Below are positions 1-64,000 of a stretch of 64,000 nt of DNA, piece by piece; the first letter of the stretch is position 1, and the number at the start of each line of letters is the position of its first letter. Made by a program: the position numbers and the translations under genes. Origin of the DNA: Thermoprotei archaeon (GTDB lineage Archaea > Thermoproteota > Thermoprotei > Thermoproteales > B15-G16); NCBI GenBank assembly GCA_003649205.1, contig QMRC01000003.1, positions 64,001 to 128,000 of the forward strand, read 5' to 3'. Below the pieces are notes generated by a model, which saw nothing but the letters and a program-made list of their open reading frames with translations, did not search any database and had not been told where the DNA came from.

Positions 1-588
1 CCTATTGCATTAATTCGAAAGGGTGAACCTAAGAGACCAGTGAGAATCTTCTACTCGCAGACAGGTAATGTCCTCGCTCTAGCTTCTGAAGTTGCTTTAC
101 CGGTATCTGCTCTACCGGTGTTTTCTAGGTCTATCGTTGATCTAGCTAAGAAGCTTCGTGTAAAGTCCTTGGTGCTTCTTGGTGGTGTTCCAGTGCCAAA
201 TAGGTTAGATATTGAGAAGCCTAAGGTCTATGGTATTGGTGTGTTGAGTAGTGATAGGGAGTACCTTGAGAAAATGGGTGTTGAATTGATTGAAGAAGGG
301 TTTGTTGCAGGTGCTTACGCACTAATAATGAAGGAATGCGTCAAGGAGGGTATTAGTTGTCTTGCTTTACTAGCTGAGTCCTACCTACAGTACCCTGATC
401 CAGGTGCAGCTGCTTCAGTACTCGAGGTATTCTCTAAGATAACTGGTATATCGGTCGATATTGAACAGCTGAAGAGTGAGGCTGAGGAGCTAAGGCTTAA
501 GTTGAGGGAACTAATGCAGAGAACTATGTCTGCTCTAAGAGAACAACAGAAGAGTTATGAATACACGTTACCTCTAATGTATGTCTAG
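1..588 (+). CDS. PAC2-family proteasome assembly chaperone (5'-truncated by window)
   Basis: Frame is open from base 1 (PIALIRKGEPKRPVRIFY...). Contains LGG..VP and YPDPGAAA motifs and a C-terminal ...LMYV HbYX-like tail, typical of archaeal PAC2/PbaB proteins. Confidence 0.85.
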   Translation, partial: PIALIRKGEPKRPVRIFYSQTGNVLALASEVALPVSALPVFSRSIVDLAKKLRVKSLVLLGGVPVPNRLDIEKPKVYGIGVLSSDREYLEKMGVELIEEGFVAGAYALIMKECVKEGISCLALLAESYLQYPDPGAAASVLEVFSKITGISVDIEQLKSEAEELRLKLRELMQRTMSALREQQKSYEYTLPLMYV

Positions 589-600
589 GAGGGTTAAGCA

Positions 601-1047
601 ATGAGTAGTGAGTACATTGGTGATGTAATTGAGAGATTCATGAGGAGAGTTACGAGAGAGATTAGGGAGATGATTGAGAGATTTGAAGAGGAGCTAAGAG
701 GACCTCTCTGTGATCCATCAACACAATGTCTTGAACCACTTACAGAGATCTTCGAGACTCCTGATGAAGTTGTGATAAGGTTCGATCTACCGTATGTACG
801 TGACAAAGACAGCATCCAGGTATCTGTTAGTGAAGATACGGTTACTCTCTACGCTAGACTTGAAGGTGTTAGCATTAGAACTGGTCACATAGTTTACAGA
901 GGTGTTAAGTTCTTTGCATATAGGAAGAGTGTTAGATTACCATGCGAAGTTGATCCAGAGAGAACAAGAGCAAGATTTAAGGATGGTGTGCTCGAGCTGA
1001 GATTACCTAAGAAGGTAAAGAAGTACTACAGCATCAGGGTGGAGTAG
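601..1047 (+). CDS. Small heat-shock protein (Hsp20/alpha-crystallin)
   Basis: EPLTEIFET..EVVIRFDLP; LPCEVDPE...ARFKDGVLELRLPK; C-terminal IxV motif (SIRVE). Confidence 0.93.
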   Translation: MSSEYIGDVIERFMRRVTREIREMIERFEEELRGPLCDPSTQCLEPLTEIFETPDEVVIRFDLPYVRDKDSIQVSVSEDTVTLYARLEGVSIRTGHIVYRGVKFFAYRKSVRLPCEVDPERTRARFKDGVLELRLPKKVKKYYSIRVE

Positions 1048-1051
1048 CTGA

Positions 1052-2119
1052 ATGTCGTCAGTAGCATTGAAGGGCTATGTAAATGAGTACTTACCTAAGA
1101 TACAGGAAGCCTTGAAAAAGGTACTGAACGAGGTCAAGCTAAGGTACAGAATAGTTGAGGAACTTTACAACCATGTTGAAGAGTTCATCTTTAGAGGAGG
1201 TAAGAGACTTAGACCAATATCACTAGTTGCAGCGTACTACTCTGTCGGTGGCAGTGAAGTCGATGACCTATATAGAGTAGCTACATGCGTTGAGCTACTA
1301 CACAATGCATCGCTTATACATGATGACATAATTGATCGAGATACCATCCGGAGAGGGGGCCCAACATTCCACGTTAAGTATGCTATGATTTTCAGAGATA
1401 GGTACGGAGCAAGGGACTACAACCACATGGGACTATCATTCGGTATCATTGGTGGTGACCTACTGATAGCACTCGGCATGTACGCAATAACCTCAAGTAA
1501 GTTTAGAGATGACCAAAAAGCACGAGCACTTGAGAGCTATATGAGAGCTTTCAAGTGTATTGTTGAAGGTGAGTGCCTTGACATCACCTACCCATACGTT
1601 CATGATGTAAGTGAGGAAGACTACTATAGGATGGTTGACCTGAAGACCGGCGCTCTCTTCGTAGAGTCGCTGACTATAGGTGCTATCTTGGGAGACGCAA
1701 CAGAGAGACAGATAACAGCACTTAGGAGATACGGAACATATGCAGCTAGAGCATTTCAGATTCACGACGATGTACTCGGTATCTTTGGGGAAGAAGAGGA
1801 GGTAGGTAAGCCAATAGGTAGCGATATTCGTGAAGGGAGAAAGAACCTACTGATCATTAAGGCTCTTGAGCTATTTGATGAGCGGGAAAGAGCTAAGCTA
1901 CTGAAGGCACTAGGTAATCCACAATTGACCAAGGAAGATGTTCTCGAGATTAGAGATCTCATGAAGGAGAGAGGGGTACTGGACTACGCACTAGGTAAGG
2001 AGAGGGAATATGTCGGGAAAGCTATAGAGTCACTCACACTAGCTGACCCACCACTGAGATCACGTGAAGTAGAGTTCTTTAAGGAGTTAGCAAGGTACTT
2101 CATCGAGAGAAGAAAGTAG
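1052..2119 (+). CDS. idsA: Polyprenyl diphosphate synthase (GGPP synthase-like)
   Basis: GGKRLRP, LIHDDIID....RRG (FARM), KTGALF, FQIHDDVLG (SARM), GSDIREG. Confidence 0.92.
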   Translation: MSSVALKGYVNEYLPKIQEALKKVLNEVKLRYRIVEELYNHVEEFIFRGGKRLRPISLVAAYYSVGGSEVDDLYRVATCVELLHNASLIHDDIIDRDTIRRGGPTFHVKYAMIFRDRYGARDYNHMGLSFGIIGGDLLIALGMYAITSSKFRDDQKARALESYMRAFKCIVEGECLDITYPYVHDVSEEDYYRMVDLKTGALFVESLTIGAILGDATERQITALRRYGTYAARAFQIHDDVLGIFGEEEEVGKPIGSDIREGRKNLLIIKALELFDERERAKLLKALGNPQLTKEDVLEIRDLMKERGVLDYALGKEREYVGKAIESLTLADPPLRSREVEFFKELARYFIERRK

Positions 2120-2201
2120 ATCTCGAGTGAGTGTGCTAACCCGGCCTTCCTGATATGTGATGATCCTTAAGAAAAGCGAAATTACACACAGTATATTCCT
2201 C

Positions 2202-2255
2202 GTGATGAGTTAGGTGGGGCAACTGAGGAGATGAGGAAATTCCCGCCTTCACTGA
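2202..2255 (+). ncRNA. C/D-box sRNA (2'-O-methylation guide)
   Basis: GTGATGA-14nt-CTGA-ggag-ATGAGGA-14nt-CTGA, intergenic, canonical archaeal C/D'/C'/D layout. Confidence 0.8.
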
Positions 2256-2264
2256 GGTACCTAC

Positions 2265-3329
2265 ATGAGGGTGGGAGTAGTCTACAGCGATGTATACCTT
2301 AGACATAGACCACATACATCACATCCAGAGAGTCCACAGAGATTGAGGAGTGTAGTTGATGAGTTGAAGAAGAGAGGTGTACTTAGTAAGGTACGGTTGA
2401 TTGAGCCAGAGGTAGCTGATGAGAGGTTACTGGAGTTAGTTCACGATACCAAGTACATCGAACTGGTGAAAGACTTCTCTAAGAGAGGTGGTGGATTCCT
2501 AGATCCTGACACTTATGTATGTGAAGAAACCTACAGAGTAGCACTACATGCTGTAGGTGGTGTTCTCAAAGCCATAGACCTAGTACTGAGCGATGTCTTC
2601 GATGCTGTTTTCTGCTTAGTTAGACCACCAGGACACCACGTAGGTAGGTATGGTAGAGCACTTGGAGCACCTACACAGGGCTTCTGCATATTCAATAACG
2701 TAGCTATTGCTGCGAAGTACTTGGTCAATATCAAGAAGATAGATAGAATAGCTATTGTAGACTTTGATTGTCACCACGGTAACGGTACGCAGGAGGTGTT
2801 CTACTACGATAACTCAGTACTTTACATGAGTACACATCAAGACCCTAGAACAATATACCCTGGTACTGGGTACGTTGATGAAGTTGGTGCGGGTGATGGT
2901 GAAGGCTATAACATAAACATACCACTACCACCATTTTCTGGTGACGATATCTATCGAGATGTAGTTGACAACATAGTAACACCAGTACTCTCACAGTACA
3001 GACCCAGTATAGTACTCATGTCGGCAGGCTACGACGCACATAGAAGAGATCCAATAACAAACATGAATCTCTCAGTTAATTCCTTCACATACCTTGTAAC
3101 GAAAATAATTGAGGTGATGAGGCAATACACTAGACCAAAGCTAGTACTCGCTCTAGAGGGAGGTTATGGCATTGGATTGAGGTTAGGCGTTTACTCAACT
3201 CTATGTACGCTACTTGAAGAAGAGTGCACGTTAGAACCTGATACCGTTAGTGATAACTTGACGTGGTCTTACTGGCGTAGGACGAGGAGTGAGTTACTTA
3301 GGTTACTCAGTAGGTACTGGAGCATGTAG
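2265..3329 (+). CDS. Zn-dependent histone deacetylase/AcuC-family deacetylase
   Basis: HPESPQRL, RPPGHH, GFCIFNNVAIAA, DFDCHHGNGTQ, SAGYDAH..DP, LEGGY. Confidence 0.95.
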   Translation: MRVGVVYSDVYLRHRPHTSHPESPQRLRSVVDELKKRGVLSKVRLIEPEVADERLLELVHDTKYIELVKDFSKRGGGFLDPDTYVCEETYRVALHAVGGVLKAIDLVLSDVFDAVFCLVRPPGHHVGRYGRALGAPTQGFCIFNNVAIAAKYLVNIKKIDRIAIVDFDCHHGNGTQEVFYYDNSVLYMSTHQDPRTIYPGTGYVDEVGAGDGEGYNINIPLPPFSGDDIYRDVVDNIVTPVLSQYRPSIVLMSAGYDAHRRDPITNMNLSVNSFTYLVTKIIEVMRQYTRPKLVLALEGGYGIGLRLGVYSTLCTLLEEECTLEPDTVSDNLTWSYWRRTRSELLRLLSRYWSM

Positions 3330-3619
3330 CTTAGCTGAGTGCCTCTCCTCCTATAGATCAGCAGTTAACTGAAGGATTGTCTAATGGATATACAAAAGTA
3401 CAGAGGTGTGAAGGGGAGGAATACTGTAGTTGATAAAGCTGTTTAATTTAGCCTGTGTCCTCTGTACCTACATAACCTACATAACTTGATAGAGAAGGTT
3501 GGAGGATTGATGATTCTCATTGAGAAGTGTAATTGTCATATGAGGTAGCTTATCTGCTATCAAGTAATTTCCTGAATTTTATTACATCCCTCAGGGAAAT
3601 CATGAGGATGGGAGCCAAC

Positions 3620-3667
3620 TCAGTGGGGGTTCTCTCCTCACAAGTCGGCAGCGCCTACCCTCAGCAT
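3620..3667 (-). ncRNA. C/D-box sRNA (degenerate C box)
   Basis: Minus strand ATGCTGA-gggtaggcgctg-CCGA-ctt-GTGAGGA-gagaaccccca-CTGA. A TTTAAG TATA-like element lies about 25 nt upstream. Confidence 0.65.
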
Positions 3668-3739
3668 CCTGAAAACAGAAGTCCAGTATCAAAACTTAAA
3701 CATTATACTACACTGCTTTAAGGTAAGAAAAGGTATTGG

Positions 3740-4648
3740 TTAGAGACCTTCTCTCTCCTTTATGTATTTAGCAATTACTGGAGCTACTGATACGTGAGAA
3801 TACGGTGACTCGATTGTGTCTGTACCAACGATATCCACCACACCTGCACTCTTCATCCTCTCGATAGCACCGGGTGCTAGTACGAGGTGGACTACTGCGG
3901 CAAATACTCTACGAGCACCTAACTGCTTAAGTACCTTCGCAGCTTCCGCTACTGTTCCACCAGTACTGACTATGTCATCAACTATCACAACATCTCTATC
4001 CTTGACCGATACCTCGCCCCTAACCTTGATCTGAACCTCCGTAGCACTTAACCTCTCCTTCTCGAGCACTGAGTACGTAGTCCCAAGCTCTCTACCCATG
4101 ATGCTGGCCCACTGTTCTGACTCCTCATCAGGACCGATGATTACGGGTTTCTCTAGCTTCCATACCTCCTTAACGAACTTCGCTAGTAGAGGTATCGATG
4201 TGAGGTTAGTAGCTGGGACCCTGAATACTTCAGATACGTCGTGGAACCTATGTAGGTGCATGTCAACTGTAACCACTTCGTCAACACCAACAGCCTCTAG
4301 CGCTCTAGCAATTGCTACAATGCTTATTGGTTCACCTGGCTTAAATCTAGAGTCTTGTCTAGCGTACGCTAGATACGGTATAACAGCTGTAACCTTCTTA
4401 GCGCCAAGACCTTTAGCGGCTTCGACAAGCAGCAGTAGCTCAAGTAGGTAGTCGTTTGGTTTCCTAGCTAAGCTCTGAACGACATACACAGAAGCACCGG
4501 AAAGATCTTCAGCACAAATCCTTAAATAGGTCTCACCATCCGGAAATACCTTCCTCTCAACACCCAGTACCTCAACACCGACTTCCTGAGTGATTTTCCT
4601 AGCTAAGTTCTCACTAGCAGATCCAGGGACGACAAATACCTTACCCAT
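3740..4648 (-). CDS. prs: Ribose-phosphate pyrophosphokinase
   Basis: FPDGE, VIPYLAYARQD, DMH, and PRPP-binding VIVDDIVSTGGT. Confidence 0.96.
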   Translation of the reverse strand: MGKVFVVPGSASENLARKITQEVGVEVLGVERKVFPDGETYLRICAEDLSGASVYVVQSLARKPNDYLLELLLLVEAAKGLGAKKVTAVIPYLAYARQDSRFKPGEPISIVAIARALEAVGVDEVVTVDMHLHRFHDVSEVFRVPATNLTSIPLLAKFVKEVWKLEKPVIIGPDEESEQWASIMGRELGTTYSVLEKERLSATEVQIKVRGEVSVKDRDVVIVDDIVSTGGTVAEAAKVLKQLGARRVFAAVVHLVLAPGAIERMKSAGVVDIVGTDTIESPYSHVSVAPVIAKYIKEREGL

Positions 4649-4700
4649 CTCGACACCTCTTAGCAGAGAAGTGATTGAAACCGCATAAAAACTCTTACCC

Positions 4701-5816
4701 CTACCTCACCAGTATATCTGGTCTTTCAAACCTATAGCCATTAATCTCCACAGTTAGCATAGGCCACTCACTATCGTAAGTTACATTGATAAGGCCTTCG
4801 CTAGTCACAATGAACGTATCCTCTACCTTGGTACCCGTTATGGTTGGATTCCAGGACACAGCTTCATACTCACCAAAGCACCTCTCAGTACGTAGATCAA
4901 TGACTATCTCCCTAGGTAGGTACGAAATCCATCCACCCTGTGTATGTCTTTCCCACTCATCAGGATAACCTAGAGAGCTAAAGACCTCAATACCCCTTCT
5001 AAGAGCATCACAGGCCTTAGTACCTGGTCTAGTCATACTGAGGTACGTTGCATCAACCTTAGCAACCGCTTCATACCTCTTCCTGAGTTCAGCAGGTAGA
5101 GAACCAAAGTGAACAAGTCTCGTTAAGGTTACGTGAAGACCCCACTTCTCAGCAGCAATAGACACAATAACGTGCTCATTGATCTTCCGATCCTTGGGTA
5201 GCGGGTGTCTGTACTTGAAGGCTCTATCGTCAGCAGCTATGAGGATCACTGGCAACCTAATACCATATCGAGCAAACTCATGTAAGAGCTCACTAGCTAA
5301 TTCCTGCTCCGTGGTACCTCTACGAAGATCCCTCAAGACACTACTTAGCAACTTAGCTGAAGTAGCACCGAGCTCCTTCAATCTACCAACCTCATAGGTT
5401 GTCAGTACTAGACGAAGCTCTCTAAGATGAGGCTCAATACATGTGCATCCAGGAACTGGGACGTCAGTACCGATAGAACTAACACCCTTCAGATACTCGA
5501 GAGCAGCATCAAGAGGTGACTTCTCATACCACTTATGGACAACGGTCCTATAACCTAGCTGTGAAATAGGTTCCTCATCTAAAATCCTGTCAATCTCATT
5601 ATTCGTAGTGAAGAGCAGCTTCTCCTCCTTAGTAATTACGAGAGCAACAACACTCTCATCAGTACTGTGGAGAATGTGGTACTCACCACCACAAGTAAGC
5701 CAAGAGACATTTCTCCTACGTGTCAACACTATTGCATCTAGGTTTAGAGAAGTTAGGAGGTTACGAAGCTTCTCCTCCTTAACCTTAGCCTCCTCAAGTA
5801 GCTCGGGTACAGACAT
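4701..5816 (-). CDS. M24 family (Xaa-Pro aminopeptidase-like) protein
   Basis: Creatinase-N-like start, YRHP, H(T)QGG, WNPTITGTKVEDT. Confidence 0.82.
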   Translation of the reverse strand: MSVPELLEEAKVKEEKLRNLLTSLNLDAIVLTRRRNVSWLTCGGEYHILHSTDESVVALVITKEEKLLFTTNNEIDRILDEEPISQLGYRTVVHKWYEKSPLDAALEYLKGVSSIGTDVPVPGCTCIEPHLRELRLVLTTYEVGRLKELGATSAKLLSSVLRDLRRGTTEQELASELLHEFARYGIRLPVILIAADDRAFKYRHPLPKDRKINEHVIVSIAAEKWGLHVTLTRLVHFGSLPAELRKRYEAVAKVDATYLSMTRPGTKACDALRRGIEVFSSLGYPDEWERHTQGGWISYLPREIVIDLRTERCFGEYEAVSWNPTITGTKVEDTFIVTSEGLINVTYDSEWPMLTVEINGYRFERPDILVR

Positions 5817-5900
5817 GATATCTGATACTCTTTAAGGATAATTTATCTGTTTGATACCTTAGAAAAGCACCTGGCATTACTCAACTTCGTCAAGTCAAAG

Positions 5901-6728
5901 CTAGCTAAACCAACTTCTCCACAGTGACCAATCCAGTTCAACACCAGCTTCCTTCAATCTAAAGAGTGTAGTATCGTATGGATCTACAACCTCTTCCTCA
6001 ATCAACCTCAGTAGCTTAGGATCTATGCTGTAGAGCTTCTCGAGTAGAGCTACTCTCTCCTCCTTACTCATGATCCTAGGATCTGACATTACCGCTACGT
6101 GAAATCTACCCCATGCACCTTCCTCAACGAAGTACTCTATGGTCTTGAATGGTAGCTCAAATGCTTGCGGTATAGCACCTGTCTTCCAGGTAAATGCTTC
6201 TGGTGTTCCCGCCTTCAAACTAATCCTCACGTACACCTTACTGAACTTAAGTACATCACGAACATAGTCCCTATCCAATCCCATCAATATACCGTTTGTC
6301 TCAAGTATGAATAGCTTTATGTAGTCACACCTCTCAACATACTCAAGCACCTTCAGTAGATGATCCCTACCAATCGTCGGCTCTCCACAGGATAACCTTG
6401 CTTTCCTAAATCCATACTTCCTAGCTACCTTAGCTAAGTTCTCACACACCTCCTTAGGACTGTAGTAAGTTCCATACCTCTCTGGGAAATCTCTGGATAG
6501 AGGGCTCCAACAGAAGAAGCATCTGAGGTTACAACCTACGACAGCAGCTGTAGAGATACCACGATACACTCCAGCACCATAAAAACTCGTGTACTTCCTC
6601 CATTGTTCACCATCCACGTACTTACAGACTATTTCCTCAGTCCATTTACTGACCTTGATTGGGTCATATGATTTGAATTGTCCTTTCTTGATGTATCTTG
6701 GGTACTCTGGCGGTACTTTGATACTCAT
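5901..6728 (-). CDS. Radical SAM protein
   Basis: CNLRCFFC (CxxxCxxC), SCGEP, ETNG. Confidence 0.9.
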   Translation of the reverse strand: MSIKVPPEYPRYIKKGQFKSYDPIKVSKWTEEIVCKYVDGEQWRKYTSFYGAGVYRGISTAAVVGCNLRCFFCWSPLSRDFPERYGTYYSPKEVCENLAKVARKYGFRKARLSCGEPTIGRDHLLKVLEYVERCDYIKLFILETNGILMGLDRDYVRDVLKFSKVYVRISLKAGTPEAFTWKTGAIPQAFELPFKTIEYFVEEGAWGRFHVAVMSDPRIMSKEERVALLEKLYSIDPKLLRLIEEEVVDPYDTTLFRLKEAGVELDWSLWRSWFS

Positions 6729-6816
6729 GCTTTCTCATGAGGTTTCTCGTTCTGTTATTGAAATTTCTTGTGTTTGTGAGTTAGCTTATTAAGGCCCGTT
6801 GGTTGTGGGTGTTTGT

Positions 6817-6865
6817 GTGATGAGGGATTGGGGTTCTGATGTGTGAGGAGATGTAGCCTAGCTGA
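6817..6865 (+). ncRNA. C/D-box sRNA
   Basis: GTGATGA-12nt-CTGA-tgt-GTGAGGA-12nt-CTGA, just upstream of the GNAT gene. Confidence 0.82.
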
Positions 6866-6882
6866 TTCAGTGGTGATTTATC

Positions 6883-7701
6883 ATGCACTTTCTCATTCGT
6901 GAGGCTTCTGTTGGTGATGTGTCTGACATAGCTAGTATCAATAATGAGGGGTTTCCGTATCTGGAGGAGGTTCCTCCTGAGTTCTTTAGGTGGTTAATAC
7001 TTCACGGTATAGGTAGGTTCTTGGTGTGTGAGGTTGATGGTGAGGTTGTTGGTTTTGCTCACTTCGATGCTATTGGCGATTGTGGTGTTATCTATAGGAT
7101 TGGTGTTCGTGAAGACTTTAGGGGACGGGGTATTGGTTCTGCTCTACTTCATGAGGTTGAGAAAGTGCTTAGGGGTCTAGGCGTTAGTAAGGTCGTTGCT
7201 TATGTTGCTAAGAGGAGGGGGTCTGCTCTTAGTTGGTTTCTTAGTCGTGGCTACCACATTGATCATAGGTTGGGTTCCGTCACATATACTTGGTGGGTTG
7301 CTGGTGAGTTAAGTCCTTTAAAAGAGGTGTGTGAGGTTACTGGTCGAGATCTAGGTGATGTATTGAGTGTAGGTGGTTGGAGGAAGCTATTCTGGTGGTA
7401 TCCTGACTTGGGGAAGTACCTCAAGTACTTGAGTACAGCACCTGGTCGTGTGTATGTTGATAAGGAGTCTACGTGTCTAGTTCACGTGATTTCTTATGGT
7501 TGGGTCTCCTACGTTGAGTATGTGGTGCATCGTGGTGTTGATAGGAGGAGAATAGTTGATGTAGTTTGCTCGGCAACAGAGTTAGCTGCGAGAGCTGACG
7601 ATGTACCGTACTGTGAGGTACCGCTTGAGCCAGAGGGTTTACTAGGTTCTGTATACCATGGTACTTGGGTTGAGGTACCTGTCATGAAGTACATTAGCTA
7701 G
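6883..7701 (+). CDS. GNAT family N-acetyltransferase
   Basis: IREAS..D, motif A V.EDFRGRGIGSALL, FLSRGY. C-terminal half not recognised. Confidence 0.85.
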   Translation: MHFLIREASVGDVSDIASINNEGFPYLEEVPPEFFRWLILHGIGRFLVCEVDGEVVGFAHFDAIGDCGVIYRIGVREDFRGRGIGSALLHEVEKVLRGLGVSKVVAYVAKRRGSALSWFLSRGYHIDHRLGSVTYTWWVAGELSPLKEVCEVTGRDLGDVLSVGGWRKLFWWYPDLGKYLKYLSTAPGRVYVDKESTCLVHVISYGWVSYVEYVVHRGVDRRRIVDVVCSATELAARADDVPYCEVPLEPEGLLGSVYHGTWVEVPVMKYIS

Positions 7702-8267
7702 TACTTCCTATCAAAGAATGGGTTCTTACCTTTACAGGTTAGTGGAATACCAACAACAATATCAGCATCTATCAGCCCTAACTTCCTAGCTGCTACGCCT
7801 ACTGAGAACATGATTCTATTATCGATGTTCATCTCGGAAGCTACCTTCACCATAGACCCAATGGCAATACCTAGGTTCAGTAGCTGAAGAGCACAGATAG
7901 GACCTCTGTATGCAGGTCCCTCAACACTACAGGACCTCTCCCTAAGTTCCCTACATGTCAAACCACATGCACCACAATTGACCTCAACAACTCTAGGACT
8001 CTTCAAGCCAACTAAGACAATAGCCTTTGCCTCTCTGATACTCCTAGCATCTCTAATGAAGAAACTCCACTCCGGTACTTCCTTACCAAGCTTCTCCATG
8101 AAATTCGCTAATCTCTCAATCTCCTCACCTGTAATGACCTTGGTGACTATGTCATCTATTCCACGTGTCTTAGGTGCTGTCCTAGCTGCTGCGCACATGA
8201 GCTTAGCCGTGATCAGGATCGCATCGTATTCAGCATCAATACCCTCAATTACGGTCATGACCACCAC
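7698..8267 (-). CDS. DUF2148-like ferredoxin-domain protein
   Basis: AARTAPKTRGID, NCGACG..C, GPIC, LGIAIGS, KNPFFDR. Confidence 0.8.
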   Translation of the reverse strand: MVVMTVIEGIDAEYDAILITAKLMCAAARTAPKTRGIDDIVTKVITGEEIERLANFMEKLGKEVPEWSFFIRDARSIREAKAIVLVGLKSPRVVEVNCGACGLTCRELRERSCSVEGPAYRGPICALQLLNLGIAIGSMVKVASEMNIDNRIMFSVGVAARKLGLIDADIVVGIPLTCKGKNPFFDRKY

Positions 8268-8270
8268 CCA

Positions 8271-8705
8271 TCACCTAGGTGTCTCAAACTCCATTCTCTT
8301 AGATAGCTCCTCAGTACGCGCTTTAAACTTCTCTAGGTCAACTATGTATCTCTCGTGAGTACCCTCGCCAATAACTACATCACCTGAGTAAGCTCTCACC
8401 TTAAAAAGCAACCTCCTACCACTAACCTCAACTAACTCAGCCTCAACAGTGACCTTGGTACCTACTTTCGCCGGTGCCTTGTGAACTACATCAACACGAG
8501 TACCAACAGTTACTTGGCCAGGTGAGAGATAATTGTCGACAAGTAGCTTAGCACACTCCTCCATCCACGCAATCATCATGGGAGTAGCTAGAACTGGTAC
8601 ACCACCACTACCAAGAAACTCAGCAATGTGATCAGGACCAACAACCTTAGTTATCACATTCTTGAGACCAGGCTTCAGCTCAGTACTAGAGCACATAACT
8701 AGCAC
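8271..8705 (-). CDS. Hotdog-fold thioesterase (FlK-like)
   Basis: LGSG.VPVLATP.MIAWME, TVGT.V...H.AP, GEGTHER. Confidence 0.88.
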   Translation of the reverse strand: MLVMCSSTELKPGLKNVITKVVGPDHIAEFLGSGGVPVLATPMMIAWMEECAKLLVDNYLSPGQVTVGTRVDVVHKAPAKVGTKVTVEAELVEVSGRRLLFKVRAYSGDVVIGEGTHERYIVDLEKFKARTEELSKRMEFETPR

Positions 8706-8790
8706 CCAACCTAGAGGTAGTAGGGTAGAGACATTATAACGATTCCCCTAACCATAAGTGCAAAGGCAATCCCCTAGGTACTGACCATAG

Positions 8791-9345
8791 CTATGTAGAG
8801 AACTCGTGAACAAAATCACGAATTAATCTAGAGTACCTCGTTAATCTATGGTCCATGGTGGTCCCCCTATCGATTATGTGTACGACTCTGTAACCTAGTA
8901 ACGTAAGTAAATCTGAGAGTAACTTCCTGTGACACCTATAGGGTATCTTCTCAGAGCACATGATAGCAGTACGATAACTACCAATAACTTCAAGTAACTT
9001 CTGGAAGTAAACTCGAAAGACCTCTGTTCTCATGTGATAGACATAGGCTAAGAAGCCTCTACTCAACTCATCTCTAACATGAAGCTCAGTACCCCGAGGT
9101 AGCTTCCTGTAACCACCAAGACCTTCACCTAACCACAGGTACTCAATACCCCTCCTCCTAAGCTCTATCTCGAGAACCTCCTTGCTGAAATGTGGGTACT
9201 TACGTGATGTAGGAAATCTGCGGACATCAACTAGGTACTCAATTCTGTAGAAGATCAGAGTACTAATGAACGACTCTAGACTACGATTTGAGTGCCCAAT
9301 AGTGTACACCTCCCTACATCGATCCTTAGTCACTACCTCCATCAC
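8791..9345 (-). CDS. DUF488 family protein
   Basis: YTIGHSNR, LVDVRRFP, MCSE....CHR. Confidence 0.88.
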   Translation of the reverse strand: MMEVVTKDRCREVYTIGHSNRSLESFISTLIFYRIEYLVDVRRFPTSRKYPHFSKEVLEIELRRRGIEYLWLGEGLGGYRKLPRGTELHVRDELSRGFLAYVYHMRTEVFRVYFQKLLEVIGSYRTAIMCSEKIPYRCHRKLLSDLLTLLGYRVVHIIDRGTTMDHRLTRYSRLIRDFVHEFST

Positions 9346-9400
9346 CTAGAGGTAAAAGTTAATTACAGCGTCTTTATCTATGCTGTGGTAAGGTGATTAC

Positions 9401-9625
9401 ATGGGTAGAGTACGTTGTCTCTGCGTTACTTGTAGTAGAGATGGTAGAGGTGGCTTCTTCAGTATTGACGAGAATGAAATCATTAAGGCTCTAAAGGGTG
9501 AGAGCTTAGTTAAGTGTCCTTACTGTGGGTCAACTAAGGTTAAGGTTTTGGAGAAGAGGTGGTTTGAAGAGATTAAGAAGAGGCTAGGTATTGAGAGGAG
9601 TGGACTCTACGTCAATCCTCAGTAG
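9401..9625 (+). CDS. Small zinc-ribbon protein
   Basis: CVTC...CPYCGS; SD-like GGTGA upstream. Confidence 0.65.
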   Translation: MGRVRCLCVTCSRDGRGGFFSIDENEIIKALKGESLVKCPYCGSTKVKVLEKRWFEEIKKRLGIERSGLYVNPQ

Positions 9626-9639
9626 TAGAGGTTAGTGAT

Positions 9640-10284
9640 GTGGTGCTAAAGGCCATAGTATTCGATGTTGATGGTACGTTAGTTGATAGTGTGGATGCTG
9701 TTGTAGAGAGCTTTAGGTTAGCTGCTAAAGAACTTGGAGTAGGTATTGATCTAGATGCTGTGAAGAGACTTTTAGGTTTACCTAGTAGGGAAATTGCTAG
9801 ATTGGTAGGTGTTCCCAGCAACTTACTAGATAGATTTGTTGAACTTCGTAGACAGTACATGGGGATGCTGTGGAGTAGGTACGTTAAGCTCTATCCAGAC
9901 GTCATTGAGGTATTGTCAGAGCTACGTCGTAGAGGATTTAAGCTTGGAGTAGCCTCAGGTAACATCAGGAGTAGGCTAGAGTTCATGCTGAATTACTTCG
10001 GTATTGCTCAGTACTTCGACGCCGTAGTAGCTCAGGACGAAGTCCAAAGACCCAAACCATACCCTGACATAATAGTTGAGGCATTGAGGAGACTAGGTGT
10101 TGAACCAGAGGAATCGATCTACGTTGGTGATACGGTAATAGATGTAGTTTGCGCTAGATCAGCAAATGTAAAGATTGTAATCGTGAAGAGACCACATGTC
10201 ACTGATGATCTAGGTGCAGACTATGTGATTAGAGATTTACGTGAATTACTCAACTTAGTTGATGAACTAGCGAGATCTAGGTGA
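9640..10284 (+). CDS. HAD-superfamily hydrolase (phosphoglycolate phosphatase-like)
   Basis: FDVDGTLVDS, KPYPD, YVGDTVID. Confidence 0.92.
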   Translation: MVLKAIVFDVDGTLVDSVDAVVESFRLAAKELGVGIDLDAVKRLLGLPSREIARLVGVPSNLLDRFVELRRQYMGMLWSRYVKLYPDVIEVLSELRRRGFKLGVASGNIRSRLEFMLNYFGIAQYFDAVVAQDEVQRPKPYPDIIVEALRRLGVEPEESIYVGDTVIDVVCARSANVKIVIVKRPHVTDDLGADYVIRDLRELLNLVDELARSR

Positions 10285-10330
10285 TGAGTGCCCGGATTAG
10301 CTGATTGATGAGGAGGAGTTGCTCAGCTGA
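10281..10330 (+). ncRNA. C/D-box sRNA overlapping the HAD stop codon
   Basis: GTGATGA-13nt-CTGA-ttg-ATGAGGA-12nt-CTGA. The TGA stop of the HAD gene lies inside the C box. Confidence 0.82.
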
Positions 10331-10344
10331 ACTCGCTAGCTCGC

Positions 10345-11595
10345 TTAGCCTTTCGCATACTTCGCTATTACCTCAAGTACATTAGCTACGTACTCTCTAA
10401 CAGGGGATGGTATCTTATCGAGACCTACCTCGAGGAATCCTCTAACAAGCATTGATGTAGCTTCCTCCTCAGTGAATCCCTTAGACATCAAGTACTCTAA
10501 CTCATCTCTAGAGATTCTACCGAGAGCAGCCTCATGAGTAAGCTCAGCAAGCTCAGTACAGGTCCTCAACATAGGTATTGCCTCACCTCTAGCCCTTGTA
10601 GACAGTATGAGACCCTTACAGTCAAGATGACCCTTACACCTCCTCTCACCAACAAGCTCACCTCTCATGACTACATACGCCTCATCCCTAATAACGGACC
10701 TAGAAACCACCTCACCTCTCGTATCATCACCACTAAACACAATACAACCACCAACATCCAATTGCGAAGTCCTACCAGCTAGGAGTATAGTTGTGAGGTA
10801 TGCCTGAGCATCCCTACCAACTAAGTAAACGGTTGGGTACATCTGAAGAGATTTGACAGGAGCCATAGTCACATAGTAGCTAACGAAGAAACCACCATCC
10901 TCAACAATAGCTGCTTCCCTAGGCCTAACATGAGTTTCATGACCCCAGAAGTGAACCATAGTAAATGTCAACTTAGCATTCTTCCTCACGTAGAACTCAG
11001 AGACACCTATGTGAAGCGCCTTTGTAGGTAAAGACGCACATGCTGTCACGAGATTCAGCTCAGCACCTTCATCAACGATAATTACGTTATGCACCAACTG
11101 AGCAACAGACTCCCTATGAATGAAGAGACAAGCCTGAATAGGCTCCTTAACCTTAACACCAGGTGGTACATAGATGAAGTAACCATGCTTACCATATAGC
11201 TCAGTAGCAGCAGTGTACTTATCGAGATCAACAGGTACAGCACGCCAATAGTAATCACGAACCCAATCAAACTTCTTCAAAGCATCCTCAATACTCGTAA
11301 CGACAACACCATACCTCCTCAACTTCTCAACAACATAAGTCCTCACAACGCTGTAATCAAGCTGAAAGTACGTACCACCAACCCTCTCCTCACTAACATC
11401 AACACCCAACTCCCTAGCCCTCTCAACAACACCACTAGGAAGCTCCTCAATCCTCCTCTCCTCAACAGTAGCAGGAACAGAAGTAATGAACTCACTAAAA
11501 TCAACATCAACACCATAGGGAGGTACCTTACTCAACGCATTCTCAGCTCTCCTTCTCAACTCAACCCTCCAACCAGACATACAGAGACACCACAC
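10345..11595 (-). CDS. sufB: SufB/SufD-family Fe-S cluster assembly protein (true start probably ATG at 11580)
   Basis: Beta-helix repeats, QLVHNVII, GHLDCKGL, LTHEAALGRI...ELEYLMSKGF.EEEA. Confidence 0.88.
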   Translation of the reverse strand: MWCLCMSGWRVELRRRAENALSKVPPYGVDVDFSEFITSVPATVEERRIEELPSGVVERARELGVDVSEERVGGTYFQLDYSVVRTYVVEKLRRYGVVVTSIEDALKKFDWVRDYYWRAVPVDLDKYTAATELYGKHGYFIYVPPGVKVKEPIQACLFIHRESVAQLVHNVIIVDEGAELNLVTACASLPTKALHIGVSEFYVRKNAKLTFTMVHFWGHETHVRPREAAIVEDGGFFVSYYVTMAPVKSLQMYPTVYLVGRDAQAYLTTILLAGRTSQLDVGGCIVFSGDDTRGEVVSRSVIRDEAYVVMRGELVGERRCKGHLDCKGLILSTRARGEAIPMLRTCTELAELTHEAALGRISRDELEYLMSKGFTEEEATSMLVRGFLEVGLDKIPSPVREYVANVLEVIAKYAKG

Positions 11596-11669
11596 AGCAA
11601 CTCGACAAGAGAAGACAATGAAGAAAGAGAAATACCTTACTCAAGAAAATTAGAGAGCGGTGAACAGAC

Positions 11670-11999
11670 ATGAGTCTAGAAGCACTCATGGTGATAGCAG
11701 ATCTAATAGCAATGGTATCGAGAACCTACGGAGTAGAACCAGATACACCAAACTACCTAAACTACCTCCTCTACAGATTTAACCAAGTATATGCACCAGC
11801 AGGAGGACTAAACTGTAGAGAACTCGAACAAAGACTAAGAGAAGACCGTGAGAGGAGGAGAGACGTACTAATCAAGTTACTACATGAATTCACGAGAGAG
11901 TACGTAGAGGAAGTACGTAGGAGGAGAGAGAATACGTACCTCACAAATAGGTACTACCTACGTGAATCAATGTACCTACCATGGAGAAGCAACTGGTAG
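11670..11999 (+). CDS. Hypothetical protein
   Basis: 109-aa ORF with GGTGA SD upstream; no family recognised. Confidence 0.6.
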   Translation: MSLEALMVIADLIAMVSRTYGVEPDTPNYLNYLLYRFNQVYAPAGGLNCRELEQRLREDRERRRDVLIKLLHEFTREYVEEVRRRRENTYLTNRYYLRESMYLPWRSNW

Positions 12000-12048
12000 A
12001 TAGGAAGCGGCTAAGACTAAAATAACGAGTAACTGAGAAATAGCGTAG

Positions 12049-12098
12049 GTGATGAGCACCTGAGCAGCAGAGAGATGAAGAAGCACTTGCCCAACTGA
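12049..12098 (+). ncRNA. C/D-box sRNA
   Basis: GTGATGA-12nt-CAGA-gag-ATGAAGA-13nt-CTGA. Confidence 0.75.
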
Positions 12099-12146
12099 CA
12101 ACACAAAGCAACCTTTAAAACCCAATTAAAGACAACACAACTAGAT

Positions 12147-12224
12147 GCCCCGGTCGTATAGCCCGGTCAAGTATGCGGGCCTTTCAAGCCCGTGACCCGG
12201 GTTCAAATCCCGGCCGGGGCACCA
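12147..12224 (+). tRNA. tRNA-Glu (anticodon UUC), intron-less, CCA encoded
   Basis: Acceptor GCCCCGG/CCGGGGC+ACCA; anticodon arm CGGGC-CTTTCAA-GCCCG; T arm GGTTCAAATCC; TTTAAAA TATA at 12114-12120. Confidence 0.97.
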
Positions 12225-12930
12225 AAACCTCATCCCCACTACCCACTACATACCTATTTAGTTCCTCTCGAGTTTAGGTCCTAATTAGTTTCAGGGCTGA
12301 AGGTGGGAGCTATAGTTAGGAGGACTAAGTCATTTCTGATCGAGATCTCTATGGCGCTTCGGCATGGGCTGGAATGGGTTTGTGATAGTAATTCCTATAG
12401 CGGTTGAGTAAGTTGTTGGGTTTGAGTTCATGAGATTACACGAGGTGGATGTTGGAGGATTTTCGAGGTTATTGGAGTTGGGAGGTAGAGTATTTCTCAC
12501 ATTCACTAATAGTGTGTAAACTCCGGAAATACGTAAGGTGGGGTTTCTCTAGAGATAGGTGTAATTGTGGTAGCTATAGTCGTAACTTACCTCTCAACGT
12601 TTTCTCTGTTATCTCCATTGTTGGTTTTTGCTCTAGCCGTAGTCATGGACAGGTTAGTAACACTCTTCTTGAGTGTGTGGATAGGTGTATTGATGGTTAT
12701 ACAGTACGACGTCCTTGGAGCGACTGTTAAGACTTGAGAGTAAATAGTTAACTGGTGCTTTTGTAGGTGCGCTCTATGCTTTAGATACTATAACCATACG
12801 TACATTAGCGAGTGTGGCTGTACAGGGGGGTCGTAAGTGCGTGTGGAGCAAGTTTCATAGGTTGAAGTCTGGGTTCTTCCTCAACAATACCAATGATGGT
12901 ATACCTGTACTGGGATAAGCGCTATACTCG

Positions 12931-12952
12931 AAATTCAAATAAAATTCAAATA
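12931..12952. repeat. Perfect 11-bp tandem direct repeat (AAATTCAAATA x2) upstream of MATE gene
   Basis: Seen directly in the sequence; function unknown. Confidence 0.55.
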
Positions 12953-13001
12953 ACTGTTTTCAACTTCCAATGTTTACTCGCGCTGAGGTTTTTGTACTCA
13001 G

Positions 13002-14441
13002 TTGGTTCTTCTAGAGAGCGTTCAGGTGAAGAGGATGGCTAGTAGTACCATCATCACGTATAGAGAGAGGATACTGAATGGGTCGATAGTTCGGACGCTC
13101 TTATGGTTGTCGTGGCCAGTTATTGTAGGTACTTTCGCTATGATGACTTACAACCTCGTTGATGCGTTGTGGCTTGGTAGGTTGGGTAGGGATGCTTTCG
13201 GAGCACCCACAGTTAGCTGGCCTTTGATAATGTTGTTCAATGCTATAGGTATGAGTATTGCTCAGGCGGGTACAGCATTGATATCTCAGTACTTTGGTGC
13301 TGGAGATTATGAGATGAGTAGTAGGTGTTCTGGTCAGTTGGTAGCTCTGCTCGCGGTACTAGCTCTATCCATTAGCATGCTAGGTGTCTCTACTGTTCAC
13401 ATTCTTCTAAAGTTAATGGGTGTTCCTAAGGACATCTATCCGTTGGCTGTTGCGTACTCTAGGGTTATCTTTGCGGGTATCCCTCTAGCATTTCTAGGAT
13501 TTGCGTTTTCAGCGATTTTGAACTCCTTAGGGGATACTAGAACTCCTATGAAGTTAGTTCTGATCTCGGCTTTGATAAATATCGTATTGGACCCAATACT
13601 CATCTTTGGACTCTTTGGGTTACCGGCATTGGGTGTTGTAGGGGCTGCGCTAGCAACACTGTTGGCGAGGGGGATTGTTTCGTTTGTAGGTCTCTACATG
13701 CTTGTAAGGGGAGTTCATGGGATTAAGTTGCGTCTCAGGTGTATGAGGATTGAGAGGTGGTGGCTCAGGAAGGTGGTTTCCATAGCTGTACCCATATACA
13801 TCCAGTCATCTTCGAACGCGCTGGGTTTCACTGTCATGATGAGTATAGTGTCTCGATTTGGCTCCGTAGCAGTTGCTGCGTATGGGATAGGTATCAGGAT
13901 TGTAGATATCGTACAGGCGTTTACGATGGGTATTCAGAGAGCTACCTCGATTATGGTGGGTCAGTGTGTTGGTGCTGAACTCTATGATCGAGCGAAGAGG
14001 ATCTCAAGAACGTCAATAACTCTCGTAACCTCAATCCTGGGGGTGGGAGCTATCGCCATATATGTGTTTAGGGATGCTGTAATATCATTCTTTGTACCTG
14101 ATCCCCTTGTCATTGAGGAGGGGGACGTATTCTTGAGTTACTTCGTCTGGAGTATTCCGTTCTTTGGTATCTTCTTCGTGTGTAATGGTGTTGCCCAGGG
14201 TTCTGGCCACCCTGAGGCTATGACTGTGATATCTGTAGTGAGGCTGTGGCTATTTAGGATAGGTTTATCGGTACTGCTTGCACTGTACCTAGGTATGGGG
14301 TCGACAGGTATTTGGGTGGCGATGTCGGTGAGTAACGTAGCTGCTGGCTTACTATCTCTAGCGTGGATATCGAGGGGGACGTGGCTTAGGAGAGTTATAG
14401 AACCGAGAGAATTATCGATAAAAACACCGTTTCAAACTTAG
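13002..14441 (+). CDS. MATE family efflux transporter (start may be ATG 13035)
   Basis: YNLVDALWLGRLG, GDTRTPM, NIVLDPILIFG...GVVGAALAT; about 12 TM segments. Confidence 0.94.
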   Translation: MVLLESVQVKRMASSTIITYRERILNGSIVRTLLWLSWPVIVGTFAMMTYNLVDALWLGRLGRDAFGAPTVSWPLIMLFNAIGMSIAQAGTALISQYFGAGDYEMSSRCSGQLVALLAVLALSISMLGVSTVHILLKLMGVPKDIYPLAVAYSRVIFAGIPLAFLGFAFSAILNSLGDTRTPMKLVLISALINIVLDPILIFGLFGLPALGVVGAALATLLARGIVSFVGLYMLVRGVHGIKLRLRCMRIERWWLRKVVSIAVPIYIQSSSNALGFTVMMSIVSRFGSVAVAAYGIGIRIVDIVQAFTMGIQRATSIMVGQCVGAELYDRAKRISRTSITLVTSILGVGAIAIYVFRDAVISFFVPDPLVIEEGDVFLSYFVWSIPFFGIFFVCNGVAQGSGHPEAMTVISVVRLWLFRIGLSVLLALYLGMGSTGIWVAMSVSNVAAGLLSLAWISRGTWLRRVIEPRELSIKTPFQT

Positions 14442-14475
14442 GAAATCTCCGAAGCTCAAAGCCTCCTAATCCCCT

Positions 14476-15831
14476 TCACCATCTTCCAGGCTCTCTATCA
14501 GACCATGTAACTAGATAGTAACTGTCGCTCGTGCTCGCTGTAATCGTGAACATTGGTAGTTCTAGGACCACTGTCGCTACTTTCTTCACTGACCAGATAT
14601 ATGGTTCACTACCTCGTGAGATGTCTAGAAAACCCTCAATAGCGAAATCAGTTTCTTTCTCTGCATTTGGTGCATTAGTTAATAGCTGATACGTGATTTC
14701 ACACCAACGTGGTATATCAGAATCGGCGGAGTACCATAGATAGTCAGGAGCTACACTAAACGATACAGCTACGTATGGTGGGCCGAAGCCTATTGTGAAT
14801 GTAATGGATTGAATCCAAGATTTTGTTCCCTGTGGTCTGTAAGTTACTATCAACTGCTCATCATACATATCGTATAGTGAATTATAATATGTGTACCATT
14901 CGTAAGGGGACCAACCGCTCTCGCCTTCAAGCCATTGGACAGAAACAATTACGAAATCTGGTCCGCTATACGTCACATAGCAGTAAACTTTATCGTAATG
15001 AGTATATTCGCCAACTACTTGCTCTTCATACGTTATCCCTAGGACGTTGTAGACGTAGCCCATGAATTCATATCCAACAATCTCAACGACATCCTGAGGA
15101 ATGTAGCATGTTGCTGGATTGAATCTAGATGCATGGGTGTGTACCCTAAGTGCATTGGACTTCCTAGTCTTCAATACCTCAATAATGTACTTCACTAACT
15201 TCACTGCAACACTCTTAAGGGTATCCTCCCTATATGCCCAATCACCCTTCGCGATATATCTGAAGTACCCTGGTATAGCTCTTAGCTCACCAATCCTCAG
15301 TATAGCTAGTCCAAGAGCTATGGTATTATTCCCAAGACTAAAGCTAGGTACTTTAACACCTTTCCTCAATTCAACGTCCTCGGTTATGGCTATTGTTAAG
15401 TTGTTGAGAACAAAATTACTCAGTAGCTTCGATGCTACAATGTGCGTGGTATTACCGTAGATTACAAGTACTCCATAGTTCATGAGGTAGCTAGCAGTTA
15501 CCTTGCTCAGATCCGTGATTGTGTAGTTATCTTGCCTTAACAACCAATTAGAGTCAATGAGCGTCAGATTTGCCCACTGTAGATACCTGTGATCTAGGTA
15601 GTAGAGTACACACACCTTAACAGTAGGTACTAACTTCTTGACTTGATTAAGTAGTGACATGTAGTAGGGCACCAAGTCTTTACAGCTTAGAACATATACC
15701 TTAAGGTACTTGACCTGTTCTGCACTAGCACATTGTCCTTCACTGGAAGATAAGGTAGCTAAGCGTAGATGTAAGACACTCATTATTGGTAGTAGCGTGA
15801 TGAGTACAAGCACAAACACGTAGTATCTCAT
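14476..15831 (-). CDS. Hypothetical secreted/surface protein
   Basis: N-terminal hydrophobic signal; Tyr/Ser/Thr-rich, beta-rich C-terminal half; several NxT/S sequons. Confidence 0.6.
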   Translation of the reverse strand: MRYYVFVLVLITLLPIMSVLHLRLATLSSSEGQCASAEQVKYLKVYVLSCKDLVPYYMSLLNQVKKLVPTVKVCVLYYLDHRYLQWANLTLIDSNWLLRQDNYTITDLSKVTASYLMNYGVLVIYGNTTHIVASKLLSNFVLNNLTIAITEDVELRKGVKVPSFSLGNNTIALGLAILRIGELRAIPGYFRYIAKGDWAYREDTLKSVAVKLVKYIIEVLKTRKSNALRVHTHASRFNPATCYIPQDVVEIVGYEFMGYVYNVLGITYEEQVVGEYTHYDKVYCYVTYSGPDFVIVSVQWLEGESGWSPYEWYTYYNSLYDMYDEQLIVTYRPQGTKSWIQSITFTIGFGPPYVAVSFSVAPDYLWYSADSDIPRWCEITYQLLTNAPNAEKETDFAIEGFLDISRGSEPYIWSVKKVATVVLELPMFTITASTSDSYYLVTWSDREPGRW

Positions 15832-15877
15832 TACGTTTCACCACAGATGAACCATGCTAGCTAATTCAGAGGTGGTA

Positions 15878-16282
15878 TCACAGCGCTAGATATCCAACCC
15901 ATTTCAATCTACCTGACTTCACATCAATGGTAAATCCAACAATATCACGGAGACCAAGTATGAAAGTGTTCAGGACTTCGTAACTCTTCAGTATCTCCTT
16001 GACTTCAGTACTTAACCTAGTTAAGACCGCCACTGAAGGTCCTACAGTGATGTCCTCTATAATCAACGTATCGATTACACATAGCCTACCTTCAATCTGA
16101 CAGCAAATACCTCTCAACAATATCCTCTCTGGTCTCTCCAGTAGCTTTACACCAATTTCATTAGCTAGCTCCTCATCAATTATGCTGTATGTAGCTCCTG
16201 TATCAACTAGTACATTACCTTCAGTAACTCTTCTACTTCCTTTAATGACTACTCTAGCTTTGATGATGGGATTTACCTCCAC
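15878..16282 (-). CDS. Clan AA (retropepsin-like) aspartic protease
   Basis: LVDTGATYS and ILG motifs. Confidence 0.8.
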   Translation of the reverse strand: MEVNPIIKARVVIKGSRRVTEGNVLVDTGATYSIIDEELANEIGVKLLERPERILLRGICCQIEGRLCVIDTLIIEDITVGPSVAVLTRLSTEVKEILKSYEVLNTFILGLRDIVGFTIDVKSGRLKWVGYLAL

Positions 16283-16343
16283 TTAAATCCCCATTGATAT
16301 TGAGTATGATTTAAGCTATAAGGGGTGTTGTTTTGGTGCTTGG

Positions 16344-17399
16344 TTACTGCTTTCTTAGTTCACGTAGTGTTTTGGTGAGGTTTTCTGGTAGTATGTCTGT
16401 TATTGGTTCTTGGTGGAGTACTTCCATGAATCCTCTGTCGTTTGTGTAGTATGGTTGTAGTGGTTTTCTTGCTCCTATCCTTATGAGTAGGGGTAGGTCT
16501 GTTCCTGGTAGTGAGTACATGCTCACGTTTATGCTATCTGTCTTCACCGCTTGTCTGTAGGGGTTGAGTAGGTTCTTTATGTCTTCAGCTAGGTACCTTA
16601 CTTCGCTATCACTTAGCTCCCTTATGTCACTTACCTGAGCTGTGCCTATAATTTCGCCAGGTATCCAAGGTGCATAGGCTACGATCCAGGTCACTAATTT
16701 ACCTCTCCATAGGAATCTCTCACCTAGCTTCTCTTCAGACTCCACTAGGTCCTGAATGAGGTCTGTGCCCCACTTACTCCTATATTCCCTGTACTTCTGT
16801 AGGAGTAGTGCTGTGTAGTTTCCTAGCTTTACGTCAGCTACTAGCTGTAGGTGTGGATGTAGTATTGATGCTCCTGCTGGTGCTAGGTAGTTTAGGTTTA
16901 TGGTGAAGTACCTCACTTCTCTGTCCCTAGTAGATATCTTCCTGAAGTACTCTATAGAGAGGTGTAGTGCGTGATACCACTCCTCGGTAGTGAGTTCTTG
17001 GTATTCCTTGAAGTGTTTTGGTGTTAGTGTTACTACTGCGTGGTACTTTGCGAAGGGGTATAGGTTTGGGAATAGGTACTGTGATTTCTCGATTAACCTA
17101 CCTTCCTCCAGTATATGTGGTGGGTACTTTGGTGTTGATCTCTCTACTGTGCAGAAGGGGCATTTCTCGTCGTAGTCTTTTCTTTTCCAGCTCTCTACTT
17201 CAGGTGGTGTTAGTGGTACTTGTCTTGGTCTCATTGCACGCTCTACACTGATCCTCACCCAGAGATCTGTAAAGGGATCTTGTCTGTACTCGATAATTGA
17301 TTTCTTGATCTTGAAGTCAGGTGGTGCCTCTAGCTCTACCTCGGTGATTAACTTCTTGAATACGATACCTCTGATACCCTCTGTTATGACCTCTCTCAT
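16344..17399 (-). CDS. galT: Galactose-1-phosphate uridylyltransferase-like
   Basis: R.DP.T, RAMRP, CPFC, FPNLYP, AGASILHPHLQ (HxHxQ). Confidence 0.88.
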   Translation of the reverse strand: MREVITEGIRGIVFKKLITEVELEAPPDFKIKKSIIEYRQDPFTDLWVRISVERAMRPRQVPLTPPEVESWKRKDYDEKCPFCTVERSTPKYPPHILEEGRLIEKSQYLFPNLYPFAKYHAVVTLTPKHFKEYQELTTEEWYHALHLSIEYFRKISTRDREVRYFTINLNYLAPAGASILHPHLQLVADVKLGNYTALLLQKYREYRSKWGTDLIQDLVESEEKLGERFLWRGKLVTWIVAYAPWIPGEIIGTAQVSDIRELSDSEVRYLAEDIKNLLNPYRQAVKTDSINVSMYSLPGTDLPLLIRIGARKPLQPYYTNDRGFMEVLHQEPITDILPENLTKTLRELRKQ

Positions 17400-17447
17400 G
17401 AGTATCGCCTAGAGAGAACGAGGAGGTTAGCAGGTAAAAGCTTTGTC

Positions 17448-17942
17448 TTAGAGAGCTTGCTTAGGTGATAGCCTCTTCTTAAGGTGCTTAGCGATCTTCC
17501 TCACTGGTATGAACCTATCTGGCACCTCCTCCATGTACTTAATGTACACAGTACCGAACTTCTCGATCATTAATCTCTCTTCTCTAACTGCGAGGTAGTA
17601 GTGATGTAGTGTAAGTACGGTAGCTATTGCTAATCCGGGTACACTACCAAATGCTATGGCTAGTCCGTAGAATGCTAACGATAGACCTAGGTATCCTGGA
17701 TGTCGAATCCAGGAGTAGATTCCATGTGTAGCTACGTAGTCTATTTCCTCAATACCTCTATGTGCTCTTGGGTGTGCTCTATGACTTAGGTAGTGGATGT
17801 ACATACCTAATCCAAAGATGATATAACCTACGAGTAGTAGTACGTAACTGCTGTAGTTGAGATCTAGTACGTATCCAGTAGCAATGCCTAGGATTAGTGC
17901 AAGCCACACGCAGATGTACTTCAGTGCTTGAGGGGGCTTCAT
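17448..17942 (-). CDS. ICMT/PEMT-family membrane methyltransferase
   Basis: GIYSWIRHPGY, EERLM..FG..Y..Y...VP.RFIP. Confidence 0.88.
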   Translation of the reverse strand: MKPPQALKYICVWLALILGIATGYVLDLNYSSYVLLLVGYIIFGLGMYIHYLSHRAHPRAHRGIEEIDYVATHGIYSWIRHPGYLGLSLAFYGLAIAFGSVPGLAIATVLTLHHYYLAVREERLMIEKFGTVYIKYMEEVPDRFIPVRKIAKHLKKRLSPKQAL

Positions 17943-18064
17943 GGTGATTCCCTAGTAGGAAAGTAGTCAGATTTAGATAAAGCTTTGTGTACTACGTTAT
18001 GTGGTAATTCATCTGTTATGAGTTGATTGGGTGATTTACTCCCAATAATGGGGGTAGATGTGTT

Positions 18065-18571
18065 TTGAGGAATTTGGCGCAGGTACCTGAGCCGTATCGG
18101 AGTATACTCTTGAAGTTGGTTGAGGTTCTTGAGAGGAGGTTTGGTGATGACTTGGTATCTGTTGTGCTTTTTGGTTCTGTAGCTAGGGGTGAGGCAAGAC
18201 CTGATAGTGATGTAGATTTGATTATTGTGGTTAGGAATCTCCCTAGGGGTAGGTTTAGGAGACAGGACTTGTTCATGGAAGTTGAGAAGGAGTTAGAGCC
18301 TTTGCTTGAGGAGTTGGAGAGGCGAGGTTACTACATTGAGTTCTCTCCAATACTGAAGACACCGGAGGAAGCGAGTAGGGTTGTACCTCTGTACCTAGAT
18401 CTTGTTGAGGATGCTGTGTTGCTGTATGATAGGGATGACTTCTTCAGGAATATCCTCGAGAATTTGAGGAGGAGATTGGAGGAGCTCGGTGCTGAGAGAG
18501 TGAGATTTGGTAAGTTATGGTACTGGAGGTTGAAGCGTGATTATAGGTTTGGTGAGGTGATTGAGATCTGA
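18065..18571 (+). CDS. Minimal nucleotidyltransferase (MNT) antitoxin
   Basis: LFGSVARGEARPDSDVD (GS-x10-DxD). Confidence 0.9.
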   Translation: MRNLAQVPEPYRSILLKLVEVLERRFGDDLVSVVLFGSVARGEARPDSDVDLIIVVRNLPRGRFRRQDLFMEVEKELEPLLEELERRGYYIEFSPILKTPEEASRVVPLYLDLVEDAVLLYDRDDFFRNILENLRRRLEELGAERVRFGKLWYWRLKRDYRFGEVIEI

Positions 18572-18582
18572 GGAATACAGAG

Positions 18583-19002
18583 ATGGCACTATCCTACGTG
18601 AGACAAGCTGAGGAGAGGATTCACCATGCTAGAGAAGCTCTTGAAAGAGGGAACTACCCCTATGTAGTGAGGCAATGTCAAGAGGCTGTCGAGCTGTTGC
18701 TCAAAGCAGCACTAAGATTAGTTGGTGTAGAGCCTCCTCGTTGGCACGATGTTGGACCAATACTGAGGAGAGAAGCCGATAGATTCCCTGAATGGTTTCG
18801 TCGTGATATACCAACTATGGCCAGATACTCAAGGAGATTACGTAGAGAGAAGGAACCAAGTATGTACGGTGATGAAGAGTCCGGACTTCCACCAGAAGCT
18901 CTGTATGATCGTGAGGACGCAGAAGAGGCATTGTACATGGCTCACTACGTCTATGAGAGGGTTAAGAAGCTAGTGGACCTATACCCGCAGGTCAAGCCAT
19001 GA
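18583..19002 (+). CDS. HEPN-domain protein (partner of MNT; possible CTG start at 18568)
   Basis: CQEAVELLLKAAL, PRWHDV, EPSMYG, EDAEEA. Confidence 0.9.
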   Translation: MALSYVRQAEERIHHAREALERGNYPYVVRQCQEAVELLLKAALRLVGVEPPRWHDVGPILRREADRFPEWFRRDIPTMARYSRRLRREKEPSMYGDEESGLPPEALYDREDAEEALYMAHYVYERVKKLVDLYPQVKP

Positions 19003-19224
19003 CACATGAGTACTCAGTAGTGATTTAGTGTCTTTCTCAGATGAAGAAGTAACTCATTCACTATATGTGACTTAAGCAAGGACGCACAGTACCAAGCTCA
19101 AGTAAGGTACTTAATAGTGCCTCTGGAACCATGTCCCCAGCTATGGTACTACCATTACCGTAGTGCACTCATACTGAAAGTATTAAAAAATATTGAAGTT
19201 AGTATTAACACAGCTTGAATTTGG

Positions 19225-21285
19225 GTGAGTCTAATGAGGTCGCAAGTAGGTATCAGTAAGTGGGTTCTGGTTACAATCCTAGTGGTAGTAATTGTAGCAA
19301 TTGTAGCAGCTGTAATCACTACATATCTCTACTATAGCGCTAGACCATCTAAACCTACAGCACCTCCACCACCCACTAAACCTACCAAACCTACTAAACC
19401 AGCTATTGTGATTAAGGACTTTAGAGGGAAGACTATTGAGTTAGCTAAACCTGCTGAGAGGGTTGTAGTTCTTCAGTCATACTGGGCTGAGGTAATTGTA
19501 GCTCTCGGTAAGGCTAATACTATTGTTGGTGTTGGTAGCTACGTACCTTACGATGAGTACCTACCCCCTGAAGTCAGGGACCTACCTAAGGTTGGAAGCA
19601 TATTTAGAGGTGTCAATGTTGAGGCTATAGCTTCTCTGAAGCCAGATGTCGTAATTATGGACTTCGGCTATGGTAAGGCTGATGAGATTATTAAGAAACT
19701 TGAGCAAATGGGGATACCTGTCATTGGTCTCTTCATTAGAGGTATCGAAGATGAGATAAAGGCAATTGAGATCTTGGGTAAGGTACTTGGTGCTGAGGAG
19801 AAGGCTAAGAAGCTTATTGAGTTCATCAAGACTAGGTACGGTAAGTTGAAGGAGCTTGGTGCAAAGGTACCTGAGAGTAAGAGACTTAAAGTTGTTTTCA
19901 TCAGTGGTTCGAGTGTTCTCAAGGGTGGTGCTCTTTCGCTCTATGCAAATGCTTCGTGGGGTAGAGCTGTAGAGGATATAGGTGCTGTCAATGTGGCATT
20001 ACATGAGTTCCCAAATAAGAAGTGGCCTAAGGTTGATTTCGAGACTTTAGTGAAGTGGGATCCAGATGTAGTATTCATTACCTCATCTGTGAAGTACGTA
20101 CAGAAGGTACTGGATAAGGTTGCTAGTGATACTAGGTGGCATGTTCTCAAGGCTTACAAGAGTGGTAGAATCTACGTAGTTCCTTGCTGGGGTAGCATTG
20201 GTGGAGTTCTTGATTGGGGTCCGAGAGACATCATTGGTAGAGAGTACATTGCGAAGCTCCTGTACCCGGACGTGTATAGGGAAGTCGACTGGAGGGGTGA
20301 TATGGAGTATCTGCTCGAGCACTTCTACGGTATTGATATACCTAAGCAGGCATTTGCTGCGTACAGTATTGAGTGGAAGGAAATTGTCGATCCATTGGGT
20401 AATGTGGTTAAGGTACCGAGAAAGGTGAAGAAAGTAGTTGACTTGATATCGTACCTCTCTGACCTAGCTCTAGGTGTTATGGATAGACTCGTTGGTGTGT
20501 CGAAGTATGCTAAGAAGAATCCTGTACTGCTGAAGGTGTATCCCAAGATCAAGGACATACCTAGTCCAGGCTCCTCGTTTAAGGTGAACATAGAGGTGCT
20601 TGAGATGTTGAGACCTGACGTCGTCATAATTTGGCCATATAAGCCAAGTGTTGTTGAGCAGATTGAGAAGCTCGGTATTCCAGTTGTGAAAGTTCATCTC
20701 TATAGTTACGATGATGTCAGGAGGTTGCTATGGTGTTTAGGTGTGCTGTATGGTGTGGTCGATAGGGTCAAGAAGATCATTAACGATATGGATAACCTAC
20801 TGATGTTAGTTCGAGAGAGGATAAAGGACATACCATCTGAGAAGAGAGTACGTGTGCTGTATCTATGGAGTAAGCCTACTAGAGTTCAAGGTGGTAGAGG
20901 TACCATGAATGATGCTATTGTTCTCGCTGGTGGTGTAAATGTTGCAGCAAAGGAGTTTCCAGACAAGAGCTATGTAACTGTTGACTTTGAGCGTATTGTT
21001 AAGTGGAATCCAGATATGATAGTGATTTGGTGGTGGGCTAAGTACGGTCCTGAGGATCTCCTCAAGGATCCTAAGTGGAGTGTCGTTAAGGCGGTTAAAG
21101 AGGGTAGAGTGTACAAGGAGCCTTACTACGAGCATTGGGGCCCAGATTTAACCTTATTCGTGCTGTGGTTAGCGTGTAAGATGTACCCAGATAGGTTTAG
21201 TGACATAAACTTCATGGAGATAGCTAATAAATACTACATGGAGTGGTATGGTATACTGTATTCTGAGGTTGCTAGCGCTGGTTAG
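19225..21285 (+). CDS. ABC substrate-binding protein with two tandem BtuF/FepB-type domains
   Basis: Class III-like signal (G/ISK + hydrophobic stretch), Pro/Thr/Lys linker, then two copies of the D..G..V.I...P.RVV / N.E.I..L.PDVV / D.E.++W.PD / AVK.GRVY pattern. Confidence 0.9.
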   Translation: MSLMRSQVGISKWVLVTILVVVIVAIVAAVITTYLYYSARPSKPTAPPPPTKPTKPTKPAIVIKDFRGKTIELAKPAERVVVLQSYWAEVIVALGKANTIVGVGSYVPYDEYLPPEVRDLPKVGSIFRGVNVEAIASLKPDVVIMDFGYGKADEIIKKLEQMGIPVIGLFIRGIEDEIKAIEILGKVLGAEEKAKKLIEFIKTRYGKLKELGAKVPESKRLKVVFISGSSVLKGGALSLYANASWGRAVEDIGAVNVALHEFPNKKWPKVDFETLVKWDPDVVFITSSVKYVQKVLDKVASDTRWHVLKAYKSGRIYVVPCWGSIGGVLDWGPRDIIGREYIAKLLYPDVYREVDWRGDMEYLLEHFYGIDIPKQAFAAYSIEWKEIVDPLGNVVKVPRKVKKVVDLISYLSDLALGVMDRLVGVSKYAKKNPVLLKVYPKIKDIPSPGSSFKVNIEVLEMLRPDVVIIWPYKPSVVEQIEKLGIPVVKVHLYSYDDVRRLLWCLGVLYGVVDRVKKIINDMDNLLMLVRERIKDIPSEKRVRVLYLWSKPTRVQGGRGTMNDAIVLAGGVNVAAKEFPDKSYVTVDFERIVKWNPDMIVIWWWAKYGPEDLLKDPKWSVVKAVKEGRVYKEPYYEHWGPDLTLFVLWLACKMYPDRFSDINFMEIANKYYMEWYGILYSEVASAG
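19372..19401 (+). repeat. Imperfect 9-bp tandem repeat encoding the PTK-PTK-PTK-P linker
   Basis: cccactaaa-cctaccaaa-cctactaaa-cca. Confidence 0.7.
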
Positions 21286-21292
21286 TGGGTGA

Positions 21293-22309
21293 GTGTCCTT
21301 GAGGAAGCTAGTACCAAAGCTATTTGTTTCTTTTTCTCTACCGCTAGCAATCTTGATCTCTCTCCTACTGGGTCACTATAGGACCGACCCTAAGACCGTA
21401 CTTGAGGTGGTGTTGTCAGCTGTATTCCCTCACCTTATTCATAGTCCACCTGAGACAGTTCGAGTGATTGTACTGCTCTATAGAGCACCTAGAGCTATTG
21501 CAGCAGCTATTACAGGAGCTGTCCTAGCTGTTTCTGGTGCCGCTCTGCAATCAATGCTTCGTAACCCCTTAGTTGATACCTACATTCTGGGCATAGCTTC
21601 AGGTGCTGGGTTCGGTGCTGCATTAGCTATAGCGTTCTTACCGCCAACAGTACCGGTAGAGTTGGTTGCTTTTTGTTTCTCACTCATCGCATTCATGCTG
21701 GCATTTGTCCTAGCTTGGAGTTGGGGGAGAGGTGGGGTAATAGCTCTTGTCCTCTCTGGTGTCATAGTTAATGCATTTTTCTCAGCAGCTCTAGCACTTG
21801 TTAAGTACTTAGCTCCAGATCCTCATAGATTGGCCTCAATAGTCTTCTGGTTGATGGGTGATATTGGTCAAGCAGCGTTTTGGTACAAGATTATGCGTAT
21901 GTTAGCTATATCACTACCCTGTATACTCGTTATCTGGTTTATGAGGTGGAGACTTAATGTACTATCTCTTGGAGATGAAGAGGCTAGAGCACTTGGTGTG
22001 AATCCAACTGTGGAACGAGGTTTGTTGACTGCTATCTGTGCTCTCATGACTTCAGCTACTGTAGCCTACACCGGAATCATCGGGTGGGTTGGGCTACTAG
22101 TGCCCCACATAGTTAGGCTCATGTTGGGTACGGACAATAGGGTGGTGGTGACATACAGTATTGTGTTTGGTGCTACGTACATGGTACTAGCTGATGACTT
22201 AGCTAGGTGTCTCACGAGTGAGGAGCTACCGATTGGTGTTCTCACGACGATCATGGGTGCACCACTCTACATATACTTACTTAGGAGAGCAAGTGGTGTG
22301 TGGAGATGA
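21293..22309 (+). CDS. FecCD/BtuC-family ABC permease
   Basis: R.PRAIAA, LRNPLVDTYILG..SGA, LGDEEARALG, GIIGWVGLLVPH, ELPIG. Confidence 0.95.
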   Translation: MSLRKLVPKLFVSFSLPLAILISLLLGHYRTDPKTVLEVVLSAVFPHLIHSPPETVRVIVLLYRAPRAIAAAITGAVLAVSGAALQSMLRNPLVDTYILGIASGAGFGAALAIAFLPPTVPVELVAFCFSLIAFMLAFVLAWSWGRGGVIALVLSGVIVNAFFSAALALVKYLAPDPHRLASIVFWLMGDIGQAAFWYKIMRMLAISLPCILVIWFMRWRLNVLSLGDEEARALGVNPTVERGLLTAICALMTSATVAYTGIIGWVGLLVPHIVRLMLGTDNRVVVTYSIVFGATYMVLADDLARCLTSEELPIGVLTTIMGAPLYIYLLRRASGVWR

Positions 22310-23097
22310 GGTGTGTACTTCGGGTAGAGGGACTTAGCTACACGTACTCTCGTGATCTAGTTGCTCTACGTGATGTGGAGTTTGAGGTGTATAGTGGAGA
22401 GGTAGTGACAGTACTGGGCCCAAATGGTGCTGGGAAGACTACGCTTCTCAAGTGCATACTTAGACTTCTCGAACCGAGAGGTGTAGTGTACATTAATGGT
22501 AAGCGTAGATGGGATGAACTTAGTTCTAGAGAGCTCGCTAAGTATTTCGGCTATGTACCTCAGACACATCACAGCATATTTGCGTACAGGGTACTTGACT
22601 TTATATTAATGGGTAGAGCACCTCACCACACGATGTTCTCACTACCTTCTCGAAGGGATTACGAGAAAGTTCACGAGGTAGCTAAGTTACTTGGTATCGA
22701 GGATCTTCTCGAGAGGTCTATTACTGAGTTGAGCGGTGGTCAGATGCAGTTGGTACTGATTGCAAGAGCGCTTGTACAGGAAGCAAAGGTATTACTCCTC
22801 GATGAACCAACGGCACACCTAGATATTGTCAATAGTGTACGTGTGCTTTCAGTTGTTAGGAAGTTGGTGAAGTCGGGTAGAGTAGATGCAGCTATCATGG
22901 CAATGCACGATCCTGTTTTAGCAGCTAGTTTCAGTGATAAGGTGCTGCTAATGAGTAGGGGGCGTGTTGTGGCTTGCGGTAGTCCACGTGATGTATTGAG
23001 ACCTGAGGTACTTAGGGAGGTCTATGGTGTTGACTTCGTTAGGTTTGAGCACTGTGGTTTTGTGGTAGTTGTTCCAAGAGCTAGTACTGAGGTTTAG
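22300..23097 (+). CDS. FecE/BtuD-family ABC ATPase
   Basis: GPNGAGKTT, LSGGQ, LLDEPT, MHD, L..VYG. Confidence 0.95.
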   Translation: MEMRCVLRVEGLSYTYSRDLVALRDVEFEVYSGEVVTVLGPNGAGKTTLLKCILRLLEPRGVVYINGKRRWDELSSRELAKYFGYVPQTHHSIFAYRVLDFILMGRAPHHTMFSLPSRRDYEKVHEVAKLLGIEDLLERSITELSGGQMQLVLIARALVQEAKVLLLDEPTAHLDIVNSVRVLSVVRKLVKSGRVDAAIMAMHDPVLAASFSDKVLLMSRGRVVACGSPRDVLRPEVLREVYGVDFVRFEHCGFVVVVPRASTEV

Positions 23098-24054
23098 TGA
23101 CTTGGACTTAGCATCACTAGTCCTGTCTTACCTCAGGTATGTAGCCATCTCCATCACACTGATGTTCCTTGGCGTTCTCGTTCTGGGTATGGTCTACGAG
23201 CTAGGTATTTCGAGAATTCTGTGTAAACCCTTCAGGTCGCTTATGTTACTAGCGAGGTTACCACCAGACTTAGCAGTTCTCATACCTGCCGCCGTAGTGG
23301 ATGTTAAGGTTGAGCAAGCATACCTCTCTGAGTTAAGGACTGGAGGCGTCGTAGGGGATGATGTTGTGATTGCGTATGTACTGCCTAGGAGACCCTTTAC
23401 GCTGATCACCCACCTCATAGGTACTACATACCTGTTGTGTTGGTTGCTCTCGGAGTTTCTCTGGGACTGAGGTACCTATTGCTAGCACTTGTTCCGCAGA
23501 TCATAAGTTTGCTAGTCGCTATTGTGTACGGTAGATCTAAAGTACATGGAATTTACACGGAGCCTAGTCGTACTATTGAGGTTAGTGCTTCCTATAGTTT
23601 ACGCGAGGTACTTCGTAGGTCTCTGCACTTAGCAATTCATGCTCTCTCGAGAATTGTTCCTCGTTACATAGTTGCTACTGCGTTAGTAGTAATCTTCACG
23701 GTACTGAATGTAACTACTTACCTCAGTAATGTAGTAACTCCATTGCCTCACACATTAGGTTTTTCGTACCATTTCGTTATTGTTGTGTGTACAGGTATTA
23801 TTAGTCCGGTTACTGCTGTATTCCTAGTAGGTGAATTTGTTAGATCTAGTTTCCTCAGTTGTAGAGAAGCGCTTCTCGTACTGGTGCTGACTAGGTTTCT
23901 CTTCATTGTGTTATCTGATTATCCTCGACACGTAGTTCCACTATATCTCTCACTCTATCCTCCTAAGCTAGTTGTGAAATTGGTCGCTATTTCGCTCTCG
24001 ATATCAATCACCTCGTTGCCTCTGCAGCTATTCCTCGTTTACTTGCTGACGTAG
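23069..24054 (+). pseudogene. Frameshifted membrane protein (nucleoside-recognition/Gate-domain-like)
   Basis: Two overlapping hydrophobic ORFs (23069-23470, 23437-24054) join into one plausible protein (...THL[I]RYYIPVVLVALG...) if one base is restored near 23417. Confidence 0.6.
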
Positions 24055-26054
24055 ATTACTCTGTACTCTCCATTAGTCATCTCAGCTAACTTCTCAATAA
24101 CACTCATTCCAATATTGAGTGAGTACTCTCCTCGAACTTCGAATATAGTGAGCTTACACTGGAGTTTCTCAAGTAATGTGGCTATAGTGCGAATATCTTG
24201 ATCTAAGTCGCCGGTCAGCAGTACATTTACCTTACCATCACTTACTAAGTATATGTGGACTCGAGAGAGCGGATACCTCAGTCTATAGAGCTTAGCTACG
24301 TTGTAAGCCTCCAGTAATCCGTGGAAGAGAGGAGTTGATCCCCCTACCTCAATTTCCCTGAGGAGTTCGAGAGCCTTTGCATAGCATCTCGTAGGTGGTA
24401 GAATACACGATGCACTTCTTCCTCTGAACACTACAATGGCTATGCTAGATCTTGTAACGTAGCTCCTAGTCGCTAGCTTCTCAACTAGCTCCCTAGCTAG
24501 TTGAATTCTGTTTAGTGCTAACATGCTACCACTAGCATCCAGCACCACTATATTGAGTACAGGTACCTTAACTCTCCTAACTCTTACCCTAATGTCTTGA
24601 CTCGGGATCGGTAACTTAGTTGTGAGGCATCTTGAAACTGTAGCTCTAAGTGTAGCAACTAAGTCTATATCCCTGTACTCACTGTCGTGAACGGGTACTG
24701 TGTGGTAAATGACACGACCTCTACCGACTGCTACTAGAGTTACACTACATTCTCTTGATGTACGTCCCTTCGTTGGTGTTGTTGGTGTTAAGTGTAATTC
24801 ACGGATAGTTGATGACTTAGTTATTGTTGTGGGTAATGAGGTTAGTCCCTGTGATGTAGGTGTTAGGTCTCCTAGTTTAGCTATAATGCTATCTTTACCG
24901 CTGATGCCAGAGCCAATAGCTACATGTGTATCGCTAATATTTACCCTAGAACTGCTTCCTGCTGCGTGCTTATGAGAGTGCTCAGTACTTAATTCCTGTT
25001 TAGTACCGAGTACTTCATTGAGGACTTTCTCTAGAAGCTCACTTGCTTGTCTAGGGTTTTGAGGTGCAGTTGTCTTGATTCTATGTGGTAACGCTAGCTC
25101 CATAGCTTTCTTCACATCCTCTAGTTCGACACGTGTTCTACCATCTAGTGTAGCAATAGCTTTAGCTGTCTTAACTACAACTATGTCGGCTCTATGGGTT
25201 CTTACACGTAGCTTGACCATGGTCTCAGCAACGAGCTTCAGTAGGTCATTGTCTATATGAACTTCCCTAATTAGTTCCCTAGCTCTAGCAACTGTTTCAC
25301 GAATTTTCCTCTCCTCACTCTCAAACTTCTTAATAAAGGATAAGGGATCTCTATGAAATTCCTCAACTCTCCTAACGATCTCAGCTCTTTCCTCAGGATT
25401 CATTGATGCAGAAACATCGACAAAGAGTCCAAATCTATCCAGGATCTGTGGCCTTAATTCACCCTCTTCAGGATTCATACTACCAACAAGTACGAAGCGT
25501 GCTGGGTGTCTAAACGAAATTCCTTCACGTTCAACTATGTTCCAACCCGTAGCTGCTGCATCTAGTAGGAGGTCAGCTATGTAGTCATCGAGTAGATTAA
25601 CTTCGTCAATATATAGGATGTTTCTATTAGCCTCTGCTAGTATACCTGGTTTAAACACTACTTTACCTTCTCTCAGTGCACGCTCAACATCTATGGTGCC
25701 AACTAATCGATCGACAGTTACATTAAGTGGTAAGTCGATAACCCTCATTGGTTTGTACTCAATCTCGAGCTTCTCACCACGAAGCCATGCTTGGTAATGC
25801 TCTTCACACATCTCATAAGGGTTAAGGGGATTGCAGTTAAATGGACAACCCTTCACAACAGGTACTTCAGGTAGTATCTGTGCTAGTGATCTCACAAGTG
25901 TAGTCTTTCCAGTTCCTTTATCACCACACAGTAGTACACCACCAATTGTTGGATCAACAGCAACTGCTAGGAGTGCAAGTTTTGCCTTCTCTAAACCTAC
26001 AATAGCTGAGAAGGGGAAGTAGATCCTTCTACTGCCCTGAGACAGATACATCAC
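24039..26054 (-). CDS. chlD: Class I chelatase ChlD/BchD-type subunit (ChlI-like AAA+ domain + linker + vWA)
   Basis: FPFSAIVG, GDKGTGKT, GILAEANRNILYIDEVNLL, MNPEEGELRPQILDRF; vWA MIDAS DASGSM, GSTPL, VSDG. Confidence 0.9.
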   Translation of the reverse strand: MMYLSQGSRRIYFPFSAIVGLEKAKLALLAVAVDPTIGGVLLCGDKGTGKTTLVRSLAQILPEVPVVKGCPFNCNPLNPYEMCEEHYQAWLRGEKLEIEYKPMRVIDLPLNVTVDRLVGTIDVERALREGKVVFKPGILAEANRNILYIDEVNLLDDYIADLLLDAAATGWNIVEREGISFRHPARFVLVGSMNPEEGELRPQILDRFGLFVDVSASMNPEERAEIVRRVEEFHRDPLSFIKKFESEERKIRETVARARELIREVHIDNDLLKLVAETMVKLRVRTHRADIVVVKTAKAIATLDGRTRVELEDVKKAMELALPHRIKTTAPQNPRQASELLEKVLNEVLGTKQELSTEHSHKHAAGSSSRVNISDTHVAIGSGISGKDSIIAKLGDLTPTSQGLTSLPTTITKSSTIRELHLTPTTPTKGRTSRECSVTLVAVGRGRVIYHTVPVHDSEYRDIDLVATLRATVSRCLTTKLPIPSQDIRVRVRRVKVPVLNIVVLDASGSMLALNRIQLARELVEKLATRSYVTRSSIAIVVFRGRSASCILPPTRCYAKALELLREIEVGGSTPLFHGLLEAYNVAKLYRLRYPLSRVHIYLVSDGKVNVLLTGDLDQDIRTIATLLEKLQCKLTIFEVRGEYSLNIGMSVIEKLAEMTNGEYRVIYVSK

Positions 26055-27576
26055 CCCTCAGCTTCTTAATCCATTCAAGAGCTTCAATAGCTGGTTTAGC
26101 TCTTTCTCTCCAGGGCTGAACATCATCAGCTGTGTATATCGAGACTTCACCTCCCTGTACACTCACTCCAGCGACCTCACCTTCCAGCAGGGACTCTACC
26201 TCCATTCTAGCTAATTGAATCCCCTTGAGTACGTTGAGATCTGGTTTCCAAAGACCACGTTCAACTGCTTCGAGAAGTCTACGAGTGAGTTCCTCGAAAG
26301 CATATGGATTGTTCTCCATGAACCACTTCCTCATACCTTCATCCAGTACGTACTTCTCAGCTATTCTATTCCACACTTCGTCAGGTACAGCACGTGTAGT
26401 TGCTTGCCACCCATAGAGATGAACTATCTTCTTCATGAGTTCAGCAGCACCCCTATACCCGTGCTTCTTCATTTCCTCAATCCACCTAGGATTAAGGAGC
26501 TTTGCATACACTATCCTTACCAACTCTTCGCTCAGGGTACGGATCTGAGGTCTTGAGCTATCTCTGGTATCCACTACCAAGTTAAGCGGTTCCTTACCAC
26601 TAACTACCTTTGTAGTGACGTGGAAACCACCTTGGTAAGCGAAGTAGCCGCAGCAATTCGTTGGGTCATGTTCATCGCTAACATGGTTGCGTACAACGAC
26701 CTCTACTCTCGATAGCTGAAGGGTGAGTAAGTGAGGTATGGGTACGCCGTATCTTTTCCTCGTGTACGCATACATACCCCAGTGAATCCATACCTTAGCT
26801 AAGTCGTCTTCGTTCTTCCACGCGGATGCAAAGACTGCATAATTCACACCAGCACCATAGGCACCTGGTGGTGCACACCAAATACGTGCTCTAGCTAGTT
26901 CTTCAACATCGATGTTAGGTAGATTGAGTTCTCTCAACCTCTCAATGAACTCTAGGTAATGCTTCTTCGGGTAGTTCATCTCTAGAGGTTCATCAAGAGT
27001 AATAACTTTCTCAATAGCTTCATCTATCAAACTTATGTAATTCGGTAGATTATCACGGACAATACCACTAATTCTTACAACAACATCAATTCTAGGTCGA
27101 CCAAGTTCTTCAAGTGGGATAACCTCAATTCCCTTGACAACACCATCAGAACCCCACACCGGTCTAACTCCAAGTAGATAGAGTATCCTCGATATCTGCT
27201 CACCATCAGCCTTATATGCATCGATACTCCATAACACCTCACCTACGCTCTCAGGGTATCTACCATGTAGCTCAAGAAACTTCTGCAGAAGTTTATTAGC
27301 TGATTCAACGCCAACTCTCCAAGCAGCAGGTGTCGGTATCTTTCTCGGGTCGATGCTGTAGAAGTTCCTTCCAGTAGGTAAGATATCTATTCTACCACGG
27401 GTAAGCGACCCAGCTGGACCGGGCTCTACATAGGAGCTACTTAGACCTTTCTCAATACCTCTAAGCTCGTTATCACCACATTCTCTAATCAACTCAGCAA
27501 GTCTAAGAGCTATCTTAAATGCTCGTAGTACACGTTCTCTAGTCTGATCATCCTTAAACTCAATCGTCTTCATCAC
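26029..27576 (-). CDS. cobN: CobN/ChlH-type chelatase large subunit, C-terminal half
   Basis: YVEPGPAGSLTRG, LPTGRNFY, ELGRPRIDVVVRISGI.RD, LLNPRWIEEMKKHGYRGA. Confidence 0.92.
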   Translation of the reverse strand: MMKTIEFKDDQTRERVLRAFKIALRLAELIRECGDNELRGIEKGLSSSYVEPGPAGSLTRGRIDILPTGRNFYSIDPRKIPTPAAWRVGVESANKLLQKFLELHGRYPESVGEVLWSIDAYKADGEQISRILYLLGVRPVWGSDGVVKGIEVIPLEELGRPRIDVVVRISGIVRDNLPNYISLIDEAIEKVITLDEPLEMNYPKKHYLEFIERLRELNLPNIDVEELARARIWCAPPGAYGAGVNYAVFASAWKNEDDLAKVWIHWGMYAYTRKRYGVPIPHLLTLQLSRVEVVVRNHVSDEHDPTNCCGYFAYQGGFHVTTKVVSGKEPLNLVVDTRDSSRPQIRTLSEELVRIVYAKLLNPRWIEEMKKHGYRGAAELMKKIVHLYGWQATTRAVPDEVWNRIAEKYVLDEGMRKWFMENNPYAFEELTRRLLEAVERGLWKPDLNVLKGIQLARMEVESLLEGEVAGVSVQGGEVSIYTADDVQPWRERAKPAIEALEWIKKLRGDVSVSGQ

Positions 27577-27577
27577 A

Positions 27578-29914
27578 TCACCTCCTTAGGTACTTTGAAC
27601 ATACCTCATGAAGTATAACCTCAAGAGTTGACCAATCGAGATCAGAGGACGAAGTACCTACCTCAAGTAACTTCTTCAAAACCTCAACAGCTATCTTATC
27701 TAGTAGCTCGAGAACTCTCCTATTAGTGGTACCTAGTACCTTGCAGTACTCACTCGGTTTCCTAAGGAGCTCATCATAGTTAAGACCAAGGTACTCAGCT
27801 ACTGCTCTACGTATTGATGGCCAGCTAGATGTATCATACCTCATAATTACGACTACGGTTTCAGCAAGCTCGTCGCTATCAGTTGGTGTCTTACCAAATA
27901 CATGCAGTCCCTTTTCTACCTGAGTACTCTTAATGAGTTCTAAGTACTTATGGAGTTCAGATACGATTTCATCCTCAGGTAAGTCTATCTTGAGAGGAAT
28001 ACCTAGCTTCTTGATCCTGGACACTAGTTCCCTATACAGCTCACTAGCACGTGATGTATCACTGAATCTACGAGCTCTCTCATACTGTTCCAGTAATTCA
28101 TCGAGTTCCTGGAGCGCTGAGTCAGTGAACATCATAGGTGGGTACATGTGGTCTATAATGATAGCGTAGCCACGTCTCTTAGCTATGACACCCTCCATAG
28201 GATTAGTCACGATGTAGATGTAGAGAAATGGTACGTCATCAATCGTTATCTCTGGCCAACACATAGGTGATAAGCCAACACCTTTTCCCGGTCTAAACTC
28301 GAGAGTGCCGTGCGTACCGAAGTGAATCACTACGTCAGCTCTAAATATCCTTGTAATCCATCTGTAGACAGCAAGCCACTGATGTGGTGGAGGAATCCTC
28401 GGGTTATGAAGTATCTTACAGACTCTACCATCACAAGCTGAACCTGCACACCCAAACTTAGGTTGAGGGATGATGACCACATTACCGAACCTAATTCCAG
28501 GAACGATGAACTTACCCTCGTAAACAGCACCAGCAAAAACCCTATCAACTTCACCACCTAGGATATCTCTTGGATCCCCCCACTCCTTAATCATCACCTC
28601 TCTAACACGTTCAGGTAATTCACTGAACCACCTCATGTACGTATCGAGATCTACAGAACCAACACAACCACCACGCTTAACAATGTCATCAGGTGAAGTC
28701 CATCTAAACTCACTCGTAGCTCTCTTCTCAAGCATCAACTCAATTAACTCCTTACCACTCTTCGGAAGCTCACCATCACCTAGGTAGTAACCTAACTCCT
28801 TCAACCTATGTAGAAACCTAACCAAACTCTCAGGAACGTCGAGACCCATAGCAACACCAATTGTTGCCTCAACTTGCTTACAAGGAGGATTATTGAGAAC
28901 AATAGCAATTCTCCTTTCACTAGGAGGTTTACGTCGAAGCTCAATCCACCTCCTAACTCTCCTAGCAATGTACTTCACGTGTGGAGAGAAAACCTCATAG
29001 ACTTTACATCCACCAACCTCCCTAGCACCACACAAGAAGATAGGCTCTCCAATACCATCGACTTCAGGCATAATAACTTCCCATACCTGAGCCATACTGG
29101 AAATACCTTGCTCGCTAGCAAGCCACTCCTCAACAGATCTATACGACTCCTTAACTACCTTGAGGACAGGAACACCAAGACTCCTAAATACATCCTCACA
29201 ATCCAAGTAAAAACTGAGGAAGGATAATATCAAATCAACAACAGGTCTACCATCCACCATAAAGAAGGTACGTACAGTATCAGCTACCGAGGGCTCACCA
29301 AGTACACCTAACCTATGGACACCAGGTGTAAAGACAGATACAACACCTAGCTCCTCATCCTCTAAAGCCTTGATCAACTCCACTACAGGAGCAACATCAC
29401 CATAGAGCCACCGAGACCTGTAGAATAGGATCCCAACGAGAGGTCTAGTTGAGTAGGGGTACTGCTCAAGGTACTGCTCTAGATCTGTGAACGTACCTAG
29501 CTCAGGATGCCAAATACCATGCCAGGGTACAGGTCTCGGATCAGGAGGTTCCTTAGGGTACTTACCTAAGATCCAGAGCAGGTACTGTATGAGGTACCTC
29601 AGATTCTCAACACCACCATACCTAAAGTACTGAATAGCTCTCTCAACCACGTGACTAGGTCCTTTACATAGATGCGAAGTAGCTTCAGAAGCACCAATCA
29701 CGATGCTACACCTATCAATGATCTTACTCAACAATGGAGGTACTTCATATGTATACAGGAACAATACCTCTACGTCTCTTAGCGCATGCTCGGGGATCTC
29801 GGTACCGGGAGAGAACACAGCTACGGTGCTACCGAATTCACGAGCAAGATCACGTAGCACAGAGAGAGCAGGATTGCCGTATCCAATGACAAAGACTAGC
29901 GAAGGCATATGCAA
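27578..29914 (-). CDS. cobN: CobN/ChlH-type chelatase large subunit, N-terminal half (start probably ATG 29908)
   Basis: GIWHP, MPEVDG, LRRKP...RIAIVL.N.P, HNPRIPPPHQWLA.Y, HFGTHGTLEF.PGK, GLHVFG. Confidence 0.92.
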   Translation of the reverse strand: MHMPSLVFVIGYGNPALSVLRDLAREFGSTVAVFSPGTEIPEHALRDVEVLFLYTYEVPPLLSKIIDRCSIVIGASEATSHLCKGPSHVVERAIQYFRYGGVENLRYLIQYLLWILGKYPKEPPDPRPVPWHGIWHPELGTFTDLEQYLEQYPYSTRPLVGILFYRSRWLYGDVAPVVELIKALEDEELGVVSVFTPGVHRLGVLGEPSVADTVRTFFMVDGRPVVDLILSFLSFYLDCEDVFRSLGVPVLKVVKESYRSVEEWLASEQGISSMAQVWEVIMPEVDGIGEPIFLCGAREVGGCKVYEVFSPHVKYIARRVRRWIELRRKPPSERRIAIVLNNPPCKQVEATIGVAMGLDVPESLVRFLHRLKELGYYLGDGELPKSGKELIELMLEKRATSEFRWTSPDDIVKRGGCVGSVDLDTYMRWFSELPERVREVMIKEWGDPRDILGGEVDRVFAGAVYEGKFIVPGIRFGNVVIIPQPKFGCAGSACDGRVCKILHNPRIPPPHQWLAVYRWITRIFRADVVIHFGTHGTLEFRPGKGVGLSPMCWPEITIDDVPFLYIYIVTNPMEGVIAKRRGYAIIIDHMYPPMMFTDSALQELDELLEQYERARRFSDTSRASELYRELVSRIKKLGIPLKIDLPEDEIVSELHKYLELIKSTQVEKGLHVFGKTPTDSDELAETVVVIMRYDTSSWPSIRRAVAEYLGLNYDELLRKPSEYCKVLGTTNRRVLELLDKIAVEVLKKLLEVGTSSSDLDWSTLEVILHEVCSKYLRR

Positions 29915-29975
29915 CTAGTAATACTGTTTAACGTAGATAGTATTTAACAGTTAGACACAGTAAAAAGAGGTGTAT

Positions 29976-30704
29976 TTACTCAACATATAGCACAAAACCA
30001 CTACCACCAGTACCTAACCTCTCAGGATACTTCCTACTTAGGTACCTCACAGCACCTAATCCACTACAGTGAAGTGGGTAAATTTTCTCAACACCTAACT
30101 CAACAAGTTTATCAAGACTATACGATGTAGGTGAGTGAAAACCACCAATAACAGCCACGGGGATCCCACCTATATCTTTAAGCACCTTCTCAACAATGCG
30201 TTCAATACCGGGGTGTGAACAACCACACAGAGTAACCAACTTACCACTCCTTACCTTAATGGCAAGAGCTATCTCGTAGAGACCAAAAGCTCCACTAGAT
30301 AACTCACCTACAACGTAAACTCCATCAGCAATCAGTGTTGTGGAGTGTACGGGCACTGGAGTGAGACCTAGATTACAGACGTAGTCAAGTAGGTAGCTAT
30401 GAGCAGGTACGTAGATAGGTCTACCTCGACAGAAGTTAGCAATCGCTTCAAGACCACCACTATGATCGTAGTGGTCATGGCTAATCACAATAGCATTGAG
30501 AGTAGATAAGTCAATACCTAGCTTCTCAGCATTGTACACCAACCTAGAACCATCAGTATCAGTATCGAATAGAACCCTCACACCTGGGGTCTCAACATAG
30601 ATTGAAAGACCCCAAGACGTGTAAAGGTCTTCTCGATAGACATTATTATCTATCACAACAATTACCTTAACCCAATCTGTATAGGAACGATACATCACAA
30701 ACAT
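29976..30704 (-). CDS. MBL-fold metallo-hydrolase (MJ0301-like family)
   Basis: WGLSIYVE, LFDT, ISHDHYDHSGG, GCSHPG, GGFH, HCSG. Confidence 0.88.
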   Translation of the reverse strand: MFVMYRSYTDWVKVIVVIDNNVYREDLYTSWGLSIYVETPGVRVLFDTDTDGSRLVYNAEKLGIDLSTLNAIVISHDHYDHSGGLEAIANFCRGRPIYVPAHSYLLDYVCNLGLTPVPVHSTTLIADGVYVVGELSSGAFGLYEIALAIKVRSGKLVTLCGCSHPGIERIVEKVLKDIGGIPVAVIGGFHSPTSYSLDKLVELGVEKIYPLHCSGLGAVRYLSRKYPERLGTGGSGFVLYVE

Positions 30705-30858
30705 CAGTACCTAAGTGGGTGCTATAAAAATTAGACAAAGCCTAAGGACTTGAGAGCAATCTCGCTGATGACATCTACATCAGCGATCAAGGCTACATCA
30801 CTTCAAGCAGTCAGGTACACGTCTACCACGTAGTAGGTACCTGTAGGATGTAGATGAG

Positions 30859-30908
30859 TCAGCAAACACCACCCTCATCCTTAAGTCAGAGTGTAGGATT
30901 CTCATCAC
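30859..30908 (-). ncRNA. C/D-box sRNA
   Basis: Minus strand GTGATGA-gaatcctacact-CTGA-ctta-AGGATGA-gggtggtgtttg-CTGA. Confidence 0.8.
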
Positions 30909-30991
30909 GGTAGAATGAGTAGTTACGCTTAGTGTTCAATGAGTGAGGTTCGTAAAAAAGATACCTCTGTTCCAGTGATCTATTCTACTCC

Positions 30992-31855
30992 CTATTTTGT
31001 GAGGAGTGTGGTTGCTCTCTGTAGTGTTGTTACGAGTAGATCTGCTGTTGCGCCAAGTATCTCAGGTACCAGGTACATCGTTGTGAAGTTCTTTAGGTAT
31101 GGCTTCAGTACATCAACTAATTTCGTAGCTATCTGTGGTGGTATTGGTCTATTCCTCCAGTGCCAATGTATGTGTACCTCAGCTACTCCTGATCTCTGAC
31201 ATAGCTCACTAAGCGTCTCTAGCTCGTACTTAAGGAGATCTATTGCCTCACCTTCACTTAGGTTGTACCTAATCTGTAGCGCTGTTACTAGTTGTGATAT
31301 GTCAAGTACTGGAATCACCTTCGTGGGTATGGTATCTACCGTCTTGAGGAGAAGTGCTAGGTCTGTCAGTGTCGAGATTACCTGTGGTCTCCTCATGGTT
31401 GGTGCTCCTGTTCTAGGCTCTATAGCTATAGCTACCTTATCTCCTAAGCTCTGTACCTGGTTTGCTAGTTCAATCAATGCTTTCTTAAATGCGCTTAGAG
31501 GTACGAAGCCTGGATGAAGCTCAATACATACCCTGTACTCCAGCTTACACAACTCCTCAGTTAGTGCTTTGATTCTGTTGATGTACTTACTACACTGCTC
31601 ACTCGATGTCCATGGTGGATTCATGTACTCTGTATGTAGTACGACAGTGACATCTAGATCCCTAGCTACGTTCCTTAACTCGGTCATGATCTGCGTACAG
31701 ACCTTAGCTCTCGTATCTACATCAGCCGCTCTATCTAGCGATAGCGGGTAGAAGATACCACAGCTTCTAGCTCTCAATCTCCTCAATTGTGTTGTGAGTA
31801 CTGGTACCCTAGCTGTTCTCCAATTCCACAGCGGTAGTACTGGAACAACCTGCAT
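30992..31855 (-). CDS. Hypothetical protein, probable xylose-isomerase/AP-endonuclease-2-like TIM barrel
   Basis: VVLH, IAIEP, VLDISQ, EVHIH, LVPE spaced like metal ligands of that fold. Confidence 0.55.
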   Translation of the reverse strand: MQVVPVLPLWNWRTARVPVLTTQLRRLRARSCGIFYPLSLDRAADVDTRAKVCTQIMTELRNVARDLDVTVVLHTEYMNPPWTSSEQCSKYINRIKALTEELCKLEYRVCIELHPGFVPLSAFKKALIELANQVQSLGDKVAIAIEPRTGAPTMRRPQVISTLTDLALLLKTVDTIPTKVIPVLDISQLVTALQIRYNLSEGEAIDLLKYELETLSELCQRSGVAEVHIHWHWRNRPIPPQIATKLVDVLKPYLKNFTTMYLVPEILGATADLLVTTLQRATTLLTK

Positions 31856-31958
31856 GTAGACACCTCTTCAGTACTTTAATTTAACTAATTTAACTCTGGG
31901 TTTTTCCAATTTTCCTAAGGGTCTAAGGTAGCTTGTACGTAGTTTATAAGTGTATGTG

Positions 31959-32135
31959 TTACCTACTCAGTGCTTTCTGCGCTTTTCTCTTACCTTGTTT
32001 TCTCTTAAGTAGGATTCCCTGTCTTTTAGCCCAAATGAGTTGCCACTTGTAGCTCCAGAGCCACCAGAGAATCCACTTCCATCTTCTTCTCCAATGTCTC
32101 TTTCCTCTTCTCGTTGGATACCCTATTCTGACCAT
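31959..32135 (-). CDS. Unannotated 58-aa Arg/Lys/Trp-rich small protein
   Basis: Manual translation: MVRIGYPTRRGKRHWRRRWKWILWWLWSYKWQLIWAKRQGILLKRKQGKRKAQKALSR*. AGA/AAG codon usage matches neighbouring genes. Shorter than any ORF in the supplied track. Confidence 0.7.
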   Translation of the reverse strand: MVRIGYPTRRGKRHWRRRWKWILWWLWSYKWQLIWAKRQGILLKRKQGKRKAQKALSR

Positions 32136-32157
32136 AGCTATTGGACAAGGTTATTAT

Positions 32158-32739
32158 GTGGGTGAGTTATCTCTTACTTCGTTGAGAGCCATGGATACGA
32201 TACTACATAAAGTAATTGAGGAGGGAAGGAGCTTCTTCACCATTGGGTTCGCTACTGTACTTTATCGCGGTACATACGCTAAGGTACCTATGCTGTTATA
32301 CTTCGACTTAACTCATGGATTTGTTCAGTCAGTCCTGAAGTTAGTGAGGAGGTATGGTGGTTGTGATTTAGAAGTTGAGCTGGGATTGTGTAATGAGGTG
32401 TTGAGAGTTATCTTGAGAGCACTCAGTATTGGTGAGGAGATTCCACTAGAACTCTCGTTTAGTGGTTTAGCTAAGTACCGTGATCTAGTTAGGAGGTTGA
32501 GGAATTACAGTGAAGCTGTTCTACAGGTGTATTCATTCACTAGTGATCGTACGGGGTACTATAGACTAGTTTCATCACTTTCATGTAGTTTCATCGGTGA
32601 GGGCTTGATTTACTTTGGTAGAGTTGAGAAGATCTTTGAGGGTGATCTTGAGAACATGATGATTAGAGAGGTTTGGCCTAGAGAGAGCACGTGGGTTTCA
32701 GTTCATGAGCTAAGTAGAAGAGCATTGAGTATACACTAG
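32158..32739 (+). CDS. Hypothetical protein
   Basis: 193-aa ORF with genome-typical codon usage. Confidence 0.55.
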   Translation: MGELSLTSLRAMDTILHKVIEEGRSFFTIGFATVLYRGTYAKVPMLLYFDLTHGFVQSVLKLVRRYGGCDLEVELGLCNEVLRVILRALSIGEEIPLELSFSGLAKYRDLVRRLRNYSEAVLQVYSFTSDRTGYYRLVSSLSCSFIGEGLIYFGRVEKIFEGDLENMMIREVWPRESTWVSVHELSRRALSIH

Positions 32740-33012
32740 CCGCTAATTTTTCTCTCACTCCTGATACGATGTATGATACTTAGTATGCATACTAGCAACT
32801 ACCTTTCTTGAAGAATTAGGTACTGTCTCCTCAGCATACCCCTCCTATGGAGATATAAGCAGTTACTAGTAGGAATGGCACTAAGCCAACTAATACCTCT
32901 CAAGACATAACTCAATAATGCTTGACCCATTAACTGGATGGGTAGTGGATTTCACTTTACGCGATGAAATTAACTAGGTTACTCGAGGGAGGTCAGTAAG
33001 TTAGTTATGCTG

Positions 33013-34377
33013 CTACAGTAGCGTCACTACCATGAGCATTGTGTACAGACATGTCTGAACTACATTCCTTATCGAAACCTTTCTGTACCTTGCACAGGAA
33101 TTGAGTTCATGAAGATGCTTCTCCACCTTCTTAACCACATTACCTTTAATTGTACTCGGTACTGTTCTCCCTCTAGTAGTCTCGTACCTAATACATTGAT
33201 GTAGTAGACCATACTTAAGTGCGGTAGTGTAGAGGTAGTGAACTACGTAGCTACTGACTATATCAGCAACAGTAGCTGATTCCGTAGAGGTACCATGTGA
33301 CTTAATCCACTTATCCTGAATCTCTGTATTCACTAAATCGAGAGGTGTCATGTGGTCAAGAGCTTCGTAGTAAGGATTATCACTCGATACGTACTTTCTC
33401 AAGATCTCAAGATTCTTCCTTAAATTCCTCAATTCGAATCTTAACTTCCTGAGCGAGAGCAAGAATACCTCCCTCCTCGGAATACCAGTGGGTGCTGTAT
33501 CTGAAATCCTCTCATCAACAACGTACGGAACCTCAGCAACGACCTCAAGCACATCACCACTAAACCCCTCAATGAAGTCACCACTAGATCCACCGAACTT
33601 AAGGACATCTACAGGTACCCTACCGAGAACGCTCTCAACAACATCACAGTAATCCCTTGCACGAGGTACCCTATACACCGCAGTATCAAGCTTGATCACG
33701 TATGGTGGTCTAAATTCACTGGCGTAGAGAGGAAGCTTGAATCTCTCAGATATGGCACGTAGATACCTATACAGCTCAGGTGAGTGCCTAGATAGGTAGT
33801 ACGCAAGACCTCTAAAGAAACAGGAACGAAATTGAAAAATGAACTGTGGCTTATAGTCATTAACCAACTTCATAATTGCTTCAGTCTCTGGTAATGGCTT
33901 ACTCCATCTCAATTCCTTATACTCAATAGGGAATGTAGATTCAACACATAGCGACGGGGGAGGAACATAGTGATTAAGAATGAGCTTCTCTACGGAAGAC
34001 ACATCCCTAAACCACTCCTCATTAAACCTAGCACCTAAGGCATCAACGACCTTAACGATGATCCACGTAGTATCACTAACCATCCAAACCTCAGGTCTCT
34101 TAACCATGTACCAACTCAAGTAATCTAGAGCAAGAGCACTAGCAGGGTCATCAGGATACACCAAACCAAGAGCAAGAACAACCCTACTACCTCTACCAAT
34201 CCTAGTAGCTAAAATAGGGTCGCCAGATCTAGAGCAACTCACCTCAAAAACCTCAACCCTATCACTAAATCTCCTACCCAATTCCCTAGTACTGGAGGTA
34301 AGCTCGTCAACAAGTGGAAATCTACTGTATTCAGGAACAGCTTCTACACACTCAACAACTTCACGAACAACCATCAA
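33013..34377 (-). CDS. M14 zinc-carboxypeptidase-like protein, degenerate active site
   Basis: VP.Y..F..VDEL, SRSGDPI....IGRG, LPETEA.M..++..KP.F+; the expected H.xE and H zinc ligands are replaced. Confidence 0.65.
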   Translation of the reverse strand: MMVVREVVECVEAVPEYSRFPLVDELTSSTRELGRRFSDRVEVFEVSCSRSGDPILATRIGRGSRVVLALGLVYPDDPASALALDYLSWYMVKRPEVWMVSDTTWIIVKVVDALGARFNEEWFRDVSSVEKLILNHYVPPPSLCVESTFPIEYKELRWSKPLPETEAIMKLVNDYKPQFIFQFRSCFFRGLAYYLSRHSPELYRYLRAISERFKLPLYASEFRPPYVIKLDTAVYRVPRARDYCDVVESVLGRVPVDVLKFGGSSGDFIEGFSGDVLEVVAEVPYVVDERISDTAPTGIPRREVFLLSLRKLRFELRNLRKNLEILRKYVSSDNPYYEALDHMTPLDLVNTEIQDKWIKSHGTSTESATVADIVSSYVVHYLYTTALKYGLLHQCIRYETTRGRTVPSTIKGNVVKKVEKHLHELNSCARYRKVSIRNVVQTCLYTMLMVVTLL

Positions 34378-34450
34378 GCTATGAGTACATTTGAGTACTA
34401 AATAAGGTAACTAGTAATTTAGTGAGAACTGGGCTCTTAGATGCTGTTCC

Positions 34451-35443
34451 TCAGTGAACTGAAGCTAGCTTCTTCAACACATGAATGAATGTAGTGAACA
34501 ACACCCCTACCACAAACATAGTTAGTGAAGTAGTGAGAGTATACATGAGTAAGCTCCATGGATCTAGCATCAATGCACGTACTACCTGTGGCACCGCATG
34601 AAATATTAGATTGGATGTGAGTAGTGTAAGTAGCATTAGCACTAGGTACCACTTTACTCCTCGCATCTGTGCTATAGGTCTGAGGAGGTAAGTAATGACA
34701 AGTGGAGGTAGCAGTACTGAGGTAAGTGGTACGTCATAGCGCACGGCATGATACACCACATACTCACGTTCAATTCTCCTACCCCCAATCCAGGTAACTG
34801 CATGACATAACACAGGTGCTTTATACTTAAATGAAAACTTCACAGGACTAGCTATTGGCAAGGTCATGAGGATAGTGAGGAGAACTACAGCGACTATCAC
34901 CAGAAAGTACTTCCACAATCCATGACCTAAAATCCTCTTAAGGCTACCATACTGCATTGTAGGTGATGTAGTAACCTCATAGATCGCTATACCCAGTGAA
35001 AATACCACAGTAGAGAGCAGTGTCAGAGTCAAAGCTATACTCTCGTAACCATACCTAGTACTCAACCCATATGCTGACAATAGTAGAGATAGACCAATTA
35101 CAAATATCAGTACGTACCTCATTGATACACCACCTTCATACCTAGGTACGAGGTACCTACTCAATATAGTGGTAATACTGTGGTAAGTCCTTAGATCCTG
35201 AAGAACTCTAGATAGATCAACCTTCTCAAGTGGACCTACGTAACACCATTCCCTACCATGCTTGACATATACGTAGATCTTACCCGATAACTCCTTAAGA
35301 ACAACACTACCAACTCTACCACACCTAGGACATACACCACGACCAATAACACGAGACGACATAAGTAGCTCTGTAGAGAATGCTGAGAGCACTCCTATTA
35401 ATGGTAACACATGTGGTAAGGGTATTAGTAACTTCAGGTCCAT
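34451..35443 (-). CDS. Membrane protein with N-terminal Zn-ribbon-like module (start probably ATG 35362)
   Basis: CPRCG...YVYVKHG..WCYVGP followed by about 6 TM segments. Confidence 0.65.
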   Translation of the reverse strand: MDLKLLIPLPHVLPLIGVLSAFSTELLMSSRVIGRGVCPRCGRVGSVVLKELSGKIYVYVKHGREWCYVGPLEKVDLSRVLQDLRTYHSITTILSRYLVPRYEGGVSMRYVLIFVIGLSLLLSAYGLSTRYGYESIALTLTLLSTVVFSLGIAIYEVTTSPTMQYGSLKRILGHGLWKYFLVIVAVVLLTILMTLPIASPVKFSFKYKAPVLCHAVTWIGGRRIEREYVVYHAVRYDVPLTSVLLPPLVITYLLRPIAQMRGVKWYLVLMLLTLLTSNLIFHAVPQVVRALMLDPWSLLMYTLTTSLTMFVVGVLFTTFIHVLKKLASVH

Positions 35444-35591
35444 TATTCACCCTACTACATGGGTAGTACCTCGTTTGAAGAGGTAATAGACTACCTGGTA
35501 AGCAAGTAGTTCTAGTACTGCTACTCATTGAACTCCTCCTACTACCACTTATGCACTAAGAGAATACTCATCATCTGCAGGGACCTACTCA

Positions 35592-36105
35592 GTGATACTT
35601 GAAGGACTTAGGAACGCAATGATAAATACAATGGTTGAGCTACTTTGGCTGGCATTAATTATCCACGTAGTGTCTCTCCTAGCTATCCTCCTCGTAATGT
35701 TGAGACATAAGTTAGCTACTATGTTCATCGTTCTCTGTGCCGTGCCATATCTCGTGATAGCTATTGGTCAGAGCATAGGTATTAGTGAGAGGTACGGGAT
35801 GATGATCATATGGGTAATCAGGTCTAGCTCTCTTAGTCGCTACGTCGTGGATTTGAGAGTGCATTGCTAAGAGATGACTTTACAGGGATTCTCAATCGAG
35901 GTTTACTGTGGTTAATGCCATTTACTACGCTAGCATTTTGACCACCTTCAGGACCTAGACCTGACCTCACTTACCTACTTAGACACTTGATAGCTGGTTA
36001 CTTCGGTGCAGCTTACTGCTTGTCAACACCTGTCGTATTGACCATAATGCTTCTTCACTATCCGAGGATTAATGTTCTGAGGTTAACCACCTTTCTAGGA
36101 CTTTA
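35592..36105 (+). pseudogene. Probable decayed membrane-protein gene (CPBP/CAAX-protease-like)
   Basis: Hydrophobic 92-aa ORF ends at TAA and continues in frame EMTLQGF (resembles EExxxRG); fragmented hydrophobic frames follow. Confidence 0.3.
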
Positions 36106-36227
36106 ATTTGCTGTAATGAGTGTTCTTTCACAATTTGAGTACCCAGAGTGTTGATGTGCAGAGCCTTTTAGGGAGGAGCAGTATTACACATACCACTACT
36201 CGTAATATTTCTTTACATTTGTACTAC

Positions 36228-37094
36228 TCATTTTGAGGAGGAGGTCAATACCTTAGTACGAGGTATTGTAGCTACGATTATAGCCACGGTTAGCGAGGCT
36301 AGTAGTGACAACATACCGACAGGCATTGAGTACAGCTCATCCTCTATGTCCACTGTAAGCTTCATTAATCCAGCTAGTGCATTTATAGCTCCATGCATAG
36401 TAGCGGCTGGAAGAACGCTACCACTAACCTCTCTTAGGTACAGCATTATGTAGCTCCATACGGAGCAGATGAGTATGAACATACCTAATCCCACGATATC
36501 TCTGTGATGTGGGTAGTTGTAACCTAGGAACAGTATGAGGGGGGCGTGCCATAGTGCCCATATAGTTCCAATGATGATCGATGAGAGAGTAGTTCCGAAT
36601 TTAGGTCTGAGTAGTATGTAGAGATACCCTCTCCATCCAATTTCTTCACCAAGTGCAAAAGCTGTATTGATCGTTATGGCGGCTACATATGTTCCAACTA
36701 GTGTAGTTATGAGTACGGTGATAGGACCGAACATCTTAGCTAGAGGTAGCTCAGCTATTGGATTCACTACTCTAAATCCAAGTAGGTACGCATAGAGTGT
36801 ACCTAGTGCATATACGGCGTAAGGCACTCCAGCACCTATGAAGAAGTACTTCAGATTCTTCGTGCTTAACCGAATACCTAACTCCTTTAATTCTCTAAGG
36901 ATTGGTTTCCTAGTGAGTACGATCACTGTTATAACTGCTAGGAATGGTGCGTACATTCTAGCTGCGAGGATGAGGGGTACGTACTTCATCTCCACTATCT
37001 TGAGAATTACAGGGATGTCCATGAGGTATGCTATGGTATATGCCACGGCTATGTAGACTAGTAGGCCTTGGAGGTTTTTGATTAGGGTGCTCAC
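36228..37094 (-). CDS. CPBP (Abi/CAAX) intramembrane glutamic endopeptidase
   Basis: GEEIGWRG, WALWHAP, ATMHGAIN. Confidence 0.93.
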   Translation of the reverse strand: MSTLIKNLQGLLVYIAVAYTIAYLMDIPVILKIVEMKYVPLILAARMYAPFLAVITVIVLTRKPILRELKELGIRLSTKNLKYFFIGAGVPYAVYALGTLYAYLLGFRVVNPIAELPLAKMFGPITVLITTLVGTYVAAITINTAFALGEEIGWRGYLYILLRPKFGTTLSSIIIGTIWALWHAPLILFLGYNYPHHRDIVGLGMFILICSVWSYIMLYLREVSGSVLPAATMHGAINALAGLMKLTVDIEDELYSMPVGMLSLLASLTVAIIVATIPRTKVLTSSSK

Positions 37095-37179
37095 GTGGTA
37101 TCTTCCTTGGGGTAGGTATTTGTGGATTTCTCTCCAGTTATCCTCAGTAGTTATTCTTTTTAAGGAGGATTTTACTTAG

Positions 37180-38121
37180 TTGAGTTTCCTTCTATGTGAG
37201 GTGGTGTGGTTGGGAAATTTTATTGATGTGAGGAATGTGTGTAAGTCCTTCGGTTCGGTGCAAGCTCTTCGTGGTGTAACCTTTTCTGTGCCTAGGGGTG
37301 TGATCGTCGGTATTATTGGTCCTAATGGTGTTGGTAAGACTACTTTGCTGAGGATTCTCGTTGGTCAATTGAGGCCTGATTTTGGTACTGTTCGTGTTCT
37401 CGACTATGATCCTTGGGAGGAAGGATATGTGCTGAGGAGGTATCTTGGTTATCTACCTGAGGTTCCTGTTTTTCCACTTAAGGCTACTTGTTGGGAGGTA
37501 CTTAGGTTCTATGCTAGGTTGAGGGGTGTTAGGGAGGGTGAAGTTAGGAATGTTGTTCAGTTACTTGAGTTGGAGAAGTACTTAGGTGCTAGGATATCTA
37601 CTCTCTCACGTGGTGTTATTCAGAGGATTTCTCTTGCCTGTACTCTCATGGGTTCGCCACAGGTACTAATTCTCGATGAGCCTCTTACTCACGTTGATCC
37701 AGGTATGAGGATCAAGATCTTGAGGTACCTTAGGGAACTTCACGAGGATTTCGGTGTGGATGTCCTGATTGCTAGTCACATACTACCTGAACTTGAGTAC
37801 ATCTGTAACTACGTTGTTGTTCTATGTAGAGGTCTTGCTATGTGTAGCGGTAGTGTAGTGGATGTGTGTAGAAGATTGGGGTTGAGTGTTAGGGTGTGTG
37901 TAGCTGTTACACGTGATCTAGATGTGAGGAAGTTGTGTGATGAGGTAGGTAGGTTACAGGGAGTATCTGGTACGGTTGTGGATAGAGAGGGTATCACGTT
38001 CATTGTTGATCCTAGGTACTTGGATCAGGTCGTGAGTAAGCTACGTGAATTCGGTATTAGGAAGATAACGTACCTGTTCCACAACCTTAGTGAGCTATAT
38101 GTTAGAGCAGTTGGTGGTTAG
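37180..38121 (+). CDS. ABC-2-type exporter ATPase
   Basis: GPNGVGKTT, LSRG..QR, ILDEP, ASH.L.E. True start is probably near 37201-37210. Confidence 0.9.
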   Translation: MSFLLCEVVWLGNFIDVRNVCKSFGSVQALRGVTFSVPRGVIVGIIGPNGVGKTTLLRILVGQLRPDFGTVRVLDYDPWEEGYVLRRYLGYLPEVPVFPLKATCWEVLRFYARLRGVREGEVRNVVQLLELEKYLGARISTLSRGVIQRISLACTLMGSPQVLILDEPLTHVDPGMRIKILRYLRELHEDFGVDVLIASHILPELEYICNYVVVLCRGLAMCSGSVVDVCRRLGLSVRVCVAVTRDLDVRKLCDEVGRLQGVSGTVVDREGITFIVDPRYLDQVVSKLREFGIRKITYLFHNLSELYVRAVGG

Positions 38122-38995
38122 TATGTCTATGAGGACCTCACTTAGACAGTACCTGAAGCAGATGATCTACGTAGTTGTGTTCAGGAACACTGTATGTACG
38201 GGAGATCTCATAATCCTCGGTCTTGCTCTTGCTGTATTCACGGTAGCTGTCCCCCTCTACACAGTGACATCGATATTCTCAACACAGCCTGTAGTGGATG
38301 CTCTTAAGTACATACTCGTAGACGTCATGACGCCAATGCTCGTGATGGTTTACTCATGGTACATAGCTGAGACCTACGTAACAACAACAGGTGAGGTAAA
38401 TGACTTAAGAGCACTCCTACTCTCACTACCGTACACGAGAAGGTTCATTGGAGTCACAACCTATCTAGACGTACTGATTACGTACACCATAGCGTACGTG
38501 TGCGCAGTAGTGACTCCATTCTGGTTAGTGCTCGGTAACTACATGGTGATGGTACTGAACTACATAGCTATCAAGTACACAGTGATCATAGTGGAAGCAC
38601 TGCTCTACACATCGCTATCACTAATCATCATGATGTTACTGAGTGAACAACGTGAAAGTTTAAGGAAGTACACAGCCCTTGGAGTATGCCTACTTCACTA
38701 CGTAGTTTCGAGGTACGTGTGGGCTCTCTACACTACGGCATTACCTGAAGTAGATCTCAAGCTAACTATCTCGACATCAGCACTCCCCATAGATGAGGCA
38801 CTAGCTTACTACGTACTATGTAACGTACTAGGTCTGAAGTTTAGTGGTGTTAGGTGTAGAGGACTTGCATGCATATCAATACCCATGAGTACTGCAGCTA
38901 GTAACCTCTTCATCATTGTACCCATGATCTTGCTTACTTTACTTGTGCTATCTGCTCTGTACCTAGTTGCTAGGAGATTGGAGGTGGTTAAGTGA
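38090..38995 (+). CDS. ABC-2-type permease-like membrane protein
   Basis: About 6 TM segments with E...G.++.LLSLP.TR; directly follows the ATPase. Confidence 0.7.
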   Translation: MSYMLEQLVVSMSMRTSLRQYLKQMIYVVVFRNTVCTGDLIILGLALAVFTVAVPLYTVTSIFSTQPVVDALKYILVDVMTPMLVMVYSWYIAETYVTTTGEVNDLRALLLSLPYTRRFIGVTTYLDVLITYTIAYVCAVVTPFWLVLGNYMVMVLNYIAIKYTVIIVEALLYTSLSLIIMMLLSEQRESLRKYTALGVCLLHYVVSRYVWALYTTALPEVDLKLTISTSALPIDEALAYYVLCNVLGLKFSGVRCRGLACISIPMSTAASNLFIIVPMILLTLLVLSALYLVARRLEVVK

Positions 38996-39681
38996 TGTTG
39001 AAGGCTTTGTCCTGTATACTCTTAGTAATAACAGCGATCATAGCTATAACCTATGTTCCGCAGTACTTCGGTTACTTCATACCTCCATACCCAATGCACA
39101 TATCGACAGGAACTAGCATAAACCTGAGTAGGTACAAACTACCTCCTATTCTAGTATGTGGTGTACAATACATTGATGTACCTAAATACCTCTCACGATT
39201 GGTAGAGGTTAGAGTTGGGATTGGTGTAGGGTGTCGATCTCCTGAGGGATTTAGGTGGTGGAGACCAAATGTTAGTGGGTTCATAGCATTGCTTCCCTCA
39301 GACGTTGCGTTGAAATTCTTCAATGTAACTCAATTGAGGGAAGGGGAAGGTGTTGTGAGTGGTGAAGAAGCTAAGATCCTTTACAGAAAGCTACTTAGTT
39401 ACCTCATTGGTCGTAGTTACTTCAATGGTAATGTAGCTACCTTAAGGGTACTGATCAGCAATAGCTCATACATTGTAGTGTATATTGAGGACTTTGAGCC
39501 AAAACCTAAGGTACCTAGGGAGGTATGTGTCTTGAGTATGAACGTTGATGTGAACGTTGGTGCTACTCCACGTGACCTGGTGATGTTTGTAAGCTCACTT
39601 GCAGTTACTTCAGTAGTGGCTATAGCTCTCTTTGTAATCGACGTACTGTGGAGGCGTAGGTGCCGGTATGTCTACTCGTAG
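38992..39681 (+). CDS. Membrane-anchored hypothetical protein
   Basis: N- and C-terminal TM helices flank a soluble domain; GTGA overlap with the upstream gene. Confidence 0.65.
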   Translation: MMLKALSCILLVITAIIAITYVPQYFGYFIPPYPMHISTGTSINLSRYKLPPILVCGVQYIDVPKYLSRLVEVRVGIGVGCRSPEGFRWWRPNVSGFIALLPSDVALKFFNVTQLREGEGVVSGEEAKILYRKLLSYLIGRSYFNGNVATLRVLISNSSYIVVYIEDFEPKPKVPREVCVLSMNVDVNVGATPRDLVMFVSSLAVTSVVAIALFVIDVLWRRRCRYVYS

Positions 39682-40435
39682 TGATGAGTATGTGAAGTTA
39701 GATGACTTAATGGATTACGTGTTCTCTGCTCTAGGTAGTTCTCAGAGGAGGAAGATACTGGAGGTTATTGCTGATGGTGGGTGCGTGTCACCAGGTGAAT
39801 TACTTAGGAGGTGTGGTATTCGTGATAGTAGTACGCTTAACTATCACCTATCTAGGATGAGGATGCTCATTGATAGGGATCCTCATAGTGGTGGTTATAG
39901 GCTTACACCGCTAGGTAGGTTAGCACTCGAGATGTTTAGGAGCTTTAGGTCTGTTCTCGCTACTACGATACCTTACCTAAGGGGTGTGGAACCTATCATA
40001 GTGATTAAGCCTAGGTGCTTACCCTACTTAGTTATTGTGCTCACGCTACTAGCTCTAGTACTCACTACCTTACTCACTGTATTCAACATCTTCCTCCTGA
40101 TGCTATTTACTGTTGGTCTCCTCTATGCGGGGTACAGGTTGGTCACTAGCTACTGTACGAGGTACGTGGTATCTAGGTACTTTGTTCTCGTGATGAGAGA
40201 TTTCACGATGTTTCGATGTAGACGTGTTCTGTGGGGTAATATTGTTGGTTTTTCTTTGAGTAATAATCCGCTAGCATCAGCTCTGAACTTGACATTCCTG
40301 AATCTACTCATTACTTCAGGTGGTAACTTCGTTAACTTACCAGTTGGTTATGTTGAGAGGTCTAGTGATGTGATTACTGAGATCAGGATGTTAGTAGGTT
40401 TCTCTCATGTCCTCAACGTTTATCTCCCTCATTGA
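39668..40435 (+). CDS. ArsR-like wHTH regulator with C-terminal TM region
   Basis: FSALGSSQRRKILE, STLNYHLSRM, YRLTPLG, then two TM helices. Confidence 0.8.
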   Translation: MSTRSDEYVKLDDLMDYVFSALGSSQRRKILEVIADGGCVSPGELLRRCGIRDSSTLNYHLSRMRMLIDRDPHSGGYRLTPLGRLALEMFRSFRSVLATTIPYLRGVEPIIVIKPRCLPYLVIVLTLLALVLTTLLTVFNIFLLMLFTVGLLYAGYRLVTSYCTRYVVSRYFVLVMRDFTMFRCRRVLWGNIVGFSLSNNPLASALNLTFLNLLITSGGNFVNLPVGYVERSSDVITEIRMLVGFSHVLNVYLPH

Positions 40436-43400
40436 GCAACTTTACTGTGGTGACTACTTAGTGCATGTAGTTCGCAGTGAGGCTTTTCTCAGGGAGTTAG
40501 GGTACAGCTTCAGTACCTACGTTACTGAAGGTGAGGAACCTGAGAGAGTAGATGTTAAGTTCTGTGACTTAGTACATGAACTCAGTAGTTGTCCAGAAAC
40601 TCGTGAGCTTGCGTATGAGAGGCTGTATAGGCATCAGTGGGAGGCCTTGAACTACTTGGAGCAGGGCTACAACGTCATATTGAAATCAGGTACTGGATCT
40701 GGGAAGACTGAGGCTTGGGTCATGTACTTCCTACGTAGAGCTAAGGAGGGTGGTCTCAGAGCAATTGCTCTATACCCTACTCTAGCTCTAGCAAATGATC
40801 AGATTAGGAGAATTGAGCGTTATGCTAGAGCTGTTGGTATTAAGGTTCTCCAACTAGATGCTCCTAGAAGAGATGAATTGATCAAGAAGTTAGGTTCTCA
40901 TGGTTTGAGACGTGAAGTGAGTACAGCTAATTTGGTGATCACTAATCCTGCGTATCTTCTTCATGAGGTTAAGAAACTTGTACTCAATCCCTCAAGACCA
41001 TACCTCTACCATTTCTTCAGGAAACTAGATCTAGTAGTTATCGATGAGCTGGACTTCTACGGTCCTAGGAGCTTAGCTCTACTACTTGCTATGCTTCGTG
41101 TAATTTCAATGTTTAGTGAGGTGAAGCCACAGGTCGTTATCTTGACGGCTACTCTAGCTAATCCAGATGACATAGGACAGTACCTACGTGAAGTAACTGG
41201 AAGAGATTACAGAGTTGTTGAGGGTAAGCCGTTTCATGTCAAGAACTTCACCTACGTAGTTCTCGGTAAGAACTTAGAGGGTATTTGGAGGAAGTTAAGT
41301 GATCTGTACAGTAAGTTAGCTACGAGAGGTGACATTGATGGAGAGGTACTTGAAGCACTTAAGGACTTTGAGAAGTTCCGTAGGAATCCACATAGGGTAC
41401 TTGCTTACTTAAGTGCTCTCGGGTTTGAAGTACCTACCTTAGGTATTGACCTATGTGAGATATTGCAAAGATATGTGGAGGATGATGGTGTTACCTTAGT
41501 CTTCACTAGGAGTATTGCTAGAGCTGAGGATATTGCTAGGAAGTTAAAGAGTTCACTTGGTGATAAGGGTGAGCTGGTAGCTACTCACCATCACTTAGTT
41601 CCTAAGAAGGTTCGTGAGGAGATTGAGGAGAGAGCTAGGAAGGGCTTAGTTAAGGTAATCGTTAGTCCTCGTACACTTACTCAAGGTATTGACATAGGTA
41701 CCGTAGTTAGGGTTGTTCACGTTGGTCTTCCTGAAGATGTTAGGGAGTTCTATCAGAGGGAGGGGAGGAAGGGTCGTAGGAGAGACATTCCGTTTACTGA
41801 GACATTGATCATACCCTCATCTAGGTGGGATTGGGAGTTACTGACTAAGGGTAGTGAAGTACTTGAGAAGTGGCTTAAGCTACCACTGGAGAAGACCTTG
41901 GTGAATCCCAGTAACGACTATGTGAAGCTATTTCTAGCATTGGCTAAGTTGTTATCACCCTGGATGAGGGTTCCTCTAAGTGATGATGAGGTGAAGTTAC
42001 TCAAGGACTTAGGTGTGTTACGTGGTGAGAAGGAGATTAATGAGAGGTTGATTAAGTACATTTGGGAGAGGATTAACTTCTACGAATTTGGACCACCTTA
42101 CGGTGTTAAGAGGTATCTCAGTGATGGAACTGAGGTAAAGGTTCTAGAACCAATCGGTAGGTGTGATCTTGTTGAGAGATTTCAGGTAGGGTGTATTGAC
42201 GTTGCTAATCTAGCTATGGTGACTGATCTGAAGCTGAGTAAGAGAGGTAGGTCTGTAACTGCTGTTCTCGAGCAACCTTTGAACTGCATTAACTTCTATG
42301 AGAGTGATGTGCTAGCTGATGCCTATGAAGAGTACATTCTTGTGAAGAGGGAGTGGGGTGAGGAGCCTAATTTCCTACGTGATGTGGTTAAGGGAAAGAT
42401 AACTTCACAGGTACATTGTGTTGTGTATCCACCTAGAATGGGATTTGGATTACTGAGGAAGTTACCTAACCGTGTAGTATGGATCATCACCTCTGAGAAG
42501 CCGAAGATAATTCAGGTTCAGAATAGGCATGTAGTTACGTACTCAAGACGAGCAATCTACGTACCTTCACTCTGTGTAGGTGAGTACCGTGACTACACAT
42601 ACGGTATTCTCGTGGAGGTTGATGAGAGGGAAGATCCTGTACTACTTAGGCTAGGGCTAGCATACATAACGATTATTTTGAGGAGAGTACTCGGTATACC
42701 TCTTGAAACCATACTGTATGGAGTGGAGAAGGTTGGTGAGAAGAAGTTCATCGAGCTACATGAACCTGAAGCCTCTGGAGTACTTCAGCTACTTGACTGG
42801 TCAAGTATACGTAAACTAGTTGATAGCTATGTACCTGATGACCTGGATCTAGTACTACTTAGTCAAGTTGATGAGGTAGCTTACTCTGATTTCATATCTC
42901 TGAACTGTAGCTGGGAGGTAGTTAGGGAAGCTGCGAAGAGAGTAATAGACTATCTTGAGCTAAGGCATAGACTCAGAGCAGTACTTAGAGGAAGAGAAAT
43001 CACAATTCCAAGACCTAGCAGAGGGTTGAAGTTAGTTACCTTTGACCTACTTATTCATGAGCTACCTGAGGAGAGGGTTAGGTTCCCTAGGTACCTGGTT
43101 GCCATAGCTTACTTTGATGGTGATGAAGTGAGGACTGTAGTAGAGACGTGTTACGGCACGACCTTTGTGAAGCCACCTGAAGTGTTGAGACTACTTGAGG
43201 TAGAGCTAGAGGAGTACGTGTACTACGATGGTTATCGACTACTTGTACCAGGTAGAGATGTCGTAGCTAGAGAACTTGAGGTAGTCCAATTGAAGAGATT
43301 GGTGAAGCTAGTTAAGGAGCATGGAGTTGATGTGTATGAGCATCTGAGGAACGCAGGTATTGAACCTACTTCAGTACCTACGATAATTGAGGAGCTTAAG

Positions 43401-43601
43401 GTACCTGAGTTAGAGCTTTCACTAGAGCCAAGTATAGAGACGGTACATAGCGTACTCACGAAGCTCACACAGGAGAGGAGAAGCGAATTAACACGGAATG
43501 AACGAGAACTAGTGGAGAGATATCTTGCTAATAGGGTGAAGGCACTGTACGTACTGTACCTACTCGCTGATAGCTTACTGTCTAGCAAGCAGAGTGGTTA
43601 A
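40407..43601 (+). CDS. SF2 DEAD/DEAH-box helicase (Hrq1/SftH/MrfA-like)
   Basis: LYRHQ, GTGSGKT, YPTLALANDQ, DELD, TAT, QGIDIG, QREGRKGR. Confidence 0.9.
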   Translation: MSSTFISLIEQLYCGDYLVHVVRSEAFLRELGYSFSTYVTEGEEPERVDVKFCDLVHELSSCPETRELAYERLYRHQWEALNYLEQGYNVILKSGTGSGKTEAWVMYFLRRAKEGGLRAIALYPTLALANDQIRRIERYARAVGIKVLQLDAPRRDELIKKLGSHGLRREVSTANLVITNPAYLLHEVKKLVLNPSRPYLYHFFRKLDLVVIDELDFYGPRSLALLLAMLRVISMFSEVKPQVVILTATLANPDDIGQYLREVTGRDYRVVEGKPFHVKNFTYVVLGKNLEGIWRKLSDLYSKLATRGDIDGEVLEALKDFEKFRRNPHRVLAYLSALGFEVPTLGIDLCEILQRYVEDDGVTLVFTRSIARAEDIARKLKSSLGDKGELVATHHHLVPKKVREEIEERARKGLVKVIVSPRTLTQGIDIGTVVRVVHVGLPEDVREFYQREGRKGRRRDIPFTETLIIPSSRWDWELLTKGSEVLEKWLKLPLEKTLVNPSNDYVKLFLALAKLLSPWMRVPLSDDEVKLLKDLGVLRGEKEINERLIKYIWERINFYEFGPPYGVKRYLSDGTEVKVLEPIGRCDLVERFQVGCIDVANLAMVTDLKLSKRGRSVTAVLEQPLNCINFYESDVLADAYEEYILVKREWGEEPNFLRDVVKGKITSQVHCVVYPPRMGFGLLRKLPNRVVWIITSEKPKIIQVQNRHVVTYSRRAIYVPSLCVGEYRDYTYGILVEVDEREDPVLLRLGLAYITIILRRVLGIPLETILYGVEKVGEKKFIELHEPEASGVLQLLDWSSIRKLVDSYVPDDLDLVLLSQVDEVAYSDFISLNCSWEVVREAAKRVIDYLELRHRLRAVLRGREITIPRPSRGLKLVTFDLLIHELPEERVRFPRYLVAIAYFDGDEVRTVVETCYGTTFVKPPEVLRLLEVELEEYVYYDGYRLLVPGRDVVARELEVVQLKRLVKLVKEHGVDVYEHLRNAGIEPTSVPTIIEELKVPELELSLEPSIETVHSVLTKLTQERRSELTRNERELVERYLANRVKALYVLYLLADSLLSSKQSG

Positions 43602-43670
43602 GTACTGCTACATCAACCTAATGTAAACACTTCAGCTACTTCACCAAATACTATACTACAAATTCACACA

Positions 43671-44618
43671 TTACATTATGTACTGCTCACCGAGGACTCT
43701 GCTCTCACCCACAAGGATTTTGTACATGTAGTTCTTGATGAGGAGTGCTTTACAGAGACTACACAGATCCATAGTCTTTGAGTCAACATCCATTACTGAA
43801 TTGACGTAAGCCATTACACAACGACTATTGGGACAATCAGGTAGTCCAAGGTGGTGGTATACTATGTGCAGAAGCTGCTTCCTTATTCTCTCCCTAGTCA
43901 CTTCCGGTACTTCCTCTGCACCGTAGAAGCTATTGTGTAGTCTAGCTGTTGAGAATACCGCTATAGATGGTTCAATGGGTTTATTCTGAAGGCTAAAGAC
44001 GAAGTTCAGGTTTCCACTGTAGATATCTGCAGAGGTGAACCCTATGAGGAAATCACAACTAATATCTCTCTTCACCTTTTCGAGAGCATCCAAGACGATC
44101 TCAGCTCTATACTGATTCCTACCTGGATCATATGCTTCACTGGGCATCTCCATAGGTTCTAACTCCTTAATTATGAATCTTGGAAATACCTCTTTCACAG
44201 CTGCCATAGCAATCTCTAGGTCTCTCATATCGAAGGGTTTTAGCGGCTTGAATGCTATGGTCCTACTCATGGTCTCTACATAATCTCTAGCTCTCTTCCA
44301 CAAATCATAGTACTTCTCAATCACGGTACTGGGAAGAGCTAGGTGTTCTAGGTATGGTCTAGGGTCTTCACACGAAGTAATATCCACGAATACTACGTTA
44401 CCTGACTCATCCTCAAAAACTATTACATAAACATGTTTAGCAGGATCTGTAAGTACTTTGTATCTGTACCTGTATGTATGAAGAGACATGTCAACTATCT
44501 TCAGTACATTATTGAGATACCAGATAATTTCACTGAACTTTAGCACCTTACTTAACTTCTTATAGATGTGGGATGGTTCAATAGCTGGTATTGACAAGGT
44601 AGATCCCTCACACATCAC
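43671..44618 (-). CDS. Archaemetzincin (M54)-like protein with N-terminal extension and degenerate zinc motif
   Basis: AYD..RNQY, DIY...LNFVF, STARL, R..K...H...H.LGL.DC.N.RCVM..NS..DVD.K...C..C. Confidence 0.8.
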   Translation of the reverse strand: MMCEGSTLSIPAIEPSHIYKKLSKVLKFSEIIWYLNNVLKIVDMSLHTYRYRYKVLTDPAKHVYVIVFEDESGNVVFVDITSCEDPRPYLEHLALPSTVIEKYYDLWKRARDYVETMSRTIAFKPLKPFDMRDLEIAMAAVKEVFPRFIIKELEPMEMPSEAYDPGRNQYRAEIVLDALEKVKRDISCDFLIGFTSADIYSGNLNFVFSLQNKPIEPSIAVFSTARLHNSFYGAEEVPEVTRERIRKQLLHIVYHHLGLPDCPNSRCVMAYVNSVMDVDSKTMDLCSLCKALLIKNYMYKILVGESRVLGEQYIM

Positions 44619-44712
44619 CAGAAGAGTTAGTGGGTTACTCTTGAACTATTCCCTCATTCACATAGTTAGCTGTAGTACATAGATTTATAAATCCTAAGTA
44701 ACTACTCAATCT

Positions 44713-45051
44713 GGGCGCCCTAGGGCCGGTAGCGGGCGTCGGGGGGCTCCGGCGACGGGCCCCCTGAGGAAGCTCCACCAGGTAGCGGGGGCCGTGGCGG
44801 CGTAAGCCGCCGGGGGAAATCTCCGGGATAGGGTACAGAAACGAGACCCCTCCCACTGGATGTGGATGAGGTGGGATGGACCGCGGTAACGCGGTCCTAA
44901 CCACTGACAATGGTGGGAGGAGGGTGAGACGACCAGCCCACGGCAAAAGGGCCAAATAGGGGCCGATGAGGTCCCCGCACGAAGGCCCGGGTGGGCCCTG
45001 AGACTAATCCCGCAAGACAGAAGGTGGGCTACTACCGGCCCTAGGGCGCTC
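44713..45051 (+). ncRNA. rnpB: RNase P RNA
   Basis: GC-rich island; terminal stem of about 19 bp (GGGCGCCCTAGGGCCGGTAG / CTACCGGCCCTAGGGCGCTC); conserved GAGGAAGCTCC, CAGAAAC and ACAGAAGGTGGGCTAC; TTTATAAA TATA about 25 nt upstream. Confidence 0.95.
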
Positions 45052-45074
45052 AAATTAGTACTTCGTGATAACTC

Positions 45075-45626
45075 ATGATCAAGATATACGTCCTAGATTG
45101 GAGGCATTGTGATCCAGGTAAGTGCACAGGGATTAAGTTAGCGAGGAAAGGTCTAGCAGAGCGAGTATTCTCGGTACATGATTACCCTCCGAGAGCTATA
45201 GTACTCAATCCATATGCTAGGACTGTGTTGACGCCAAGTGATGTATCTATAGCTGAGAAGTACGGTATTGTTGTAGTTGATTGCTCCTGGAAAAGAGCAG
45301 AAGAGGTGTTTAAGAGAAGGTTGAGAGGTGTGCATAGGAGGTTGCCGCTCCTCTTCGCTGCTAATCCGGTGAACTACGCTAAACCGTATAGGCTCAGTAG
45401 TGTTGAGGCTATTGCAGCTGCTCTCTACATTCTTGGGTATAGAGAGCTCGCTGAGAGAGTGCTGTCGTTGTTTAAGTGGGGTCTTCACTTCATTGAGTTG
45501 AATAGGGAGTTACTAGATGAGTATGCTCGTGGTAACTTAAGTGCTGAGGATGAGATTCTGAAGAAATTGATGTCTGTAGATCGTAGTGGAGATTATGGAG
45601 AGATTGAGGATTCACATAGGTCTTGA
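45075..45626 (+). CDS. tsr3: 16S rRNA aminocarboxypropyltransferase Tsr3
   Basis: HCDPGKCTG.KL, DCSW, RRLP.L.AANPVNY..P..LSSVEA, FKWG..F..LN. Confidence 0.95.
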   Translation: MIKIYVLDWRHCDPGKCTGIKLARKGLAERVFSVHDYPPRAIVLNPYARTVLTPSDVSIAEKYGIVVVDCSWKRAEEVFKRRLRGVHRRLPLLFAANPVNYAKPYRLSSVEAIAAALYILGYRELAERVLSLFKWGLHFIELNRELLDEYARGNLSAEDEILKKLMSVDRSGDYGEIEDSHRS

Positions 45627-46941
45627 TGATACTGATTCTCCTAGAGCTGGTTGTACGACCTATGTAGCTCTCAATTTATGTCGTAGGTTAGTGGATATTG
45701 GCGTTGTATTTGCTGAGGTTCCTAGGTTAGTTAGGTTGAATCCGAATATTCCTTGGAAGACTAGAGGTAATGGTGCTGTTGCTCTTACGGTAGAGGTTGA
45801 GCCAGGTGATCTCGATAGGGTAGTTGATGTTGTTGATGGGGCTCTTCGCGAGTTCTCGGATGTTGAACATGGTAAGTCTGCTCCTACTGCTGTTCTCATT
45901 CCCGATCCAGTTCCTGAGGATGTTAAGTGGTTATACCGTAGGGCGCTGTACACTGTTGTTCCGCTTAGTGTTGTTGAGAGGATCTTGAGTAGAGTTCCTA
46001 TACGTGTTGTATCCGTCAAGAGGGGTAAGTTGAGAGGGTTAATCGGTGCTTTAGCTGCTGTTGGTGCGTACGATATGGAGGACTTTACCTATGAGTTCCT
46101 TGTATACCGTAGTCCTGAGAATTGGGGTCTTGAGAGGAAAGTCGTGTTTGAGTCTGTTCTCGAGTTTGATGAGGTTACTAAGTTTCTGACGTTCAATAAT
46201 GTTGATGAGGAGGGTGAAAGAGTGCTGATTACTCCTCATGGTCCTGATCCTGTTCTCTATGGTGTTAGAGGTGAGGATCCTCTAGTGCTGATTCACTCCC
46301 TGAAGTACATACGTGTTGAGGAGGAGGTATATGGTTGGTGTCTCTTTAGGACTAATCAAGGTACTGATGCTCATCTCTGTAACCTAACTACCTCAGTACA
46401 TCCCTACGACTCCATTACAGTACGTGGAGTAGTAATTGATGTACCGAGGGTACTACCTGGATCTCACGTTATTCTCAAGGTAGCTGTAGATGGTCGCGTT
46501 GTTGAGTGTTCTGTATATCGGGAGACAGGTATCTTGAGGAGTATGGCGCTCAAGTTACGTCCAGGTGATGTGGTGTATGTTATGGGTGGTGTGAGACCAC
46601 TACCTGGTGGTAAGTTGACTTTAAATGTCGAGAAGATCATCGTTGAGAAGTCTACTCCTAGGGTTGTTGAGGGTAATGTACCATGTCCACGATGTGGTAA
46701 GACAATGACCTCTCTTGGTGCTAGAGGTGGTGTTAAGTGTCGTAGATGTGGCTTCAGAATCAGCAGCATCAAGATCAAGTCTCTCAATTACGTTGGTGAT
46801 GAGGTATGTGGTACGTGGGTAGCAAGTAAGAGAGCACATAGACACTTAACTAAGCCACTGGAGCGATCTGGGTTGGAGCACCCGTGGATACACCACTGTC
46901 CTGTCGTTAAGTGGTTTTGTATATTAGATAAGGTTTATTAG
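45586..46941 (+). CDS. tiaS: tRNA(Ile2) agmatinylcytidine synthase
   Basis: IGLDDTDS...CTTY, LVRLNPNIPWKTRGNGA, PHGPDPVLYG.RG, TNQGTD, C-terminal CPRCG...CRRC, RHLTKP. Confidence 0.96.
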   Translation: MEIMERLRIHIGLDDTDSPRAGCTTYVALNLCRRLVDIGVVFAEVPRLVRLNPNIPWKTRGNGAVALTVEVEPGDLDRVVDVVDGALREFSDVEHGKSAPTAVLIPDPVPEDVKWLYRRALYTVVPLSVVERILSRVPIRVVSVKRGKLRGLIGALAAVGAYDMEDFTYEFLVYRSPENWGLERKVVFESVLEFDEVTKFLTFNNVDEEGERVLITPHGPDPVLYGVRGEDPLVLIHSLKYIRVEEEVYGWCLFRTNQGTDAHLCNLTTSVHPYDSITVRGVVIDVPRVLPGSHVILKVAVDGRVVECSVYRETGILRSMALKLRPGDVVYVMGGVRPLPGGKLTLNVEKIIVEKSTPRVVEGNVPCPRCGKTMTSLGARGGVKCRRCGFRISSIKIKSLNYVGDEVCGTWVASKRAHRHLTKPLERSGLEHPWIHHCPVVKWFCILDKVY

Positions 46942-46985
46942 GTACTCACATTACGACATTGAGCAAGCTCTGAAGGGTAACTGCG

Positions 46986-48251
46986 ATGGTTAAGCTAAAG
47001 ATACTTGGTTCAGGTAGGGAAGTCGGTAGAACAGCTATACTACTTGAGTCACGTAGTGGTGAGAAGCTACTTCTCGACTACGGTGTTGGCTTTGACGAAA
47101 ATGATAGACCAGTATTTCCACTGCACGTAGCACCAAAAGAGCTAAAAGGTATTGTACTATCTCATGCTCACCTCGATCACTGTGGTGCAATACCACTACT
47201 CTACACAACGTACTCACTACCACTCTATACCACGAGCTTAACTGCAGAATTAAGCAATTTACTACTGAATGACATGTTGAAGATCTCTGGTTACTACCTA
47301 CCATACGAGGATGTTGAGATAAGAAAAATGATGAGGAACGTACAAGCTATTGAGTACGGCGAATCACTTGAGCTAGGTAGTTTCCGCATAACCTTCCTAA
47401 ATGCTGGTCACATACCAGGTAGCATAATGACTGTGATAGAGGTCGATGACAAGAGGATACTGTACACAGGAGACTTCAACACGGTATCGACGGAATTGCT
47501 CAGGGGTGCAGATGTGTACAGTGTAGGGAAGGTAGATGTCGTGATCATGGAGGCAACGTACGCACTCTACAATCATCCAAGGAGGGAAGATGTGAGGAGA
47601 AAGTTCGTTAGAACAGTGCTGGAGGTCCTTAATGAAGGTGGTAAGGTACTGGTACCAGCATTCTCCGTAGGTAGAGCACAAGAGATAATGTTTGTGTGTG
47701 CTGAAGAGATCCCAGAGTACCCGATATACGTCGATGGAATGGCTAGGCAAGCTGCGGAGATTCTAGCTAAGTACCCACGATATCTTAGGGACTACAGGAG
47801 ATATATGGATGTGCTTGAGAGAGTTGAGCAGGTTAACGGATGGGATATGAGGAAGAGGATACTCAAGAAACCCTGCGTAATAATATCACCAGCAGGTATG
47901 CTCAAAGGTGGTGCAGCACTATTCTACCTAAAGAAGCTGTACAGTGATCCACGTAATGCAGTAATCTTCGTTAGTTACCAATCACCTACTACACCTGGCT
48001 TCAGAATACTTGAGGAAGGTACCTTTGAGCTAGGTGCTGAGAAGCTTAGAGTAGAGGCTAGAGTGGAGTGGTTTGACTTCTCATCACATTGCGGTAGAAG
48101 GGAACTAATTAATTTCGTTAAGAGATTTAGTGATGCTAAGATCGTGCTGGTACATACAGAGCCTGAAGGTGGTGTGAAGTTTGCTGAGTACCTCAGGGAA
48201 ATGAACTTCGATGTGGAGGTACCAGAGATAGGCCACGAAGAAGATTTATAA
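46986..48251 (+). CDS. Beta-CASP MBL-fold ribonuclease (aCPSF2-like)
   Basis: LGSGREVGR, SHAHLDH, AGHIPGS, YTGD, MEATY, PAFSVGRAQE, FSSH, VH.E; no N-terminal KH domains. Confidence 0.92.
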   Translation: MVKLKILGSGREVGRTAILLESRSGEKLLLDYGVGFDENDRPVFPLHVAPKELKGIVLSHAHLDHCGAIPLLYTTYSLPLYTTSLTAELSNLLLNDMLKISGYYLPYEDVEIRKMMRNVQAIEYGESLELGSFRITFLNAGHIPGSIMTVIEVDDKRILYTGDFNTVSTELLRGADVYSVGKVDVVIMEATYALYNHPRREDVRRKFVRTVLEVLNEGGKVLVPAFSVGRAQEIMFVCAEEIPEYPIYVDGMARQAAEILAKYPRYLRDYRRYMDVLERVEQVNGWDMRKRILKKPCVIISPAGMLKGGAALFYLKKLYSDPRNAVIFVSYQSPTTPGFRILEEGTFELGAEKLRVEARVEWFDFSSHCGRRELINFVKRFSDAKIVLVHTEPEGGVKFAEYLREMNFDVEVPEIGHEEDL

Positions 48252-48282
48252 TTCAGTACCCTAGAGGTCGTGGTTAGGGATT

Positions 48283-48489
48283 ATGCCGAAGGAAATATTC
48301 AATATTGATGAGTTCATTAGATTAGCTCAGTACGCAAGGGAATGCCGTGTTAAGAGACTTGAGGATGAGGGTATAGTTAAGCTTAAGCTCAGATTGAAGA
48401 GGTACCTCTATACAATTAAGCTAGACCCAAAGACTGCTGAAGAGATATTGAAGAAGATAAAGGATAAGTGCCCAGTTAGAGAAGTCTAG
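48283..48489 (+). CDS. rpl38e: 50S ribosomal protein eL38
   Basis: MPKEI..+DEF+.LA..A.E.RVK.....VKLKLR..RYLYT+K. Confidence 0.88.
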   Translation: MPKEIFNIDEFIRLAQYARECRVKRLEDEGIVKLKLRLKRYLYTIKLDPKTAEEILKKIKDKCPVREV

Positions 48490-49217
48490 CAAGTACCGTA
48501 CCTGAGAACCAAACCCGTAAAACCTACTCTGTACGAAGGTAGTTTCTCACGGAAGTACTCAGTAGCTACATCACCGGTACAATGAATAGCGTAGACCTCA
48601 TCAATACTATACTGCTCAAACGTATTCACTACCTTTCTCAACCTATCTTCAGATGCATCGAGTAGGTGCATACCACCAATAACAACTCTAAGCCTTTTTG
48701 CAATCCCATGTGCAGTCTCAACAATACGTTCAATACCTGGATGTGAGCAACCTACAAGCAGTACACCACCGAAGTTCTTGACAGTGACTACCATAGATAG
48801 CTCATCAATGAAGTTCCCCAACAGGAATACAGTAGTACCTTGAGCAACTTCAGTACGTGAATCAACTCTGGTAACTATAAATCCATGTCTTTGCAGCCAT
48901 TCGCCTAGATCGATTGCTGATGATGGGATGAATACGTTGCACCTAGTACCGGACTCAGCTAAGTATCTTAAACCACCGACGTGATCCCAATGGTCGTGAG
49001 AGATAACTATGAAGCTTAGTGACTTAGGATCGATACCGAGGACATCCATGTTGTGCTGAAGGGTATAGGGGTCGGGACCTGTATCGAAGAGCCCTACGTA
49101 GCTATCTGTCTTCAATAGTATGGAAAGACCCCATGCAGAGCGTAATTCCTCACGTCCTGGAGTGTTATCGACTAGAACTAGTAGCTCTAGTGACTTAACA
49201 CCATTTAGCTCTCCCAT
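48486..49217 (-). CDS. MBL-fold metallo-hydrolase (paralog of 29976-30704)
   Basis: WGLSILL, LFDTG, ISHDHWDHVGG, GCSHPG, GGMH, HCTG. Confidence 0.88.
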   Translation of the reverse strand: MGELNGVKSLELLVLVDNTPGREELRSAWGLSILLKTDSYVGLFDTGPDPYTLQHNMDVLGIDPKSLSFIVISHDHWDHVGGLRYLAESGTRCNVFIPSSAIDLGEWLQRHGFIVTRVDSRTEVAQGTTVFLLGNFIDELSMVVTVKNFGGVLLVGCSHPGIERIVETAHGIAKRLRVVIGGMHLLDASEDRLRKVVNTFEQYSIDEVYAIHCTGDVATEYFREKLPSYRVGFTGLVLRYGTC

Positions 49218-49313
49218 AGTCTAGTGAACTGTGGCTAAGTCTAAAAACCTTAGCCTAATAGGGATTGGTAAGTTAGTACGTTTTTAAGCTGAAGTAGAGC
49301 TAATGAACGTGAA

Positions 49314-51032
49314 ATGGTTGGGAAGTTAGTTGAGAAGGTAGTTATAATCGATGGTTATGTGGATACTCCAGCAGGACTTGGTGTACCACCGTACCTAGAT
49401 GTCTTCCCAAGGTATGTAGCAGGAGCTGTATGGTCAGTAAATCCCTCTGCACAGGTACTGTACTTCACCGTTGACTACGTTAGGGCACACTTCAGTGAGG
49501 TCATGAAGATATGCAATGAATCAGATCTAGTGGTGTTCATAGCTGGTGTCATAGTTCCAGGTAAGTACTTAGGTGGCGAACCAATTAAGGAAGAGGAATT
49601 AACTCTATGGCCACAGTTAATGAGGAAGCCTATTAAGGTTCTCGGTGGTCCTGTTGCTAGGTTTGGTCTTGGTGGTGTTGGTGGTGAAATAGCTACTCCA
49701 CCAGAGTACTTCAGTAAGTACTTTGACTTAGTGGTTCCAGGTGATATCGAGGTTGTTGTGCATGACCTAGTTAGGGAGGGTCTTAGAGTTGATTACGTTG
49801 ATCCACATAGGTTGAGGGAGAGCTATCGAGAAATACGTGAATTCGCTATCAAGGGTGCGAGGATAGTTACTCAGCACCCGAACTATGGTAAGAACCTGAT
49901 TTGTGAGATCGAGACATATAGAGGGTGTCCAAGGTACATAACTGGCGGCTGTTCATTCTGTATTGAACCACTTTGGGGTTGTGTTAAGTTTAGAGATGTA
50001 GAGGATGTTGTTGAGGAAATTAGAGCACTGTACGAATGGGGTGTTAGGTGCTTTAGGATTGGTCGGCAACCAGATCTCTACGCTTACTGGGCTAAGGATA
50101 CAGGCGTTGAGGAGTTCCCTAAACCTAGACCTGAAGTTATTGAGAGATTATTTCGTGGTATAAGGAATGTTGCTCCAGAACTCGAGACTCTACACATAGA
50201 TAATGTTAATCCGGGTACAGTCTATCATCATCCAAGAGAAGCGAGAGAAATAACCAAGATAATAATCAAGTACCACACACCAGGTGATGTAGCTGCCTTC
50301 GGTATTGAGAGTGCTGACCCAAGAGTTGTTAGGTTGAATAACCTTAAGGTAATGCCCGATGAAGCTCTTGAGGCAATTAGGATAATATGTGAAGTTGGTT
50401 CTGTACGTGGTTGGAATGGGTTACCTGAACTACTACCTGGAGTAAACTTCGTCTGTGGATTAATAGGTGAAACAAAAGAAACGTACTACCTCAACTACAT
50501 ATTCCTAAAGAAGGTACTTGAGCTAGGTTACCTCATTAGGAGAGTAAACATTAGACAGGTACTCGTACTACCGTGTACTCGAATGGCTAGCGTAGGTACC
50601 TCAATAATTAGGAGACATTGGAACTACTTTCAAAGCTTCAAGAGGAAGGTACGTAAGGAAATAGACTTACCCATGCTCAGGAAAGTAGTTCCCAAGGGTA
50701 CCGTACTGAAGAGAGCATTTACAGAAGCTCACTACGGTGGTGGTACATATGCTAGACAAGTAGGCACATACCCCCTACTCATATGGTGTCCCATGAGGTT
50801 AGAGCTAGGTAAGTACATGGACTTCCTAGTGGTTGACCATGGATTTAGATCTGTAGTTGCTGTACCGTACCCCCTTGACGTGAATTCAGCTCCCCTCAAG
50901 GTACTGAAGCTGATTCCAGGTATGACTGAAGACAAGGTAAGGAAGATCATGAGGATGAGACCATTTAAATCGGTAAGTGAGCTAAGTGAAGTAGTTGGCG
51001 AATTAGCTAAGTACTTTACGGTCAAAAACTAG
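49314..51032 (+). CDS. Archaeal radical SAM protein with C-terminal HhH (COG1031-like)
   Basis: IIDGYVD.PAGLGVPPY, ETYRGCPR..GGCSFC, RIGRQ, HIDNVNP; C-terminal DVNSA....L..IPG. Confidence 0.88.
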   Translation: MVGKLVEKVVIIDGYVDTPAGLGVPPYLDVFPRYVAGAVWSVNPSAQVLYFTVDYVRAHFSEVMKICNESDLVVFIAGVIVPGKYLGGEPIKEEELTLWPQLMRKPIKVLGGPVARFGLGGVGGEIATPPEYFSKYFDLVVPGDIEVVVHDLVREGLRVDYVDPHRLRESYREIREFAIKGARIVTQHPNYGKNLICEIETYRGCPRYITGGCSFCIEPLWGCVKFRDVEDVVEEIRALYEWGVRCFRIGRQPDLYAYWAKDTGVEEFPKPRPEVIERLFRGIRNVAPELETLHIDNVNPGTVYHHPREAREITKIIIKYHTPGDVAAFGIESADPRVVRLNNLKVMPDEALEAIRIICEVGSVRGWNGLPELLPGVNFVCGLIGETKETYYLNYIFLKKVLELGYLIRRVNIRQVLVLPCTRMASVGTSIIRRHWNYFQSFKRKVRKEIDLPMLRKVVPKGTVLKRAFTEAHYGGGTYARQVGTYPLLIWCPMRLELGKYMDFLVVDHGFRSVVAVPYPLDVNSAPLKVLKLIPGMTEDKVRKIMRMRPFKSVSELSEVVGELAKYFTVKN

Positions 51033-51316
51033 ATCCATACAAATACTTTTAGCAGAGACACCAAGAGAGCAACCACTAGAAAGGTTACTAATGACCAGAA
51101 ACCGCTCTTAGTGAAGACGTAAACTAGGAACGCAGCGAATATTGCCGGCAGCAGTATGATTATCAGCTTGCTCAGTAACAGAAATACGAGTAGAGCGAGT
51201 ACTATAGCTAGTACGAAGAGTAGTATCATCAGCACGAAATTTACTACACCCTTTTGCTCTAGCTTCCTCAGTAAGTACCTTCTGTAGTGTAGTGCTAGAA
51301 GGTATCTGGTTTGCAT
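51029..51316 (-). CDS. Small membrane protein
   Basis: Basic N-terminus followed by 2-3 hydrophobic helices. Confidence 0.55.
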   Translation of the reverse strand: MQTRYLLALHYRRYLLRKLEQKGVVNFVLMILLFVLAIVLALLVFLLLSKLIIILLPAIFAAFLVYVFTKSGFWSLVTFLVVALLVSLLKVFVWI

Positions 51317-51888
51317 ATTATTCTCCTCACTTTTAAGTCAAAGAAGTTGCTCGTAGTAGCTGGTTTTATGTGTAGTGCTGTGTCTGCACCGTGACCTGTA
51401 CCAGCAATAGCAATAACATCTTCATCCAGTGGTATTAGACCTGCATCTGCAGCCATCAATGTTATCTCAATAGCCACCTTAACACCTTCTCCGAATAATC
51501 TCCTCAGAGCTAAAGCTATCAACTCAACGGGTAGCCAAATATTGAGAGCTTGCCTAATACCTCTCTCAACACCAGCAAAAGCATGAACACAGGTTAAGAC
51601 CTTAGCCCCCCTCCTCTCAAGCTCCCTCCTAACGTCCTCACTCATCTCTTGATAACCAGGCTTAATGAAACCAGTAGCATGAGTTACGATAACTAGGTTG
51701 AAACCTTTAAAGACCTCAGTAGCTAGTAGACCAGTCCTTCCCGTTGTCGAAGCAACAACCACATTACGAATACCGTACCTCTCTGCGTACTCCTTAGCTA
51801 CTCTAAGCGTCTTCTCTGTATTTTCAGGACCTGGCCTAGAGAAGTAGGTTGTCATAATCTCGGTAACAGTACTCACGGAGATCCCCAT
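51295..51888 (-). CDS. Pyruvate-kinase C-terminal-like alpha/beta protein (COG1751-like)
   Basis: YF..PG.ENT..TL, VVASTTG.T, VTH..GF, G.G.KV..EI..MAADAG, AGTG.GADTA. Confidence 0.85.
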   Translation of the reverse strand: MGISVSTVTEIMTTYFSRPGPENTEKTLRVAKEYAERYGIRNVVVASTTGRTGLLATEVFKGFNLVIVTHATGFIKPGYQEMSEDVRRELERRGAKVLTCVHAFAGVERGIRQALNIWLPVELIALALRRLFGEGVKVAIEITLMAADAGLIPLDEDVIAIAGTGHGADTALHIKPATTSNFFDLKVRRIICKPDTF

Positions 51889-51938
51889 AGCTCTAACTCG
51901 GTGAGGAATAAAAACATCTAGGTAAGTATGTGGGAACG

Positions 51939-51987
51939 GTGATGAGGGGCCATCTAGCAGATTAGTGAAGAAACCAGCTATCGCTGA
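51939..51987 (+). ncRNA. C/D-box sRNA, D guide complementary to 23S GAUAGCUGGUU
   Basis: GTGATGA-12nt-CAGA-tta-GTGAAGA-aaccagctatcg-CTGA. Confidence 0.85.
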
Positions 51988-52086
51988 AGCCTATCAGAGT
52001 GTGTGACAGCAATACAGTAACAATACCTAACCGTATGAAAACGTTAACTTAATAACTCCCCAAATCTCTAGATCGGTAAGGGTTTT

Positions 52087-53589
52087 CTGAGTAAGCTACC
52101 TGAAGAAATTAGCAGAGAGAGTAGAGACACTAAAACAAAGAGATTCATAATCTATGGAATCGAAGAGAAACCACCACTCCTTACAGCACTGTTCCTAGGA
52201 TTCCAACACTACCTCACAATGTTTGGAGCTACAGTCGCAGTTCCGCTACTCCTAGCATCACTAATGGAGCTAACGCCAGAGGATACAGCAAAGCTAGTAT
52301 GTATTCAATTCTTCTGTGCAGGTATTACTACACTACTGCAAACGTGGAAAAAGGTAGGTAGTGGGTTACCTATCGTACAAGGATCCTCATTCTCCTTTCT
52401 AGGACCTCTAGTAGCTATCATAGCTACCTGTAAGAGCATGGGGATTAGAGGTAGCGAAATACTACTCTACACAACAGGAGCTATCATAGGTGCTTCATTC
52501 TTTGAGATCGTGATTGGGTACAGTGGATTAGCTGGTCTATTGAGAAGGTACATAACACCTGTATCTATCGGGCCAACGATAATAGTTATTGGGCTCTCAC
52601 TAGCTGATGTAGGAGCTTCACAGGCAAGTGGTAACTGGGGTCTTGCACTACTTACAGTGGTACTCATTGTGCTGTTTAGTCAAGTACTTGGCAGGAGGTA
52701 CAGGATATTCATGCTGTTCCCAGTAGTACTCGGTGTCATGATCAGCTACGTAGTTGCACTACTACTCTCGATAACTGGCTTCCTAAAACCTGGTGATCCA
52801 GGGTACGTGAATTTAAGGCCACTCATGGAATTACCTTGGTTAAACATACCGAAGCCATTTCCATGGGGTTTACCTAAGTTCGTACCAGCGTTCATCCTCG
52901 GTATGTTAGCTGCTTACGTAGCATCGATGGTTGAGTCTATAGGTGACTACCACACAGTATGTAGGGTGAGTGAGGCACCACCACCAGACGAAAAGACAAT
53001 ATCCAAGGGTCTCGGTGCTGAAGGCCTTGGCTGCCTAATTGGTGGTATCTTCGGTTGTGCTGGAGGGTACACGAGTTATTCAGAGAACATAGGTGTCATT
53101 GGGTTAGTTAGGGTAGCTAGTAGATACGTCATTCAGCTAGGTGCGGTATTCATGCTGCTAATGGGGTTCTTCGGTAAGTTCGGAGCACTCATGGCGACAA
53201 TTCCTAAGCCAATTATTGGAGGTCTATATCTCGTAGTATTCGGTATGATAGCTGCTGTAGGAGCTTCGCTGCTTACGCTAATAGACTTGAAATCACCTAG
53301 AAACCTACTGATCGTAGGCATGTCACTGTACCTCGGTCTAAGCGTACCTATGTGGATGAAAGGTTACAACCCATACGGTGTTAAAGGTAGAGGAGCAATC
53401 GTCGCACTGCTACCTCCACAACTAATGTGGTTAGGTGAAATAGTTGAGATTATACTCGAGACAGGTATGGCCGTTGCAGCTATAGTCGGCATCGTGCTAG
53501 ATAACCTGATACCAGGAACACCGGAAGAACGAGGATTGACACATCCTGAATGGTGTGGTAAGGTAATGAACAAGAGAGAGAACAAGTGA
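52087..53589 (+). CDS. NCS2/NAT nucleobase permease (uracil/xanthine type); start probably CTG at 52087, upstream of the ORF-track ATG 52219
   Basis: YGIEEKPP..LGFQH motif upstream of the first ATG; LPIVQGSSF, ESIGD, SENIG+I....VASR signature. Confidence 0.92.
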   Translation: MSKLPEEISRESRDTKTKRFIIYGIEEKPPLLTALFLGFQHYLTMFGATVAVPLLLASLMELTPEDTAKLVCIQFFCAGITTLLQTWKKVGSGLPIVQGSSFSFLGPLVAIIATCKSMGIRGSEILLYTTGAIIGASFFEIVIGYSGLAGLLRRYITPVSIGPTIIVIGLSLADVGASQASGNWGLALLTVVLIVLFSQVLGRRYRIFMLFPVVLGVMISYVVALLLSITGFLKPGDPGYVNLRPLMELPWLNIPKPFPWGLPKFVPAFILGMLAAYVASMVESIGDYHTVCRVSEAPPPDEKTISKGLGAEGLGCLIGGIFGCAGGYTSYSENIGVIGLVRVASRYVIQLGAVFMLLMGFFGKFGALMATIPKPIIGGLYLVVFGMIAAVGASLLTLIDLKSPRNLLIVGMSLYLGLSVPMWMKGYNPYGVKGRGAIVALLPPQLMWLGEIVEIILETGMAVAAIVGIVLDNLIPGTPEERGLTHPEWCGKVMNKRENK

Positions 53590-53667
53590 GTACTTGTAAG
53601 TACTCACAAACCCGGTCTTTTTCTCCTCCTTTATCCGCTTATTACCTAGAGAGAAGTAGAGTGTGTG

Positions 53668-53716
53668 TCATCGATGGAGCTAGTCATCACTTTTCAGTGA
53701 GCCCCGAGAGCATCAT
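53668..53716 (-). ncRNA. C/D-box sRNA (degenerate C and D boxes)
   Basis: Minus strand ATGATGC-tctcggggctca-CTGA-aaa-GTGATGA-ctagctccatcg-ATGA. Confidence 0.6.
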
Positions 53717-53851
53717 CCAACGTGATCAGAATACTATGTCTCTTTAAACCTTAGCTACATTCTCTACACTTCGAAGCATCTACATATACCTCACGATCTA
53801 TGTCGTCGTAAGTTAATTATGGTTCTGGTACTATCTCAAGTGTGAGTACCC

Positions 53852-55126
53852 ATGAGCTACAGTGTTATTCAGCATGTTAAGGTTTCGTGGAGAGGTAAGG
53901 AGTGTAGTAAGTGTAATGTTCCGGATAGGTGGACTGTTGAGGATGGGAATTACGTACTTGGTAATAAGTTCCATCCCGTTGCTGTAATGGTACCACTGGA
54001 TGATGAGGTAGGTAATGAATTGGTGAAGACAGCTATTGAGCTTGGTGTAGCAATAGCTGGTTTCTGTAAGACAGCTAACATAGGGATTGAGAAGGTAGTA
54101 TGTAATGTGCTAGCTAATCCAAACATTAGGTACCTAGTAGTTGTTGGTCACGATACAAGCGGTCATCGTAGTGGTGAAGCTATGATTAAGTTGTGGAGGT
54201 ATGGTGTGGATCCAGAGAGTAGGAGAGTGCTGAATTGCGATGCACCAACGGCCTACATACCAAATCTGCCGCTTGAAGCTATTGAGAGATTTCGTGATCA
54301 GGTAATTGTCATTGATATGCTAGGTGTGACGGATAGGGAGATGCTGAGAAAGGTGATTAGAGGCTGTATTCAGGAACCTTGGAATGCTGTTGAGATTGAG
54401 GTGAAGGGTATTAAGTATAGGTTATTCGATCCTGGTGCATATGACTTAGAGCCATATATAGTCAAGGTAACGAGTAAGGTGAGCGGGGGGTATGTGGAGA
54501 CTCTATCACAGAACCTTACAGTCGTTGTTGCGAGGTCAGTAGCTGATGCCTATAGGGAAGTGATTCGACTAATTGAGAGATTTGGTAGATGTGTTGAGTC
54601 TAGGTTTGGAATTACGAAGGAGTTAATGAATGTCGTGATACACGTACTTGATCCTCTCTGTGATGAAGTACCTAGAGAGTACCCACTTGGTGCTAAGAAG
54701 TATCTTGAGGAGTACTGTAGAGCTATTCTCGAGGGTAGGAGTATTGAGGGTTATGAGTATAGCTATGGTGAGAGGTTGAGGGTTAAGTTCGGTGATCAAT
54801 TGCGAGCTATCGTCGATAAGTTACGTAGTGAACCGAGTACTAGACAAGCTGTTGCTGTGTTCTGGAGTCCTTACGAGGACTTGGTCAAGACAGAGAACCC
54901 ACCTTGTTTCATACTGTGGCAATTCATGATTAGGGATGGTAAGCTACATGCTACGGTGTACATGAGGAGCCACGACTTTAGGAGTGCCTTCGTACACAAT
55001 GTATTTGCCGTTAGAGAGGTAATGAAGTACATTACGGAAGAACTTAAGAGAAGTGGTCTTGACGTTGATCTAGGTACGATAACATTCATTGCATGTAGTT
55101 GCCATGTCTATGAGAACTACAGGTAG
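53852..55126 (+). CDS. Fusion protein: MtrA-like corrinoid-binding domain + thymidylate synthase domain
   Basis: N half: KTANIGIEKVVCNVLANPNIRYLVV.G....GH.SG...YIPNL..EAIERFRDQV..IDM. C half: YSYG.RL, DQL...+.KL....STRQA, PPC, MRSHD..AF..N, HVY. Confidence 0.88.
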   Translation: MSYSVIQHVKVSWRGKECSKCNVPDRWTVEDGNYVLGNKFHPVAVMVPLDDEVGNELVKTAIELGVAIAGFCKTANIGIEKVVCNVLANPNIRYLVVVGHDTSGHRSGEAMIKLWRYGVDPESRRVLNCDAPTAYIPNLPLEAIERFRDQVIVIDMLGVTDREMLRKVIRGCIQEPWNAVEIEVKGIKYRLFDPGAYDLEPYIVKVTSKVSGGYVETLSQNLTVVVARSVADAYREVIRLIERFGRCVESRFGITKELMNVVIHVLDPLCDEVPREYPLGAKKYLEEYCRAILEGRSIEGYEYSYGERLRVKFGDQLRAIVDKLRSEPSTRQAVAVFWSPYEDLVKTENPPCFILWQFMIRDGKLHATVYMRSHDFRSAFVHNVFAVREVMKYITEELKRSGLDVDLGTITFIACSCHVYENYR

Positions 55127-57254
55127 TATTGCTGATGAGATTAAGCAATTCATCGACTATGTTAGGAGCTGTAATGCTAGAGGTCTGATAGTCCTCAGTG
55201 GTGATACAGAACAAGTAATACACGTATTAAGCACACTACTTGGGCACCTAGCTAGACCTATACTCGCATTTACTGATAGTAGGGACCTACGTAAGGTACT
55301 TGCTGTGCATGATATTGAGGTAGCTAGATTTCATGAGCTGACTAGTTACCTAGGTAGGGAGTATAGCTCTGTCATTATGGATTTTAGGTACTTCTTCAGA
55401 CCTAATGCTGTTTCTGCTGCATCAGAGATGATTAGGTGCGGTGGATTCAGTATCTGGTTAACTAAGTCACTTAGTTTGTGGAGTCCAGGTGTCGAGGGTG
55501 GTAGAGGTACCTTCCGTAGGTATTTACTTGAGTCGCTTAAGTTGTGTAGATCAATCCTTGTAGTTGATGTTGATAGCGGTGAGGTGGTATTGCGTAATCT
55601 ACCGAGTAAGTTATCTCGAAGACAGTTCACACCCGAGATCACGAATGTTGATGAGAGGTTGAGAAAGGTACTTTCGCTATGTGCTACTGAGGATCAGTAC
55701 GAGTTCGTTTTGCATAGCTTAAGACTGCTTAGTGACTTAACACTTAAGGTTTTAGTTGGTAAAGGTGATCGTGGTAGAGGGAAGAGCGCTGCTCTCGGTC
55801 TAGCAACTGCGCTGGCTATAGCACATAACTACACTGATGAGATTTTGGTAACAGCACCTTCACCACGCAGTATCACGACATTCATGAAGTTCCTCTGTCT
55901 AGGGCTAGAGAAGCTAGGTATTGATTATAAGACAATTACTGAGAAGGGAAGTGTAGTGGGTATTAGGGGTAGGGGTTTTGAAGTTAGGTATGTTGTCCCT
56001 TGGTTAGCTACTGGTGCTAGATTAACGGTGATTGATGAGGCTGCTGCTGTTGGTGCTGCTCGTGTTAGGAGGTTGTGTGCTAAGAGTAGGAAGGTCATGA
56101 TGGTGACTACAGTCCACGGTTACGAAGGTTCTGGAAGGGTAGCTTCTGAACTGCTAATTAAGCAGCTACCTAGTCCACTAGTCTACGAGTTCAAGGTACC
56201 TATTAGGTACCTATCAAATGATCCACTTGAAGAGTGGCTTTACCAAGTATTCTTTCTCCGAGTAGACCCAATAGAGATACCGAAACCAGAGAATGTGGAG
56301 TACTCTTCTGTAGATCAAGAACAGCTAGTTAAGGATAGGGATTTACTACGGAAAGTCTATGGCTTACTCGCTCTAGCGCACTACAGGAATGAACCTGATG
56401 ACTTAATGACCATGCTTGACGCCCCTCATCACCACATTCGTATACTCAACTCCGATAGAGGAGTTGTAGCTGTTGCGCAGATAGCTGAGGAAGGACCTAT
56501 TCGTGATGTTGAGAGAGCTATTACACGTGGTCTAAGAGGAGTACTGGTCTTAGATAAGTTACTGAGGTACGGTCCTAAGGAAGCTGCTAAGACAAGAGGC
56601 TGGAGAATTGTTAGGATTGCTGTAGTACCTAATCTACAGAGAAGAGGCTACGGTTCAAAACTACTAAACTTCCTCGAGGAGGAAGCACGTAGTATAAACC
56701 TTGACTGGATCGGTGCTATATTCTCTAGAAATGACATCATTGACTTTTGGTTAAAGAACGGGTACTTACCAATCTATGTATCTCCACGATTCAATAAGGT
56801 GACAGGTGAGAAGAACATAGCTGTGATAAAGCCACTGAGTACTAGGATGCGACATTACGTTGAAGAAGCATTGAGGGAATTTAAGGTTAGATTACTTACC
56901 TGCTTAATGAGTGTCTACAGGGATTTAAGTGCTGAGGTTGTTGCTAGTGTATTGAAGAGTATTAGGGTACCTGTGTCAGTGAGAATTGAGTTAACGAGAA
57001 ATCAAGAGAAGAGACTCGAGATGTACTTAAGTAGGAGGATTCTACTTGAATCAGCTATGGATGCTATTTACTTAGCAACATTGAGGAAGTTATGTGAATC
57101 CCCTTCAGTAGATCTAAGCTTCAGCGAATTAGTTGCGTTGATTGCTTATGTACTGCAGGGTAAACCTTTGGACGATGTGGCTGCTGCTCTCAGAACCGAT
57201 ATAGAGACCGCTAAAGCTACTGTAGATAAAGCTGTTAGGAAGCTACTTAGCTAG
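55089..57254 (+). CDS. tmcA: tRNA/rRNA cytidine N4-acetyltransferase TmcA (start probably ATG 55101/55107)
   Basis: GDRGRGKS, IDEAA, TTVHGYEGSGR, PIRY..DPLE, AHYRNEPDDL..LDAP, RIVRIAV.P..QRRGYGS. Confidence 0.94.
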   Translation: MHVVAMSMRTTGSIADEIKQFIDYVRSCNARGLIVLSGDTEQVIHVLSTLLGHLARPILAFTDSRDLRKVLAVHDIEVARFHELTSYLGREYSSVIMDFRYFFRPNAVSAASEMIRCGGFSIWLTKSLSLWSPGVEGGRGTFRRYLLESLKLCRSILVVDVDSGEVVLRNLPSKLSRRQFTPEITNVDERLRKVLSLCATEDQYEFVLHSLRLLSDLTLKVLVGKGDRGRGKSAALGLATALAIAHNYTDEILVTAPSPRSITTFMKFLCLGLEKLGIDYKTITEKGSVVGIRGRGFEVRYVVPWLATGARLTVIDEAAAVGAARVRRLCAKSRKVMMVTTVHGYEGSGRVASELLIKQLPSPLVYEFKVPIRYLSNDPLEEWLYQVFFLRVDPIEIPKPENVEYSSVDQEQLVKDRDLLRKVYGLLALAHYRNEPDDLMTMLDAPHHHIRILNSDRGVVAVAQIAEEGPIRDVERAITRGLRGVLVLDKLLRYGPKEAAKTRGWRIVRIAVVPNLQRRGYGSKLLNFLEEEARSINLDWIGAIFSRNDIIDFWLKNGYLPIYVSPRFNKVTGEKNIAVIKPLSTRMRHYVEEALREFKVRLLTCLMSVYRDLSAEVVASVLKSIRVPVSVRIELTRNQEKRLEMYLSRRILLESAMDAIYLATLRKLCESPSVDLSFSELVALIAYVLQGKPLDDVAAALRTDIETAKATVDKAVRKLLS

Positions 57255-57261
57255 GAAGAAC

Positions 57262-57729
57262 ATGGCGATTTGGGTAATTGCAGTAAGGAGGAAGTATGCT
57301 GATGCAATTCTCGATGGTAGGAAGATAGCTGAAGTTAGGTGGGAAGGTACTGTAAACATAGATCTCGTCAGATCTGGTGATAAACTACTTCTAGCTACTG
57401 GATCCGGCATTGTTGGCATTGTTGAGGTCACTAAAGTCATCATCAAAGAGCTTAGGAGTATAAGTGATGATGAGGCTAAAGCAGCTGGCTTCAGAAGCAG
57501 AGTAGAGCTAGTTAAAGAGCTTAAGAAGATATACCCAATAACAAGCTACAGTGAGAAGTACTACATACTATACCTCAGACCTATCGCAGACTTGAGACAT
57601 AGACCAGTACCACTGAGCAATATCTACTGTTACAGCGGTAGTGGTATTAGAGAGTGTAGATTAGAGGATTTGAAGTCAAGGATAGTGCCCGTATGCAGAG
57701 TGAAGAGTAGCGACCTACCAATAACGTAG
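57262..57729 (+). CDS. ASCH-domain (PUA-like) protein
   Basis: YADAILDGRKIAEVR (GxKxxExR), GD, DDEAKAAGF.S..EL...L..IYP. Confidence 0.85.
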   Translation: MAIWVIAVRRKYADAILDGRKIAEVRWEGTVNIDLVRSGDKLLLATGSGIVGIVEVTKVIIKELRSISDDEAKAAGFRSRVELVKELKKIYPITSYSEKYYILYLRPIADLRHRPVPLSNIYCYSGSGIRECRLEDLKSRIVPVCRVKSSDLPIT

Positions 57730-59056
57730 CTCTATAATACAGGTCAACGTACCGCTCTGCTCTCTTAGTAGCTACATATCTAAGCACTATAGCGAGCACT
57801 GACACCACAGTTATCGCAACAATTAGGATACTAACCACCGTAAGTAACTTCTCATGAGGAAACTCAACATACACATGCGTTACAGCCGCTGTACTGTTAT
57901 TACCAACAGCATCCATAGCCCATACACGAACCACATATTTACCTGGTATCAACTTACCGCACTTAATCACTACAGACGTAGCATTGGTAAATACTAACTT
58001 AGATCGAAACTCAACATAGTAACCACCCAATGCCACGTCATCTACTGATGGAGACCACTTAACGATAACTGCGTCACCGATATACGTTGCTATTAAGTTT
58101 GCAGGGGGGGTAGGTGCTGTGTAGTCTCTAGCTACTAGGTCTACCTTCACCTTAGTCCTATTGATCGTGATTACGGTTTCAGAATCTCTACACACAAGCT
58201 TTATCACCTTACCAAATACCTTCTCACCAGGTAAAGTTAGTGAGTACCAACCACCCTGCATCGTCACAGTACTATTGACTAGTTCATTACCAACGTAAGC
58301 CCTAACCGAAAGACCAGGTAACATAGCTTGCCCCCTAGGACCCCTAACAACTACCTTACCCCACACTACAACCTTCTCCGGATACACAACTACTCTAGCA
58401 CTAGCTACGTCACTAGCTCTATTAGCAACATCAATAGCCTGCACCTCAACGAGGTAAATACCTGGAGGTACTTCACTTAAGTTAACGGAGGTCTTCTTAC
58501 TAGAGACCTCGATGGAGGATACGTACTTCTCCACATTAACTAACCTAATCGAGACAACGTACTTGGAAACAGCTACATCATCACTAGAGTGACTCCACCT
58601 AACAAACACCCACCTAATACCACTACGAACTTCAACTATTTTAGGTCTACTAGGTCTCAAAGCATCCTTAACTTTAAGAGTGCCTACACTAATCACAGCA
58701 CCAGGAGAGAACACTAACTTACGCACCTCATACTCACCAACACGTATAGAGAACTCAGTACCATTACTCAAACCCCTTACAATTAAGACGAAGGAACCAT
58801 CCATTGAGGTTAAGTTCTCAGCAATAACCTTACCACCATAAACCGCATACACCGGGATATCAGCTCTGACCGGAGGCTTACCACCTTCAACATATACAAA
58901 ACCTCTAACTACCATGACCTCAGCAGAAGCACATAAACAGTGATGACTTGGAATAAGGAAGAGAAACAGAATCAAGACAATAGGGAGAACATACCTCACC
59001 ATACTCAACCACAGTACATATCCATTGCGTAACCTAGGTGTTTTACTGAGATGCAC
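57647..59056 (-). CDS. Membrane-anchored surface protein with two fibronectin type III modules
   Basis: Signal peptide; two [carboxypeptidase-regulatory-like + D..P..P / W..S.DDV / Y.V.V.A.D..N.S FN3] units; C-terminal TM. Confidence 0.8.
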   Translation of the reverse strand: MHLSKTPRLRNGYVLWLSMVRYVLPIVLILFLFLIPSHHCLCASAEVMVVRGFVYVEGGKPPVRADIPVYAVYGGKVIAENLTSMDGSFVLIVRGLSNGTEFSIRVGEYEVRKLVFSPGAVISVGTLKVKDALRPSRPKIVEVRSGIRWVFVRWSHSSDDVAVSKYVVSIRLVNVEKYVSSIEVSSKKTSVNLSEVPPGIYLVEVQAIDVANRASDVASARVVVYPEKVVVWGKVVVRGPRGQAMLPGLSVRAYVGNELVNSTVTMQGGWYSLTLPGEKVFGKVIKLVCRDSETVITINRTKVKVDLVARDYTAPTPPANLIATYIGDAVIVKWSPSVDDVALGGYYVEFRSKLVFTNATSVVIKCGKLIPGKYVVRVWAMDAVGNNSTAAVTHVYVEFPHEKLLTVVSILIVAITVVSVLAIVLRYVATKRAERYVDLYYRATLLVGRYSSLCIRALSLTSNPLIYTL

Positions 59057-59109
59057 TAGGTTATAACATCAAAGGAAACTATAAAAATTAATCACGTAAA
59101 ATACGCAGT

Positions 59110-59173
59110 ACAGCCGACCTACCAGAGACCCCACATTGGGGTCTATGAAGGTAGGGCTGGCACCTCACGGACA
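59110..59173 (+). ncRNA. Candidate single-hairpin H/ACA guide RNA
   Basis: Hairpin cctacc-AGA-gacccc/ggggtc-tATGAa-ggtagg with K-turn-like GA motifs, then cacctcacgg and ACA. Confidence 0.45.
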
Positions 59174-59177
59174 TCCC

Positions 59178-60305
59178 CTACGAAACCGGTTCATACACTA
59201 TACCTAGCTCTCTAGCAATAGCGTACGCCTCCTCAATTTCACTACTCCTAAGTCTCCTACTGATATCAGGCCACTTCTCTGGGTACTTACTCACCAACCA
59301 TTCAGGTCTGTACTGCTCCATGACGTTAACAAGTACCTTATCCTTTATATTATCAGCAATCCACTTGAGTACAGGTCTTGTACAGCACTCAATGTGATTT
59401 GGTAGTACTAAGTGCCTTATTATCATGGGCGCTGACTCAGCAGCTATCTTGAGATTTCTCGTTACCACCTCCCAGTAGTTCTTAATACCTGATAATCTCT
59501 CTGCACACTTGTTGTTACCGTACTTGAAGTCAGGTAACCAAATGTCAATGACGTCCTTCAGCAACTTCATTGTCTCCACACTACAGTACATATTGCTATT
59601 CCAGAGCTGTGGGACATTCACATCGAGGTACTTCAGTGACTCAAGTATGGTGTGTAGATTTGGTGTTGGTTCACCACCTACGTGATTGATATTTCTAGCA
59701 CCTGTCTTCCTCAATTCCTTCTGCATGAGAGCCAATCTCCAAGCATCAACCTCTACACCATCTAGTGGGTGCTCCTGACTGATATCCCAGTTCTGACAGA
59801 ATACACATCTGAAGTTACAGCTACCGTAGAAAATCGTTCCACTAGGTACTAATGGCGCTTCCTCACCATAGTGGTGAAACCACGAATGTACGTATGTTCT
59901 GTAATCTAGACGACAGAAACCTCTCTCACCACTTAACCTATTGACACCACACCTATGTTCACAGAAGTGACAACTCAGTAGAATTCTCTTAGCGATTTCA
60001 ATCTTGACATCTAGGTAACTGAACTTAGGTCTAGGTAACTCATCAAGACTTAGCTCATCACTACAAATCATGGACCACACACGACCAAACTCCTTACTGA
60101 GATCATCATGGAGCTTCCAAAGCTCCTCGAGAGATAGCTTCGATGGATCACAACCAGCATCCAACCTCTTACATATCATGAACTTAGCAGGCTTTCTATC
60201 TCTCATAACATCGTAGTACCACCTCAACCTCTCAACAACAACAGGATTCTCCCAAACCTTAATAGCATCCGGCCTCAGTACATACCACAGACTCACAGTA
60301 GACAC
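59178..60305 (-). CDS. pflX: PflX-like radical SAM protein
   Basis: CHFCEHRCGVNR, H.GEE.PLVPSGTIF, CNFRCVFCQN, GGEPTP, PDFKYGN, IRHLVLP, MEQYRP. Confidence 0.88.
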   Translation of the reverse strand: MSTVSLWYVLRPDAIKVWENPVVVERLRWYYDVMRDRKPAKFMICKRLDAGCDPSKLSLEELWKLHDDLSKEFGRVWSMICSDELSLDELPRPKFSYLDVKIEIAKRILLSCHFCEHRCGVNRLSGERGFCRLDYRTYVHSWFHHYGEEAPLVPSGTIFYGSCNFRCVFCQNWDISQEHPLDGVEVDAWRLALMQKELRKTGARNINHVGGEPTPNLHTILESLKYLDVNVPQLWNSNMYCSVETMKLLKDVIDIWLPDFKYGNNKCAERLSGIKNYWEVVTRNLKIAAESAPMIIRHLVLPNHIECCTRPVLKWIADNIKDKVLVNVMEQYRPEWLVSKYPEKWPDISRRLRSSEIEEAYAIARELGIVYEPVS

Positions 60306-60362
60306 CTAGTAGGGGCTACACAGATCAACACATAAAAACTCTCTTCAAATCCAAGGTAATAG

Positions 60363-60413
60363 ATGATGAACAGGCTAAGTGGGGATATTCGTGACCGAAT
60401 AGCAGTCCGCTGA
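60363..60413 (+). ncRNA. Probable C/D-box sRNA (degenerate internal boxes)
   Basis: ATGATGA ... CTGA spanning 51 nt, intergenic; internal GGGA/GTGACCGA as possible D'/C'. Confidence 0.5.
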
Positions 60414-60579
60414 TGTAGTTAAAGCCGAGAGTAATGAGTATAAATAGGGAGCTTAATTATCTATATTCGATATCTAGTGCATTGACTAGACCACCCAAGT
60501 CTAACTACTACAATAAATACTTAAATACCTCGTTAGATACTTAATTACGTTGAGTAACATTGAGTAGGAGGTGTAGAGG

Positions 60580-61848
60580 TTGAGAGGTATCTCACGTACG
60601 GTACTCATAGCAATTGTAGTCATAGTAGTAATTGTAGCGGCCATAGTGGGGTACCTAGCTTTAACCTACTATGTAGCACCACCTAAAGCACCGAAGAAGT
60701 TAGTTATTGCAGCTAGATCAGGTACGTACGCTGAGGGTTTGAAGATAGCTGCGAGAGAGTTCTCTAAGAAGTATGGTATTGAGGTTGTTGTACAGGACTT
60801 CGGCTATGCAGCATTACACGATAAGTTAGTGACGGAGATGATGGAGAAGACAGGTGCTTTTGATGTAGTGATGCTAGATGATCCATGGTTAGCAGAGTTT
60901 GCTGACAAGGGCTTCTTAGTTGATATTGGTGAGATGCTGAAGAAGAAGGGTATTAAGGTTGAGGAGCTAGGCTTCATACCGACCTGCCTAGAGGTATGTA
61001 AGTACAAGGGAAGACTCTACGCACTACCGTACGTAGGTAATGTACAGTTATTTGCGTACAGGAAGGATCTATTTGAGAAGTATGGTCTACCAGAACCTAA
61101 GACATGGGAAGATGTGTTAAGAGCAGCTAAGATAATAATGGAGAAGGAAGGAATCTATGGTTATGTGATTAGAGGTAAGAAGGGTAATCCTGTTGTCACT
61201 AACTTCCTACCAATATTCTGGGCTTATGGTGCTAAGATACTAGATGAGAGAGGTAAGCCAGCAGTGTACTCACCTGAGGCAGTGAAAGCACTGAAGGTAT
61301 TCATTGAGTTGAAGAAGTATTGTCCACCAGGTACGGAGAACTTCGGCTCTGCAGAGGTTAGAGCATACTTGCTGGGTGGTAAGGTTGCCATAGTAGGTGA
61401 AGTGTGGCCAGCATGGGTACCTGACCTAGAGAATCCAGAGAAGTCTAAGGTAGTTGGTAAGGTCAAGATAATACCACCACCAGGAGCAAGACCTATGATA
61501 GGTGCTTGGCTACTAGGTATCCCAGTAACGTCGAAGAACAAGGACCTCGCACTCGAGTTCATACTCTTCACACTGAGTAAGGAAATGCAGAAGAAGATAG
61601 CACTAGAAGCAGGTGTACCACCAACCATAGCTGATCTCTACAAAGATCCTGACCTAGTCAAGAAGTACCCATGGTACCCAGTACAGCTCGAAGCACTGAT
61701 GACAGCAAAGATGAGACCTAGAGTACCTGTCTGGAAGAAGATAGAGGACATACTCGCAACCTACATACATGCCGCATTAATAGGTGAGTTATCACCAGAA
61801 GAGGCATTAAAGAAAGCTCAGGAAGAACTCACAAAGTTACTTGGATAG
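60580..61848 (+). CDS. Carbohydrate ABC transporter substrate-binding protein
   Basis: Class III-like signal (RG/IS...), D++M.D..W, Y.G.LYALP, YRKDLFEK.GL..PKTWED. Confidence 0.93.
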   Translation: MRGISRTVLIAIVVIVVIVAAIVGYLALTYYVAPPKAPKKLVIAARSGTYAEGLKIAAREFSKKYGIEVVVQDFGYAALHDKLVTEMMEKTGAFDVVMLDDPWLAEFADKGFLVDIGEMLKKKGIKVEELGFIPTCLEVCKYKGRLYALPYVGNVQLFAYRKDLFEKYGLPEPKTWEDVLRAAKIIMEKEGIYGYVIRGKKGNPVVTNFLPIFWAYGAKILDERGKPAVYSPEAVKALKVFIELKKYCPPGTENFGSAEVRAYLLGGKVAIVGEVWPAWVPDLENPEKSKVVGKVKIIPPPGARPMIGAWLLGIPVTSKNKDLALEFILFTLSKEMQKKIALEAGVPPTIADLYKDPDLVKKYPWYPVQLEALMTAKMRPRVPVWKKIEDILATYIHAALIGELSPEEALKKAQEELTKLLG

Positions 61849-61861
61849 GTGACTCAATACC

Positions 61862-62725
61862 ATGAAGTTAAAACAGCATCACATTGGACTTCTGCTAGCA
61901 CTACCAGCGATAATAGTAATGGCACTTCTAACCCTCTACCCAATAATCTATGTTTTTTACCTATCTCTACACAAGGTATCATTCTACCCCAAGCTCACCT
62001 TTGAGTTCGTTAATATAGCTAATTACCTATCAGCTCTCAGCAATAGGCTCTTCAGGATATCCTTCCTAAACACCTTACTCTTCGTTTTTGGAGCAACAGT
62101 AAGTGAAGTAGCTCTAGGTCTTGTGTTTGCACTTATATTTGCTTGGGAGTTCTACGGTAGGAAGTACATAGCTCCACTCGTTATACTACCGATGATGTTA
62201 CCTACGATAGTTGTGTGTAGCTTCTGGAGGATAATGCTGCATACAGAATTCGGTGTATTGAATGCAATCTTAACAGCATGTAATCTACCTAAGATCAACT
62301 GGTTAGGTGATCCAAGAGTAGCTATGTGGTCTATAGTGCTGGTGGATGTATGGCAGTACACACCATTTGTCTTTCTTATCCTCTACACAAGTATCCTCTC
62401 AATACCACGTGAAATATATGAGGCAGCTATGATAGATGGGGCAAATAGACTTCAGTTAACTAGATACCACATACTACCACTACTCAAGCCCCAGATAGTT
62501 GTTGTTGCGCTTTTGAGGATAATCGACACCTTTAGAGTCTTCGATAAGGTCTACGCACTTACAGCTGGTGGACCAGGTAATGCTACCGAGGTACTGACCT
62601 TCGTCATCTACAAGACTGCATTTAGGTACTACGACTTTGGTCTTGGTAGTGCTGAAGCTGTTATAATGCTAGCTACTGTCTTGACTATAGTCATGCTCTA
62701 CCTATACATAACGAGGAGGAGGTGA
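61862..62725 (+). CDS. Carbohydrate ABC permease (MalF-like)
   Basis: EAA.IDGA loop, DVWQYTPF, GGPG.ATE. Confidence 0.94.
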   Translation: MKLKQHHIGLLLALPAIIVMALLTLYPIIYVFYLSLHKVSFYPKLTFEFVNIANYLSALSNRLFRISFLNTLLFVFGATVSEVALGLVFALIFAWEFYGRKYIAPLVILPMMLPTIVVCSFWRIMLHTEFGVLNAILTACNLPKINWLGDPRVAMWSIVLVDVWQYTPFVFLILYTSILSIPREIYEAAMIDGANRLQLTRYHILPLLKPQIVVVALLRIIDTFRVFDKVYALTAGGPGNATEVLTFVIYKTAFRYYDFGLGSAEAVIMLATVLTIVMLYLYITRRR

Positions 62726-63585
62726 CGTCTTTGGTTCGTAGGTCTAGATTAATTCATCTACTAATTGGTAAGGTAATACATGGAGTTCTCATAGCTGTAG
62801 TCTTAGTATGGACCTTCTTCCCACTGTACTGGGTTATCGTAACTTCGTTTAGACCTGAATGGGAAGTGTTAATGTATCCATCACTACCCTATCCTCTTCA
62901 CCCGACACTCATGAACTACGTTAAGTTGATGGTTGAGGACAAGTTCTACATCTACATCCTCAATTCACTAGTGGTCTCACTAGGAGCTACCATCATATCG
63001 CTCCTCATTGGTTCTCTAGCAGCTTATGCTCTAGTTAGGATAGGTGTACCGCGTTTCGTAGATTCTCTATTCCTTACCTGGGTCTTAGTCGTTAGGATGT
63101 TACCACCGATAGTACTCGCAATACCTCTCTTCATGGTACTGAGGACACTGGGTTTGATAGATACGAGATTTGGACTCATGATTGCGTACCAAGTCTACAC
63201 ACTACCGTATGTAGTGTGGATTCTACTTGGATTCTTCCGTGAAATACCTAGAGAAATTGAGGAGGCTGCACTCATAGATGGTGCATCGAGGGTTAGAGTA
63301 TGGACATCGATAATACTACCACTAGCATTACCAGGTCTCATAGCTACAATGATACTATCTGTCATACTGACATGGAATGAGTTCCTGTATGCACTTGTGT
63401 TCATTAATTCACCAGAGAAGTACACAGTTACGGTGAGGGTAGCTACGTACATCTATGAATTTAAGATTGAGTGGGGTAGGTTAGCAGCTTCAGGACTGAC
63501 ATCAGCGCTACCTGTGCTCTTGCTATCACTATACGTGCAGAAGTACATGATACGCGGACTAGCATTTGGTCGTGTACTCAGGTAA
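62722..63585 (+). CDS. Carbohydrate ABC permease (MalG-like)
   Basis: IP.EIEEAALIDGA, WNEFL, QKY.IRGL. Confidence 0.94.
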   Translation: MTSLVRRSRLIHLLIGKVIHGVLIAVVLVWTFFPLYWVIVTSFRPEWEVLMYPSLPYPLHPTLMNYVKLMVEDKFYIYILNSLVVSLGATIISLLIGSLAAYALVRIGVPRFVDSLFLTWVLVVRMLPPIVLAIPLFMVLRTLGLIDTRFGLMIAYQVYTLPYVVWILLGFFREIPREIEEAALIDGASRVRVWTSIILPLALPGLIATMILSVILTWNEFLYALVFINSPEKYTVTVRVATYIYEFKIEWGRLAASGLTSALPVLLLSLYVQKYMIRGLAFGRVLR

Positions 63586-63635
63586 TTTAAGACTCGCTGA
63601 ATTAATTAATCCTCAGAACCAGTACTAGTACGGGT

Positions 63636-63848
63636 GTGAGTATGAAAGCTAGAGCAGGAGTGAGAGCAGCATTAGCGAGTGGGGCTAACCCAATGGCGAA
63701 AGGAGCAGTTAAGGCAGTTAAAGCACAGAAAATCACGAGTACAAAGACTAGGGTAGAGAGTACGAAAGCAGAATCAACAGGTACAACTAATATAGCTCAA
63801 ATAGTTAAGAAGTTCGGAGGAGTAGTCAAGACTAAACCAGATCAGTAA
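63636..63848 (+). CDS. Small basic low-complexity hypothetical protein
   Basis: 70-aa Ala/Lys/Thr-rich ORF with ATTAATTAAT about 30 nt upstream; the antisense frame is also largely open. Confidence 0.4.
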   Translation: MSMKARAGVRAALASGANPMAKGAVKAVKAQKITSTKTRVESTKAESTGTTNIAQIVKKFGGVVKTKPDQ

Positions 63849-63859
63849 ACCAGGGCTCC

Positions 63860-63911
63860 GTGATGAGAAGGAGGTGAGGAATGAGTAGGTGATTGAAGGG
63901 GGAGCGACTGA
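63860..63911 (+). ncRNA. C/D-box sRNA with an SD-like guide
   Basis: GTGATGA-gaaggaggtgagga-ATGA-gtag-GTGATTGA-agggggagcga-CTGA. Confidence 0.7.
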
Positions 63912-64000
63912 TTACTTCTCCCCTACCTCAAATAAGATGGCTTCGTAAGGACCGACCTTAGTACCCTTCTTAACCCTAGCAACAAGTACCCTATCCTCAA
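63912..64000 (-). CDS. C-terminal end of a CDS running off the window
   Basis: ...EDRVLVARVKKGTKVGPYEAILFEVGEK* with genome-typical codons. Confidence 0.4.
   Translation of the reverse strand, partial: EDRVLVARVKKGTKVGPYEAILFEVGEK

What the first reader, a model, noticed from the sequence alone, without database searches (positions are those of the whole stretch)
53852..55126. MtrA corrinoid domain fused to thymidylate synthase: possible B12-linked route to dTMP
Seen: residues ~25-195 carry the MtrA signature (KT.N+GIEK++.N+..NPNIR+L++.G....GH.SG, YI.N+..EAIERF..QV..+DM), including the GH histidine. The C-terminal half is a ThyA-family domain with the catalytic PPC cysteine, RSxD, the Asn that selects dUMP over dCMP (AFVHN) and the H.Y deoxyribose motif. 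Known: MtrA is the cobamide-binding subunit of the methanogen Mtr complex and its GH His is the axial Co ligand; ThyA normally uses methylene-H4folate. No TM anchor and no other mtr genes occur in this window. Inference: a soluble enzyme in which a corrinoid supplies the methyl group or reductant, or recycles the oxidised pterin in place of DHFR, for dUMP methylation. The same window encodes a BtuF/C/D-like importer and a CobN chelatase that could supply the corrinoid. I recall MtrA-like/ThyA combinations in some bacteria, so the architecture may not be unique, but I know of no characterised mechanism.
Basis: partly seen in the sequence, partly recalled or inferred. Interest (0 to 1): 0.9.

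Follow-up and report, generated by a model that had tools for sequence, protein, structure and literature searches.

The report
Corrinoid-domain thymidylate synthase fusion in archaeon
This gene joins a vitamin-B12-type binding domain to a small archaeal thymidylate synthase and appears to be the cell's only enzyme for making the DNA base thymine, which suggests, but does not prove, a B12-linked way of making it.

Summary
Window 53852..55126 (+) is one 424-aa ORF with an MtrA domain (res 22-183, E 3.6e-40) and a ThyA domain (Pfam res 312-422; TIGR03283 res 224-422).

The fusion is real. About 40 fused relatives appear. It occurs in Thermoproteota, Methanoperedens, Methanotrichaceae, Nanohaloarchaea and Aenigmatarchaeota MAGs.

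It is very probably the cell's thymidylate synthase:
- The genome (93.8% complete) has no ThyX, DHFR or unfused ThyA.
- Across 98 genomes of the class, 35 of 41 with this mini-ThyA lack ThyX, and 49 of 57 without it have ThyX.
- One relative is further fused to dTMP kinase.

The N-domain keeps the axial His and the cobalamin contacts of solved MtrA. Only the relay Glu is replaced, by Ala.

The corrinoid's role is unresolved. I favour a methyl relay to dUMP (about 0.38). Classical methylene-H4MPT chemistry with an auxiliary corrinoid domain is close behind (about 0.33). A larger sister class has lost the His and gained a DUF4346 tail.

My literature searches found no paper on this architecture. 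The "second copy" on the contig is an assembly palindrome.

The parts
53852..55126 (+). Whole ORF, 424 aa: MtrA-like domain fused to a mini-ThyA domain
   Evidence: A 27.9-kb contig of run X1 (possibly the source sample) spans it without differences.
53915..54400 (+). MtrA-type corrinoid-binding domain (res 22-183), soluble
   Evidence: PF04208 E 3.6e-40. 5LAA/8Q3V E about 1e-33. Foldseek TM-score on target 0.92 to 5l8x/5laa. Cobalamin contacts conserved.
54164..54166 (+). Codon of His105, aligned to the axial cobalt ligand His84 of MtrA
   Evidence: Alignment to 5LAA. Role of His84 from PMC4915002. His present in 30 of 36 two-domain fusions.
54074..54076 (+). Codon of Ala75, the position of MtrA Glu54 (His-Glu-backbone relay), replaced in this clade
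   Evidence: Mapping from the alignment plus PMC4915002. 0 of 36 two-domain fusions have Glu here, against 49 of 58 free short MtrA-like proteins.
54401..54520 (+). Conserved linker region (res 184-223), the second half of the QEP..N / Y.L[FY]DPGA block that starts at res 174; lower model confidence around res 201-220
   Evidence: Invariant Q174, E175, D193, G195 in alignment A1. Also kept in the short MtrA-X proteins. pLDDT blocks of 72 and 61.
54521..55117 (+). Mini-ThyA (archaeal/methanogen-type) domain, res 224-422
   Evidence: TIGR03283 171.8 bits over profile 2-196 of 201. PF00303. ThyA-fold Foldseek matches. Cys, RSxD, Asn, HxY, YxYG.R and R331 conserved in 169 domain sequences.
54905..54907 (+). 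Codon of Cys352, the predicted catalytic nucleophile (P-C motif)
   Evidence: Invariant in A1 and in all 168 sequences of the four tabulated classes.
52219..53589 (+). Upstream neighbour: xanthine/uracil-family nucleobase permease (context only)
   Evidence: PF00860 E 3.9e-85. Not a conserved neighbour in other lineages.
19225..23097 (+). BtuF/FecCD/ABC-ATPase-like transporter, a possible corrinoid importer (context only)
   Evidence: Peripla_BP_2, FecCD and ABC_tran. Substrate not established.
24039..29914 (-). CobN-type chelatase in two adjacent ORFs plus a ChlI/ChlD-like ATPase (context only)
   Evidence: PF02514 profile positions 2-662 and 676-1087 on two ORFs; Mg_chelatase/VWA. Metal specificity not established.

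Best explanation
The gene encodes the organism's thymidylate synthase. I give that about 0.8.

The C-terminal 200-residue mini-ThyA domain binds dUMP. It would activate C5 by attack of Cys352 on C6, as in all ThyA-fold enzymes. This step is inferred from conserved residues.

The N-terminal domain is a soluble MtrA-type module that binds a cobamide base-off/His-on through His105. I give that about 0.7, again inferred from conserved contact residues.

The mechanism I think most likely is a methyl relay:
1. Co(I) on the N-domain is methylated at the expense of methyl-H4MPT or of a methyl-corrinoid methyltransferase system of the cell.
2. The resulting CH3-Co(III) is attacked by the C5 enolate of Cys-bound dUMP.
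3. This gives dTMP and Co(I) without oxidising the pterin, so no dihydropterin reductase step is needed.

The chemistry would parallel SAM-dependent C5-pyrimidine methyltransferases and methylcobalamin-to-carbon transfer. Those two parallels are recalled, not tested here. The relay Glu of pump-type MtrA is not needed in such a soluble enzyme, and it is replaced by Ala.

The confidence given (0.38) is for the whole statement including the methyl relay.
For: Thymidylate synthase role:
- No ThyX, no DHFR and no ThyA other than the two fused paralogues in a 93.8%-complete genome.
- In the order, the 4 genomes with a full-length fusion (model positions 3/4-423) (G000, G001, G002, G012) all lack ThyX, while 53 of 62 genomes have it. 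G013, with a near-complete both-domain match (63-423), does have ThyX.
- In the class (98 genomes at least 80% complete), 35 of 41 with the mini-ThyA part lack ThyX, and 49 of 57 without it have ThyX.
- Relative P0268 carries MtrA + ThyA + DUF4346 + thymidylate kinase in one chain.
- Cys, RSxD, the uracil-selecting Asn, HxY and the inter-subunit Arg are conserved.

Cobamide binding:
- Of the MtrA-cobalamin contacts listed in PMC4915002, Tyr18, Lys52, Thr53, Asn55, Gly57, Val61, Asn64 and His84 map to Y34, K73, T74, N76, G78, V82, N85 and H105.
- In 36 two-domain fusions the counts are Y 32, T 36, N 31, G 36, N 36 and H 30.

A role in C1 supply:
- The fusion recurs in several archaeal phyla.
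- On the ThyA-domain tree, fused and free forms interleave.
- The two modules are complementary. Fusions without a tail keep His (30 of 36). Fusions with a DUF4346 tail have lost it (at most 2 of 71).
- The mini-ThyA lacks the C-terminal 53 profile positions of canonical ThyA.
- The own genus lacks SHMT (missing in only 2 of 62 genomes of the order), GcvT and MTHFR. It does have an MtrH/corrinoid/URO-D/RACo methyltransferase operon that brings in C1 at the methyl level.
- Genomes with this MtrA-like module have Mch in 9 of 10 cases, against 1 of 52 others. They have RACo in 10 of 10 cases, against 5 of 52.
- Papers state that methanogen ThyA biochemistry is poorly known (PMC9012536 passages; PMC9931769 passages).
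Against: - The ThyA catalytic set, including Asp375, is identical in stand-alone, two-domain and His-less three-domain forms. Asp375 is the position of the pterin-binding Asp of canonical ThyA (that role is recalled). This favours one shared mechanism that does not need a corrinoid in cis.
- His-less three-domain proteins are the only candidate thymidylate synthase in many ThyX-less genomes, for example all 8 genomes of genus g36.
- Mer (458 bits) and Mch are present, so methylene-H4MPT is available to a classical ThyA.
- MtrH does not track the fusion. It is found in 5 of 62 genomes and in 2 of the 4 with a full fusion. In this genome it sits beside its own DxHxxG corrinoid protein.
- Short MtrA-X proteins with a decayed ThyA part keep the MtrA module and its His in ThyX-bearing genomes. 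The module therefore has a role that does not depend on ThyA catalysis.
- The co-occurrence with Mch and RACo may only mark the Wood-Ljungdahl/H4MPT background, and related genomes are not independent.
- Cell-extract work summarised in PMC9931769 found dTMP made from formaldehyde plus the cell's own pterin.
- The model's pTM of 0.54 gives no defined domain-domain geometry.
- Nothing here shows cobamide binding or any enzyme activity.
Confidence: 0.38

Rival explanations
1. Classical archaeal ThyA chemistry. The mini-ThyA domain uses methylene-H4MPT (or the cell's pterin) both as C1 donor and as reductant. The fused MtrA-like module does a separate or auxiliary job. Candidates are a corrinoid methyl carrier for other acceptors such as the MetE-type methionine synthase, a B12-status sensor, or a scaffold.
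For: - Catalytic residues are identical in free, two-domain and His-less three-domain forms.
- Mer and Mch are present.
- MtrA-X proteins with a dead ThyA part persist beside ThyX with the MtrA module conserved.
- A MetE-core homologue is present.
- The prevailing assumption in print is ThyA with CH2-H4MPT and MetE with methylcobalamin (PMC9723798 passage).
- Extract data are summarised in PMC9931769.
Against: - It gives no reason why a ligand-competent corrinoid domain is repeatedly fused to, and kept on, this enzyme across phyla.
- It gives no reason why loss of the His goes with gain of a DUF4346 tail.
- The mini-ThyA lacks the canonical C-terminal folate-closing segment.
- No dihydrofolate-reductase-type gene was found. 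H2MPT reductases were not searched.
Confidence: 0.33
2. The cobamide is a redox partner. The ThyA domain takes the methylene from the pterin, and Co(I)/Co(II) delivers the reducing equivalents, a ThyX-like outcome with tetrahydropterin released. This was one of the first reader's options.
For: - DHFR is absent.
- ThyX, which this enzyme replaces, works this way with flavin (PMC9931769 passage).
- A RACo-type reductive activator is present.
Against: - I know of no MtrA-family redox role.
- It needs an external low-potential donor at every turnover.
- The same objections from the His-less class apply.
Confidence: 0.07
3. The MtrA-like domain no longer binds any corrinoid. It is a structural relic that helps the truncated ThyA fold, dimerise or bind the pterin tail.
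For: - Glu54 of the ligand relay is lost in the whole clade.
- The meander motif differs from the MtrA consensus.
- The sister class has clearly lost the ligand residues yet keeps the fold.
Against: The His and seven other contact positions are conserved in the two-domain class, and in MtrA-X proteins, at a level that implies selection for the ligand site.
Confidence: 0.1
4. It is not a dTMP synthase. It is another C5-pyrimidine-modifying enzyme of the ThyA fold (a hydroxymethylase or hydroxylase type, or one acting on another nucleotide), perhaps for DNA modification.
For: - The best structural matches of the C-domain are a phage dCMP hydroxylase (9iqu, TM-score on target 0.79) and a flavin-dependent dCMP monooxygenase (9iqc). 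These rank ahead of true ThyA.
- The long paralogue on C8 lies among ORFans and a Cas4-like nuclease.
- Some genomes carry both a fusion and a free mini-ThyA (G073-G075).
Against: - The Asn that pairs with uracil is present in 167 of 168 sequences, with Asp in only one.
- There is strong anticorrelation with ThyX.
- One relative is fused to dTMP kinase.
- No other thymidylate synthase is found in the genome.
Confidence: 0.07

Closest known systems
Archaeal (methanogen-type) thymidylate synthase, NCBIfam TIGR03283 (MJ0757 / Methanobacterium 'putative thymidylate synthase' type)
   Same: The 200-residue mini-ThyA covers profile positions 2-196 of 201. It shares the Cys, RSxD, Asn, HxY and YxYG.R residues with 43 stand-alone members. 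It likewise lacks the canonical C-terminal segment.
   Different: It carries an N-terminal MtrA-type domain and a conserved linker. Its score is 2.75 bits under the family cut-off. I recall, but did not see in a call, that the cosubstrate of this family is listed as unknown in protein databases.
MtrA, the cobamide subunit of the Na+-pumping methyl-H4MPT:CoM methyltransferase, and its cytoplasmic homologues (PDB 5LAA, 5L8X, 8Q3V)
   Same: Same fold (TM-score on target 0.92). The axial His and the nucleotide-tail contacts are kept.
   Different: No transmembrane helix. No Mtr complex in the genome. The relay Glu54 is replaced by Ala, and the GAIPF/Y-x-EN meander is altered. It scores far below the equivalog cut-offs. 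It is fused to an enzyme domain.
Three-domain MtrA-like + ThyA + PterinBD-DUF4346 proteins, named 'thymidylate synthase' in NCBI records of Aenigmatarchaeota and a KSB1 bacterium
   Same: Same order of the first two domains and the same ThyA catalytic set. They are likewise alternative to ThyX in Thermoprotei genomes.
   Different: They have a PF14251 tail, which the window protein and its genome lack. Their MtrA-like domain has lost the His (at most 2 of 71) and most tail contacts.
ThyX (flavin-dependent thymidylate synthase)
   Same: Same presumed cellular role. The two are near-exclusive across relatives.
   Different: Unrelated fold and cofactor. Absent from this genome.
Corrinoid methyltransferase systems (MetH, the MtaABC type, and the Mto-like MtrH/corrinoid/URO-D/RACo operon of this genome)
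   Same: The proposed logic is the same: a His-on corrinoid cycling between Co(I) and CH3-Co(III) between a methyl donor and an acceptor. A RACo activator is present.
   Different: The acceptor would be a carbon of dUMP held by a ThyA fold, which is not a known corrinoid methyl acceptor. The corrinoid domain is of the MtrA type, not the DxHxxG type.
Phage ThyA-fold dCMP hydroxylase (PDB 9iqu) and flavin-dependent dCMP monooxygenase (9iqc)
   Same: Small ThyA-fold enzymes of about 217-234 residues. By their PDB titles they use a non-folate cofactor. They are the best structural matches of the C-domain.
   Different: Their substrate is dCMP, whereas the window protein keeps the uracil-type Asn. 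I saw only the PDB titles, not a paper.

Membership tests
MtrA (PF04208; cobamide-binding subunit A of Mtr) | Matches the family HMM above the curated cut-off | tested here: met
   137.9 bits against a cut-off of 25
MtrA (PF04208; cobamide-binding subunit A of Mtr) | Axial histidine ligand (His84) | tested here: met
   His105 aligned to it; 30 of 36 two-domain fusions keep it
MtrA (PF04208; cobamide-binding subunit A of Mtr) | His84-Glu54-backbone hydrogen-bond relay | tested here: not met
   Ala75 at the Glu54 position; 0 of 36 two-domain fusions have Glu
MtrA (PF04208; cobamide-binding subunit A of Mtr) | Nucleotide-tail and corrin contacts (Tyr18, Thr53, Asn55, Gly57, Asn64) | tested here: met
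   Y34, T74, N76, G78 and N85
MtrA (PF04208; cobamide-binding subunit A of Mtr) | C-terminal membrane anchor and membership of an MtrA-H complex | tested here: not met
   No hydrophobic segment. No MtrE in the genome. No mtr genes in the window.
MtrA (PF04208; cobamide-binding subunit A of Mtr) | Equivalog-level score (TIGR01111) | tested here: not met
   132.2 bits against 249.15
MtrA (PF04208; cobamide-binding subunit A of Mtr) | Actually binds a cobamide | not testable with these tools
   Needs purified protein
ThyA thymidylate synthase (PF00303) | Family HMM above cut-off | tested here: met
   52.3 bits against 24.3, but only profile positions 107-213 of 266
ThyA thymidylate synthase (PF00303) | Catalytic Cys, phosphate-binding Arg/Ser (RSxD), uracil-selecting Asn, HxY | tested here: met
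   C352, R372/S373/D375, N383 and H418/Y420 are invariant in A1 and conserved across classes
ThyA thymidylate synthase (PF00303) | Canonical folate-binding C-terminal segment | tested here: not met
   The protein ends 4 residues after Y420; profile positions 214-266 are absent
ThyA thymidylate synthase (PF00303) | Uses methylene-tetrahydropterin and releases dihydropterin | not testable with these tools
   Enzyme assay needed; no DHFR_1 in the genome
Archaeal-type ThyA (TIGR03283) | Equivalog cut-off | tested here: inconclusive
   171.8 bits against 174.55, over 2-196 of 201 positions
MtrA-like + ThyA + DUF4346 three-domain family | C-terminal PF14251 domain | tested here: not met
   No PF14251 in the protein or in the genome

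The most novel reading that the evidence does not exclude
A third chemistry for making thymidylate. A cobamide held by an MtrA-type domain would carry an intact methyl group from methyl-H4MPT, or from a methylotrophic corrinoid system, to Cys-activated dUMP. The pterin is not oxidised and no flavin is needed. The free archaeal-type ThyA of methanogens would then use a separate corrinoid protein in the same way, which would identify its unknown cosubstrate.
Probability: 0.3. Interest if true: 0.9.

Novelty: new variant of a known kind. Interest (0 to 1): 0.65.

Why it matters
Thymidylate synthesis is known in two forms, ThyA and ThyX. The small archaeal ThyA has never been properly characterised. 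Papers I read say its biochemistry is little known and has not been followed up.

A conserved fusion to a ligand-competent corrinoid domain is a Rosetta-stone clue to what that enzyme works with. So is its replacement in a sister class by a domain that Pfam names PterinBD-DUF4346. Both make the question testable with one recombinant protein.

If the corrinoid is catalytic, this links B12 directly to DNA precursor synthesis. It would add a carbon nucleophile of a nucleotide to the acceptors of corrinoid methyl transfer. If it is not catalytic, the module still marks an unexplained corrinoid function tied to H4MPT metabolism in non-methanogens.

Tried and rejected
- **Assembly artefact of the fusion: rejected.** Fused relatives at 29-57% identity come from many assemblies. 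A 93%-identical copy lies in another MAG (L007). Contigs of run X1 span the gene. In X2 no single piece bridges 54414-54454, which says nothing either way.
- **Second identical copy on C3: rejected as real.** C3 equals its own reverse complement with 0 mismatches over 291,428 bases.
- **MtrH as the dedicated partner: not supported.** This follows from its distribution and its operon context.
- **Conserved gene neighbours.** None are shared across lineages among 16 loci plus the window. The shared upstream genes of three Methanosarcinia-type loci have no Pfam hit. The neighbours of G002, G015 and the window itself are uninformative.
- **Viral origin.** Only 2 distant matches (23% identity) in IMG/VR.
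- **Complex prediction.** The MtrA part (res 20-205) against the ThyA part (res 215-424) gave no verdict (score 0.00). This is not evidence either way.
- **Word-based searches.** A search for short homologues of the ThyA part found nothing. A search with a DUF4346 region found only the same family. The protein atlas gave no usable hit.
- **Sequencing runs.** No RNA holder is listed.
- **Literature.** Searches with these term sets found nothing on this architecture or on a cobamide-dependent dUMP methylation: 'MtrA + thymidylate synthase + fusion', 'MtrA + ThyA', 'tetrahydromethanopterin S-methyltransferase + thymidylate synthase + archaea', 'DUF4346' (0 papers) and 'methylcobalamin + dUMP + thymidylate synthase'. 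Term searches inside PMC4915002 and PMC9635834 found 0 occurrences of 'thymidylate'. In PMC11237513 both 'thymidylate' and 'MtrA' had 0 occurrences. In PMC11291895 I searched only 'MtrA' and read the passages around it, which do not mention thymidylate synthase. Supplements are closed. The MtrA trees and alignments in the supplements of PMC4915002 and PMC9635834 might show this clade.
- **Papers not read.** The 1994 and 1996 primary papers on archaeal dTMP synthesis were not held. I know them only from reference lists and from the summary in PMC9931769. What I say beyond that about them is recalled.
- **Other recalled items.** E. coli residue roles, the SAM-methyltransferase analogy and the methylcobalamin-to-carbon analogy are recalled.
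Full report
**What is there**

Window 53852..55126 (+) is a single 424-aa ORF.
- Pfam finds MtrA (res 22-183, E 3.6e-40) and Thymidylat_synt (res 312-422, E 5.7e-14, profile positions 107-213 of 266 only).
- NCBIfam places res 224-422 on the methanogen-type thymidylate synthase model TIGR03283. The score is 171.8 bits against a cut-off of 174.55, covering 2-196 of 201 positions.
- The MtrA models match far below their equivalog cut-offs.
- Against solved structures, the N-part matches the cobalamin complex of the cytoplasmic MtrA homologue 5LAA and the Mtr complex chain 8Q3V at about 1e-33. His105 sits under the axial His.
- An AF2 model built on a 20-sequence alignment has mean pLDDT 88.4 but pTM 0.54. 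The domains are confident and their mutual orientation is not.
- Foldseek superposes the N-domain on 5l8x/5laa (TM-score on target 0.92). It places the C-domain on ThyA-fold enzymes. The best two are a 217-residue phage dCMP hydroxylase (9iqu) and a flavin-dependent dCMP monooxygenase (9iqc), followed by ThyA, MilA and T4 dCMP hydroxymethylase.
- No membrane segment is present.

**The fusion is real, and the extra copy is not**

One search lists about 40 proteins with both Pfam domains at 29-57% identity. One search finds full-length matches in MAGs labelled Thermoproteales/Thermoproteaceae (93%, 55% and 52% identity), Thermoproteota, Methanoperedens, Methanotrichaceae, Nanohaloarchaea and Aenigmatarchaeota.

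The nearest record is an uncultured Thermoproteales archaeon. In the 20-sequence alignment, C352, R372, S373, D375, N383, H418 and Y420 are invariant, and H105 is kept in at least 90%.

The own genome appeared to hold a second identical copy on the same contig. Contig C3 is in fact a perfect palindrome, with 0 mismatches to its own reverse complement over 291,428 bases. That copy is therefore an assembly artefact.

A true paralogue of 527 aa, 47% identical and with insertions, lies on contig C8. It sits among ORFs without Pfam hits and a Cas4-like nuclease.

**It is most likely the thymidylate synthase of the cell**

- The genome is 93.8% complete with 4.2% contamination. It has no ThyX and no DHFR_1. 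Its only ThyA-like sequences are the fusions.
- In the order (62 genomes), ThyX is present in 53. The 4 genomes with a full-length fusion match (G000, G001, G002, G012) are among the 9 without ThyX. G013 has a near-complete both-domain match (model 63-423) and also ThyX.
- In the class, 98 genomes at least 80% complete were searched. Of these, 41 have a match to the catalytic ThyA part and 35 of those lack ThyX at E <= 1e-10. Of the other 57, 49 have ThyX. Six genomes have both and 8 have neither. Related genomes are not independent, so this is a pattern and not a statistic.
- One relative (P0268, 660 aa) carries MtrA + ThyA + DUF4346 + thymidylate kinase. NCBI records name such proteins thymidylate synthase.
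- The Asn that selects uracil is kept in 167 of 168 domain sequences tabulated. This argues against a dCMP-modifying enzyme.

**The N-domain looks competent to bind a cobamide**

PMC4915002 (sections read) lists the contacts in MtrA:
- His84 as axial ligand
- Asn55
- the backbone of Asp17 and Lys52
- Thr53, Gly57 and Asn64
- Tyr18 and Val61 around the base
- a His84-Glu54-Ile111 relay

Through the alignment these map to H105, N76, N33, K73, T74, G78, N85, Y34 and V82, all compatible. The exception is Glu54, which is Ala75.

In an HMM alignment of the proteins collected, two classes compare as follows:

| Class | n | Contact residues | Position 75 |
|---|---|---|---|
| Two-domain MtrA-ThyA proteins | 36 | Y34 32, T74 36, N76 31, G78 36, N85 36, H105 30 (Tyr in 4) | never Glu |
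| Free short MtrA-like proteins | 58 | His in 57 | Glu in 49 |

The clade therefore keeps the ligand site but has dropped the acidic partner of the His. The authors of PMC4915002 connect that partner with conformational coupling to the sodium pump.

**A larger family and a telling complementarity**

A full HMMER search with the ThyA part (res 215-424) found 5606 representatives at E <= 1e-3 and 745 at E <= 1e-10. Among the best 150:
- 66 are MtrA-like + ThyA + a tail of at least 60 residues
- 8 are MtrA + ThyA without a tail
- 30 are ThyA + tail
- 46 are ThyA alone

In the samples scanned, the tail is Pfam PF14251 'PterinBD-DUF4346'. In 71 tailed fusions the MtrA-like domain has lost the ligand site. 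The His position is a gap in 52, and His is present in at most 2. Tyr34 is kept in 6 and Thr74 in 13.

Such three-domain proteins occur in complete genomes of cultured-quality Thermoprotei. An example is the 461-aa protein of G104. They are the only thymidylate synthase candidate there.

The window protein and its genome have no PF14251. So the mini-ThyA comes either with a ligand-competent corrinoid domain or with a DUF4346 tail, and seldom with both.

On a FastTree of 169 ThyA-domain sequences, the query sits in a clade of 20 two-domain proteins (support 0.93). Other two-domain groups interleave with free forms, and most tailed forms make one clade of 74 (support 0.985). Deep nodes are weak. 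The catalytic residues are the same in all classes.

**C1 metabolism of the host**

The own genus lacks SHMT, which is present in 60 of 62 genomes of the order and missing only in G000 and G001. It also lacks GcvT. In the own genome, MTHFR and Pterin_bind were also not found.

It does have Mer (458 bits, above the equivalog cut-off) and Mch. It also has an operon of MtrH, a DxHxxG corrinoid protein, three URO-D-family methyltransferases, an MFS transporter and a RACo-type reductive activator. No MtrE or McrA was found.

C1 units can therefore enter at the methyl level and reach methylene-H4MPT through Mer.

Across the order:
- The MtrA-like module is found in 10 genomes. Of these, 9 have Mch, against 1 of the other 52.
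- All 10 have RACo, against 5 of the other 52.
- MtrH is found in only 5 of 62 genomes and in 2 of the 4 with a full fusion.

In genus g4 most genomes have ThyX and a short MtrA-X protein. Its MtrA module, linker and His are conserved, but its C-part has lost the ThyA catalytic residues.

**How it most likely works**

- Shown by sequence: a ThyA-fold dUMP site with its nucleophile, and an MtrA-fold site with its cobalt ligand, in one chain.
- Inferred: the protein makes dTMP (about 0.8) and binds a cobamide (about 0.7).

For the link between the two I favour a methyl relay from Co(I)/CH3-Co(III) to the C5 enolate of Cys-bound dUMP (about 0.38). Three things support this choice:
- The only known job of this fold is methyl carriage.
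- The ligand site is under selection exactly in the fusions that lack the DUF4346 tail.
- The chemistry is simple.

The main rival (about 0.33) is classical methylene-H4MPT chemistry with the corrinoid module doing something else. It is supported by the identical active site in free and His-less forms, by Mer and Mch, by the MtrA-X proteins that persist beside ThyX, and by the extract data summarised in PMC9931769. Minor rivals are a redox role, a relic domain and a different pyrimidine modification.

**Known or new**

The architecture exists in sequence databases and is auto-named thymidylate synthase. None of my literature searches found a paper that describes it. Term searches inside PMC4915002 and PMC9635834 found no 'thymidylate', and PMC11237513 has neither 'thymidylate' nor 'MtrA'. 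In PMC11291895 I searched only 'MtrA' and read the passages around it.

The papers state that non-methanogen MtrA-like proteins have unclear roles. They also state that archaeal ThyA biochemistry is little known. I therefore rate this a new variant of a known kind. It is a real and testable clue to an open question, not a demonstrated new pathway.

Noticed in passing
whole contig C3 of the genome (the window is C3:64001-128000): The 291,428-base contig is a perfect self-reverse-complement palindrome with 0 mismatches. Half of it is an assembly artefact, every gene on it appears twice, and the genome size and contamination figures are inflated.
   Followed up: yes
G000:C8:66583-68166 (L003 1474..3057; L089): A second, long-form MtrA-ThyA paralogue (527 aa, 47% identical, with insertions) lies in a run of same-strand small ORFs without Pfam hits plus a Cas4-like PD-(D/E)XK nuclease. 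It may be a mobile or viral element. IMG/VR holds only 2 distant relatives of the family.
   Followed up: partly
G000:C1:284299-293557 (L088): An operon of MtrH, a DxHxxG corrinoid protein, three URO-D-family methyltransferases, an MFS transporter and a RACo activator. Mer and Mch lie elsewhere in the genome, and no McrA or MtrE was found. This looks like non-methanogenic, H4MPT-linked methyl or methoxy-group use in a Thermoproteales lineage.
   Followed up: partly
own genus (G000, G001) versus the order: Serine hydroxymethyltransferase is missing only in these 2 of 62 genomes. GcvT is also missing in both, and in the own genome MTHFR, DHFR and Pterin_bind were also not found.
   Followed up: partly
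window 26029..27576 and 27578..29914 (-): The CobN-type chelatase is split into two adjacent ORFs covering profile positions 2-662 and 676-1087. This may be a natural split, a frameshift or a sequencing error. A ChlI/ChlD-like ATPase follows at 24039..26054.
   Followed up: no
window 19225..21285 (+): The BtuF-like binding protein is 686 aa with two Peripla_BP_2 stretches, twice the usual size.
   Followed up: no
genus g4 genomes (e.g. G015:C6:269498-270205; proteins P0021, P0027-P0032, P0015, P0016): Short MtrA-X proteins of 320-377 aa keep the MtrA module, His (Tyr in P0015/P0016) and linker, but their ThyA part is decayed or lost. They occur beside ThyX. Their function is unknown.
   Followed up: partly
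L013 83..2454, L023 2616..6004, L014 4158..5990: In Methanoperedens, Methanotrichaceae and one further MAG, the fusion gene is directly preceded by one or two related genes of 374-685 aa with no Pfam hit. This may be a conserved unknown partner in those lineages.
   Followed up: no
window 55089..57254 (+): The downstream TmcA-type tRNA cytidine acetyltransferase ORF, as listed from its first TTG, overlaps the 3' end of the fusion gene by 38 bases. Its true start may lie further downstream.
   Followed up: no
G061:C39:5264-5770 (+) and 6550-6969 (-): In one relative, a ThyA-domain-only match lies next to the ThyX gene.
   Followed up: no
proteins (P0053, P0060, P0086; P0059, P0066 and others; P0079): The MtrA-like domain is also found fused to TusA-like (PF01206), ferredoxin-type 4Fe-4S, and low-molecular-weight phosphatase (PF01451) domains. 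These fusions keep the T-E-N motif with Glu.
   Followed up: no
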